Origin: Selaginella moellendorffii
Lineage: Eukaryota; Plantae; Lycopodiophyta
Assembly (NCBI RefSeq): GCF_000143415.4
Contig: NW_003314332.1
Location: forward strand, 310,001 to 374,000
Reading direction: 5' to 3'
Length of the DNA stretch: 64,000 nucleotides
The notes beneath the pieces were generated by a model that ran no database searches, was not told the origin of the DNA, and saw only the letters and a list, made by a program, of their open reading frames with translations. Shown here in pieces: positions 1 to 64,000 of this stretch (its first letter is position 1; each line of letters opens with the position of its first letter). A program made the position numbers and the translations under genes.

Positions 1-446
1 TTCGCTTCGTGAACTGGAGGCACTCTCAACGGCTCAATGTTGGAATATAGTTTTTGAACATCGCCATAGGTGAGGTCTGTGGATTCCATGTGATCTTCAT
101 AGACCCGCAGCGTCTTTGAAATTGTGGGCCTCTTGGACAACCTCTCCCTAGCTCCCTCTAGGAATTCCTCATAGCCGCTGCCCCCCTCCGGGAAGCCGCT
201 AGGATGTGCAAGGTGGATCTTGAAGGCAGACGCTGTCTCTACCACAAGTGCCAATCTATATTCTTGCATGGAACTGCATGGAGTGTCTGTCACTTGGATG
301 AGGATCCCCATGCATTCTTTTCTCCCACCATCTGTGTTGTACAGCCTCAGATCCTCGCCTTCCATCCCGAAAGTCCAACTGGTGAGCTCCTCCCCCTTCT
401 TTGCATCCACATTGATAGTGGCTGGAAGAAGAACGCAATTCCTTGC
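1..446 (-). CDS. Partial internal exon of an unknown, probably transposon-associated gene; runs off the window edge
   Basis: About 148 codons open on the minus strand (ARNCVLLPATINVDAKKGEELTSW...IEPLRVPPVHEA) after a ttctgaacAG acceptor at 447-448. It is absent from the ORF track because there is no stop within the window. Confidence 0.4.
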
Positions 447-1742
447 CTGTTCAGAAATGCACAACAATTAGAGCTGACAGATGAAAAGCTAGCAGCTGGA
501 AATAACATGAGGCCACACGCCATTCACCACTGCATCAGATGTCTTGAAGTTGCATCCTAAGATGGCGTGAGGCTACATGCCATCTGTAACCGAACTGCAC
601 TCAAGAGCCCAATCGGTGCATGCCAATGTTGCTACTGAATGGCATATGGCCTCATGCCATTTTCTACTTGGCCTAAAAGACTTACCATTTGAAGCCGAAT
701 GGAGGCGTGACAACCGGACTCGCTGGCGAATGTGCACTGTGTGTGCAGCGGATCGTAATAGCAAGGCTACTCTGCCACTTACAGTTGGAGAGTGGCGTTG
801 AAATCTCCCGGGACGCCAAGTGGGCTGCGTGTGGGTGGCGGAGTGGGCAGCGGAGTTGGCAGCGAAGTTATAAACTGGGTGTGTCTTGAAGTGGACGCCG
901 ATGCACACGAGCGCGATGCGAGCGCGAGTGTGATGCAAGCGCGAGTGGACGCCGATGCACACGAGAAACCTGTAGAGAAGGTAGATGAGCGCGAATGTGA
1001 GCGTGATTGCATGCACGCGAAATCCAAAAGAAAGATCATGATTGGGATATCATTTAATACCCTCGCTATATTTATACCATGCATGATTGGATATTCCAAA
1101 GCATCTTGTATTTCCAAAAATGCCAGATGTTTAGCTAAATAAATTGTCAGAGGATTTGATGTGACATTCAAGCGTGTGGGCTCATGCAATTTTGATCCCA
1201 AAAAATGCACCAAAAAATGCTCGGTGTCATCTGGCGTTATCTCTTGAATGGCGTGGGGCCGCATGCCATTTTCAGGGGCACATAGGAGTATATTCCTAGA
1301 ATATTCTGACACGCGCGAGATTGTTTTGAGTTTTCTGGAGATCCAACTGTTAGATCGCAACTAGATTTTACAGAATGGTATACAATGTTTTTCTTGATGA
1401 CCATGCAAAGAAGCATCTCGATCGGAAACCACATGAGACCACACAAGCCTTACAATATTTCAGGGGCATTTGCTATAGATCCGACCGTTATTTTGCTCCA
1501 AGATTCTACAGTTTGGTGTGCATTGACCTTTCCATCGACACTGCAAAGGGACATCACAATCAGATGCGGATCACAAGAAACCAACTTCACTAACTCTGGT
1601 TTCACCAAGATCTACGTAAGGAGTTATGAAATGAAAGGACCCTCTCTATTGAAATGTGTTTATGGTCCTAGGGGCATTGTGACATATCAAAGGATTTTGC
1701 ATCAAGTTCTGTATTTGCATGTTTATCAAGCTACTGAATTGC

Positions 1743-1769
1743 TAAACCCTTAAACCCTAAACCCTAAAC
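1743..1769. repeat. Short interstitial plant telomere-like repeat (TAAACCC)x3-4
   Basis: taaacccttaaaccctaaaccctaaac. Confidence 0.6.
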
Positions 1770-2569
1770 ATGTGGCAAATGCTGCGTGAAGAAAGATGCC
1801 CTTTCTGGGCAAATGCTGTAAGAGGTAGATGCCGAGCAGATGTATCTCAGGCTAGCGAAGGGGACAAACGAAAGCTAGCTATAAACATGACGGGATGCAA
1901 ATAGATTACTAGGCTGGTTCTGCGAAAATCAAAAACCATAATTGAAAACATTGAAAATGCAAAAAGAAAGGTTTATAATATTTTTGAATTTTAAGCAACC
2001 AAAGGAATGTAAGTAGGGCATGTGTTTGTAAGTTTAAAAATGCCTCAACCACTTAAATTCCCAAGTAAATAAAGTTGTTTCTATTTTTGGTACAGGTAAA
2101 CTTTATAGCGTGTGGGCTCATGCAATTTTGAACCCAAAAATGCACCAAAAAATGCTCAACTAGCATTATTCTTTGAATGGCATGTGGCCTTATATTGCCA
2201 TAAATGGACGTACACACACAGCATAATTATTCCTTTACATGGCGAATAATCTTGGCGCGGATCGCTGACACGGCATGGCAAAGTTCGAATCACTGACATG
2301 GCACAGCTGGATCGAGGCAAGGACATGATGTGACAAAGTTCAACCTTCGACAGCAAAGTCTAGAAGCTACTCAGTTTGAACTTTGTCAGAGGAATCATAA
2401 GATTTTGTTTGTCAGAGGATTTGATGTGACGTTCAAGCGTGTGTTATTTTTGAATTCTCGAACTCATTCCTAGGTCTATCATTTTTGTGCGCCGTGTTCT
2501 TGGTTCCGCTGAGTGCAGTGAGCGCTGCTTGTGTAAGTGGCGTTGTGAGCTGTGGTTTATGCATCTACA

Positions 2570-2700
2570 AGCGGTTGCGGCATTGCGAGCGCCATTGCGA
2601 GCGGCAGTTTATGCGAGTGGCAGTTTGTGCGAGCGGCACTACAAGCAGTTGCGGTGCTGCGAGCGGCGCTACGAGTAGTTGCGGTGTTGCGAGCGGCACT
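2570..2700. repeat. GC-rich minisatellite with 12-30 bp units
   Basis: tgcgagcggcactacaagcagttgcggtgc-like unit repeated about 3 times. Confidence 0.6.
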
Positions 2701-3145
2701 GTCTTTGGTGTGGCTACTGCTTCCTCTTGATATTCGGCACTTGTGCTTCCTGGTATGTTCACCATGGAATGGCTTAGGACCACATTTAGAAATGGCATGA
2801 GGCCACATGCCATCTTGGGCCCTTGCAATTTCATGGCTAGCGTATTGTCATGTATGTTTTTACTTGCCTGCAGCTGTGTGTATATCAAGATGGCATGAGG
2901 CCTCATGCCATCTTTGGCCCCTGCTAGCCTATTGCCATATTCCTTTTGCCTTGCTGCAACTGTATATATTTTTGTATGGGTGACTAGTCACGCACACAAA
3001 AATATATACAGTTGCAGCAAGGCAAAAGGAATATAGCAACAGGCTAGCAGGGGCCAAAGATAGCATGAAACTGAATAGGCTAGGAACAGCACCTCCTTTT
3101 GCAACAAGCAACTGTCGAGACCATTTGAACCTCCATCGCTATTTT

Positions 3146-3780
3146 CTACCTTTTCGATTCGTTGCTCAGATCCCTTTGGCTGCGCTTTAAGAAGGTGTAC
3201 TTTCTTTTCCCATGAAGAGATGTTCTGTCATCAGTTGTAGTGGTGTTTGATTGTGAATCCTTCACATTCTCAAACACTAAGTGCCTCAATTTCCACCGCA
3301 CAATGCTTCCAATAGTCAAACTGTTTTCTTCTGTATCAACAACCTCTAAAATCGCAACTCCAATATCATCCCAGCCCAATTCTTGATTAGCAACCGCATC
3401 TCTTGGATCGACAACTGTGGCTAAGCCCTCAGCTACCACCTCCCCCTCGGGGTTGTTTAGAAACACCTTTGCCTGAATCCATGTAGCACGGTTCTTAAAA
3501 TCCACAGAGGGAACATGCGTCGCACTTGCGCTGTCCCCAACATCTGCTTTCTTCTGAAGATTTTCAAGGCAACAACAACATTTACCCCGACGACCATCTC
3601 TCCTCGTTCAATAGTGACCACATTCCCATCGAAGACAGTCTCTACTGACACAGCAGCATTGCCTTCCCCAAGCCTTTGACAGTGTATAACAAAGTTCCGA
3701 TCCATAGACACAAGGGTCCCTTTTGCAACTCTCTTCCCACCATTCAAAATGTAAACCTTTTCCCCAACCCTGAAGGCCAT
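3146..3780 (-). mobile_element. CACTA (En/Spm) TnpA-associated gene fragment with two tandem Tnp1-like domains, split by a frameshift or intron
   Basis: ORF 3457-3780 (VAKGTLVSMD...HCQRLGEGNAAVSV) and ORF 3146-3505 (VVAEGLATVVDP...QELGWDDIGVAI) each match the VAxG..xDP..H..LG..V pattern of En/Spm Tnp1-like domains. Confidence 0.5.
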
Positions 3781-3897
3781 TCTGAAAATGCAGAAAAAAA
3801 GTTAAGACCATACAAAAAATGATTGGAGAATGGCCTAAATCATAACATACCAAACAACCTCAATAGCATCAGGCCACATGCCATTATTCAAACATGC

Positions 3898-4879
3898 TGG
3901 GTTCAAGTCCCGACCCCATACTAGGGCGTGGTGAGGTGAGGAGTATAGGGACACCTATATTCCATTGTCATGGGCTCTTGGCCGGGGAGGCTAACTTAGG
4001 CACACCACTAAGTGGGGGGATGCCCCCGGAGACATTCAACAAGTCGTAGGATAAAACGAGACGTTCGATGTGGGCATCGAACTTCTTCTATGGGTGGTGG
4101 AGTTGTAAGGAACCAACTCCCCGAGATGTCGTAGGCTAAAGGATCCCCAAAAGCTTGACCGAAATGACAAAGAGTTCATCGGATGGGACCAAGTCGAGGA
4201 TCGAGTCCAAGACCGACTCTAGGACCGAGTTTGAGATAGAGTCCGGAATCGAGTCCGAGACCGACTCGGGGACCGAGTTCAAGTTCGAGTTCGAGACCGA
4301 GTTCGAGACGGAGTCCGAGATCCAAAATCGGGTCTGAGACCGAGTCCGAGGTCGAGTCCGAGGTCGGGTCCGAGATCGGGTCCGAGATCGAGTCCGAAAT
4401 CGAGTCCGAGACCGAATCCGAAGTCGGATCCGAGATCGAGCCAGAGACTAAGTCCAAATACTAATACGGGTCAAGAGGTGAAAGCCCAAAGTGTGCGTCT
4501 CCCAGGGGGGGGGGGGCTGCAGGGGGTTCCAAAAGTATAGTAGGGATAGTGAGGTCCAGGAACCAGTTTTGAAGGGACACTCTAGTTGGGCTTCCAAACC
4601 GACTTGAGGTTAAGACTGGGACCAAGGGGCCTTGGGTGGGAGTGAGCATGGACTTGGCTGGTGCCGGAGGGGCCATCCAAGGAAGTGCTCAAGAGCAGCT
4701 CCCACTCCCGAAAGGGAAACCGACTGCGGTGCTCCGGGCTCAGGTGGAGTGGTGCCCCACTTGAGTACCTTGTGGCTCATTGGTCCTCGCCCTTCTGGGG
4801 GCTTGGGCCTTCCCTTCGGGATGGAAGAGGGGGGGTAGAGGTACCCATACCGGGCCGTTAGGCCACGGTGTTTCGCCCC
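3898..4879 (+). mobile_element. Fragment of the family-A Gypsy LTR/3' region, inverted relative to the adjacent pol
   Basis: Reverse complement of ~35165-36148; contains the shared LTR core gtgaaagcccaaag..Gn..ggggttcc. Confidence 0.8.
4185..4460. repeat. 6/12-bp tandem repeat (gagtccgagatc-like) inside the family-A LTR
   Basis: Visible periodicity; homologous array at ~35605-35860. Confidence 0.85.
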
Positions 4880-7800
4880 CGCCACTTATCTCGATCTGAG
4901 ATGATCTCTTCCGGTCTTCCCCGCACTCGAACCACTTGTTCGAAGAACAACTTTGCCACACCTTCCGCATCCACCTCCGTTGTGGTGGGTATGAAATGTG
5001 CCATTTTCGAAAATCGGTCCACCACCACGAATATCGCATCAAACCCCTCGCTTGGGGGGAGTCCCGTGATGAAGTCCATCGTAAGACATTTCCACGGGCG
5101 ATCTAGAATTGGGATGCTTTGCAACAAGCCCCCACTAGCCTTAGTCACGGCTTTTACCTGCTGACATGTTGGACATGTCTTTACATAGTCTTGGACGTCC
5201 TTAGCCATATCTGGCCAATGGTACTTCCTTTTGAGTAAGCCCATCGTCTTGGGCACTCCACCGTGTCCCACAAGAGGTCCGTCATGACACTCTTCTAAGG
5301 CCACCTTCCTTAGTTCCCCTTCTGGAACATACACCCTCGTTTGCTTGTAATAAATGAGTCCGTTGCGTTCCGCATAGCCCGTTTTCTCTTCCATTGGCAG
5401 CTCACCTCTCTGGTGAGCTTCCCGCGCCTCTAGATTCCTCAGCAACACTTCCTGTGCTAGACCATCGTTCTCATATGCTGTCCGCACATCGTCCCAGAAG
5501 GTTGCTGTTGCACTGGATATTGCCAACCTCAAGCTCGCTTTTCGACTTAGCGCATCCGCCACGATGTTGCTCTTCCCAGGCTTGTACAGAATTTCGCAAT
5601 CAAACTCGGCCAAGGCATTGGCCCACCGACCTTGTTTCCCTCTTAGGTCTGGCTGTGACAAGAAGTGTTTCGTTGCCACATTGTCCGTGTAAACCTTGAA
5701 GTGTCTCCCAAGGTAGTGTCGCCACTCCTTGAGCGCCTTGACCACCGCAAACAATTCCTTCTCGTGGGCAGGCCACTTCCGTTGAGCCTTGTCCAGCTTC
5801 TTCGAGAAGAACGCTACCGGATGGTTGTCTTGCTTCAAAACTGCGCCCAACGCAAAGTCCGAAGCATCCGTTTCTACCTCAAAGTCCTTACCAAAGTCTG
5901 GTAATGCCAATACGGGAGCCTTCCTCAACTTCCCTTTGAGGTGGACGAATGCCGCCTCGCATTCCGCTGTCCACACCATCTTCCCTTTTCCTGTTTGGTC
6001 CGTTAAGGGTAGGGCTACTCTCGAATAGTGTCTGATAAACTTTCGATAGTAGTTGCATAGCCCCAGGAATGCCCTCAACTCGTGTATATTGGATGGTCGC
6101 TCCCATTCCTGGATCGCTTGGACCTTCTCCGGGTCCACCTTGAGCCCGTCCTGGCCCACCACATGCCCGAGAAACTTTACCTCTTGTTGAGCAAAGTCAC
6201 ATTTGCTCTCTTTAGCATACAGCTTGTGTTCCCTTAGTTTCTCAAACACCTTCGCCAAGTGTTCGGCATGCTCCTCTAGCGTCTCGCTATAGATCAGGAT
6301 GTCATCGATATAGACGACCACGAAGTGATCCAGATAGGGTACAAAGATGTGGTTCATTAGCGCCGAAAACGTTGCCGGCACATTACATAGCCCGAAGGGC
6401 ATCACCAGAAACTCAAAGCTCCCATACCTCGTTCGACAGGTTGTCTTCTCGACATCTTCCTCGGCTACCCTGATCTGGTAGTATCCTGACCTTAGGTCAA
6501 TCCTCGAGAAGTATTTTGCCTTTCCCAACCTATCGAACAGGTCCTCAATCCTTGGCAAAGGGTACTTGTTCTTCTTTGTATACTTGTTGAGCAACCGGTA
6601 GTCTATGCACATGCACATAGATCCATCTTTCTTTTTCACAAATAACACCGGCGCCCCATACGGCGACTTGCTCAACCTAACATACCCTTTGTCCACCAAC
6701 TCCTCTAGTTGGCACTTGAGCTCCTTGAGTTCTTTTTCATTCAAACAATAAGGGGGACGAACCACTGCCTCAGCACCCTCGACCAGCTCAATCTTATGTT
6801 CTATCGGTCCTGCTGGGGGCAGCCCCGCCGGTAGCTCCTCCGGCATGGTATCCTGGAATTGGTCCAACACCCGCTGGATCACTAAAGGTACTTCTTCCAT
6901 TCCTGTCTTTTTGTCACTCTTCACCGAGAGTAAGCACAAAAAGGCCGCCTTAGTTCCTTTAGTGAGTTGTCCTCTCGTGGACACCAGGTTTAAGCAGGAA
7001 TCTTTGGCCTTGCTTTGCCCTACCTTTAGATCTTGGGCCTCCACCCTAGATCTTCTTCCTTGGGCATTCGCCAGTACCACAAGGTTTCTACCTTGTCCAT
7101 GCAGGGCTACCATGAATCGATTGAACCAGTCCATTCCGAAGATCACGTCAAATCCCGCCATGTCCAACACGGTGAAGTCCATGTCCACCTTCCAAGTCCC
7201 CACTTCGACTCTCGCTTGTCGAAGTACCTCATCGGTGCTTTGGCTACCTTGAACAAACTCTATAGTCCTTGGTTCGCCTAGCCGCTGCACCGTTAGTCCG
7301 GCTTGCCGGACTATGTCTGCAGCCACAAAATTATCCGAAGCACCCGTGTCAATAAGGATTTTAACAAAGCTACCTCCGAGCTTCCCTCGGAGGGCTAGTA
7401 GATGTCGCGAACGACTCTTTACCAAAGTTGCTCGTGTAATGAGTAACTTTGAGTTAGGGACTGGATCACATACCTCTGTTTGGACTTCACTCGACTTGAT
7501 GGCCATATTGGCTCTGGCCTTCTTCGGGTAGGGACATTCCCTCGAGAAGTGTCCCGCTTCACCGCAGTTGTAGCATACGTTGTTTCCCACGCTGCTATAT
7601 GACTTGACCTTCTTATCCGTGGGTTTGTCTCTTTTCGCTTGACTCCCCCACGTACTCGCTCGCTGGCCACCGGATCTGCCTTTCCGGAACCTCGAGGACT
7701 CATTCTTAGAGAAACTCTTCTTGAATTTCCCTTTGCTAAACGTTCCCCTTGGTTTGGCCCCTTTGCTAAACGTGGATCCCGACCCCATCGTGTTCCCCTT

Positions 7801-8322
7801 TCGCAGGTTATCGTTGAAATGCACCTTGATGGCCGCATCCAACGCTTCTTTGTAGTTGGTCGGGTTCCACCGCATTACGTCGCTGCGAGCCCAGGTTTGC
7901 AAACCTGATATGAAGGCATGGAACGCATCCATATCCCCCATGTCTGTGACAAGTATCCTCTTTGCCATAAACCCATTCACATACTCCTGAATGGTTCCGG
8001 TCTGCTTCAGCCTACTCAGCTCATCCCTTAGATGCAGAGTAGCATTCGGAGGAACGTAAGTTGCGCGGATCCTCGCCTTCATCATTTCCCAAGTGGCCAC
8101 TAGTCCTTCGTTGGCCTCTGTCGTTCTCCACCAAGACTTGGCATTATCTGCCAAGTATGGTTTTGCACATGGGACCTTCTCCGAGCTTGGTAATCGCAAC
8201 GCTCGGAAATAGTCCTCCATATCGTAAAACCAATCCTCCACCACCTTATAGTCGTTCACTCCCTTGAAGACCTGTGGGGGCTTTGGTTTGTACTTGGGAA
8301 CTGCCTGAGGGACTGATTCCAC
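4858..8322 (-). CDS. Ty3/Gypsy gag-pol polyprotein (gag, CCHC knuckle, aspartic protease, RT, RNase H, integrase truncated in the core)
   Basis: [80 protein letters not shown]. It ends abruptly at IISDRD where it joins an inverted LTR piece. The true gag start is probably near 8674, with a frameshift (~8515) and an in-frame TAG (~8330) upstream of this ORF. Confidence 0.95.
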
Positions 8323-8718
8323 TTCGGTCTATTCGACCTTGTCTGGTTTTGCCTCAGTCCCTGCCGAAGGGTCTGCACCTTCTGCGCTGCCAGCATCCGC
8401 AGTCTTTCGCTTTTTCTTCCGCTTCTCGTCACGCTTTAGCTTGCGTACGAGAGTCTCTAGCAGGGCATTGGTCTGTGCCAATTGTCCTTCTAGAATCTTC
8501 TTTTGTTCGAATTGTCAACCGAACCTCACCACTAGACTCCTGTTTGGAACTTGCCTCACTGGAGTCCTCCTCATGCAAGGATTCCTCATCCATCGCCTCC
8601 TGTTCGACCGGAGGCTCCAGCTCTGGAGGAGGTTCCATCTCTGCCTGGGTTCGCTTACGTCCTGCCCTTGCCATCTCCCAGCAATCCGCCTCTATCCTTC
8701 GCTAGAACTGAGGAAGAG

Positions 8719-8730
8719 GCTCCGATACCA
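8719..8730 (-). promoter_or_regulatory. Primer-binding site (tRNA-iMet type) of Gypsy element A1
   Basis: Minus strand TGGTATCGGAGC, 3 nt after the LTR-terminal CA. Confidence 0.9.
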
Positions 8731-8733
8731 AAT

Positions 8734-8928
8734 TGTAAGCTCCTGAATTTGGACTTCCCGGGAGGTCACCCAGCCCAGTACTATTCAAACCCAAGGACGC
8801 TTAACCCCAACTATCCCAAGACCCTTAACCGATTGGAAAAGGGGGTGCACTCTTGTTCATAGGCCCTTTCCCTCTATATTTGAACCCCTATGGATCGTCT
8901 CTCGAGTCGTTTCCTTTGGTTGCTTACA
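8734..8928 (-). mobile_element. 195-bp Cassandra-type LTR with a 5S rRNA-derived segment (8751-8805), positioned as the 5' LTR of Gypsy A1
   Basis: TGTAAGC...GCTTACA termini. About 12 differences from the TRIM LTRs at 13779-14772. Minus strand GTTAAGCGTCCTTGGG...AGTACTGGGCTGGGTGACCTCCCGGGAAGTCC resembles the 5S A-box/IE/C-box region. Confidence 0.9.
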
Positions 8929-11900
8929 TTGAGATGTTGGTACCCATACTATAGCTTTGTCTATGAAGAGGTTGTGTACCAATATGAGTCCATCTTATGG
9001 TCTTCACTCTAGTTTCGACTAAGTGTTGATCATGCATAGCTAGCTTCTTCAAGGCATGCTCAGAGCTATTGACTAGATGTGTTGGTGAGCTTATCGCGGT
9101 TGAGCTGGATTTGAGTGGTCATTTAGTTCGTGCTTGTTCATGAACCTTTATCTCATACCTAGGGTATTATGTTCATGTTGAATGAGTGTGTGACTCGATG
9201 GCATGAGTTTACTGTTTGGGTCTTGTGAAGGCAAGTTGAAGAGTGATTGTTAGTTGCTTTGCAACTAGTGATTACTTGTAAACTTAGTCGAGGATTGTTG
9301 ACACTTGCTTCATTTGATGAAGATTTATTAGTGATGGGTTTGCTTTACCGGATGGTGCTGCGAAGGATCGTATCATTAGACTTACATGGGTTTTCCATGT
9401 TGGCATATCGATTCTACCTCTGTCGATATCATTTGGTTGCATTTAGTTCATAATTTGGATTTCATTGAATGGTGATTCACTTCTTGAGGAAGTGTTATCT
9501 GTAACTGAGTTTTGCTGAAGGATTAGTCTCGGATACTGAGTAAAGTATTTTCGACCTGGGTTAATTTAGTTGCAAAGGGAGTTTTGAGTCGTGATTCACT
9601 TGTGCTTTCTTCTAGCTTTGTTATGGTGTTGATGGCATTGAAGTGATGCTTTGTCATTGACATTGTTGTTGAAATTCAAGTGAGATGAGATATCTCTCCT
9701 TAGGATTGATAGAGTTTTATTAATCTTGATAAAGATAATGTTGATAATTTGGTTATAACTTTGCATTATTGACATTCATGCATTTGCTAGTTAGCAACTA
9801 TGTTGGCATTTTAATGAACTGAGTGGCAATTTTGAGTTAGTTGTGTTCTAAACGAGATTATTTAGTAAAGGGTTGAGCTTTGGCTTTTCCTTGAAAAGTG
9901 ATTTAATCATGGATTACACTAGCTTTACAAAAGGATGAGTTAGTGATTGATATTGGAATATTTAAATCCTTGTTAGTTTTAAGTTGGGATATATTGATCA
10001 TTGATGATTCTTTTTGTGTTTGTTATAAAGTGAGTTATGTCTTGCTATAGATGGATTCATGGAGGATCGTTTCATGATCACTTGTTGAGCATAGCTCCAT
10101 TATGCTTAACTTTTGGATTGATGTAGATGTACTCTTCATTAGCTTTGCATTATGAAGCTTAGCTTCTGGATATATTGAGGAGTGGCTATAGACTTCTTCG
10201 AGCTTTTGATTCCTTGAGTTTTTATACTTATTGTTCCATTTGTTAGAAGTTGTTGGGAAAGGCATTTTGGGCTCATTAGTTTTAATGTTGAAGTTGGCTT
10301 TTGCATCTAGCAATCATTGGTGATGATTGACTATCATCGTAGATAATTGATTATCCTTGTCAAAGATTTTTGCTTGATTATTATTGATATAGAATGATTT
10401 GCCATTCTGCGGGGTGGTAGATTCCTTCTTTGAAGATGATTATGCACATCTCTTTTGATGGGATGATTGATGATCTTTCATGATGGTTAGTTATGTTATT
10501 TGATAGCTTATGGCTTTTCGCAATACCACATGTTCTTTGTGGTTTGCTCTGGATTGGTCTCTAGGGTTTGAGACATCAATAGGATGTTACTGACACTTGC
10601 TTAGGCAACTTGAGTTCCTTGGTGTTATTGGCTAGGATCTATCTGGATTAGCTAATGCGATAATTGGCATGAATGGGTGTTTGTTGGTCTTACCACATTC
10701 ATTTTATTCTATTGATTGTTGCTTGAGTTAGTTTTGATAGATTTAGATGTTATTTCCTTTGAGTGATACATTCGCGAGTATTGTGCTTGTTAGTCAATAA
10801 TACTTTGTGTTCTTTGAGTTCTCTTTAGTAAATTGTTTGGCATACTATTTACCATTTTCTAATATATTGATAAATTGATATTGATATATAATTTGATAAA
10901 ACTAGTTAAGTTTTATCATTGAGTTTTCTTGATGATACGCTGGCTATTGAATTTTGTAGGATGGTGAATCTTATGTTTTCCAATGATAGTGATCTTGGTG
11001 GTTCCTATCCTATAATACTAGTTTATCGAATGATAACTTACTTGGAATATTTTTGTGTTCTAATCTAAGATATATTCACTGATAATTAAGTCTCTAAGAT
11101 ATCATTGTCTCTGACTTTGATATTGTCCATCTATTGATCATTGAGTTTGGGCTAGTAATGGGCAAACTGGCTTCGACACTTTGTGTATATGCTAAAATCT
11201 TTAGTCATGGGGTAGCTACTATCGACTGGTCATATAACCCGCCTCTCTGTCGATATTCCTTATTCCGTTGAAAGGGCGTGACCATGTAAACAACTCTAAC
11301 TGCCTGTTTACAGTAGTCTATCTAAACCTTACCGACGGGTTTGTTATTGGCTTGCACTTGCTAGTATCAAGAACCGCCACGATATTGAGATTGGTCCCTC
11401 AATATTTGCTAGATGATAGCTTACTATATCTACCAAACGCCCTTGCTATCATATCCTTTGTGTTAGTCTCATTTTGGTCCCAAATGCTATTTATGGAAAG
11501 TGTCTAGATTTGCTCATTTGGCATATCTACGAAATGTAGAGATTGGCTTAAACATAATGGTGTTCGTCCTGTATCCAAATTTGCAATCTAGTGTCATTCC
11601 ATATTTAGTAAGTTTCAAGCGAAAGCCCAAAGCATGTGTTCCTCAAGGGAAGGGGGGCAGGCTATGGGGGGTTCCAAATGTATAGTAGGGATAGTGGGTA
11701 GGTCAAGCATGGCCGACCAACCTGAGGCATAGTCTAGCTCCCGCTTGCATGCCTGTCCTTGTTCTACGTCCAGCTTGGGTCAAAGCCTAAGTTCTATTCT
11801 ATGCTAGCTGGTGGAGTACCCATGTCCTTGCGTTAGGCCACTGATATGCCGAAATAGTGCCAGACTCTGTTTGGCTCCGTTTTGCGTGCTGGTCTTGGCA

Positions 11901-12193
11901 ATGGGATGTTGGTTGCTCTAGGACTGTTCCAAGTTGCTCCGAGCTCCTGTCCCTTCACTCCTTGGGCTATATGCTCGGAAGTTGCTCCGTGGTCCGGTTC
12001 TATCACTCCTTGGCTCTATGCTTGGGAGTTTGGCACCGTTCCTTTGTTCAGTGGCCCAAGGCCCTGAACCTCGGGTTCCATACCACTGTCTTATGGATAT
12101 GTGGCATGTGACATGTGGCATAAAGAGGGTTTAGATTCCGCTTCGTTATGGTAAATCACTATAGAATAAAGGGTAAAAACCACATGCGCTGCA
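8929..12193 (+). mobile_element. Family-C LARD-like LTR element: internal region plus internally deleted 3' LTR
   Basis: 8929 onward matches ~32080-33486 directly and 46500-48835 in reverse complement. ~11360-12193 matches the LTR at 28726-29871 and ends catgcgct(g)ca. Confidence 0.8.
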
Positions 12194-13711
12194 GTGCCGC
12201 AACATCTAGTTCTTCCTTTTCTAACTTAGCCTTTGCCTCTTCCACAACATCTCTAGCAGGAGTTTCCTCCTCTCTATTCACCCGTCTAGAGGTTTCAACA
12301 TCATCAGCACGGTTCCGTTTCACCATTCCACTAGTTGCATGCATGCCTCTATCAATAATTGAACATGTATACAACATTCTTACCAAATGGTGCAATCCAA
12401 GTAATCCTACACAGGTTGCTTTGGATCTACTAAAAAAGTTTCTGCGTATGCAACTTGAGTCAGGAAATCCGACAAAAGTTGGATAGGAATTGCTGTGACA
12501 TTTCCTCTGATACCAAATATAGCACACCTAAATTTGGAGCCAAACTCCAAGCCCATTGCTCTACGAAACGAGGGTCTAGTACAATCCCACGAGCACCAGC
12601 TCCTTGTATCCAACACTTGCATGCAAAATGGTGTTAGACGAAGTCTGGCACAATTTTGGCATAAAAGTCTGACACCATTTTGGCATACCGGTGGCCTAAC
12701 GCGAGGAGGGTACCCCAGTGATTAGAGCAGTGTGGAGCTTGCACTTAGACCCAAGCTAAATGCAGAACAAGGAGCGACACAGCCTAGCGAGAGCCAAACT
12801 AATGTCTAGTTGCACATGCATTCCAACCATTATCCTTACTATATATTTGGAACCCCCCACAGCCCCCCCCCCCCTCCCCCCCCCCCCTTAGGAACACATA
12901 CTTTGGGCTTTCACAAGCCTCCCTTAGTACCAGGAGTTAGTCTCTGAGACAAGTTCGAAACTTATTAAATATGGAATGTCCCTAGATTACGAATTTGGGC
13001 ACGGGACGAACACTATTGTGTTCATGCCAATCTCTACATTCTATAGATATGCCAAATGAACAAATCCAAACACTTTCCATAAATAGCATTTAAAACTAAA
13101 ATGAGACCAACACAAAGGGCATGATAACGAGGGTGTCTGGCAGTCACGATAAGCTATCATTCAACGATATTGGGGGATTAGTCTCAATACGTGGGTTTCT
13201 TGATACTAGCAAGTGCAAGACAATGACACGAATTTCTCAAACTAGGCCGAGTATGCTCAACAAAAAACACATAGGGTTCCTACCTTATGTTTATCTAATT
13301 TAAGTATAAGGTCATTGACTAGTTTCTCAACTAGCTCAAGTGGGAACGATAAAGGGAATCAACTATACCAACCTTCTACCCTCATGGCAGTAAGGAAAGA
13401 GTGTCCATAAGGACTGACCAATAAATATCTTTCGATACCCAAAGTCACATTTGCAACAATAATATTCTATACTTTCAAGTAGTTGTGCCATATTAGGAGC
13501 TAAATCTTGCAAAAACATGTGGCATTGCTTTTGAAGCACTAAAGCCAATCCCTCTCTAGTAGCAAAATCTAGAATTTTATATATAGGAAACTCTAGTTCA
13601 ACTTTACAAAAGAAAGAAGTGGAGGTGAAAGTGGAATATTGGTAGAACTTGGGGATGGAGATAGGGATTGATATAAAATGCTTAGGAGCTAAATACAAGT
13701 ACTAATGACTT
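12194..13711 (-). mobile_element. Duplicated 5' end of Gypsy family B (leader, PBS ~12504-12515, LTR 12518-13458, plus ~250 bp of host flank)
   Basis: Colinear and highly similar to 16765-18281, including sequence beyond the LTR terminus. Confidence 0.85.
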
Positions 13712-16700
13712 AAGTACCCGGACCACAAATCAAGTCGCATAAAATACTTAGCATTTAAGAGTTAGTCAAATAAGTCATTGTAAGCTCCTGAGTTTGGACT
13801 TCCCGGGAGGTCGCCCAGCCCAGTACTATTCAAACCCAAGGACGCTTAACTCCAAATATCCCAAGACCCTTAACCATTTGGAAAAGGGGGTGCACTCTTA
13901 TTCATGGGCCCTTTCCCTCTATATTTGAACCCCATGGACCGTCTCTCAAGTTGTTCTCTTTGGTTGCTTACAATCCACCACGCTTCCCTACAAGTTCACG
14001 CCCTCGTGAACAGAAGCTGAGAGCCGCAGCTCTCCTGAGAGCCTCGCTCTCTTGACACCCTACCCCTCGGGTCGAGCCCAGTGGGAGCAAACTGGACCAG
14101 CCAGATGTCAATCAACATGTGGTGCGATTCCCTTAGCCAACCAACAGAGTCAGACCTGAGACCCGCTCCGATACCAAATGTAAGCTCCTGAGTTTGGACT
14201 TCCCGGGAGGTCGCCCAGCCCAGTACTATTCAAACCCAAGGACGCTTAACTCCAAATATCCCAAGACCCTTAACCATTTGGAAAAGGGGGTGCACTCTTA
14301 TTCATGGGCCCTTTCCCTCTATATTTGAACCCCATGGACCGTCTCTCAAGTCGTTCTCTTTGGTTGCTTACAATCCACCACGCTTCCCTACAAGTTCACG
14401 CCCTCGTGAACAGAAGCTGAGAGCCGCAGCTCTCCTGAGAGCCTCGCTCTCTTGACACCCTACCCCTCGGGTCGAGCCCAGTGGGAGCAAACTGGACCAG
14501 CCAGATGTCAATCAACATGTGGTGCGATTCCCTTAGCCAACCAACAGAGTCAGACCTGAGACCCGCTCCGATACCAAATGTAAGCTCCTGAGTTTGGACT
14601 TCCCGGGAGGTCGCCCAGCCCAGTACTATTCAAACCCAAGGACGCTTAACTCCAAATATCCCAAGACCCTTAACCGTTTGGAAAAGGGGGTGCACTCTTA
14701 TTCATGGGCCCTTTCCCTCTATATTTGAACCCCATGGACCGTCTCTCAAGTCGTTCTCTTTGGTTGCTTACAGTCATCAATGTGAGGCAAAGGATAACTG
14801 TTTTTAACTGTGATCTTGTTGAGTGCCCGATAGTCAATACACATCCTCATGGTTCCATCCTTTTTCATAACAAAAAGGACCGGCACTTCATAAGGTGACT
14901 TGCTTGGTCGGATATAACCTTTGTCAAGAAGCTCTGTGAGTTGCTTTTTGAGTTCAACCATCTCCTTGATGCTCAATCAATATGGAGCTTTTGTAGGTGG
15001 TTTAGAACACAGAATAACCTCAATCCGATGATCAACCTCACAGCTCGGAGGTAGCCTTGGCAACAAATCCTTCGGGAAGATATCCTGATTCCGCTCCAAC
15101 AACTCCAATATCTTCTTTGGTATAGGATCAACCCCGTCACTGATCCGAATTGAGTCACCCACACACTCAGCTTCCATCACTTGAACCCAAAAGGTCCAAC
15201 ATCCCTTCTTAGCTGCTTTTTGAGCGGCTCTTGCAATCAGGAACTTAGCATCCCAATCCTTTGAGGAGCACTTTTGCAACTGGAAGAACACATCAGGACA
15301 TCCTTCTAACTTCAATGTGATGCAACTTTGTCCAGCACCATAAATCCCTTTTATATATTTGTTGAAGAAATCCATACCAAACATCATCTGAAAATCTGGT
15401 ATCTTCAACACTACCATGTCCACTCTTTCTTTCCACTTGGATATTTTTATTGGAACATCACTCACAAACTTTCTGGTTACTTGCCCACCTTTTGCAAACT
15501 AGAAGTGCACAGGCGACATTTGCTCAGCATTCAATCCTAACAACTTAACTAAGTCTTTGGATATCACACTATGCGTAGCTCTCCTGTCAATTATCACTCG
15601 GATTTGGTGTCTGTAGACAAAGCCTACCAAGTACATCAATAGATTAGTGTTTGCATTGACTGCCAGAAAAGCTTGAGGAAAGCAACGAAAGTAACTCACC
15701 TCCTTTTCCTCATAGTCTGCATTGACCAACTCGTCAACCCTTCAGCTTCACCACCATTGTCTTCCCTCATGACATTAACACGAGACATTGTCTTATGCTT
15801 GTTGGGACATTCCGAGGATCTATGTCCTGACTCTCCACAATGGAAGCAATAACCCACACTATCTGTTCCGCTAGGAGCAAGTTTTGCAAGTTGCTACTGT
15901 TTGTACCCACCAGAAGGAGGAATAAAGGGTCTAGGGCTAGAAGAAGCTACTGGTGGTCTTGAACCACCACCACCACCTTTGTTAACCGTTGCTTATGAGC
16001 CCCCGGGGCAAAACCTACCTTCCACCCTCTGTTTTCGATCACTTTGTTTATTCCCAGAATTCTTATTTTTGTCCGAGGTACTAGCATACGGCTGCTGATA
16101 TTGTTCTATGAGTGAATGGCTAAAGGCAACTTGTTGTGCTGCCTCCTTACACTCTAGGTACATCTTTGGCTTAAATTTCAAAATCTCATTGTGAGAAAGT
16201 GAACTTAAACCCTTTAGGAAATAACTCTGAGCATCTTCGTCACTCATATTTGCAACCATAATGTGCTTCTGAGAAAATGCATTAACGTAATGCATGAGAT
16301 CCCCTCACTACTTTAACCGCCGCAGCTCTGCGTGAAGTCTCAGACCAAGATCATCCGGCAAGTATTCCTTATGGATATAAGACCGCATCTTGGTCTGCCC
16401 TTTTTCAGCACATACCTGGCACCACCAAGTTTTGGCATGATCGGTGAGAAAAGATTGCACACACGCAACTTTCGTATGATCATCTACGTCTACCGCTATG
16501 AAATAATTTTCCATATCGTAGACCTAGTCTGATAGTCCCGCATGCTAAAATTGGATGGTTTTAGAGGCTTGAACTTTGAAACTCATGCAACCGGGGGCAA
16601 TTGTAGAACTTCATCATCCTCAAAACTTGAAGAAGAGTCCGGTTGCTTAGGCTTAGCTAGTCTAGCTGCCTCAGCTTCTTTCTTCCTCTTCTTGTTCTCC

Positions 16701-18028
16701 TTCTTCAATTTGTGAATCTCCTTTTGCAAATTCTTGATCTCGACTTCTTGAGCCGTACGCTGCAGTGCCGCAGCATCTGGCTCTTCCTCTTCTAACTCAG
16801 CCTTTGCCTCTTCCATAGCATCTCTAGCAAGAGTTTCCTCCTCTCAATTCGCCTGTCTAGAGGTTTCAACATCATCAGCACGGTTCCGTTTCACCATTCC
16901 GCTAGCTGCATGCATGCCTCTATCAATAATTGAACATTCATACAACATTCTTACCGAATGGTGCAATCCAACTAATTTTACATAGGTTGCTTTGGATCTA
17001 CTAAAAAAGTCTCTGCGTATGCAACTTGAGTCAGGAAATCTGACAAAAGTTGGATAGGAATCGTTGTGACATTTCCTCTTATACCAAATGTAGCACACCT
17101 AAATTTGGAGCCAAACTCCAAGCCCATTGCTCTACGAAACGAGGGTTTGGTACAATCCCATGAGCACCAGCTCCCTATATCCAACACTTGCATGCAAAAT
17201 GGTGTTAGACGAAGTCTGGCACAATTTTGGCATAGAATTCTAACACCATTTTGGCATACCGGTGGCCTAACACGAGAAGGGTACCCCAGCAACTAGAGCA
17301 GCATGGAGCTTGTGTTTAGACCCAAGCTGAACGCAGAACAAGGAGCAACACAGCCCAGCAGGAGCCAAACTAATATCTAGTCGCACATGCATTCCAACCA
17401 TTATCCTTACTATATACTTGGAACCCCCCACATCACCCCCTCCCCCCCCTCACCCCCTTGAGGAACACATACTTTGGGCTTTCACAAGCCTCCCTTAGTA
17501 CTAGGAGTTAGTCTCTAAGACAAGTTCGAAACTTATTAAATATGGAATGTCCCTAGATTACGAATTTGGACACGGGACGAACACTATTGTGTTCATGCCA
17601 ATCTCTACATTCTATAGATATGCCAAATGAACAAATCCAAACACTTTCCATAAATAGCATTTAAAACTAAAATGAGACCAACACAAAGGGCATGATAACG
17701 AGGGTGTTTGGCAGTCACGATAAGCTATCATTCAACGATATTGGGGATTAGTCTCAATACGTGGGTTTCTTGATACTAGCAAGTGCAAGACAATGACACG
17801 AATTTCTCAAACTAGGCCGAGTATGCTCAACAAAAAACACATAGGGTTCTTACCTTATGTTTATCTAATTTAAGTATAAGGTCATTGACTAGTTTCTCAA
17901 CTAGCTCAAGTGAGAATGATAAAGGGAATCAACTGTACCAACCTTCTACCCTCATGGCAATAAGGAAAGAGTGTCTGTAAGGACTGACCAACAAATATCT
18001 TTCGATACCCAAAGTCACATTTGCGACA
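13711..18028 (-). mobile_element. Degenerate, 3'-truncated Ty3/Gypsy element B (LTR 17089-18028, PBS ~17075-17086, broken gag/PR/RT), interrupted by the TRIM array
   Basis: Gag fragments (LTDHAKTWW; C-x2-C-GESGH..C near 15810-15850), protease-like [17 protein letters not shown] continuing as LFD*LLNAKYFMRLDLWSGY on the other side of the TRIM. LTR termini TGTCGC...GCTACA. Confidence 0.85.
13779..14772 (-). mobile_element. Cassandra-type TRIM tandem array: LTRs 13779-13972, 14179-14372 and 14579-14772 with two 206-bp internal domains
   Basis: Exact 400-bp period; TGTAAGC/GCTTACA ends; PBS TGGTATCGGAGC at 14165-14176 and 14565-14576; PPT-like TAGGGAAGCGTGGTGGAT; TSD GTCAT at 13774-13778 and 14773-14777; a 5S-derived segment in each LTR (e.g. 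13796-13850). Confidence 0.95.
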
Positions 18029-18357
18029 ATAATATTCTATACTTTCAAGTAGTTGTGCCATATTAAGAGCTAAATCTTGCAAAAACATGTGGCATTGCTT
18101 TTGAAGCACTAAAGCCAATCCCTCTCTAGTAGCAAAATCTAGAATTTTATATATAGGAAACTCTAGTTCAACTTTACAAAAGAAAGAAGTGGAGGTGAAA
18201 GTGGAATATTGGTAGAACTTGGGGATGGAGATAGGGATTGATATAAAATGCTTAGGAGCTAAATACAAGTACTAATGACTTTCTATATAATTATTTATTT
18301 TCTTCTTTAGTGCCATTACATGATTAATTTCTCTCTCTTTTGACTGGTGACTAATTA

Positions 18358-18690
18358 AGTATTTCTCAAAAGGGCAAGGGACTAAGGAAAAAAGGACAAA
18401 AGGTATCTTATAATATTGGCTAAAGTGTAAGGTGATATAAAGTTTAACTTATGAGAAAATTATGAAACTTAGAATACATGTCCTCACATACCAGCCTTTA
18501 ATTTGGAAAAAAAAAAAAGCCATTTTTGGTGTTGTGTATTATCCCATTAAATATGTATTATACCAGAGACCATCTAAAACTCAAATGCATAGATTAAGAG
18601 CTTTGGCACAATTGCTACAACTTGTTGATGGTGGTGTGTTTTTTATTAATGTTGCTCAACATGTTTATGAAGCACGCAAACAATAAAGCA
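18358..18690 (+). repeat. Left arm of a ~330-bp imperfect inverted repeat flanking the Fic gene pair
   Basis: Reverse complement of ~23795-24118 (aatattggctaaagtgta..gtgatataaagtttaactt; gagaccatctaaaactcaaatgcatag; agagctttggcacaattg..ttgttgatggtggtgtgtttttt). Partial copies at ~18691-18745 and ~23025-23185. Confidence 0.75.
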
Positions 18691-18894
18691 GTTGTGCAAG
18701 CTCTAAATCTTAATTTGCCTATGTGTTTGAATTCAAAATGGTCACTGTACTTTTGTACCACTGTCACATGCCCAAAAAAGGCTTATAAATATAAAAGGAA
18801 TAGCAACATGGATAAATTCATAACAAAAGGTAGTGCGTTCTATAAAATAGAAAAGTGTTGCACCTATTTCAAACCTTAGGGCAGAGCACAAGAG

Positions 18895-19866
18895 ATGGCG
18901 ATTGAGCATCCGGCGTGGCGGAAGAGGGTGCGGCGCAGCACGACCTGGCTGGTAAGAGCCATCGCGAGCTTCCTTGGCGAGTTCTACAAATCATCGACAC
19001 AGATCAACGAGGCAGCGGCGGCCCTCTGCCGGAAGCAAATGCTAGTGGATTTCGTGTACCAAGTCAACACCATCAACGGCGAAGGCTACGATTCCATCCC
19101 TCAGACGCGGGCCGTCATTGATGCAGTTACTCGAGGAGACGCGCAGCAGCAACACGAGGAGGATTTCATTGTCACCGTCAACCTGCACGACGCCTATCGC
19201 CTGGTGGAGCAAGCTGCTGGCGAGTCCCGGCAGCCAGTTTTGACGATATCGGCCATCCAGAGGCTCCACAAGGTCCTCTTCCAGAACCGCGATGGATGGG
19301 AGGCGGAGGCGGGCAGATTCAGGGACCGCGACGTCTGGGTTCGCCTCAAGGACGGCTCCTTTCACCAGTTCGTGGAGCACTCCCAGGTACCTCACAGGTT
19401 GCAGCAGCTCCTGGGCGACACCAACACCAAGCTGGACGACGTCTTCTGCACCGAGCAAGAAGATCTTGCAACCTTTACTGCTAAGCTCTTGCACCTGGCA
19501 GTCGATTTCTTCCTCAACTTCGAGCTTATTCATCCGTTTCGAGACGGAAACGGACGGGTCGGAAGGCTCCTGCTCACCTATCTCCTCTCCAGCATCACAC
19601 CTCAGCTGGCCCCCAACAATGCGTACCTGGTGGACAGTGAAGACATTGTTGACTATGGCTTGTACCGCAGCTGCTTTCAGGAGGAGGGGCAGCACGCATC
19701 GTCTTCAGAGACCCGAGATCCCGGCCGACTCATTGCCATCTACACCGAAGGCCTCTATGTCGGCTGGAAGAAGTTTTTCGTGGCGGCGGGGATGGAAGCT
19801 CCACAAACGTGTAGGATTGATGATGATCCAGCTCACCTGGAAGACAACACTCTCAGTGAAGGCTAA
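18895..19866 (+). CDS. Fic (Fido) domain protein, putative AMP transferase, 323 aa, intronless
   Basis: Canonical HPFRDGNGRVGR motif, upstream LTISAIQRLHKVL and AGRFRDRDVWV flap elements; GC-rich coding-like ORF. Confidence 0.9.
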   Translation: MAIEHPAWRKRVRRSTTWLVRAIASFLGEFYKSSTQINEAAAALCRKQMLVDFVYQVNTINGEGYDSIPQTRAVIDAVTRGDAQQQHEEDFIVTVNLHDAYRLVEQAAGESRQPVLTISAIQRLHKVLFQNRDGWEAEAGRFRDRDVWVRLKDGSFHQFVEHSQVPHRLQQLLGDTNTKLDDVFCTEQEDLATFTAKLLHLAVDFFLNFELIHPFRDGNGRVGRLLLTYLLSSITPQLAPNNAYLVDSEDIVDYGLYRSCFQEEGQHASSSETRDPGRLIAIYTEGLYVGWKKFFVAAGMEAPQTCRIDDDPAHLEDNTLSEG

Positions 19867-20885
19867 AGCCGCAGAGACTTACCTTGGCATAGAGAACGAA
19901 AAAAGTTAAGCAACAGGAGATGGATCTCCAGTGGCGTGACGCCCTTGAGTGGCTTATCCACAACAGTGAGGATGTTCGCGCCATGTACCTTTGGAGAGCG
20001 TAGACGTCCACTGAGACAAGCATCGATCATAAGCTAGCAGCCACACAAGATGAACAATATCTTGGCGACGCGAGCAGTAACGTATTGGATTCTATAAAGA
20101 AGAAGAGAGAACCTGTCATTGGAAAGAATCTATAGGTTGAAAGCTTATCAACGCACCAGAAAAACAACAATCTCCAAAAAGTGGAGTTCGATAGCCATCT
20201 CAATGCCTGGCGGAAGCTAAAGCAAACAAAGAAAGGAAAAAAAAACATACGAAAAAGCTATGAGAAGCTTGAAGAGAAGAAATGAGAGATCGCAGCCCCG
20301 ACCTTTGCGGGAAGAGCGCTGGAGCTTCGCCCCATCTGCGAGCTCCACCCGGACGGCCATATTCGCCAGTGCCTCGAGCTCCAATCCGCGAGGAATATTT
20401 CCGGACCTAGCGAATGCGGCCGGATTCGCGATGTCGCGGCTGGCGCGATCGATCGCCGCGGCTGCATTTCCCGCGCTTCTCCCTAGAGCTAGAGAATATT
20501 CTGGAAGGAAGAGGGTATAAAATGGCGGGGCTTGTAGTATTCTTCTTTTGTGCTAGTAGTGATGGCGCTAGCGTTTCGGGTCCCGCTTCGTCCGGCTTGG
20601 CGCTGGAGCGATCTCACCACTGACGCCATGGCTGATGCTATATCGACGAAGATCGCGCAGCCGCTGCCGCCGGAGCAAGATCGTGCGATGCTCGCGCTGT
20701 TCGTGATAGGTAGGGTGTAGAGGCGCTGCTGCTGCGACGGGCGATTCACGACGCATGGACAAGGAAAGACGGGGCAGCGCTGCTCCAGAGAAGTCTAGTG
20801 ATCTAAGCGGGTGTGGGAGATGAATGCAGGTAAAAAGCTAGCTAGGAAAAGATTAAAGGCCTTTTAACATTGGTCTTATGTAGGA

Positions 20886-21683
20886 ATGGAGTCTGTAGCC
20901 GAGACGGCGGTGGCGATTGGAGCAAGCGACGGCGATGGAGGCTTTTACGTGGACGAGGACAAGAAGCGGCGGCTTGTGAGCTTTTGCAACGGGCTGGAAG
21001 ATATTAAGGATTGGATCTCGAAAGATAAGGAGCTGAGCAGCCGAGTGCCCGTGCCCCACCTCTCCATCTGGAGGATCAAGAAGCTCCACACGGTGGTTGT
21101 CGCGAGTCCGACAGAGGAGGATGTGCGGATAGGTGACTATCGGATCCAGCGAGCTTGGATAAAGCAGCTGGATGGCACATTGTCGAGCGAGAGAGTGGCA
21201 CCGGAGATGATCAGGGAGGAGATGGAGCTGCTAGTGGCCGCCACCAACAGCGAGCTGGAGAACGTGTACTACGCGAGGGAGATGGGAAGTGCTGCATTCG
21301 TGGTGGACGTGGCCAAATTGGCAGCGGGCTTCTTCTTGGAGTTCCAGGCGATCCATCCCTTCGGTGATGGGAATGGACGGCTTGGACGACTGCTGCTCAC
21401 GTACCTGGTCTCGGGAGTCACTGGCCTCCACTTCCCCCTTACGCTGCTGCTGGATGTTGGCCCGACAGAGCGGCACTTGGGCGAGGCGAGTTTGATCGGT
21501 AGGGAGGAGTGGCGGTCCTTACTCACGCGGGCCTCGGCGAATGCGGAGGATTTGAGGAGTGTTCCGCCGGCGAGACATGGACAGTATCTCTCTGTTCTCA
21601 CGCGCGCAGGAGCCACGGGAAGTCCGGGAGAGCTCGCAGCTCTCATTGTGGAGGGCATCTTCGTTGCTCTTTGCCGCTTGTAG
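20886..21683 (+). CDS. Second Fic domain protein, 265 aa; possibly the 3' exon of a gene with a decayed 5' exon
   Basis: HPFGDGNGRLGR motif, LSIWRIKKLHTVV, IGDYRIQRAWI. A candidate 54-nt GT-AG intron lies at 20830-20883. Confidence 0.85.
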   Translation: MESVAETAVAIGASDGDGGFYVDEDKKRRLVSFCNGLEDIKDWISKDKELSSRVPVPHLSIWRIKKLHTVVVASPTEEDVRIGDYRIQRAWIKQLDGTLSSERVAPEMIREEMELLVAATNSELENVYYAREMGSAAFVVDVAKLAAGFFLEFQAIHPFGDGNGRLGRLLLTYLVSGVTGLHFPLTLLLDVGPTERHLGEASLIGREEWRSLLTRASANAEDLRSVPPARHGQYLSVLTRAGATGSPGELAALIVEGIFVALCRL

Positions 21684-21728
21684 ATAGATGCCAAACTCTT
21701 TTGGAATTACGAGACGAACGTTTGTAGC

Positions 21729-21870
21729 CATCTCTCTCGCTCTCTCTCTCTCTCCCTGAGATCCTGGGATCAGCAGGGAATGACGAGGAGCCTCTCTCTC
21801 TCTCTCTCTCTCCCTCAGATCCTGGGATCAGCACGGAATGACGAGGAGCCTCTCTCTCTTTCTCTCTCGC
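21729..21870. repeat. ~57-bp direct repeat x2.5 containing (CT)n
   Basis: ctctctctctccctgagatcctgggatcagcagggaatgacgaggagc repeated. Confidence 0.8.
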
Positions 21871-22235
21871 AAATTTACGTGGCCGAGATCCAGGAGTCCT
21901 GCAATGCCAGGGCTAAGATTCCTTGAAAACCCAAAGCAACTGCCACGTCACGGAGTAATCAAAGCCCCGCGGCAATCACTTTTGAATTCCAGTTCCAGGC
22001 CGGGTGAGGGCTCGTCGAATACCGCTGTTGCTCCATCACCAGAATCACCAGTAGCACAAGAGTCCTCTCCAGCATCCACAAGATGCACACAACTCGTTCT
22101 CTGTGTGTCTACTACAAACAAAGCTAAGCTCTCCTAGATATGAAACCGCTGTAACTCTCCCAAGTTGAGAGACTGAAGAACAGTTGCATCGCAGTGTGGC
22201 ACTGTGCTTGGTCATCTGACCCATGGCTGGAGCTT

Positions 22236-22553
22236 TTATCTACGTACTTGATGAAGATGACGCACTAGAGATATAATGATCATGACAAAGATCACACCAC
22301 TTTGTGAGGAAATGCCCTGTATAAAGAAACGTGAAGAAACGAAATGTAAATCTATGTGAGTCCATTGATCGTCAAAGCCTGGAGGTTGTTCCATGTAAAT
22401 CAGTTCAATTTGCTCTTGACATCCATGGCATGAACCTCTAGGTCCCAAGCATAGGCAATAAAAAGTATTACACGCAAGGAAGCAGTTTAGCCGCACAAGA
22501 GAAAAAAAACTCCAACTCCCTTTTTCTGGCAGAAAGCTCCATCGACCAAGCAA
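22236..22553 (-). pseudogene. Ty1/Copia RT relic
   Basis: Only the ELIYMEQPPGF motif is recognisable; the surrounding sequence is decayed. Confidence 0.4.
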
Positions 22554-23794
22554 GCTTTAAATCTAAAGATGGACCCATCAGTGTTGATTTACTAGAACCA
22601 CATTACAGGGATTTGAACTTATCAACCATTGCTGTTGTCCACTGCTCTGAATCAGGTTTCTCTAGAGCTTCCTGTAATGTGGACGAGTCATCTAGCAATG
22701 TAGCATTGTTAGCTTGGTATTGTAAGTGGTATCTTTCATTTGGTTTCCAACAACAGAGATGGCTAATGCTTGAACTAACTCAAAAGGTGTGGGACCTCCA
22801 ACAAAGTGTGAATTGCACTCTCATCATAGTGTGTGCTGCTTCCATGACTGTGCACATCTTATGCTCTACAACGCCATTTTGCAAAACTATTCACTATAGA
22901 AATTTGGATGAACTGATTGTTGCTATTCCTTGTTTACTTATAAGCCCTTTTTTGGGCATGTGACAGTTGGTACAAAAATGAAAGCAAACTATATAACTTA
23001 CCTCAGTAATGATTATTTCGATGTTAGATGCATAGGCAAATTAAGATTTAGAGCTTTGGCACAACTGCTAGAACTTGTTAATGGGAGTGCAGTTTTGTTT
23101 AGTGTTGCTGAACATGCTTATAAAGCATATAAAAAATAAAAAGATCAAAATTCTAAAGATTATCCTTTAAAAGGGTTGACAATTAGGAAATATGTGTCCC
23201 AATAAAAAGAGATTTGATAATCTTATACAAAAAGTCAAAGTTGAATACCAAATATATTATGTTGATTTGAAGTTAAACTTGGTTGAGAAAGTCATGAAAC
23301 GTGGATGATATACCATTAAAATTTGTTGTTATACAAATTTTTAGCTTCAAATATAGAAACTACTCTTGGTGTTAAATAATTTACTAAAGTAATTATATTA
23401 GTGTTGTGAATAGGGTATTGAAAGTTATTTATTAGAGAGTCTTTTTGGATATATATATTTTTTTATTGCTATGGCTCGTTCCTTTTATTAATCTCTACCT
23501 AAGCTAGTTAAGAAACCAATGCTTATAACATTGAAATTGTAACATGGATATATGCCTAAAATAGATATAGTTTCTAAAACGTTCCAATTAAAGTAGGGTT
23601 TTAAAGATTTCATACTTAAAGTGTTAAACACAAATTCATCTATTGCTTTAATATTTTATTATTAATTTTATCCTTTTTCTTTTCTTTTAATGACAAGTTA
23701 ATATTCCACAATAACTTCTTACATGGGAGGAATATTTTTTTAGTTCTCAACCCTTTTTGAGGAGAGTGATTATGTTCTTTAGGATTTTAATATC

Positions 23795-24118
23795 TTTTTT
23801 GTTTAAGTGCTTCATAAGCATGTTAAGCAACACTGATAAAAAACACACCACCATCAACAAATTGTAACAATTGTGCCAAAGCTCTAAATCTATATTTTCC
23901 TATGCATTTGAGTTTTAGATGGTCTCTATTAATATTTCATGGGATAATGCATAACACTAAAAATAGATTTTTTAGTTTTAAACCAAATGTTGTTTCATAT
24001 TTTTCTTAACCAAGTTAAACTTTATATCACTATACACTTTAGCCAATATTCTACTTTAGCTTGTTATATAATATTAATTAAATCTTTTTCTTAATCCCTA
24101 ACCCAAAAAAATACCCAT
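23795..24118 (-). repeat. Right arm of the inverted repeat flanking the Fic pair
   Basis: Reverse complement of ~18358-18690. Confidence 0.75.
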
Positions 24119-25139
24119 CTTAAAATAAACATATTACATAATATTAAATATTTTAAAGTAGTAGATTTAATCTTTTTTTCTTCAGGTCACAGAAACAAGC
24201 TTGCTCCACATGAGAATGCCTTATTCATTGATTACCTCAAGAATGCCTAAGTTATGCTCATTTAAGTTTGATCCTAACAATAAAGAAAATAGCTATCAGA
24301 AAAAAAAAAACTATCTCCTCCCAGTTGATATCTAAGATGAATACTCCAGATAGAAATGCTTGAAGGAGCAGCAACAACAACAGAGTATCATTAGTCAAGA
24401 AAGCAAGAAAAAAAAAATTTTGACTGAAAAATGGCTAAGTATTTATTATGCCATCCCAATGGTGCATGATGTTTTTTAGATTCCAGACTTAACAAAGCAG
24501 CCATGATCATGGTAGTGTGGGATGAAATAAAATATTTTATCTGGAGCTTGTGCTCCATGAAATATGCTAAGCTCCTCTCTTTTCTACTTTGTGTGCGCTA
24601 TATGTTGGAACCAGACAACACTAATTTATATATAATGCAACCCAAGTTTAACAAACTAAAATCTTGACAAAAGCCATAATAATAGTTAAGTTGTTGAATT
24701 GATTGATTGTAGCTCTAGTTCTCCGAAGAGGTGGCAAAATAAAAAACAATGCAAACAATTTCACCACTAATGTGACTTGTGCAAGTGATTATTAAAACTA
24801 TCACTCCCACTGCAAATGTGCACTTTGGAAGTGAATATAAATTTTCTATGGTCTTCTCATTGAGGTCCTTAAATCTTGTGTATTTTGAAAGATTTGTAAT
24901 AATAATAATATCTACTATAAGTACATTGTTTTTATCATGAACTATGGAAATTTTCAATCTAATATCCTTCTATTTTAATAATGTATCATTCTTTGTTACC
25001 ATGTAAGTGAATTTGGAGTTTTATACATTTATCAAGACCAAAATAAATTGAGAAAAAAATAATCTAACTTTTGTTTACCTTAACTTAGAAATAGATATGT
25101 TCAAATTAATAATAACTATAAATATAAACTAATATTATG

Positions 25140-26130
25140 AGGCCCAAGTGTACAACTATGATGCCATATACTAATATTAGCATAGTGGGATTTTGGTAGT
25201 CTTTGGATTGGTTTCAACTTGAACCATTTGCTCCTGTATATAATCTAAAGTTTTTGGGTTAATTAATATACACATTTCTATATTCCATTTTTATATTCAA
25301 TGCTCACATTGGTGGAAGTGAGGGGCAACTTTGATTGTCTTTATGGAGTGCTAGGATTTGGGATTTTGGTTAGATCTAGTTTTTATATTGTCTAGATTTC
25401 CCTTTTCTTATAACTTTTCTCCAACTTTTTTTCTTTTGCTCTCTCCTTTTCGTTCATCTTCATAGCAGAGTAGCAACCTCCTCCTCTTCTGACTCTAGAA
25501 TAGTAGTTGGTGCAATTGCTTGATGCTATGTGGTTACAGTTAAACAATCAAACTCAATTAATAGCAGCATTCATGGCATGTGGTACAGCTCCTTTTGCTC
25601 TTGCTATCAATCCTCGAGTTCGACCAAAATTCTTCCATGGGAATTTTGAAAATGATGTGTATCATTAGTTCGATCAATTTATAGTGATTGTTATATATCA
25701 TTATTGGGATGATGCTTGGCATTGCGTGAATTTTCTACATGTGTTCAAGGGACAGTGCTGCAATGATACAATGGTTTGAGTGCAACCACTTGTAAGAATT
25801 GGAGCATTTTCCTGGATGTTTTCAAATATACATTTAGATATGTTGATGATTGTGATGATGCTTTTTAACAATTGCATTATCTTTATTAAGGACCATTTGA
25901 GTCCGTGATGCAATTTAGCATTTGTTTTCAAAGCCTCTTGCTTCATGCAAAACCAAATATATTAGAGTGGATCAAGTTGAGAATGTCATAGCCTGCACTG
26001 CGTCAAAATCTTGTAAGACTTGTGTATGTACTTGCTCTAGCCACCCTTGACAATGCTCTTTGCTTGGCACAACATTATAAGATGATGCTTTTTCTACTTC
26101 TTGTTGCATGTCTTTCAACTCCACCTCTTG
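25140..26130. repeat. Degenerate dispersed repeat, probably an old DNA transposon
   Basis: Colinear with ~63010-64000 (e.g. tagtagttggtgcaattgctt, tagccacccttga, ttggcacaacattat); shorter copy at ~51070-51230. Confidence 0.65.
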
Positions 26131-27789
26131 TGGAAGATGGTTTTGTTTTAATAGAGGTTGATGTTATTGTTGCTTAAATTCAAGGACAAAAGCAAGGATG
26201 TGATCGTGGCCATGATGTCTATTATTGAGCATATGATGAAGTTAGTCACACTTATTAGTGTTGTCGGTGTTTTCCAAATTAGGGACCTCCATTTCCTAGG
26301 TGAAGACCTTGGCATCAACAATGTCCTATTGGTGTTGCTACAATAGGAAGTCTGGACACGGAGATGCTTCTGCAAAATGAGAAGTCACACGAGTAGCAGA
26401 AAGTCTTTACGCAAATAAGTCAGTAACCCTTTCATCTTTCTTTTGTGAGTGTTTATTTTCCAAGTTTATTTTTATAACAAGAAGTCTCCTATTATTCTCT
26501 CTATGATAGTTGATACAAGCTTGAACTTATCTTCTATTGCTCAGCCTGTTACCACACATTGCTGTTTACATTTGTGTCATGCAGCAAAGCTAGTTTTCAT
26601 TCTATATGGCAACGTCCGTACACATGCATGTGCACAGGATGAGGTAGACTTAGTTGTGTGTATGGGCAATCTTGAGCTTGAGCTGTAATCATTGCAAGTG
26701 GGATTAAGTCAAGCTTTTGACTTCATCCTTGCTATAGATTAGTTACAGCACAATCATGCCACTCGTGAAAATGTGACATATCCCCAATTGAGACGTCAAA
26801 ATGTAAAATACCTTAGTTATAAATGTGAGATTATTATTTGAAAGAATCCGCTCTAGACAGGAATGCTAAAACACCACTAGATTGAGGAGGAAGTATTGAA
26901 AAGCAATTGTAGACGCACTAGCAAATACACTAATTTTCATGTAACGAGTTAAGTAGTTAGAAGCAATAATGACATACTCATTATCAATAATCAATCATGG
27001 AAAAAGCCCTATTAGATCAAACACCACCAACTCAAATGGAAGGGAAATTATAATTAATTCCAACCATCCATCTGCAACACAAGGGGGAATATTACGAGCT
27101 TGGCACCAAATACAACTATGCACATACTAGATAACATCATGTCACATCTTTGGTTAATAGAAAGACCTATGCAACTTTTTGGTCACATGACGATGTCCTA
27201 TATGCCTACCTAGAACAAGATAATCATAGTAAGCATGGAGAAAGTATAGAATAAAGATCGAAGGCACCACTAATTGTAAATGATCATTATAATCCATCCC
27301 TATAAAATAAAGAAGACTATCCTCAAGGTGATATTAAAAATGTAAATGCCGAAATGGTAAGTCATTAGTAAGTAATACAAGATTTTCAAACCTATCATGA
27401 AGCCTTCAAATCCACGACTCAATCTTTTGAGCCTCACAAACCTTATCAAGAGAAGATAAATTTTGCCTTGCACCTTATGAATATTAAACATTAAATAAAA
27501 CAATTACCAATGGTATTGGATTGTTGTTTAAAAAATCCATAAATGTTGGAACAACAGGCTCGTCAGAAACATGAGAAGGAAGTGAAGAAGAAAAAGGATC
27601 TTAAGAAAGAGCATCAACATTAGCCGTAAAACTCCCCGGGTAATGAACAATATCAAAATCATATATTTGAAGCTTCAAAACCTATGAGTAGTATGAGCAA
27701 CCAAGTTTTTCCACTTCAATAATGAAGGAACTATAACATGACCACCTTTTAGTAATATCCGAGAATCATGAAGATATGCATAAAATTTT

Positions 27790-28725
27790 TCAAAACCCTA
27801 AACTCTTGCTAGTAAACATTCATTTTCTATCATGGAGTAGTTCACCTCCATTGGTTGTAATATATGGTTAATATATATAATGGGATGGCACTAATTAGGC
27901 ACACTTGAGCTTTCTTGCATTAGCATACTTCTAAAACTGATATTAAAGCATTTACATGCAAAATGAAAAGTCAAGTATAGTCAAAATATACCAAAACTAA
28001 AGGAGTTGTTAATAACTCTTTGAGATCCATAAACACCCACTCAGTCCACAGATAAGATGAAAGACGATGTTAACGACTTTAATAATGCTTGCAACAGTAT
28101 GGTGCAATAAAAAAGAGGATCAAGAAAACAATCAAGATACTAAACTTTGCCTAGAAAGCGTTACACATCATTTATACACTTCAGAGTAAGAAATTTGAAA
28201 ATAACCACAAATTTGTTAAGATAAACTTGTTAGCCCTCACAAAAAATATGATACCCAAGATAAGTCGTGTTTTTAGACCCAAACAAACATTTTGACCACT
28301 TCAACTTTAAACTAACTTTCTGTAATAAATCCAACACCTTTCAAATATCACAAATGTGTTCCTCATATATCCCCTCTAAGTGGATCAAAATATCATCAAT
28401 AAAGTTAGCAATAACTTTTGGAATATTATAAATAAAAAAACCTTGTCTATCATTTGTTGAAACGTTGATGGAGTATTGTGCAAACTAAATGGCATCACCT
28501 AGGACTTGTACAAACCAAATGGTGTATAAAAAACAGTTTTAGGAATATTTTCTTCGACCATTAGCACTTGTCGGTACCTAAAAGCAAAATCTAACTTGGT
28601 GAACTAACAAATTCTCCCTAGACAATCCAAAAGTTCTACAATATGAGGAAGAGGGACACATTTGGGATTGTCACTTCATTTAACGGACGATAATCGATTA
28701 CAAAAATAAATATTCCTATCAAACT
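27790..28725 (-). pseudogene. Highly decayed Gypsy RT-RNase H relic
   Basis: Manual translation: KLDFAFRYRQV..KTVFYTPFGLYKS*VMPFSL..FIDDILI..KCLFG..YLGY, then HPIIY..NYSMIENECL. Confidence 0.7.
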
Positions 28726-31700
28726 TGTTGCGAATGTGACTTCAGGTATCGAAAGTTACCTGTCGGCCAGTCCTTATGGACACTCTTACCTTATTGCCAC
28801 AATGGCAGGAGGTCAGTATTGCTGGACCCTTTATTAGTCCCTCTTGTTCAAGTGTTAGTAAACTAGACTTTGCATCTGTACTTGGCCGGATGAGCATAAG
28901 GAAGGAATTCCTAAATGTCTATTTAGCTGAGCATACTTAGCTCGGCTTGTTAGTTCTCTTTTGCTCTGTCTTGCACTGGCTTGACAAAAACTCTTGCGTA
29001 TTGAGATTAGTCCCTCAATATTGCTACATGATAGCTTACCATGTCTGCCAAACACCCTCACTATTTGTGTTAGTCTCATTTTGGGCCAAAATGCTATTTA
29101 TGGAAAGTGTCCAGATTTGCTCATTTGGCATATCTATAGAATGTAGAGATCGGCCTGAACACGATGGTGTTCGTCCCATGTCTAAATTCACAATCTAAGG
29201 ACATTCCATATTTAGTAAGTTTTGAGCTTGTCCCAGAGACTAATTCCTGATACTAAGGGAGGCTTGGGGTGAAAGCCCAAAGCGTGTGTTCCTCACAGGG
29301 GGGGGGGGGGGAGGGCTATGGGGGGTTCCAAATGTATAGTAAGGATAGTGGGTAGGTCGGGCATGGCCGATCAACCTGAGGCATAGTCTAGCTCCCCCTT
29401 GCGTGCCTGTCCTTGTTCTGCATCCGGCTTGGGTCTAAGCCCAAGTTCCATTCCATGCTAGCTGGTGGAGTACCCATATCCTCACGTTAGGCCACCAGTA
29501 TGCCGAAATAGCACCAGACTCTGTTTAGCTCTGTTTTGCGTGCTAGTCTTGGTATTGGGATGCTGGTTGCTCCAGGACTGTTCCAAGTCACTCCGGGCTC
29601 TTGTCCCTTCGCTCCTTGGGCTATATGCTCGGGAGTTGCTCCATGGTCTGGTTCCATCACTCTTTGGCTTCATGCTTGGGAGTTTGGCACCGTTCCTTTG
29701 TTCAGTGGCCCAAGGCCCTGAACCTTGGGTTCCACACCATGTTCCTTTGGACACGTGGCATGTGACATGTGGCATCTGTCACGTGGCACAAAGAGGGTTT
29801 AGGTTCCGCTTCGTGGTGTTTTCCTATGGTAAATCACCATAGAATAAAAGGTAAAAACCACATGCGCTACATTTGGTATCAGAGGATGAGTCTCAGTGAG
29901 TACTATTCAATGAGATTGGGCAACTAGTCTCGTTGCATACACAGAGATGAAAACGATGATCCGAGTGGGTACACGTTTGGGTGCAAAGGCTTCGCAATCA
30001 TTCTTTGGGTATGGATTTGATTACCTTTTGTTCTAGATTATATGAGCTTTCGCTTGGGCTCATAAGTTGGATATAAGTTGTTCCGATAGCATGAGTTTGC
30101 ACTTGGGCTCGTGAGTGAGGCACATTAGCAACTCAAAGATATACTTTGAGTTAGCAAGATTAATGTAAGCCTATCGATGGTTCCATGAGTTGTTCCGTTG
30201 GTTCCATGAGTTGTTCCATGTACCGTGGGTGAAAGTAAACTTTCCCTGAGTTTGCTATGAGTTGCAAATAGGCTAGTTCGTAGTTGTTTAGCACGACACT
30301 AGTGGATCCTTCCTAGGCAAGACTACAAATGGATCAATCAAGACTGGAGGGATTAGTCTATTGATTCAAGTAGTTATTGCCGTGCTCTCTCATAAAATAT
30401 TTCTTGGATTGGACTGAAGGCAGTGCGAAAGCAAGCTTGAGGTTTAGTCAAAGATGAGACCGAAAAGAGAGTCGTCAGGGATGAAGGATCAAACACATAA
30501 ATCATTTTCTTTTCTTGGAGAGATGATTCACAATGAGGTGCTAACTCATTGCTCGTGTTCGCATCATGCAATCAAGAGTCCCTACCTTGATCCATATTGG
30601 ACATGATAGTCTTACAAATAGCGAGTTGTGAGATGGATAGCGGTGAAACGCTAAACCATTTTGTCTAAGCTTGCTATTGGAAGACTTGGGTTGCAATACT
30701 CAATTCTTTTCCAGGGAAACTTGCTATTGCTCCTTGAGTAGCTTGGTGTTAGATTAGTTTTGAGTTTGGTTAGAAAGAGAGTGGCATGAGCTTGTCTGTG
30801 TTGCGAACAAAAGTTAGTGGTGTCGGGTGTTGTAAATCTCTATTGGTGGGGTGTGGCATTTATATTGCATTTTGTCGAATCGAGTTGACACTTGATATTC
30901 ACATAAACCTTTGAAGTAATGACATGGGCACTGCTCATAGTGTTGCTTGATTAATGATCAAGTCATTGTGATACTTATATCATATCCATGTGATAGTGAG
31001 CAATGTGTTTACGAAGTTGCTTGGTTAAACGATGGTCAACCCCAAAGTGGTTGATGGAGAAGCTAGTCTATTTGCATGAAGTAACATTGTAGTAACTTTG
31101 ACTGAATTCTCAATGGTGGTCCATTATAATAAGCTTAAGTTGGTACTTTATTCCTTGAGTTTGCCCATTAAGGTGTTGGAAAAGGGTTGTAGCATTCATT
31201 TGCTATAGCTCGTCAGTTGATCCGTTAGCACTTGGAGTAGATTGTTGGATGGAGAAAATGTGTAGTTGGGGCATTGACATCACTAGCACTTGTGTTAGTG
31301 GAAGTGATATTGTTATTTCAAGTGATAAGGAATTTTCCTTGGACCATGATTTTCCATGTCATTTTTCTTGTTAGTGTTTTGGCTTCACATTAGATCTTGA
31401 AGGTGATTGAAGAAAAGTGTTAGTGTAATGTGGATATCCGAAGATGTGGTCTTCGTGATCAAGCCTTAGGTGTTCACTTTGCATTTTGCAGATGTCGGTG
31501 TTAGATATCGGTTAGATAGGCAGAGATGTTCGAGGCTTAAGCATACTATGGGTCATGAGAATTTGTGTTGAGGTGAACTTATGTGAAGTTGTTGGTAGGA
31601 GGAAGTTGGTTGAGTCTTGAAAGTTTGCATTACTAGACTGAGAGTTATTCTTTCTCTAGGATAGAAAATTTTCCACAAATTTTCTCAGGCTTTTCCAATG

Positions 31701-33486
31701 GCTGATCTGTCGATCATTTTGCCCGAAAACCATTCCGTTTTCGTAAGCCAATACAAACTAGTGAAGGGGTTGGAGTTGACTTTGGTTAACTTAGACCTTA
31801 GTAGGTAATTTGTATGATACGGCCCGAAAGGGATGCTGACTTTTGAAGCTAAGGTAATTGAGTTGGATAGAGTCTGGAGTTAGTGTAGAAAAGTAACCGT
31901 TGCGCTTTTCTAAGAAAGGTGACCCTTGTGCCTTTCTTCTATAGCATTATGCTTGGTGGTAGTTTGCACCATGCATTTCGTTAGACTCTATGAGAGTAGT
32001 GAACTCTCACTGATCTTGACTTGGTCTTGGTGGCCTTGCGCCTTGGCTGAGGATGGTGATGTCCAACTTAGTTGTTTGGTTGAGATGTTAGTACCCATAC
32101 TATAGCTTTATCTATGAGGAGGTTGTTTACCGATATGAGTCCATCTCTTGGTCTTCACTTTAGTTTCCACTGAGTGTTGATCATGCATAGCTAGCCTCTT
32201 CAAGGCATGCTCAGAGCTATTGACTAGATATGTTGGTGAGCTTATCGCTATTGAGTTGGATTCAAGTGGTCATTTAGTTCATGCTTGTCCATGAACTTTT
32301 ATCTCATGTCTGAGGTATTATGTGCATGCTAGACAAGTATATGACTTGATGATGTAAGTTGAGTGTAGGGTCTAAGGAGGGCAAGTTACAGAGTGATTGT
32401 TAGTTGCTTTGCAACTAATGATTGCTTATAGACTTTATTGAGGACTGTTGACACTTCCTTCACTTGATGAAGATTTAGCAGTGGTGGGCTTGCTTTACTG
32501 GATGGTGTTGCGGAGGATCGTGTTGTTAAACTTACATGGGTTTTCCATGTTGGCATGTCAACTCTACCTCTGTCGATATCATTTGGATATGTTTAGTCCA
32601 TGGTGTTAGATTTCATTGAGCCTTGAATGTGGTGAATCACTCCTTGAGGAAGTGTTATCTGTAACTAAGTTTTGCTAAAGGGTTGGTCTCAAATATTGAC
32701 TTAAGTATCTTTGACTTTAGTTAGTTTGGTTGCTAAAAAGTTTTAGGTGGTGATTCACTCTAGTTTTCTTCTAGTTTTGTTATGGTGTTGATGACATTAA
32801 AGTGATGCCTTGTCATTGATATTGTTGATGTTGAGATTCGAGTGAAATGAGATATCCTTCCAAGGATTGATATTAAGTTTCATTAGTCTTGATGAAAATA
32901 GTGTTGATGATTTGGCTTTAGCTTTGTGTTGTTCACATTTATACATTTGCTAGTTAGCAAGTATATTGACGTTCAAACGAACTGAGTGGCAAGTTGAGTT
33001 AGTTGTGTTCTAGACGAGATTATTTAGTAAGGGTTGAGCTTTAAGCTTGTCCTTGAAAAGTGATTCAATCGTGGACTATGCTAACTCTACAAGCGAAAGA
33101 GTTAATGATTGATATTGAAAAGTTTGAATCCTTATTGGGTTTGAATTGGAATATATTGATCATTGATGATTCCCCTTGTGCTTGTTACGATGTGAGCTAC
33201 GTCTTGCTATAAATGGATTCATGGAGGATCGATTAGATAATCACTTGTTAAGCATAACTTCGTTACGCTTGGCTTTTGGATTGATGCAGAAATGCTCTTC
33301 ATTAGCTTTAGCATTATGAAGTTTAGCTTATGGATGTGTTGAGGAAGATATTATGGGTTGCACTATGATTTTTTCTTTAGCATTGAAGTTAGCTTCTATG
33401 AGACTCGTGATTATTAATAGGCAAGATTTGGCTATAGGCTTCTTCGAGCTTTTGGTTCCTTGAATTTTATGCTCATAGTTCCATTT
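28726..33486 (+). mobile_element. Family-C LARD-like element: 5' LTR 28726-29871, PBS 29874-29885, non-coding internal region cut by a TRIM
   Basis: TG...CA LTR of ~1146 bp followed by TGGTATCAGAGG; no substantial ORF in the ~3.6-kb internal region. Confidence 0.85.
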
Positions 33487-34159
33487 TGTAGCACACCTTA
33501 TCTCTCTCCCCTTAAGCCAACTAGAAAAGGGGCAATTGCTTGATGAGAGAGCCCTTAGTGGCTATTTTATCCCTATTTATTCCCCAAGGTTCCAAGGATC
33601 CATGGTGACAGTATACCCAAATCTCATCCCATGATCACATGCACTACACTCACCCCCCCTTCAGAGATGTCAATGTCCTCATTGACTATTGACTAACAAC
33701 CCCTACTGAGCCAAGGGGAACCAGCACCTTCATTTTCACACTAAATTTACCAATCCTTCCATTGTGTAGACCAGCTATTCCATGTGAGGCAACTAGTCAT
33801 CCATCTGTACCGCAGTCCCATGGTGGATACCTTCGTCTATGGATACTCCACACAAGAGGAAGGACGTACGCATGGATACCCAATACATATGATTTCAAAT
33901 TTAAGGGTAGGAATATACCTTGCTCAAGGGTATATTATATTTTAAGTAGCCACTAATCAATGGGAATCGAACCCGTGCCATTTGCTCCGATACCAACTGT
34001 AGCGCACCTTATCTCTCTCCCCTTAAGCCAACTAGAAAAGGGGCAATTGCTTGATGAGAGAGCCCTTAGTGGCTATTTTATCCCCATTTATCCCCCATGG
34101 TTCCAAGGATCCACGGTGACAGTATATCTAAATCTCATCCCATGATCACATGCGCTACA
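33487..34159 (-). mobile_element. Second TRIM family, 673 bp: LTRs 33487-33648 and 33998-34159 (162 bp each)
   Basis: TGTAGC...CTACA termini, PBS TGGTATCGGAGC at 33984-33995, PPT GAAGGGGGGGTGAG at 33649-33662, no ORF, no TSD. Confidence 0.9.
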
Positions 34160-34740
34160 ATACCTAAAGAATGGTTGGTTGTTAATGGGGTTGTGCTCAC
34201 CTTGGATGAAATTGAAAACCTTGAGAAATTTGGTTTCAATCTTGAGAAGAAAGTTGAAGATATGAGTGATAAAACCAAGATTATTATACACAGGAGGCTA
34301 ACAAGAAATTATAAAGCAATTAAATTTATTGATACTATCTCCAAGTAGAAACAGAGTAAAATAAGCTTGGCTCAAATGCTTAAATATAAGATTCTCCCCA
34401 TAAAGTACATCATTGCACTTGCAAAAAAGTACATAGTAAAAACAAAAGTTGGAAAGTACACAATTGTTATTCAAAACTTTTCTTTTTGCAATGTCTAAAC
34501 TTTACAAAGCGTGAGGAATATAGGAAGGTATATACTCCTTGCAAGCATATGTACTACATTTTTATACACACCTTACACCAAGATTCTAAACTGGAGATTC
34601 ATATACAATAAGAAAACTTTACTATTTTTGAATTGTAGAAGACTTTTAGAGTTAACTAGATTTGCTAAAACTACCAATGTTTATTCTCTATCAATAATAT
34701 AAATTTATTAGACTTTATATAATTAATAATTAAATATTTT
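34160..34740 (+). mobile_element. Diverged fragment of the 3' end of the MULE gene
   Basis: Homologous to the reverse complement of ~40690-41277 (PKEW.V.NG..DEIENLEK.GF). Confidence 0.75.
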
Positions 34741-34791
34741 TTTAATTTCATATACTTGTGTGTGTTTTTTTCAAAATACTCCCCATAGTAC

Positions 34792-37700
34792 TGTAAGCCA
34801 CAAATTTTTTCTTTCCAATTTGCCAGCTTACCTCGTCTATCTGACCAACACTGCCTTGGCTTTTGCTAAGTTCTCTCGCTAAGGTTCCCGCCTATGGTAC
34901 CAGCTCCTACTTGGTCGTACTTGGTCTTAGCTACTCACTACACAAGCAACGGAGCGTTAGCCATCCATCCACGGATTCCCAAATCTCTCCCAATGCCCCT
35001 CTCTAGGTTAGACTGGACTTAAGGTTCAGCTACACTCCCCGCAGGCACAAACAGCCAAACACATCAAGCCTCCAAGTTCGTAACATCCCTTGGTACAACA
35101 AGACTTGATCATGGGACCCTCTAAATCCCAAGCCTTGGGTGCAACACTTGCTTCGGGACACTGGGGCAAAACACCATGGCCTAATGGCCCGGTATGGGTA
35201 CCTCTACCCCCCCACTTCTATCCCAAAGGGAAGGCCCAAGCCCCTAGGAAGGGTGAGGACCAATGAGCCATTAGGTACTCAAGTGGGGCACCACTCCACT
35301 TGAGCCGGGACCACCGCAGTCGGTTTCCCTTTCGGGAGTGGGAGCTGCTCTTGAGCACTTCCTTGGGTAGCCCCTCCGGCACCACCTAAGTCCATGCTCA
35401 CTCCCAACTCCCACCCAAGGCCCCTTGGCCCCAATCTCAACCTCAAGTTCGTTTGGAAGCACTGTTGGAGAGTTCCTTCAAGACTGGTTCCTAGACCTCA
35501 CTATCCCTACTATACTTTTAGAACCCCCTGCATCCCCCCCCCCCCCTCGGGAGACGCACGCTTTGGGCTTTCACCTCTTGAACCCCTTGACCTGTATTAG
35601 TACTCGGTCTCGGACTCGATCTTGGACTTGATCTCAGACCCGACTTCGGATTTGGTCTCGGACTCGATCTCGGACTCGATCTCAGACCCAATCTCGGACT
35701 TGACTTCGGACTCAACCTCGGACTCGGTCTCGGACCCGATCTCGGATCTTGGACTCTGTCTCGAACTCAGTCTCTAAGTCGGCCTCGAACTCGATTCCGG
35801 ACTCTATCTCGAACTCGGTCTCAGAGTCGGTCTTGGACTCGATCTCAGACTCGGTCCCATTCGATAAACTCTTTGTCATTTTGGTCATGCTTTCAGGGAT
35901 CCTTTAGCCTACAACACCTTGGGGAGTTGGTTTTTTACAACTCCACCACCCATAGAAGAAGTTTGATGCCCACATTGAATGTCTCTTTTTATCCTACGAC
36001 TTGTTGACCATGTCTCCGGGGGCATCCCCCCACTTAGTAGTGTGCCTAAGTTAGCCTCCCCAGCTAAGAGCCCATGACAACGGAATATAGGTGTCCCTAT
36101 ACCCCTCACCTCACCACGCCCTAGTATGGGGCCAGGACTTGAACCTAGCCTTGCTTTACTAGGGGGTTGGGACTCGAACCCAACCTCCATAGAATACGTC
36201 TACGGATTTGACATCCCCGTGGGGAGTCGAGTGTAGTTCCCTACGCCTGGTCAACCTAGCTAACCCATGCTAATTAGCTTACCTTTGGCGCGCCTTTGGG
36301 TCCCAACATATACCATTGCTCAACTTTACAAATTGATATTTTAATTGAACTTTGCATAAGTACATAGAGTTCTGCCTTGTAGAAATTCCTCCACTAGATC
36401 TCGCGCTTCTCCTCCGGTTCCCATGTTGCTTCGCAGTGTGAAAATCCTTTTCACTTCACATGGAACTCTCTCACCTCGCGTCTTTGTCACTTGCTCTTGC
36501 GCGCATTGAGGATGGCCTCGACTTCATATTCCTCTTCCCCTTGGATAACCTCGGGTAAAGGTCTTACTTGGTCCTTGAGAAGCGGATCCTCAAAGTACGG
36601 CTTGAGTAAGTTCATGTGAAACACTGGGTGCATCTTCCCCATCTTTCGAGAAAGTCGGAGACAGTAAGCCACTTTACCGATTCGTGCCTCAATCTCGTAA
36701 GGCCCTGCAAACCTGCTTAAAGAACTCAAGATCAATTCATTTACAGGAATACATGCATTTTTACCTTTGGGTCAACTTTTGGCTGATCCCACTTGGTAGC
36801 CTGAGGTTCTTGGTGTTCAGCCACACCTTCTCCCCAGGTTGGAACTCTACATCCCGGCGCTTTTGGTTCATGTACTTGGTTTGCCTTTGTTAAGCCCGTT
36901 CCAAGGAATCCCTCACGAGATTCCAAATGTTGAGTCTTTCCGCTGTGAATGCCTCCACTACGGGTAACTCTCCATGATACTCGGCCATGCCAAGTTCCAC
37001 AGGACTTTCAATAGCTCGCCCATTGATGACTTCCCATGGACTCACTCCGATACTTGAATGTGGTGAGCTATTATAACACATTTCGCAAGTCCCATTATCC
37101 AATCGGTCTGGTCTCTCGAGAAGTGTTAGTGCTATCAAACTTGACTTACTACCCAATACCTGTCTATGGGTGATAGGCTGTGTTGAATTTCAACTTGGTG
37201 CGATACTGTTCCAGGAGAGTTCTCCAAAACCTACTGATGGAGATCTTATCTCAATCTGAGATAATCTCTTCTGGCCTTCCCTGCATTCAAACCACTTGTT
37301 CAAAGAATAGCTTCGCCACACCTTCCGCATCCACTTCCGTTGTGGTGGGTATGAAATGTGCCATCTTTGAAAATCGGTCCACCACCACAAATATTGCATC
37401 GAACCCCTCGCTTGGGAGGAGTCCCGTAATGAAGTCCATCGTAAGACATTTCCACGGACGATTTGGAATTGGGATGCTATGTAACAAGCCCCCACTCGCT
37501 TTAGTCACAGCTTTGACATACTGACATGTTGGACATATCTTTACATAGTCTTGGACGTCTTTAGTTATATCTGGTTAGTGATACTTCCTCTTGAGTAAGC
37601 CCATTGTTTTGGGCACTCCACCGTGTCTTGCAAAAGGTCCATCATGACACTCTTCTAAGGCTACCTTCCTTAGTTCCCCTTTTGGAACATACACCCATGT

Positions 37701-39701
37701 TTGCTTGTAATAGATGAGTCCGTTGCATTTTGCATAGCCCATTTTCTCTTTCGTTGGTAGCTCACCTCTCTGATGAGCTTCCCGTGCCTCTAGATTCCTC
37801 AGCAACACTTCTTGTGCTAGACCATCGTTCTCATATACTGTCCGCACATCATCCCAAAAGGTTGCTGTCGCGCTGGATATTGCTAACTTCAAGCTCACCT
37901 TTCGACTTAGTGCATCTGCCACGATGTTGCTCTTCCCAGGCTTGTACAGAATCTGGCAATCAAATTCGGCCATTGGGTTAAGAAGTGTTTCATTGCCACA
38001 TTGTCCGTGTAAACCTTGAAGTGTCTTCTAAGGTAGTGTCGCCATTCCTTGAGTGCCTTGACCACCGCAAACAATTCTTTCTCATGGGTAGGCCACTTCC
38101 GTTGAGCCTTGTCCAACTTCTTCGAGAAGAATGCTATTGGATGGTTGTCTTGCTTCAAAACTGCGCCCAACGCAAAGTATAAAGCATTTGTTTCTACCTC
38201 AAAGTCCTTACCAAAGTCTGGTAATGCCAACACGGAAGCCTTCCTCAACTTCCCTTTGAGGTAGACAAATGCCGCCTTGCATTCTGCTATCCATACCATC
38301 TTCCCTTTTCCCATTTAGTCCATTAAGGGTAGAGTTACTCTCGAATAGTGTTTGATAAACTTTCGGTAGTAATTGCATAGCCCCAAGAATGCCCTTAACT
38401 CGTGTACATTTGATGGTCACTCCCAATCCTTGATCGCTTGGACCTTCTCAGGGTCCACTTTGAGCCCATCCTTGCCCACCACATGCCCGAGAAACTTTAC
38501 CTCTTGTTGAGCAAAGTCACTTTTGCTCTCTTTATCATACAGTTGGTGTTCCCTTAGTTTCTCAAACACTTTCGTCAAGTGTTCGGCATGCTCCTCTAGC
38601 GTTTTGCTATAGATCAGGATGTCATCAATATAAACGACCACAAAGTGATCTAGATAGGGTACAAAAATGTGGTTCATCAATGCCAAAAATGTTGCTGGCT
38701 CATTGCATAGCTCAAAGGGCATCACTAGAAACTTAAAGCTCCCATACTTTGTTCGACAGGTTGTCTTTTCGACATCTTCCTCTACTACCCTGAGCTGGTA
38801 GTATCCTGACCTTAGGTCAATCCTCGAGAAGTATTTTGCTTTTCCCAACCTATCGAACAGGTCCTCAATCCTTGGCAAAGGGTACTTGTTCTTCTTTGTA
38901 TACTTGTTGAGCAACTAGTAGTCTATGCACATGCGCATAGATCCATCTTTCTTTTTCACAAATAATACCGACGCCCTATATGGTGACTTACTCAACCTAA
39001 CATACCCTTTGTCCACCAACTCCTCTAGTTAGCGCTTGAGCTCCTCGAGTTCTTTTTTGTTCAAACGATAGGGGGGACGAACTATCGCCTTAGCACCCTC
39101 GACCAGCTCAATTTTATGTTCTATCGGTCATGCGGGGGGCAACCACGCCGGTAGCTCCTTTGGCATGGTATCCTGGAATTGGTCTAACACCTGCTGGATC
39201 ACTAAAGGTACTTTTTCCATTCCCATCTTTTTGTCACTCTTCACCGAGAGTAAGCACAAAAATGCTGCCTTGGTTCGTTTAGTGAGTTGTCCTCTAATGG
39301 ACACCAGGTTTAGGCAGGAATCTTTAGCCTTGCATTGCCCTACTTTTAGATCCTAGGCCTCCACCCTGGATCTTCTTCCTTGGGCATTCGCTAATACCAC
39401 AAGGTTCCTACCTTGTCCATGCAGGGCTACCACGAACCGATTGAACCAATCCATCCCGAAGATTACGTCAAATCCCACTATGTCTAACATGGTGAAATCC
39501 ATGTCTACTTTCCATGTCCCTACTTCAACTCTCGCTTGTTGAAGTACCTCATCGGTGCTTTGGCTGCCTTGCACAAACTCTATAGTTCTTGGTTCGCCTA
39601 GCCACTGCACTATTAGTCCGGCTTGCCGGACTATGTCTACAGCCACAAAATTATCCGAAGCACCCGTGTCAATAAGGATCTTAACAAAACTACCTTCGAG
39701 G
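34792..39701 (-). mobile_element. 5'-truncated, degenerate chromovirus (Gypsy A2): PR-RT-RH-INT-chromodomain and 3' LTR (34792 to ~36213, inner boundary uncertain)
   Basis: Colinear with A1 pol but with many stops. GPY motif (FAGPYEI) and chromodomain EEYEVEAILN..FHVK*KGFSHCEATWEPEE at ~36405-36545. The LTR ends GGCTTACA on the minus strand. Confidence 0.9.
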
Positions 39702-40389
39702 GGCGCGGACCATAGTTGAGCTCACGAGTTGAGCTCAATTTTCAATTGTAATTTAGTATAAATATTATAAATTTTAAAATTTTAAGGTTATGGCAAACCT
39801 AATAATTTAATAACTCTCTATATATTATATAGATAAAAATGTTCTAAAGAACACTTTTTGTTCTAATAATTTAAATATTTACTACATGCAATGATAGGGA
39901 CATTTGTTAGAACATAAAATAAAATGTTTGCAAAAAGAGTATTCTTGTCACTTCTTTAAATTTGTACTCTATCCTTTCTGGCTAGTAAATGTTAGGTTTG
40001 TCAGAATTAAAAAATTATTAAATTTGAAATAAGATTTTATGTAAAGCCATATAACCATTTGAAAGGAAAAAAAATAACCGTTGATGTAAGCTTATTGCAT
40101 ATAAAAGAAAGACTTGGTTCTTTGTAGAATACATTCTTGAGGGATTTGTCGTAGCATACTATCTAGAATTTATAGATCTTCATTCACACTCTCATTCAAA
40201 AAAAGGGAAATACACCCACAAATATCTATGGGTTTTAGTGTTGGTAATTTTAACTCTCACAATCTTTCTTTCTAGGGTTCAAGGGCTAGGAGATGCAATA
40301 ACTATCCCATTGCACAGCATAACCAAATCACACAAGAGAATAAAAGAGAGGATAGTGATGATAGTGATCATGAGTTAGAGATAAATGCA

Positions 40390-40674
40390 ATGACAGAGGG
40401 TGCAACAAATTGGGTGAAAAAGAATGCCCTCTTACTTGTTTTAGAAAAGTGCAATTCTGCCACTTTCAAGAAGTGCCCCATATGTTTTCTAGCATTTGGT
40501 GGAAACAATGGCAATGATCAGTATGATGGTATATATGCTCTTGCGACACACTACAACATCATGCACCCGAAAGACTACTATGAAATCTTTTTTGAGATGG
40601 TAAAGACAGAAATGGAGACACACGAGTACTATGGGCAGTATTGCGAGAAGAACACTCAGAAGCATATAAAATGA
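40390..40674 (+). CDS. Small putative zinc-finger ORF or exon convergent with the MULE transposase
   Basis: CPIC-x21-H-x4-H pattern (CPICFLAFGG...ALATHYNIMH); possible acceptor ttctAG near 40276. Confidence 0.35.
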   Translation: MTEGATNWVKKNALLLVLEKCNSATFKKCPICFLAFGGNNGNDQYDGIYALATHYNIMHPKDYYEIFFEMVKTEMETHEYYGQYCEKNTQKHIK

Positions 40675-40829
40675 AAAGTGAAATGAAAAAGTATATTTTT
40701 ATTAATTATATAAAGTATAATAAGTTTTATTGATAGAGAATAAACATCGATAGTGTTGGAGAAATCTAATTAGCTCCAAAAGTTTTCTACAACTCAGCAA
40801 TAGTAAGGCTTGCTTGGTGTATATGAATG

Positions 40830-43800
40830 AATATCCACTTTAGGATCTTGGTGCAAAATGTTGATGAAGATGTAGTACATATGCTTGCAAGGAGCATATG
40901 CCTTCCCATGTTCCTCGCGCTTCGTAAAGTCTAGATATGTGCAAGAAGGAAAGTCGTGAATGGGAATTGTGTACTCTCCACCTTCTGTTTTGACTGTGTA
41001 CTCTTTTGCAAGCCAGTGATGTACTTCGTGAAGAGAATCTTACACTCAAGTGTTTGAGCCAAGTTTATTTTACCTTGCTTCTGCTTGGAGATGGTACCAA
41101 TAAATTTAACTGCCTTACCTTTTCGTGCTGGCCTCCTATGCATCTCTGTAGGAATAGTCCTGCTCCTGTCACTCATGTCTCCAACTCTCCTCTCAAGATT
41201 AAAACCAGATTTCTCAAGGTTTTCAATCTCATCCGAGGTGAGTGCGCCCCATTAGCAACTGGCCATTCTTTAGGTACTGCATCAGGTTTAGTCACTATAG
41301 TGTCTTCAAGCTGCTTCGTATGGTTGGCATCGGTATTGCAACAATATAGCCAACACCATCTTGAAAATCCTACTTGCTTTTGTTCCCCATAGAAACATGG
41401 GGCTGGAACAGAAGCAGATTTTTCACCACGAATCCAAGCCCAACACTTGCCCCTCAGAAGCATCCCCACACACCTTACATTTGATTTTGCTGGCACGCGT
41501 CGGATTGCCCATTGCTTCGGCTCTATGCTACGGTAACCAATTTCAACCTGTTGCGATGCACTCTCTTCATCAGCCACTTGAGGTGGCTCGGTCCGAGAGT
41601 GGTGTCTTGGAGCAGAATGGTACTCGACATCAGGCCTGTGAGAGCTTTTTGCTTCAAGGTCCGTACCAACATCTTCCCCAGCAAAGGAAAAACGACGCTT
41701 TGAGCGGACAGTCTTCATATCACCAATAGAAGCTCGGGGAGTGTACTCCATAGATGTGCCACGGACCACTTCCTCAACTGCAATTGCCACTATTCGGGCG
41801 GGTGGAGTTAATTTTCTCTTCATCCTATCATGTAACATCTCAATAGAAGGCCCTGTTCCCATGTATCTTCCTTCCTCGAATGCCAATGATTTTGAAGATT
41901 GCTCTATGGCACGTATCAAATCTAATAGACAGGCTTTGTATAGACTCATCTTCCCTTTCCCTGCCTCAGAGGAACGCCAACTCTAATGCATACTTTCAGA
42001 GAGATTCACAGTTGGGGTGTATGCGAGGTCCTCAAGTGGTTGATCCTAATGGAAAAGGCAATATTAAAAGGTAATAAAAAGAGAAGAAAAAATATAAACC
42101 AATATGAAAAGATTGATGTCCCCATTGGAGCATCCTAACTTCCCACCATCCTAACCATGACTCAAGTTGTGGTAGGCAACTTACGTCTGTATGGCCATCT
42201 TCACGCCACCACATTCGGATCTCGTTTGCTTTTGCCTCATGCTCTTCTTCAGAAGGTGAAATTTGCCATTCTTTTCACAACTCTTTAAATATTGATTGAA
42301 ACTCTGGCTTGATAAGGTGGCAGTGTTGGTTTAGGCTTTGAGCCCAATGGAACTCACAAGTCCTCTCACGACCTTCCAATGGTTGACCATTCCCAAAAAC
42401 TGCTCGGATACCATTCTAGTTTGCACCAGCCCCATCTGCCATGAAACCATGAAAGTTTGCAAGCTTACTAGTCCGCTTTAGGACAATATCAGAGAGGGAC
42501 TTCCAAAATATTTCCTATGCTGTCTGGTCTTGTACTTTAAACTCTGCTGTCGCAATTGTTAAGTTACAACGTAGCCTATGAAAACATAAATATTATAACA
42601 ATTTCAATATAATGAGAATAAAAATTACCTTGGATCATACACATGAGCTCCCATGGTTGTCCAACCGGATACACGCTCCATATGGTCAAAATGTACCCAT
42701 GCATTTGCAAGGTCACTGGACCCAAACATGTCTATTCGGGAGACAAGATCTACGCCAGAGGCAGGGCCCATGGTAGACATTTTGAAGACGAAGGGGCGCT
42801 CTTGCTCATTCACAACTTGGTTTGGAAACAAACTTCCGTGGATGAACTCGTATGGACAGGTCTGTTTTAATTCAAGGATGGAGTCAATTTTTTATTGCAA
42901 CTTCCCCTCTTGAGATTCACACATCCAAGATTTTATCCTAAACAATATAATGTAAAAAAAATTTATTATTATAACGTATGAAAAATAACAGATGTACCTC
43001 CTTAGGCTAGTAGCAGGTTGTACTCCTTGTAGTAAGTCCCGCAAGCTAGCCTCGTTTAGTTGAGTCTTTTGGCAACCTAGATTGAGTAAGGTATTTGCGA
43101 TAAAATCCTTGAGGACGGTCTTTTGAACATGCTTCGGAGTTGCAAATGAGTTTCTCATAGTCTCTTCCTGTACAACATCTTTGAAACGGTTGAGAGAACT
43201 CCTTTGTATCCCTTCCTGCATTGGATGCATATGTGTGCCAACATGCACTACAGCTCTTCCAGCCACTCCATTCCGTGGAAGAAAGTAGTACATCTTGGTC
43301 TCGCAGATAGCATGACATAAAGGAGCATTTTTGCAGAATCGACATTTGAATCCAATAGCAATGGTGTCACAGGCTGGAGGATTGACTGCAGACCCTTCGA
43401 AAAATATAGAGTTTCTAGAGCGGTCTCAATTGCATGCTTCATCCACACAATCTAAATGCCCGCCACAATGAACTATAGACACTGTGCCTTCAAAATGGTG
43501 GACATCCTGCTTGGTTTCCATCACCTTCCGTTTGGAACCTGTGCTGCTGACAAGAGGTGGTAGCTCGAAGAAAATGTTGCCGTTGTAGGAGGATGGAAGC
43601 TCACTCATAGGCCTATACAAAAACAAGTTCACATCGATTGAGAGGCATGAAAACTGGAAAGCATTGCTAACGGCTTTGAATATTGCTGAAGTTGGAGTTG
43701 GAGCTGGAGCTGGAGCTGGTGAATTTGGCGCCGACACTAGCATGACATCTCCACTTGAACTAGAAGAGGACGAGTGGATAACGACTGACTCTTGCTTCAC

Positions 43801-44094
43801 ATTCACTTTCGTTGGAGCGCATTTTGGCATTTTAACTGGAGATCCGAACACTCGAATCTCCTTCAACTTGGAATTTTGTAAATCCCATTGTTGTCCACCC
43901 TCGCCCACACCGGAAAGAAGAAACTCCGAGTATGCAACTATACCAGTGTCGTTGCGGATCACAGCCTCTAAAGAAATAGAGCCAAGACGAAGATCAAAAC
44001 GCCGACATAAAAAACTTTCAGAAACAATACTCTGAGAGAATAAAAGAGGTGGGTGATCTCGAAAATGAAGAAGAAACCTCTCCATCCTTCTCAA
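40830..44094 (-). pseudogene. Mutator-like (MULE) DDE transposase pseudogene, multi-exon, with an N-terminal GCM/WRKY-like zinc domain
   Basis: WVHFDH (D1), GFMADGAGAN*NGIRAVF (D2), ERTCEFHWAQSL (CxxH), TVNLSESMH (E). In-frame TAGs at ~42417 and ~42516. N-terminal HCGGHLDC..C and RAVVHVGTHMHP. Confidence 0.8.
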
Positions 44095-44985
44095 TAGGTT
44101 TTGGAGTTCACTCTCTTTATGCTAGTAAAAATCTATAGTGAAACATAATTGAAATTTAAATAGAGTAATAAAAAGACAATGTACAAAATGAATTTAAATT
44201 CTATAACAAATTTAACATGTGTAAGTGTGACAGTATTAATATTACTATCATCTATTATGATGTCTGATGCATGTATACACATAGATCCAAGGAAAGATTT
44301 TCAGCACGTGAAGTTTGATAGTTAATAATGATAACAGTAATGACATTCTGCTATAACGTGTCAAACCAAGAGATCCAATCTAACTATCAGCACATGTGAT
44401 ATGTCAAGTTGTCAAATTTTAAGTGGTAGATGATAATAAATCTTATCAAATCTTACTCTTCAATGACAGATTTGATTCGTAGTACAACTCAAGTTTTATT
44501 CATAATTGTGAACACTGCTCAATAACATTTAAAGCACGTGCCTATTGTTTAGGATCTAATACAACACAAAATAAATTTCTGGATGAGGATTCATCCATTC
44601 ATAGATGGATATAGTACAACATATTTTAACGTGCCTTATTTATACTCTTTAAAGTTCTTGTAACGATTCCAAAATATGTATAAAATATTGATGAGAATGC
44701 ATCCTTTCTAGATAATTTGTAAAATATAATATCATATCCCTAATAACAGAAATGTTGATAGGTGCTAGTTATACCATCATTAAAATATACAAAATAAAGA
44801 AGCATAATTTACATATAATAATAATGATAAGATAAAATAAGATCAAAGATATTGTGATGGTTGAGATTTAGGTTATTCGGAATGAACGGCCAGGATTAGA
44901 GATTGGTTAGGGTTAGGGCAGCCATCAGGATTAGGGTTAGGGTAGCTGCCAAGATTAGGTTACTGTTTGCATCGTGAGTGGAGCA

Positions 44986-45262
44986 CGCGAGAGATCGAGG
45001 GATTGAGCGGGAAGGAGATCGAGGGATTGAGCGCGAAGGAGATCGAGGGATTGAGCGCGAAGGAGATCGAGGGATTGAGCGCGAAGGAGATCGAGGGATT
45101 GAGCGCCCAAGAGATCGAGAGATTGAGCGCATGAGTGGGAGAGATTGAGTGCGTGAGCGGGAGAGTTTGAGCGCGCGAGCGGGAGAGATTGAGCGTGCGA
45201 GCCGGAGAGATTGAGTGCGCGAGCAGGAGAGATTGAGTGCGCGAGCGGGAGAGATTGAGCGC
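44986..45262. repeat. Minisatellite: 24-bp unit gagatcgagggattgagcgcgaag x5-6 grading into ~22-bp units
   Basis: Direct periodicity; TTAGGG-like doublets lie just upstream (44907-44943). Confidence 0.85.
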
Positions 45263-45407
45263 ACAAGAAATCTAGCACGATCAAGAAATCAAGGGAGGAA
45301 AGATGCCACCAAGGGTGAATTTCGATTTGATTGCTTCCACTTCCATTTTTTGAGTCTATTGCTTCCATTCCATTGCTTCTCTTTTTTTTCTTGATTGCTT
45401 CTTTGCT

Positions 45408-45572
45408 GGCTGAGCTCGAGCTCGGGCCGGCCACCTCGGGCACTTTGGCTGCCCAGGGGGCCGAGGTTATTGAATAACCTCGGCCCCTCAGCGAGCAAAA
45501 CTGCCTGAGCTCGAGCTCGGGCCGGCCACCTCGGGCAGTTTTGCTTGCCGAGGGGCCGAGGTTATTTGAATT
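45408..45572. repeat. GC-rich direct repeat with an embedded 15-bp perfect hairpin (45457-45487)
   Basis: ctgagctcgagctcgggccggccacctcgggca twice; ggggccgaggttatt-g-aataacctcggcccc. Confidence 0.8.
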
Positions 45573-45580
45573 ACACGCTT

Positions 45581-48500
45581 GAGGAACACAATTTGAGGAA
45601 CACACGCTTTGGGCTTTCACCCCAAGCCTCCCTTAGTATCAGGAGTTAGTCTTTGGGACAAGCTTGAAACTTACTAAATATGGAATGTTCCTAGATTGCG
45701 AATTTGGACACGGGATGAACACTATTGTGTTCAAATTAATCTCTACATTCTGTAGATATGCCAAATGAGCAAATCTGGACACTTTCCATAAATAGCATTT
45801 GGGACCGAAATGAGATTAACACAAAGGGCATGATAGTGAGGGTGTTTGGCAGACACAGTAAGTTATCATCCAGCAATATTGAGGGACTAATCTCAATACG
45901 TGAGGGTTCTTGTCACTAGCAAGTGCAAGACACAACGAGACGGGAATTCCTTACCGGGCTAAGTATGCTTAGCTAATAACACGTAAGAATTCCGTCCTTA
46001 TGCTCGTCCGGTCTAAGTACACTCGAAATGCCCAGTTAACTCCACTAGCACAAGAGGGACTGATAAAGGGTCCAGCAATACCGACCTCCTGCCATCGTGG
46101 CAGTAAGGTAAGAGTGTTCGTAAGGACTGGTCGACAGGTATCTTTTGATACTCGAAGTCACATTCACGACACTCTACCCCCCTAGGGAAGATCGACGTCC
46201 TCGTTGATGCATACTCGAGTCTAGAATACCTCCAAGGAAACAACTCTAGAAAAAGTTCACGGTATTCACACTATGTGAGAAATGCACCGACTTAAATGAG
46301 TTAGGAAGCAACCTCTTTGTCTAACGCGGATGCCCTACCAGCTCAGACACCTTCCGGCCATCGCCGACAAGGAAATGACCAACGGAGTCAGCCACCTTTG
46401 CTGCTCTGGAAGTCACCCAGCTTACAAAAGTGTGATATGCCCCTACCCACAGGAACATAGAGAGAGAAGCCAGAGGCCCCAACCCTCCTAAGCAAAGAAA
46501 CCAAACCCGTCGGTAAGGTTTAGATAGACTACTGTAAACAGGCAGTTAGAGTTGTTTACACGGTCACACCCTTTCAACGGAATAAGGAACATCGATAGAA
46601 AGGTGGGTTATGTGACCAGTCGACAGTAGCTACCCCATGACTAGAGATTTCACCATGCACACGAAGTGCCGAAGTCAGTCTGCCCATTACTGGCCCAAAC
46701 TCAAAGATCAATAGATGGACAATATCAAAGTCATAGACAATGATATCTTAGAGTCGGAATTATCAGTGAATAAATCTTATATTAGAACACAAAAGTATTC
46801 CAAGTATGTTATCATCTGATAAATGAGTAGTTGGTTATAGGAACCACAAAGATCATCAAAATTGGTAAACACAGGATTCACCATCCAACAAAATTCAATA
46901 GCAAGTATATCATCAAGTAAACTCAATGATGAAACTTAACTACCGAAGATAGCAAACAGTAAGCCAACAACTTACTAGAGATAACTCAAAGAACACAAAG
47001 TATCATTGACTGACAAGCACAATGCTCGCAAATGCATCACCCAAAGGAAATAACATCCTAATCTATGAGAACTAACTCGATCAATAATCAACAGAAAAAA
47101 ATGAATGCTGCAAAGCAAATAAACACTTGCTCATATCAACCATTGCACTAGCCAATTTGAATAGATCCCGGTCAATAATACCAAGGAACCAGAGTTTCTT
47201 AAGCAAGTGTCAGCAACATCCCACCGATGTCTCAAACCCAAAAGACCAAACCAGAGCAAACCATAAACAACATATGGTATTGCAAAAAGCCATAAGTCAT
47301 CAAAGATAATAACTAACCAGCATAAAAGATCATCAATCATCCCATCAATAAAGAGATGCATAATCATCGTTGAAGAAAGAATCTACCATCCCGAAGAACA
47401 GCAACTCAGTCTATATCAACAACAATAATTAAGCAAAACTCTTGACAAGGATAATCAATTATCCAAGATGATAGTCAATCATCACCAATGATTGCCAGAT
47501 GCAAATACTAACTTCAACATCGAAGCTAAAGAGCCAAAAATGCCTTCCCTAACAACTTCTAACAAATGGAACAATGAGCACAAAATTCAAGGAACCAAAA
47601 GCTCGAAGAAGCCTATACCCAAGTCTTGCCTAATAATGATCACAAGTCTCATAAAAGCTAACTTCAATGCTAAAGAAGAAATTGTGATGCAACCCACAGT
47701 ATCTTCCTTAACACATCCATAAGCCAAACTTCATAATGCCAAAGCTAATGAAGAGCATTTCTGCATCAATCCAAAAGCTAAGCATAATGGAGTTATGCCC
47801 AACAAGTGATCATTAAACGATCCTCCATGAATCCATCTACAGCAAGACGTAACTCACTTTATAACAAGCAGAAGAAAAATCATCAATGATCATTATATCC
47901 CAACTGAAATCCAACAAGGATTTAATCATTCCAATATCGAACACTAATTCTTTCTCTCGTAAAGCTAGTATAGTCCACAACTAAATCACTTTTCAAGGAA
48001 AAGCTAAAGCTCAACCTCAACTAAGCAATCTCGTATAAAACACAACTAACTCAACTTGCCACTCAATTTATTTGAACATCAACACAGTTGCTAACTAGCA
48101 AATGCATGTATGCCACAACACAAAGCTAAAGCCAAATCATCAACACTTTTCATCAAGACTAATGAAACTCAATATCAATCCTAAGGAAAGACATCTCATT
48201 TCACTCAAGTCTCAATAGCAACAATATCAATGACAAAGCATCACTTTAATGCCATCAACACCAGGACAAAGCTAGAAGAAAGCAAGAGTGAATCACCACT
48301 CGGAGCTTTCCAGCAACTAAGCTAACCAAAGTCGAAAATACTATACTTAGTATCCGAGACCAATCCTTTAGCAAAACTCAGTTACAAATAACACATCATC
48401 AAGGAGTGAATCACCACATCCAAGACTCAATGAAATCTAACACTATAGACCAAACGTAACCAAATGATATTGACAAAGGAATTGACATGCCAACATGGAA

Positions 48501-48835
48501 AAACCATGCTAACCTAATAACACGATCCTCCGCAACACCATCCGGTAAAGCAAGCCCATCACTTGCTAAATCATCATCGAGCAAAACAAGTGTCAACGGT
48601 CCTTGATGAAGTCTACAAGTAATCACTAGTCGCAAAGCAACTAACAATCACTTCTCAACTTGCCTTCACAAGACCCAAACACCAACTCTTGTCATCAAGT
48701 TATATACTTGTCCAACATGAACATAATACCCTAAGTACGAGATAAAAGTTCATACTCGAATCCAACTCAACCGCAATAAGCTCACTAAAACATTTAGCCA
48801 CTAGCTCTGAGCATGCCTTGAAGAGGCTAGCTATG
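45581..48835 (-). mobile_element. Family-C element: internal region, PPT 46172-46182 and truncated 3' LTR (45581-46171)
   Basis: Reverse-complement match to the other family-C copies; minus strand GGGGGTAGAG-TGTCGTG. Confidence 0.8.
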
Positions 48836-50856
48836 ACTAAATAGCCAAATTCGCAATCTAGGACCATTCCATATTTAGTAAGTTTCCAGCTTGTCTCAGA
48901 GACTAACTCCTGATACTAAGGGAGGTTTGGGTGAAAGCCCAAAGTGTGTTTCCTCAAGGGGGGGGGGGGGATATAGGGGGTTCCAAATGTATAGTAGGGA
49001 TAGTGGGTAGGTCGGGCATGGCCGACCAACCTGAGGCATAGTGTAGCTCCCGCTTGCGTGCCTGTCCTTGTTCTGCATCCGGCTTGGGTCTAAGCCCAAG
49101 TTCCACACCATGCTAGCTGGTGGAGTACCCATGTCCATGTGTTAGGCCATTGGTATGCCAAAATAGCACCAGACTCTGTTTGGCTCTATTTTGCGTGCTG
49201 GTCCTGGCATTGGGATGTTGGTTACTCTAGGATTGTTCCAAATCACTCTAGGCTCCTGTCCCTTGCTCCTTGGGCTTTATGCTCGGGAGTTGCTCCGTGG
49301 TTCGGTTCTGTCACTCCTTGGCTTCGTGCTTGGGAGTTTGGCAAACACGGTAAGCTATCATTCAGAGATATTGAGGGACTAATCTCAATATGCGAGGGTT
49401 CTTGTCACTAGCAAGTGCAAGACACAACGAGACGGGAACTCCTTACCAGGCTAAGTATGCTTAGCTAATAACACGTAAGAATTCCGTCCTTATGCTCGTC
49501 CGGTCTAAGTACACTAGAAATGCCCAGTTAACTCCACTAGCACAAGAGGGACTGATAAAGGGTCCAACAATACCGACCTCTTGCCATTGTAGCAGTAAGG
49601 TAAGAGTGTCCATAAAGACTGGTCGACAGGTAACTTTCGATACCCGAAGTCACATTTGCGACACATTTGTTAGAAGTTGTTGGGGAAGGCATTTTGGCTC
49701 CTAGCTTCGATGTTGAAGTTAGTATTTGCATCTAGCAATCATTGGTGATGATTGACTATCATCTAGGATAGTTTATTATCCTTGTCAAAAGGTTTTGCTT
49801 GATTATTGTTGATATAGAATGATTTGCCATTCTTCAGGATGCTGGATTCCTTATTAGACGATGATTATGTATCTCTTTCTTGATAGGATGATTGATGATC
49901 TTTCATGATGGTTAGTTATTCTTTTTGATGGCTTATGGCTTTTTGCAATACCACATGTTGTTTGTGGTTTACTCTGGTTTGGTCTCTTGGGTTTAAGACA
50001 TCCGTAGGATGTTGCTGACACTTGCTTAGGCAACTTGACTTCCTTGGTGTTATTGGCTGGGATCTATCCGGATTGGCTAGTGCAATGGTTAATATGAACA
50101 AGTGTTTGTTTGCTTTGCAACATTCATTTTGTTTTGTTGATTGTTGCTCGAGTTAATTCTGATAGGTTGGGATGTTATTTCTTTAAAGACATTCCATATT
50201 TAGTAAGTTTCAAGCTTGTCCCAGAGACTAACTCTTGATACTAAGGGAGGCTTGGGGTGAAAGCCCAAAGCGTGTGTTCCTCAAGGGGGGGGGGGGGGGG
50301 ATATGGGGGATTCCAAATGTATAGTAGGGATAGTGGGTAGGTCGGGCATGGCCCACCAACCTGAGGCATAATCTAACTCCCGCTTGTGTGCCTGTCCTTG
50401 TTCTGCATCCGGCTTGGGTCTAAGCCCAAGTTCCATTCCATGCTAGCTAGTGGAGTACCCATATCCTCACGTTAGGCCACCGGTATATCAAAATAACGCC
50501 AGACTCCGTTTGGCTCCGTTTTGCGTGCTGGTCTTGGCATTGGGATGCTGGTTGTTCCAGGACTGTTGCAAGTCACTCCGGGCTCCTGTCCCTTCGTTCC
50601 TTGGGCTATATGCTCGGGAGTTGCTCCATGGTCCGGTTCCATCAGTCCTTGGCTTCACACTTGGGAGTTTGGCACTATTCCTTCGTTCAGTGGCCCAAGG
50701 CCCTGAACCTCAGGTTCCACACCACATTCCTTTGGACACGTGGCATGTGACATGTGGCATTTATCACATGGCACAAAGAGGGTTTAGGTTTCGCTTCGTG
50801 GTGTTATCCTATGGTAAATCACCATAGGATAAAAGGTAAAAACCACGTGCGCTACA
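48836..50856. mobile_element. Scrambled family-C LTR and internal fragments in alternating orientation, ending at an LTR 3' terminus
   Basis: ~48845-49342 LTR (+), ~49342-49665 LTR (-), ~49665-50185 internal (+), ~50186-50856 LTR (+) ending gcgctaca. Confidence 0.75.
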
Positions 50857-51300
50857 AAACTTCATCAAAGGATTAGGTTGACACGCCCAAGGACTCCATT
50901 CTGATCCTTTAAAAATTATGCACATATAACAATTGAAACACTTTATACAAAGGGATAAAAAATAATTAACATCACACTGATGCCTCTTTTTAATGTTCTT
51001 CTAGATTTTAGCCCATACATAAGAGAACTTTGATAGTTTTCTATCATTCCAAGAGGAAGGGATGATATGAAGTCCAAGTATACAGTTATGATGTTATATA
51101 TTAATATTAACATAATGGGATTTTGATAGTTGTCAAGTTGGTTTCAATTTAGACCATATAATCTAGGGTTTTTGAGCTAATTGATATGCATATTTTTGTA
51201 TTCCATTTCCATATTTCATGCACTCATAATACATTTTGAAATTTTAAGTTTATTTCTGAATAAAATTCTTTTGTAAATTATAAATAATATATTATATAAG

Positions 51301-51334
<34 letters not shown>

Positions 51335-51338
51335 TATA
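51301..51338. repeat. (TA)n microsatellite in a very AT-rich spacer
   Basis: Seen directly in the sequence. Confidence 0.9.
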
Positions 51339-52436
51339 TTTTAGGAATTTATATTTGATATTTTTTTAAAAAAATTTATTTATTTAGTAATATAAATAAT
51401 AGTTTTGCAAAAATATTTAGAAAATATATTAATGTTATAAATTCTATCACAAAATTATTTTTAGATTTTTCTCATAAAACATAAAGTTTACAATTTTAAA
51501 TTTAAATGTAAAATAATTTTTATAAACTGAATCCATAAATGCACATGAATCCATAGTTTTGGTAGCATGCTTTTTTTTATAAACTTTTGAGACTTATATT
51601 TGTTATCTATTTTGTTAAAATTTTACCATAGCTAGTAGTAGTGAATATACATTTTAATAAATATAGAGATACTAAATATATAATAGTTAACTAAACAATA
51701 AGAATTTAATATCATTTATAAATAAATAAAATTTATATTTGGACCACTATTATACATTTAATCCCATTATTTTTATCTTATATAAAATATATATATAGTT
51801 TTTTCTAACTTTAGTTAAAGGATAATAAAGTATACACACTATATTGTATAAATTAATTTTTTTATAAATATTACTTTTATAATTCAAAACTCTTAAAACC
51901 ATTAATATTTTATAACATGTGTTTGCTATCTTTTCGATAAATAATAAAGTTTTAAAACTATAATTTTATATTTATTATATGATTTCAAGTTTAGAGAAAA
52001 AATAAAAGAATTTTAGTATGTTTTTCAAATGAGGACGAGAACATTCTGAAATTATTTTATTTTCTAATATTAAAGCATACACTTGGTTTTACACAAAACT
52101 CATTCATATATTTAGAACTACTTTTAGAAATATTTTTCTTTATTAATTTATTACATATTATTTAGTGATAAGAAATTACTTTAGACCACTTTCATTCTAC
52201 TTTTCACAAAATTAATTTAAACGAATCTTGACACCGAAAATGAATATTCGTACCTTTCTGTTTGGGTGTTGGGAATCGAACCAATAATAGAGCGTGGTAG
52301 AGTGTGGCGTGGTGCTTTTCTACGGCTGCCAGCTTGCCACCTGTCGCCATCCCCTTGTAACTAAACAACGCCGCCGGCGGGAACAGTCCGTCGCGCTCCC
52401 AACTTTAAAATGGCCGTCCCCTGTTCTTCGCTATTT

Positions 52437-52444
52437 TAGGGTTT
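52437..52444 (+). promoter_or_regulatory. Telo-box (TAGGGTTT) upstream of the cold-shock domain gene
   Basis: Exact reverse complement of AAACCCTA about 180 bp upstream of the ATG; function inferred. Confidence 0.35.
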
Positions 52445-52625
52445 ATCGCGGGAAGTTTTAGCGCAGGGATTTCGTCACGAGCGCGCGCCTGAGAAGTAGC
52501 GCCTGGCATTGTGATCGCTGCATTCTTGTGGGGATCCTTGGCCGAAATTTCTGGTTCTTGCTCCAATCTTGCCTCGCTCCAAGAAAGGCCTCTTCTTTGT
52601 TCTCTTCTTCTTTCGAGCGCGAGCT

Positions 52626-53150
52626 ATGGCGTCTCCAGCGGATGCCAAGCGCACAGGCAAGGTCAAGTGGTTCAATGTCACCAAGGGATTCGGCTTCATC
52701 ACGCCCGACGATGGAAGCGAGGAGCTCTTCGTCCACCAATCGGCGATCTTCGCCGAGGGCTTCCGGTCGCTGCGCGAGGGTGAGATCGTGGAGTTCAGCG
52801 TAGAGCAAGGCGAGGATCAGCGCATGCGAGCGGCGGATGTCACGGGCCCTGACGGCAGCCACGTCCAGGGAGCTCCATCCAGCTTTGGATCTCGCGGAGG
52901 AGGAGGAGGAGGGCGCGGCGGTGTTGGCGGCGGCGGACCTCCACGCGGCGGTCCTCGTGGCGGAGGCCGCGCTGGTGGCTATGGTGGTGGCGGCGGCGGC
53001 TATGGCGGCGGAGGCGGAGGAGGATACTCGAGAGGTCGTGGCCGCGCTGGTGGAGGAGATAATCCCATCGTCTGCTACAATTGCAATGAAGCTGGGCACG
53101 TCTCGCGGGATTGCAAGTACCAGCAGGAAGGGGGCGGCGGCGGCGGCGGC
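52626..53150 (+). CDS. Cold-shock domain protein with Gly-rich region and CCHC zinc knuckle (CSP/GRP2 family); 3' end lost in an N gap
   Basis: [39 protein letters not shown] (RNP1/RNP2), [14 protein letters not shown]. Confidence 0.95.
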
Positions 53151-53328
53151 NNNNNNNNNNNNNNNNNNNNNNNNNNNNNNNNNNNNNNNNNNNNNNNNNN
53201 NNNNNNNNNNNNNNNNNNNNNNNNNNNNNNNNNNNNNNNNNNNNNNNNNNNNNNNNNNNNNNNNNNNNNNNNNNNNNNNNNNNNNNNNNNNNNNNNNNNN
53301 NNNNNNNNNNNNNNNNNNNNNNNNNNNN
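53151..53328. other. Assembly gap (N run) inside a GGC-rich coding repeat
   Basis: N bases. Confidence 0.99.
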
Positions 53329-54668
53329 TGGTTTGTGCCTTCTCAGCTAGATCTCTCTCCCGGGAGAGAAGACGCAAGCTTCCCTTCTGGGATTGATCGA
53401 TCGATTCTCCCTCTTTCCTCTCCTTTCTCTTTCGACACGATCCAGCATCCAAGGCCCCGTCCTATCGATCGTCCGTGAGCTTGGAAAAAAGAATTTCTCA
53501 AAAACATTATCTCAATGGAATCGACAATCCTCCTCTCCTCCCCAGTCCATCCCCATTTTTGTGATGAACAACAAAGACCCAAAAATGGATGGGTCCAACG
53601 ACCCAAAAGATTGGATTGGATTGGATGGACTCTCGTTTTCTATAATATCTGTGTTGCTTGTGGCTCTGGAGTTTCCTTGGCTGCGAATTCTCTCGCGAAA
53701 TGGACGGCTGGATGCGACCATTGACCCTAATCCACCATCGCTCCTTTATAAATGTTACAAGGTATAGGTGGACCAATGACCAGGCGAAAAGAAGTTTGCC
53801 ACCGCGAAAAACAAACAAACGCTTCCCTCATCCCCAGGAGCCCTAGAATCGAAATCCAGTGGCACCGATCTCTCCAAGTTGGCGGACGAATCTCGCGAAA
53901 ACCCCCAAAAACACTTGAAAATTTGGAACTAATGTGGCGCCAAACTAACAAGCCAACACACACACTTGGGCTGACTTTGGCGGACGGTACAAAATTACTT
54001 GCCACCCGTCCTAGGGTTATAAGTAGACCGGTTAAACTAACAAAATATCTCGGGTAAAAGGTGCGCGCGCATTTTCGTTGTCACCTCACCACCTAACAAA
54101 GGGAGGATAATATGCGTTTGACCTCTAAGAGAAAAATGCTGCGAGGTTTCGTGTTTGAAATGAATTGCTAGATGCCGATGGAATCAATCAAAACCCACAG
54201 TAACTTACACACGTGAAAATCTCGTGTGCGAGAGATTTTTTTATAGTAAGTTAAGTTAAGCTGCGCGGTAATAACTCTAAGGATCCGGATTTGTTAGCGC
54301 AAATCTTACCGTTTTTCCAAGAAAAACTACGGGGGAATATTCACAGCAGCATCGTATAAATGCGGTGTTAGGGTTTATGCTCCAAACGCTGATGCTTATC
54401 GAGTCGAGGCAAGAAAGAGGGAGAGATTGCTGCTGCTCCCCCGCAAGAATCCCCAATCTTGAGCAAATTCTAGCCCGGCGCCAGGGTTTTGAGGGGGATT
54501 GAAGATGAGAAGCGGCTGTGTGGCAGGCCGCGCTCCAGGGTTTCGTCTGGCAGGGCCTTGGCGATCGTCCTCACCAGAGAGAGGAGAGGAATCCATGGAG
54601 GTAATCTCCATTCTTAGTCCTAGCCGACCGGATTATCCATAGCGCCATAGCTTTGGAGGGATTTAGGA

Positions 54669-57124
54669 ATGTGCAAGGACGACATGGATGATGACGGCAC
54701 AGGTTCACGGAAGAAGCCGGAGCTTGGAGCATTTCTGAGGAAGAAATCTAGCAAGGCGGAGAGTGGTGCCAAAAATCGGAGCCCTCGCTCAGGGGATTCA
54801 TCAGATGAGGATTGGCTGCGCCATCCACTGCTGCCACCGCAGCTCAAGAGAAGCTTTGGGGGCAGCTATCTCTGCGACAGTTTGAAGGATTTTAGCTGGA
54901 GGAGGCAAAAATGGCAGGTTCTTAGCGTCTGTGGATCCCTGGCAGTGCTGTTCTTCCTGGCTCTTGTGCTGGAGACTTTCAAGGACAGTGCCAACTTCTC
55001 GATGGCACGGGCCCTTTTGTGGCTCCTTTGCGTTCTTCTCTCGCTGCTGCTGCTCTACTTTCTCTGCTGCGATTACGATGGCAGCAGGATTGTGTGTCAG
55101 GCACTCTTTCCTCTCGTCATTCTCTTGGCCTGCGCTGCGTGGTACGTGCCCAAGGTGGTGTGCGCTGTGAGAGACGATTCAGCTCGTTGCAAGCTTCTGG
55201 ATCCTCTGCCTGTGTTTCTTGTGAGCAGTCTTCCTCTTTTGCTTCTGAGCGCTCCCGTCATGGCTCTGCGCGTTGCGTGCGCTTTGGCCGGTTTGGTCCT
55301 TTTGGTCTTTCTTTCTTTCGCTGTTTACTCCTCGAGAGATTTGGAGTTCATCTCTAGTGCTCCCTGGGTTTTGTCTCCGTTCGTCTTCCTGTCGAGCGTG
55401 CTGGTGAGCTACCATGGATGGCGGTCAGAGAAAGAACTCTTTGCTTTGGCTTGCTCTCTCAAGAAGGCTGTGTCATGTTCGCGGCTGAACACGCGCGAGG
55501 TACAGGCGGAGCTGAGAAATGTGAAAAAGGATAGCTCGGAGAGGATTGCGAAGATGAGGCAGTTCATCAGCTACATCTTTCATGAAATTCGAGGTACGCT
55601 CCCGCAGAGTTTTGCTGCTTCGACTCATCGAAAATGTGTGCATGCAGTTCCATTTAACGCTGTAGTCCTGGGAATTGGCCACCTTTTGGCAACCAACGTG
55701 TCAGAAGAGCAGCAAGAGGTTCTAAATATGATGGATTCATCGTCCTCGTCTATGATCCGGATCCTCAACGATGTTCTTGATATGGGTATGTTTTGTATTT
55801 ACCTGAGCAGTGCTCACTGGTCGGTTTTTTGCAGGGAAGATAGAGTCCGGCAAATTGCAGCTTGAAAAACAGCCGTTTAATCTGGCAGAGCTTGTCAGCT
55901 CGTTGATATGGGCTTTCAAAGACACGTTAGAATCAAAGGGCCTCGAGTTTTCTCTTTGCGTGGATGACTGTACAAAGGAATTCCTTTCCACGCACGACCT
56001 TGTTGGTGACAAGCACAGGATTAGACAGGTGAGAATTTCCTTGCCAGTTGATGCTCGCGTGGCTCACTTCACTGCACTGCTTAGGTGTTGGCCAACTATC
56101 TGTCAAATGCTACAAAGTTCACTCCCCGCGGTGGTAGAGTGAAGCTTCACGTTGTCTGGAACAGAACAAAACAGGACGGCTCTGGGGATGTACCCGCTGA
56201 CTCCCCCGCTTCTCATGCCAAGCAAGAACTCTCGGAACTAAGCAAGAAACGGTGCGTTGCAAGCGTGACGGTTTCAGTAGAGGACACAGGTATCGGGATC
56301 AGCAAAGAAGATCAAGTGAGGTTATTCGAGCCGTATATACAAGTTCATACCGGATCCACACAATCCCAAGGCGGTACGGGCCTTGGCCTGTCCTTCGCAA
56401 AGAGGTACTACGGTTTCTTTCTATTCATTGTTTTGCGTATACTCAGTAAACTTTGCAGGATTGTGGAACTCGCAGGAGGAAAGATTGGCGTGTTCTCGGA
56501 CACGGGCAGAGGCAGTGTTTTCTCCTTCACAATCCCGTTCGAAGTTGCCGGCACGGTTTCAATCGAGGGAAAGGCAGCCGAGGAAGTGCTGGTGAATCCA
56601 TTCGACCTTCCGGAGGAGAGCCGCGTGGAAACCGGCGTCGTGGCGGCGAGCGGTGGTTTGTCGAGCTCCCAGCAGCCACCACGGCCGACTCCAAAGGTTT
56701 TGATCGTGGAGGACAACCAGGTGAACAGGCGGATACTGAAAAAGCTCCTCGCCAGCTTCAACATCGAGAGCGATGCCGCGGAGGACGGGCTCCAGGCGGT
56801 GGATATGTGCCGCAGCGGTGCGCAGTACGACATGATACTGATTGACAAGGAGATGCCTGTGATGGACGGGCACGAGGTACGAGCTCTCGAATGCAATGTC
56901 AACGCGATGGAATCTCACGCTGTTTGGGTGGTGTGCTGTTGCTCCAGGCTACGCGAGAGATACGCGCGATGGGTGTCAAGACAACGATCGTCGGGCTCAC
57001 GGGAAATGCTCTCGACAGCGATCGCAACCAGTTTCTTGCGGCCGGGGTGAACGATTTCTTCACGAAACCGTTGTCGCGGCACCAGCTGCTGAGACTCTTG
57101 GAGGCTCACGGACTAGTCCGATGA
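54669..57124 (+). CDS. Multi-pass membrane hybrid histidine kinase (TM sensor-HisKA-HATPase-receiver). Exons ~54669-55593, 55648-55785, 55835-56028, 56085-56404, 56459-56876, 56948-57124
   Basis: H-box FHEIRVP, N-box LANYLSNATKFT, G1 DTGIGI, G2 GGTGLGL, receiver VEDN..IDKEMP..GLTGN..TKP. Five GT-AG introns restore the frame. Confidence 0.9.
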
Positions 57125-57419
57125 TTGTGACGAAACGAGACGACACGATCGACGTGAGAGCAAGGGAGACGGAGAAAAAGAGGAGATCTACTGTTCTTGG
57201 TCTCTCTCGTTTTTTTCTTCTTCTCCCATTCTTTGCGTGGTTGGATCCATCCTTTCAGGATTCTTGGGTGCTTTGTATTATAGACCGATTCATTGGAGAA
57301 AACAAAGTATAGGCGATTTGTAGAAAAAGTCCTTGCAAGAAAAGGAAAAGGTCCCCAAATAACTTGCCAAATATTTAGGGTTCTAAGTTAAGGTAGGAGG
57401 AGGAAAGGAGGAAAGGAGG

Positions 57420-58143
57420 ATGTTTCTAGTGGATTGGTTCTATGGCGTCTTAGCGAGCCTAGGGCTGTGGCAGAAGGAGGGCAAGATCTTGTTCCTAGGG
57501 CTCGACAACGCCGGCAAGACGACGCTGCTACACATGCTCAAGGACGAGGTAAGCGAATTTCTTGGAATTTCCTCCCCTAGGTCATGGATCTGGGGATTGC
57601 GCCTGCGCAGAGACTCGTCCAGCACCAGCCGACGCAGTACCCGACCTCGGAGGAGCTGAGCATAGGCAAGATCAAGTTCAAAGCGTTTGATCTGGGCGGT
57701 CACCAGATCGCTCGTCGCGTCTGGAAGGACTACTACGCCAAGGTTTGTGGGAAAGATTCTCCTTTCTTCTTTGTTTTTGGGTGAAAACTATAGCACTAAT
57801 TTTTCTCTCTTTTTTTTGGCTATACAAGGTTGATGGCATCGTCTACTTAGTGGACGACGCTGACAAGGAGAGATTTCCCGAGGCAAAGAAGGAGCTCGAC
57901 GCTCTCCTCGCGGACGATTCTCTCTCGCAGGTCCCTTTCCTGGTCCTGGGAAACAAGATCGACATTCCTTACGCAGCGTCCGAGGAGGAGCTCCGCTGGT
58001 TCTTGGGTCTAAGCCACACCACTGGCAAAGGCAAGGCGGACCTCAACAGTAACGTCCGCCCCATCGAGGTCTTCATGTGTAGCATCGTCCGGAAGATGGG
58101 TTATGGCGAAGGCTTCAGGTGGCTGTCTCAGTACATCAAGTGA
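57420..58143 (+). CDS. SAR1: SAR1 small GTPase, 191 aa. Exons 57420-57548, 57611-57742, 57829-58143
   Basis: [31 protein letters not shown]-terminal [14 protein letters not shown]. Confidence 0.97.
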
Positions 58144-58660
58144 GAGCTGCCTGGTTTGTAAGTCTCGATCGCTCGACTTTATACATTTGATCTCATCTTC
58201 CTCTTTATCGTTTTTGGTTCTCGCTTTCCATTCACTACTAACTTTGGTCATTCTCTTTCGCATTGTGTGTACTGGCTGGCTCTGTCCTAAAGTGGTTCTA
58301 TTCTGGAAGATTGTTTTTTCAGGACAGGACACGCATAGGCATCGGGACAAATGGCGACCGTCTTCGATTGAAGAGGTTTGTGATTTCTTTTTATAACTTC
58401 GCTTTGTTTTCCTGAAGTTGAGAGTAGAAGGGACAGGGGTCTTGTCTTAAAGAGTTAAAAATCAAGCTCGGCTGTCAACTGGTTGGTAGCGGCTGGCTTT
58501 GTTTGAACAGACTGTGATCGCTTGAGATTTGATGACCAGCATGACGCAACGTGATGTGGATGACAATCTGGCAAGCTTGCGACCAGGTAAATTTAGTGCT
58601 CCAAGCTTTTGCTTTTTCTAAAAGTTTTTCGTTGCAGCAGCTCAGTAAGAGTCACCACTG

Positions 58661-58662
<2 letters not shown>

Positions 58663-58719
<57 letters not shown>
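58663..58719. repeat. (GA)n microsatellite
   Basis: About 28 GA units. Confidence 0.95.
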
Positions 58720-58720
<1 letters not shown>

Positions 58721-59006
58721 AGCCCAGAAGAGCTTCGCAAATACACTACGTGGGTGAGGCATTTATGCATTGAAGTGAAGCTTCGCTTCTCTAACCCGGC
58801 TGCTTGCGTCAGATACATGATTGGAGAGAACTGTCGACATTGATTGAGCAAGGCGTGGTCTTTAGATCAACTTACAAGTGTGTACAGAAGCCAAGCATTA
58901 TTGTTTCAACAAGCAGCACCAGAAACTATAATAGCAAGAAGCACTCGGAGAAGAAACTTTACGAGAAGCCAGAAGCCAGAGAGGCACGGGCAGAGCAGTG
59001 ACGGGC

Positions 59007-59564
59007 TCACGGGCACTTGTGTCCGCCTCTCGAGTTCTTCATCTCGTTGTAGCAGGGGCAGACCTCTCGGTTCCCAGCAGTTCCCGGTGGCACGCATTGG
59101 CATTTCCCGCAGCAGATGTTACAGTACTTGAGGCAGCGCTTGTGAAGGCCCGCCTTGGAGCAGCGGTAGTCGCAGGCAGCCGCGCAATCTATAAGAAGAG
59201 AGGGGGTTGGATACATCAAAACTCTGGACACAATGAGAAGAAGAGGAGGAGTTCAAAGTCTTCTCACTTAGATATGGAGACCTGTTCTTGGAGCCGACCA
59301 AAGCACCTTGCTTCTGCAAGACAAGTCACACAGAAAACTTTCAAGCCTCGCGACGAGAGATGGAATGGAGATGAGAGAGCATCCAACCTCGGTTTGCTCC
59401 AGTTGCTCGGTAGCACCAGCAGCAGCAATCTAGAATCAAAACGAAGACACAGAGTTACAAGCTTGGCCGGGAAATCGCAAAAGGAAGAACAACGAAGGAA
59501 CCACCTCGAGGCAAACGAGCGTCGCGATGAAGATAGCGAGGAGCAGCATTTGATACTTGGCCAT
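59007..59564 (-). CDS. GASA/Snakin cysteine-rich secreted peptide, 4 exons (~59505-59564, 59388-59429, ~59268-59313, 59007-59189)
   Basis: Signal peptide [20 protein letters not shown]; 12-Cys domain [38 protein letters not shown]. Confidence 0.93.
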
Positions 59565-60270
59565 CGCCCAAGAGCTTTCAAGGATATTGGGAAAGAGAGA
59601 CGAAGAAGACGAAGAGAGACGTTCGTGTTGTGCTTCGAATTTGAGCTCTCCCCCCACAATATATACCTGATTTTTGGCGCATACACACCACCACATACTA
59701 TTACAGCTGTACAATACAGTCTCGGAGATGGTATCGGGTACGTACATGTATGCCAATGCAAGCTGGCCAGGATCCGCTCCTTCGCAGGACCTTCGATTAG
59801 CAAACATCGAGGGTTCGACTCCCGCCACCTCCGCGATAATCCACGCCCTAAAAGTTTGTTGATCGAATCAAACAAGGGCGTGGCGTGCTCGAAAGAAAAT
59901 GTAAGTGGCTTGGGGTGTGTGCACGGCCAAGATATTCCGATTCGATCCGGTGCCAGCCTTTTTTTTTTTTCCCGGGCTCCTTTTAACTTTGACAAAGCGC
60001 GCGAAAGTGCTGTCCGTACGGTGCGATGATGGGTGTTCTGTTTCTTGCCAGCCTGCCGCGACGGCAAGCTCGACTCGTGTCACGGGCCATGGCCGGTGAC
60101 CTAATTTCTCCGACCTAATTCTCAAACTCTGGCCTAAACGTAAGTATTGACTGAGTCGCTCCGTCTCCCAATGTGCCAAGAACTCTCTCGTTTCTCGGTA
60201 CGTAACTCTTTCATGGGTCGTACAAAAGGCGCCTGGAAGAAACCTGAGCTCGAGAAATTGTTTAGAAAAG

Positions 60271-61962
60271 ATGGGATTGTTCCAGCAGCTGGTTTTTCTG
60301 CTGTTGATCTTGTTGGCGCTGCGTTTGTGCCATGCAACGCGGGAGTTCTCGGGTCTCAGTGACGCGCAGCGGGAGCTTATGGAGCGCGACATTGTCATCA
60401 ACTTGGAGAAGGCCCAGCAAAACTTGCAGAAGGCCGCGCCGGCGGTCTTCTCGGATGAGGATTGCAAGGCGCAGATGAGCAACGTGCTGGGGATTCTGGC
60501 CAGAGTCGAGACATTCCTCCTCCAGGATGATTATGCCGGGGCAATCCAGCAGCTCTCGATCGTGAAGAAAATCCTTGGCGAGTGCAACACCGCGCTGGAA
60601 GCTAGTCACGTAAGAACTTTGCTTTGTACCTTTTTTACCAAGTCCGTTCGCTGTCAGGCACATTTGAGTCAAGCGCTCTTGTATCTCACGGGACAAGCGT
60701 TGACTCATGTGGATGCTGCCACAAATCTTCTCAATTCATTGGTAGACAAAGACAAGCTCAAAGGCATCTATAATCCTCCTGTTGGAGTCAACGATGGTAT
60801 TATATTATTCTATTTGTTTGGAGCGATGAACTAATCAATTGATCTTTTTCGTAGTTGGATCCACCGAAGCTCCATGCGAAGTTGACGGAACCGTTTGCCA
60901 GTTTTCTCCCTGCGGGCAAGGTAAAAACCTTCCAGTTTGTGCTCTTGGATTTGCAGCTGGAGTTGTGGGAGGAGCAAATGGCCTGGCCTACGTTGTCACG
61001 AATCCACAAGACGATGATCCCAAAATACCGGTGCCAGGAACTCTGAGATATGGGGTCTCTCTCGGGAACTCCGATGGAAATGGCGTGTGGATAACTTTTG
61101 CCGGGAACATGACCATCTTCCTCCAGGAGATGCTCTGGATTCGAAGCATGACAACCATCGACGGGCGGGGCTTCAACGTAACAATCACCGGAAGAAACTT
61201 GGTGCTCGGTGGCGTGAGCAATGTCATCTTACACAACCTCCAGATTAGCTCGGTGGGCGAGAGTGATACGATCCACATCTACGCCGGCTCCAAGAAGATC
61301 TGGGTCGATCATGTATCCTCCTGGGACGCCAGGCTCGGCCTCGTCTCGGTGCTCCAAGGATCCACGGACGTGACAATCTCCAACTCGCTTCTCACAAATC
61401 TAAACTTTAACATGCTCCTCGGGGCATCTGACGCTGATACTGAGGACAAGATCATGAGAGTCACGGTCTACAGAAATTGGTTCAAAGATTCAACGCAAAG
61501 AATGCCACACTGCAGGTATGTTCACGACACATTTTCCTCAACTTACATACGTAATTCACTGCTAGATGGGGTTACTGTCACGTCATCAACAATCTATACA
61601 CCAACTGGGGCTATTACGCGATAGGTGGAAGAGTGAACGCCAAGATCTTAAGTGACAACAATGTATTTGTAGCTGGCCGGAGGAGCGAAGTCACGCCATG
61701 GTTCAGTCTCCATGGTCCCGAGTTCGACACCACCGCAACCATCACGTCGTCCAACGATCTCTTCCTCAATGGGTCCACCTTTCACCAGTTCATGGGTGTT
61801 GAGCCAATGTCGCTGACCGAAGTCCCTCCCGCGTATCCGACCCCGGACCACAATCCTCCGATTCACTCCACGAGCACGCTGCCGCAATTCTTGGAGCAAT
61901 GCGCAGGAGCAATTTTTGGCGATAGTCTCGCGAGATGTATGTTTTCTTCCTCCAAAGTTTAA
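60271..61962 (+). CDS. Secreted PL1 pectate lyase-like protein with an N-terminal helical extension. Exons ~60271-60609, 60658-60796, 60855-61515, 61566-61962
   Basis: PGTLRYG, TIDGRG, SNVILHNL, IWVDH, STDVTISN, QRMPHCRWGYCHVINN, YAIGG; N-terminal signal peptide. Confidence 0.9.
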
Positions 61963-63009
61963 AGCCTTGTCGATGAAGGTGTTTGTGCTGTCAACTTGAT
62001 CTGATATATGGTTGAGAACCGAGTTATCTTCGTGTTGCTGAAGAAACTCTTCTTCTTATTAAATAGGTTCTAGTCGAAGATCCGCATACGCATTGACTGA
62101 TTTCTCCATCATCATGCAGTTGTGCTTTGAACTATTTCCTGTGTAATTAGAGTGGAACAGGAAAGATGCTAAACATGAGCATATCCCTCCCAAGAACTGG
62201 CAGAGGAGTCCTGATGATAAGATCGAGCAAAAAGAGAAAAGACCCGATTTTTAGGGTTATAGAAAATAACCCTAAGAAAATAGCTTAGGGTTATATAAAA
62301 GAAAATATAGATTTTAGTTTAATGTTCAATAATTCAATTTCTTCCTTAGAATATTCGATTGTTCCTGGAGGACAACTAGTTCGTGATTTGGTCATTTTAT
62401 TATTATTACGTACATTAAAACCCAACTGAGAAGTATAAGATTTTGGCATGGAAATTGGTCCAGCCGTCACTCACTCATCTATCTACGGGACAAAGTGTCT
62501 AAATTGAAAATTCCATTAACTAATATGTTCTCCCAAAGCAGAGGTGGTTATTTATGAGCAGTCATTGCTACAGACAAACCATGAGGCATGTTTAATCACT
62601 CCTTGGGACTTTTCCGCAATAGCAAATGCATTATATCTTGTCTTGTGAATCCTTATTATGACAACAGCATTAAAATGTTGGCTGCAACTCAGAAGAATGG
62701 TTTCGCTCAAGGCTTAACTCTTGTGGTAAACCTCCCAGGCCTGGGATCTTGTATTAACGAAAACACTACTAACCATATTAATTGTTATGGAGGGTTTCGG
62801 AATGAAAATACTACCATGAAATATGTATTAGTACTGCTAGACTGTTGTGTGAATAATGTTGATGGAAAACTTGAAATATGAAATTGTCTAGAGATGTAAG
62901 AAAAAAATTAGCTGGAAAATCCAGAATATGATTCTTTATTTATTTTATTTTATATTATTAGTGATATTTATATTTTAAATAATAATATATAGATAAAAAT
63001 TTGCATTTA

Positions 63010-64000
63010 TGAGGTCTAATTGTATTGTCCATATACTAATATTAAAAGCTTTATACTAATATTAGTGTAGTGGGATTTGATAGCCGTTGAATTAGTTTCA
63101 ATCTAGACCACTCACTCATGTATATAAACTAAGGTTTTTGGGCTAGTTGATATGCACATTTTATATTCTATTTCCATATTCCATGCACTCACATTAGTGG
63201 AGATGAGGGGTAATTTCAATTGTCCCTAAGAAGAGCTAGGATTTTAGTGTTTTTCAATTATCTAAATTTCACTTTCCTTATAAGTTTTTTAATTTCTTCT
63301 CTTTTGTTTTTTTTTTCTTTTATCTTCATGGCAAAGTGGTAGCTTTCTCCTCTTTGGATTCTAGAGTAGTAGTTGGTGCAATTGCTTAATGTTATGTAGT
63401 TGTAGTTAAACAATTAAATTTAGTTGATGGTAGTATTCATAGCACGTGATACATCTCATCTTGCTCTTGTTGTTAATTTTTGTGTCCGACTGGAGTTCTT
63501 CCATATGAATCATGGGGATGATATGTACCATTAGTTCAATCACTTTATGGTGATTGCCACATATCATTCTTGGAAGATGCTCAATGTTTGCATGAGTTTT
63601 CCATGTGTCTCCAAGGGATGGTGATGTAGTGGTACAATGGTTTAAGTGTAGTCATTTATGTGAATTGGAGCATTCTCCCAAGCATCTTCAAACGTGCATT
63701 TGGACATATAAATGATTGTGATAATGCTTTTCAACAATTGCATCGTCTTCGTAAAAAACCATCTAAGTTAGTAATGCAATTTGGTGTTTGTTTTTAGAGC
63801 TTTTTACTTCGTGCAAAGCTAAATATGTTGGAGTGGATCAAGTTAAAATGTTGTGGTTAGCACTTTGTCAAAATATTGTAAAACTTATGTATACACTTGC
63901 TTTAGCCACCCTTGATAGTACTCTCCACTTGGCACAACATTATGAGACATTACTTCTTCCACTTTTTGCAACCTATTCTTTAACTCCACTTTTTATGGGA
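63010..64000. repeat. Degenerate dispersed repeat homologous to 25140-26130
   Basis: Colinear shared blocks. Confidence 0.65.

Follow-up and report, generated by a model that had tools for sequence, protein, structure and literature searches.

In the Gypsy element A1, a rare chimera, the long 5' LTR that is normal for its abundant family (family A) has given way to a complete Cassandra LTR. How could the LTR of a non-coding TRIM come to head a coding element? We think it somewhat more probable than the contrary that the chimera arose while RNAs packaged together were being copied, by a transfer of strands at the PBS. The window is the whole 64,000-nucleotide stretch that was analysed, and A1 with its neighbourhood comprises the following features.

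8734..8928, minus strand: complete 195-bp Cassandra LTR, standing as the 5' LTR of A1
8737..8824, minus strand: 5S rRNA-derived segment, by Rfam RF00001 and box A/box C patterns
8719..8740, minus strand: 22-bp junction word, a 7-bp LTR end + 3-nt spacer + 12-bp tRNA-Met PBS
8329..8718, minus strand: leader (44 nt) and broken gag 5' end, ATG at 8674, two stops
4858..8328, minus strand: gag-PR-RT-RH-INT (N-terminal part) frame, stop to stop, 1,156 codons
3896..4879, plus strand: inverted, doubly truncated long-LTR piece of family A, 85.9% identical to 36149-35163
8929..10181, no strand assigned: older unrelated repeat, insertion host of the Cassandra end, 82.8% identical to 32080-33345
13779..14772, minus strand: tandem Cassandra TRIM, three 194-bp LTRs and two 206-bp interiors with a 5-bp TSD

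The A1 LTR has TG..CA ends and is 92.8, 93.3 and 93.8% identical to the three TRIM LTRs. This bears out the original prediction of about 94% identity and a 5S-like segment, in which boxes A and C are now matched. Its length is the majority form in X1 contigs; a form one base shorter accounts for 181,506 of the 1,583,461 depth at 8889. The RF00001 match has an E of 0.0056, and its 33.1 bits fall short of the gathering score of 38. Box A (8806-8795) and box C (8776-8764) have one mismatch each to the published Cassandra patterns (PMC7215508), and the gap between them is 18 nt, as in Cassandra (PMC7215508; Maiwald et al., bioRxiv 2023.07.14.548913). The boxes stand 33 nt before the PBS, and a tRNA-Met PBS close behind the 5S segment is likewise found in Cassandra of ferns. 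The PBS at 8730-8719 is of the tRNA-Met type, has one mismatch to the published PBS and follows a 3-nt spacer, just as had been predicted. The spacer is 2 nt in the TRIM of the window, and a Cassandra form with 3 nt is present in contigs. Upstream of the 5S segment lie a TATA-like word at 8881 and a T4 run at 8840.

The window has no more than four Cassandra LTRs, and the 3' side of A1 carries none. The other three form the tandem array, which sits within the RT of another Gypsy element and has matching LTRs, a PPT and a 5-bp TSD, a set that A1 lacks, there being no second Cassandra LTR. Kalendar (2008) is said to have treated Cassandra TRIMs. Cassandra is non-coding with a short interior and stays below 1 kb (all 81 references are without coding remains), whereas the LTR of A1 heads a long gag-pol frame. 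A1 itself is no Cassandra.

The frame of A1 contains gag, a CCHC knuckle, protease, RT, RNase H, the integrase zinc finger and part of the integrase core, in the order gag-PR-RT-RH-INT that characterises Ty3/Gypsy chromoviruses. The gag-pol frame of the original prediction is therefore present, with 1,156 codons instead of 1,154. The frameshift and stop noted near the start of gag are also there, as the ATG lies in another frame than the 4858-8328 ORF and stops occur at 8431-8429 and 8331-8329. In gag, 4 of 6 tested differences from the majority letter are synonymous; together with a pol that is open for 1,156 codons, this places A1 in a distinct subfamily. Six sense-strand runs of T4 or longer lie between the 5S segment and the end of the ORF.

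What happened at the other end of the element? The integrase sequence stops at 4885 and is joined, at 4885/4879 and with no microhomology, to the inverted 984-bp piece of the family A long LTR. A1 had been called 3'-truncated; the state of its 3' end is more than simple truncation, as integrase abuts an inverted LTR piece. This piece is likely A1's own 3' LTR after later rearrangement. A/T-for-G/C transitions, counted against A2 (a sister copy described below), amount to 1.8-2.0% in the inverted piece. This low decay is like that of A1 pol, at 1.6%; A2 itself has 4.2-6.5% and the host repeat about 6%. A long-LTR piece of similar age at the 3' break fits a product with a Cassandra 5' end and a native 3' end. 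The ages of the Cassandra LTR and A1 pol are inseparable, with 12 mismatches in 194 bp. Neither a second LTR nor a TSD for A1 was found in the window.

A second copy of family A lies in the window.

37245..39700, minus strand: A2, older decayed sister pol copy, 89.3% identical to A1, 5' half missing
36400..36579, minus strand: A2 chromodomain, Pfam Chromo E 8e-09, stops read as X
34792..36149, minus strand: normal long LTR of family A, about 1.36 kb or longer, with an unfixed 5' edge

The match of A2 to A1 begins in the protease region, at 39700. With the 5' half of A2 absent from the window, its long LTR has no partner there, and the start of that LTR is not fixed. With this restriction on the window copy, the different and much longer LTR that had been ascribed to A2 proves from the reads to be the normal 5' LTR of the family. 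A search for a 5S segment in 34792..36149 gave no hit. In contigs of samples S1, S2 and S3 the gag leader runs into the A2-type long LTR, which speaks against one of two options proposed earlier, a family whose normal LTR is of 5S type. The other option, a chimera joined at a common LTR-end/PBS word, is supported by the points at which contigs depart from the window. The 22-bp word is common to family A and a Cassandra form, native-LTR contigs depart at 8740 and TRIM-interior contigs before 8719, so that the crossover falls inside the word. Loose native-LTR ends at 8740 were found in 41 contigs of X1, one of X4 and one of X15 (806 nt long), a separate contig search gave 24, 7 and 9 contigs in X1, X2 and X3, and the end of the long LTR in the window matches them.

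Are there further junctions of this kind? Non-native sequence beyond 8740 reaches at most 4-12% of native depth, and the candidate Cassandra/gag junctions listed about 0.1-0.9%. Among the contig pieces listed (24 of about 445), six hold Cassandra LTR sequence and continue into the gag-side leader for 1-8 bases. They differ from A1 at 1-4 positions, none being identical to it. All six come from one sample, possibly the source of the assembly. Bridging was defined as 31 letters on both sides, the stretch compared being only 55 bp, and 0 of the 6 extend that far. By their letters they look like further, non-identical Cassandra/gag junctions, and some could be TRIM-interior variants. Record 15 of X2 starts at 8711, the position of the first 31-mer that is possible only in a chimera. 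X3 has a depth step of 168.8 with its end at 8744, where the common predecessor of records 20 and 21 (sum 162.1) would be expected to stop, and there is no extra step at 8717. As to expression, X21 has about one read over gag, none across the junction and a few sense-type reads over the TRIM LTR and interior, and X22 has no reads on the 55-bp junction stretch.

These counts bear on two other explanations. One is a misjoin in the assembly, which would have fused copies of Cassandra and of family A at the common word. Among the pieces listed no contig equals the A1 junction letter for letter, the window contains a 178-N gap, a sign that the assembly was scaffolded, and the best run contains 0.70 of the sampled words. 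Usual assembly words are longer than 22 bp, and the common word is only that long. Near-identical junction pieces occur in all three runs, and A1's own piece would be expected to be shorter than the listed ones if other junction copies exist. We consider a misjoin very improbable. The second, option (a) of the original prediction, is a minor coding sublineage that has Cassandra LTRs as a pair and transposes by itself; it would be driven by the TATA-like word of the LTR and not by Pol III. The candidate pieces, whose depth exceeds one unit and whose sequence takes several forms, would suit it, as would the open pol and the distinct subfamily. Against this stand the long LTR as the family norm, the low share of candidate junctions in native depth, the long-LTR sequence of the same age at the 3' break, the lack of a 5S box at all 85 metagenome loci discussed below, and the argument that autonomous elements need a Pol II promoter (PMC10886601). 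Such a sublineage is improbable.

We thus return to strand transfer between co-packaged RNAs. The Gag of family A would package Cassandra RNA. Plus-strand strong-stop DNA made on Cassandra, carrying its whole LTR and the PBS, would then anneal through the PBS to the minus strand of a family A cDNA, or RT might switch template at the PBS. The product would consist of Cassandra LTR, PBS, A interior and long A LTR; having usable TG..CA ends, it could be integrated, and a later non-homologous inversion or deletion would have destroyed its 3' half. It would be a dead end: no R region is common to both of its ends, and transcription by Pol III from the 5S promoter would run into a T4 run at 8229 in gag. 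Strand transfer is favoured because the crossover lies exactly at the PBS, the site where the second strand transfer anneals by an established mechanism (PMC6894440). Against it, the locus bears DNA-level rearrangements (the 3' break, and A2 without its 5' half), there is no clear homology between Cassandra and family A beyond the common word, and the LTR end with PBS is common elsewhere.

Another explanation is a DNA deletion or ectopic recombination through the 22-bp word between a Cassandra and a family A copy in the same orientation, with no co-packaging implied. All sequence from the Cassandra 5' LTR to the PBS of family A would have been lost in the repair. Summed depths in X1 amount to about 0.1-1.2 million for gag and 1.7-3.8 million for the LTR, whereas long low-depth pieces have 115-200. 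With both families so abundant, neighbouring insertions must occur. The locus is heavily rearranged. As clear homology is confined to the word, an event guided by homology would in any case fall within it. However, there is no remnant of the A 5' LTR upstream. The Cassandra end is cleanly inserted at 8929, with the empty-site continuation present in 45 X1 contigs; in the window search the continuation of the host repeat, hence a second target copy, was absent. Without the upstream remnant, a deletion needs two independent nearby insertions and exact repair at 22 bp. Moreover, the 3' break has no microhomology, unlike the junction, and several distinct junction-like pieces would be harder to obtain in this way. 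We therefore regard a DNA event as rather unlikely, if clearly less so than a misjoin or a sublineage.

How specific is the word? Among 85 metagenome loci with the LTR-end/PBS pattern, none has a 5S box within 600 bp upstream and three (L005, L006, L072) are followed by Gypsy pol sequence of like orientation. Of these, L005 and L006 group with Tekay-like proteins, and none of the three is from family A. An LTR end and PBS common in unrelated families are weak evidence of partnership. Since the word is widespread and a DNA deletion gives the same 5' junction, the original prediction went too far in holding that either of its options implicates the family as mobiliser. Deeper homology was sought in 10 pairs of Cassandra and family A sequences with 200 shuffles each. 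The best alignment of the Cassandra LTR with the long LTR, which covers only the TATA-like word, was reached by 7 of 200 shuffles, that with the inverted long-LTR piece by 26 of 200, and that of the TRIM interior with the family A 3' region by 175 of 200; the TRIM interior and the family A leader have only the PBS in common. Such homology was thus discarded as evidence.

There is a further question of concern, which element mobilises Cassandra, an ancient and widespread parasite of plants? Cassandra is reported from ferns and angiosperms, and our literature search turned up no report for lycophytes; a pectate lyase of the window has its best named hits in Selaginella (67%), Macleaya (60%) and Adiantum (65%). 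The helper of Cassandra is stated to be unknown (PMC7215508, PMC10886601), and our literature search found no published helper. Sequence homology missed the helper because coding elements have LTRs that do not resemble the one of Cassandra. A junction formed at the PBS would record, independently of homology, which particle carried Cassandra RNA. Repeated low-copy junctions would be fossils of co-packaging and would make family A a Cassandra helper in this plant. From the sequences at hand it is plausible that family A packages and reverse-transcribes Cassandra RNA, and we give about an even chance to a family A with its normal LTR as the helper and the junctions as its fossils. It seems most doubtful that the junctions belong to a few coding chromoviruses which propagate themselves with a 5S segment in both LTRs, and which would be an autonomous Cassandra as well as its helper. 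If TSD-bounded copies with a Cassandra 5' and a long-LTR 3' end occur only with family A, a Galadriel-type helper would be named in a non-seed plant, and the genome of any plant could be searched by the same recipe. Should the junction stem from a DNA deletion, it would be a rearrangement of the ordinary kind, in a region rich in repeats.

LTR swapping in soybean was reportedly described by Du (2010). In recombinants of reverse transcription, as in A1, an LTR and an interior of different families meet at a replication signal. Those known arose within families, between related subfamilies or between TRIMs, whereas the donor in A1 is a Pol III-type TRIM without clear LTR homology to its coding partner. 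Chimeras between families that arose by template switch have been documented (PMC6894440, PMC1950507, PMC13570524), as has a chimeric TRIM-08 with the LTRs of TRIM-01/05 (PMC13570524). For intermolecular transfer of the plus strand that yields chimeric LTRs, our literature search found no publication. TRIM-autonomous pairs, including a Gypsy partner in Selaginella, are given by Gao et al. (2016; PMC4717578); in these a coding element bears a TRIM-like LTR, similar in size and with 79-98% identity, and is the putative helper. There the TRIM is a deletion derivative and the LTR is common to the whole family, whereas here the family has a different LTR and only rare copies carry that of the TRIM.

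By its sequence features family A is likely a Galadriel-type chromovirus. The RT-RH region groups with a Riccia element and angiosperm elements bearing the (Y/F)(L/Y)(I/V)KWKG chromodomain motif (FastTree 1.00, UFBoot 81). The Galadriel label rests on this motif (PMC3350952), the tree being one without a named Galadriel sequence. A1 shares the single gag-pol frame and CCHC knuckle of Galadriel elements of non-seed plants (SM2-Galahad, PMC3350952; REXdb, PMC6317226) and differs in that its 5' LTR is replaced. The long LTR of family A, the tRNA-Met PBS of A1 and the group I chromodomain of A2 agree with them as well. The C-terminal integrase chromodomain of chromoviruses is present in A2 only, being lost from A1; aromatic-cage positions 1 and 3 are there, and position 2 is a stop. 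The Tcn1 clade, mostly self-priming without a tRNA PBS (PMC6317226), was rejected because A1 has a tRNA-Met PBS. Tekay, Reina and CRM, with seed-plant hosts and no aromatic cage, were also rejected, as A2 has cage residues and A1 lies outside the Tekay-like group. The RT phylogeny proposed along with the original prediction thus separates family A from Tekay-like elements, with Reina and CRM unlabelled in the tree and the Galadriel-type placement made by motif. The best full-length pol identity in the search was 55%.

The minus-strand element A1 (4858..8928) appears to be a real but rare chimera of Cassandra and a chromovirus, and not a member of a family with a 5S-type LTR. The original prediction described it accurately: an LTR about 94% identical to Cassandra and containing a 5S-like segment, then 3 nt, the PBS, a Gypsy leader and a gag-pol frame damaged at its start.

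8928-8734, minus strand: LTR of A1, 195 bp, complete

This LTR is 92.8-93.8% identical to the three LTRs (194 bp each) of the TRIM array, a tandem Cassandra at 13779-14772 with 206-bp interiors and a 5-bp TSD. All four LTRs match Rfam 5S rRNA at 33.1-34.5 bits, below the gathering score of 38. Boxes A and C, searched with the pattern in the available text of PMC7215508, were found in A1 with one mismatch each and the canonical 18-nt spacing; the array copies stayed below the cut-off that A1 passed. Behind the LTR and 3 nt follow a tRNA-Met PBS, a 44-nt leader and gag-pol. A frame change and two stops break the gag start; the open frame then runs for 1,156 codons through gag, CCHC, protease, RT and RNase H into the beginning of integrase. 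The Cassandra 5' end is a clean insertion into an older repeat, of which a second copy at 32080 continues uninterrupted; the empty site at 8929 is shown by 45 contigs of sequencing run X1, and the continuation of this repeat beyond the insertion is absent within the 64-kb window.

Is the 5S-type LTR the norm of the family, as one option of the prediction had it? Parts of 7400-9100 were present in 20 runs, and contigs were compared over 7700-9100. Gag-leader contigs diverge from the window at 8740 and continue as the end of the long LTR of the older sister copy A2 (34792..36149), in 41 contigs of X1 and one each of X4 and X15, which represent three samples; the X15 contig (806 nt) contains about 670 nt of long LTR. 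Thus the normal 5' LTR of this family, family A, is the long one, in which no 5S segment was found, and the option is not supported at family level. Note that the following depths are sums over contigs and not copy numbers, for a junction stretch of 55 bp. The depth leaving at 8740 was 212,842 in X1, 8,303 in X2 and 18,048 in X3, and that of the word made of PBS, 3-nt spacer and Cassandra end was 51,395, 1,026 and 28,672; what remained past 8740 did not exceed 6%, 4% and 12%, respectively, of the total on the gag side.

Among the 24 pieces listed of about 445, 14 were of native type, 4 of TRIM type and 6 held Cassandra LTR sequence while reaching the gag side. These six extend 1-8 bases into the leader, differ from A1 at 1-4 positions and have 0.14-0.9% of the native depth. 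None of them bridges the junction with 31 letters on each side or is identical to A1, all come from sample S1, possibly the source of the assembly, and the shortest could be mimicked by TRIM-interior variants. Two observations favour genuine junctions. Record 15 of X2 starts at 8711, the first 31-mer possible only in a chimera. In X3 a depth step of 168.8 ends at 8744, where the sequence preceding both records 20 and 21 (162.1 together) is expected to end; these two records also fully account for a rise at 8717. We regard an assembly misjoin as very improbable. Reads of X4 and X21 on 8749-8805 belong to further 5S-like sequences whose flanks differ, one of them running into a long T stretch. 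They are transcribed in X21 and may stem from the 5S gene of the host or from another repeat derived from 5S.

At the 3' side, the A1 integrase ends at 4885, where an inverted 984-bp piece (3896-4879) adjoins it with no microhomology at the join. This piece is 85.9% identical to the sequence following the A2 chromodomain. With A2 as reference, A/T-for-G/C transitions amount to 1.6% in A1 pol and 1.8-2.0% in the piece, so the piece is about as young as A1; the values are 4.2-6.5% for A2 and about 6% for the older host repeat. The piece may be A1's own 3' LTR, and that A1 belongs to a small lineage bearing Cassandra LTRs at both ends seems improbable. Degenerate 12-bp tandem repeats lie within the family A long LTR at 4194-4464 and 35578-35874.

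How did the chimera arise? The crossover falls within a 22-bp word formed by LTR end, spacer and PBS. In the second transfer of reverse transcription, plus-strand strong-stop DNA anneals through the PBS. Two RNAs are co-packaged, and this DNA is the species moved in that transfer (PMC6894440, available text). Strong-stop DNA templated by Cassandra, if it landed on a family A minus strand, would give exactly a Cassandra LTR, PBS, A interior and long A LTR, with TG..CA ends usable by integrase. Such a product agrees with where the junction lies, with the 5' end being clean and with the young piece of long LTR at the 3' break. The chimera would be a dead end, as its ends would share no R region and T4+ runs (six on the A1 sense strand, the first at 8229) would terminate Pol III, and this would explain why chimeric copies are few. 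We lean towards strand transfer. The main rival, less likely in our view, is a repair event in the DNA that used these 22 bp to join two neighbouring insertions. The abundance of both Cassandra and family A and the rearranged state of the locus speak for it; against it, an exact short-homology event is required and repeated junctions are accounted for less easily.

Template-switch complexes are documented in PMC1950507, and the accessible text of PMC13570524 describes chimeric TRIMs and favours generalist mobilisation. Our literature search found no report of a Cassandra LTR joined to gag-pol. A1 is akin to known interfamily recombinants. In the available text, PMC7215508 terms the autonomous partners of Cassandra unknown, PMC10886601 states that nothing points to the partner family and expects no long LTR sharing, PMC4079214 and PMC10946416 name no helper, and the Maiwald preprint counts coding remains in 0 of 81 Cassandras. 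PMC4717578 assigns coding partners to 11 of 289 TRIM subfamilies, including a Gypsy partner in Selaginella; its main text, as available, does not place Cassandra among them, and its Table S16 may bear on the point.

The suggestion that family A mobilises Cassandra is weaker than claimed. The shared end and PBS are common across many families: they occur at 85 metagenome loci (two Tekay-like), with a 5S box upstream at none of the 85. Between Cassandra and family A (10 pairs, 200 shuffles each) there was no clear homology past them; the best alignment covers a TATA-like word, and 7 of its 200 shuffles scored as high. A putative helper role stands or falls with strand transfer and with specificity to family A. 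The value of the chimera is that it makes Cassandra's helper a question that a simple genome search could address.

To which clade does family A belong? An RT-RH tree was built from 121 proteins out of 136 (7 with coverage under 85% and 8 without match left out). A1 groups there with support 1.00 with angiosperm elements, a Riccia element and unnamed sequences, separate from the Tekay-like group; in an IQ-TREE subset of 34 rows (31 of these proteins and 3 loci) the UFBoot value is 81. The angiosperm elements bear the Galadriel chromodomain motif as given in the available text of PMC3350952. A2 (37245-39700), whose 5' half is missing, matches A1 pol at 89.3% identity. Its chromodomain is preserved (Pfam Chromo, E 8e-09); aromatic residues occupy two of the three cage positions, and the remaining one is a stop. 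The Galadriel label is likely, judged from motif, Met PBS and cage, the tree containing no named Galadriel sequence. Most Tcn1 elements lack the Met PBS and the cage is limited to non-seed plants (PMC3350952, PMC6317226, available text). The A2 integrase is interrupted at 36713-36764 (minus) by 52 AT-rich nt, intron-like and GT..AG-bounded, which carry a 4-bp direct repeat. Close to where the long-LTR region begins, 36125-36191 (minus) holds two words that we take to be tRNA B-box-like; its sole Rfam match is a weak one to mascRNA (E 1.1).

Further elements lie in the window.

33487-34159, minus strand: second TRIM; its LTRs (162 bp) are 95% alike
28727-29871, plus strand, and 12518-13456, minus strand, with related pieces: family B long LTRs, Met PBS

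The second TRIM has the same PBS variant, and neither 5S segment nor TSD was found in it. Its LTR ends with the last 8 bases of the family B LTR (29871), and a short motif is common to this TRIM and the Cassandra LTR (1 of 200 shuffles). Long LTRs of families A and B have a common 83-bp promoter-like block (79.5%, E 2e-15). Two adjoining Fic/DOC-domain frames lie in this plant genome at 18880-19866 and 20868-21683 (plus), and host genes at 52515-61624 (plus) encode a cold-shock domain plus zinc knuckle, pieces of hybrid histidine kinase and pectate lyase. The host itself is probably a lycophyte or a fern. A near-perfect (94%) MITE-like palindrome of 166 bp occupies 2903-3068.
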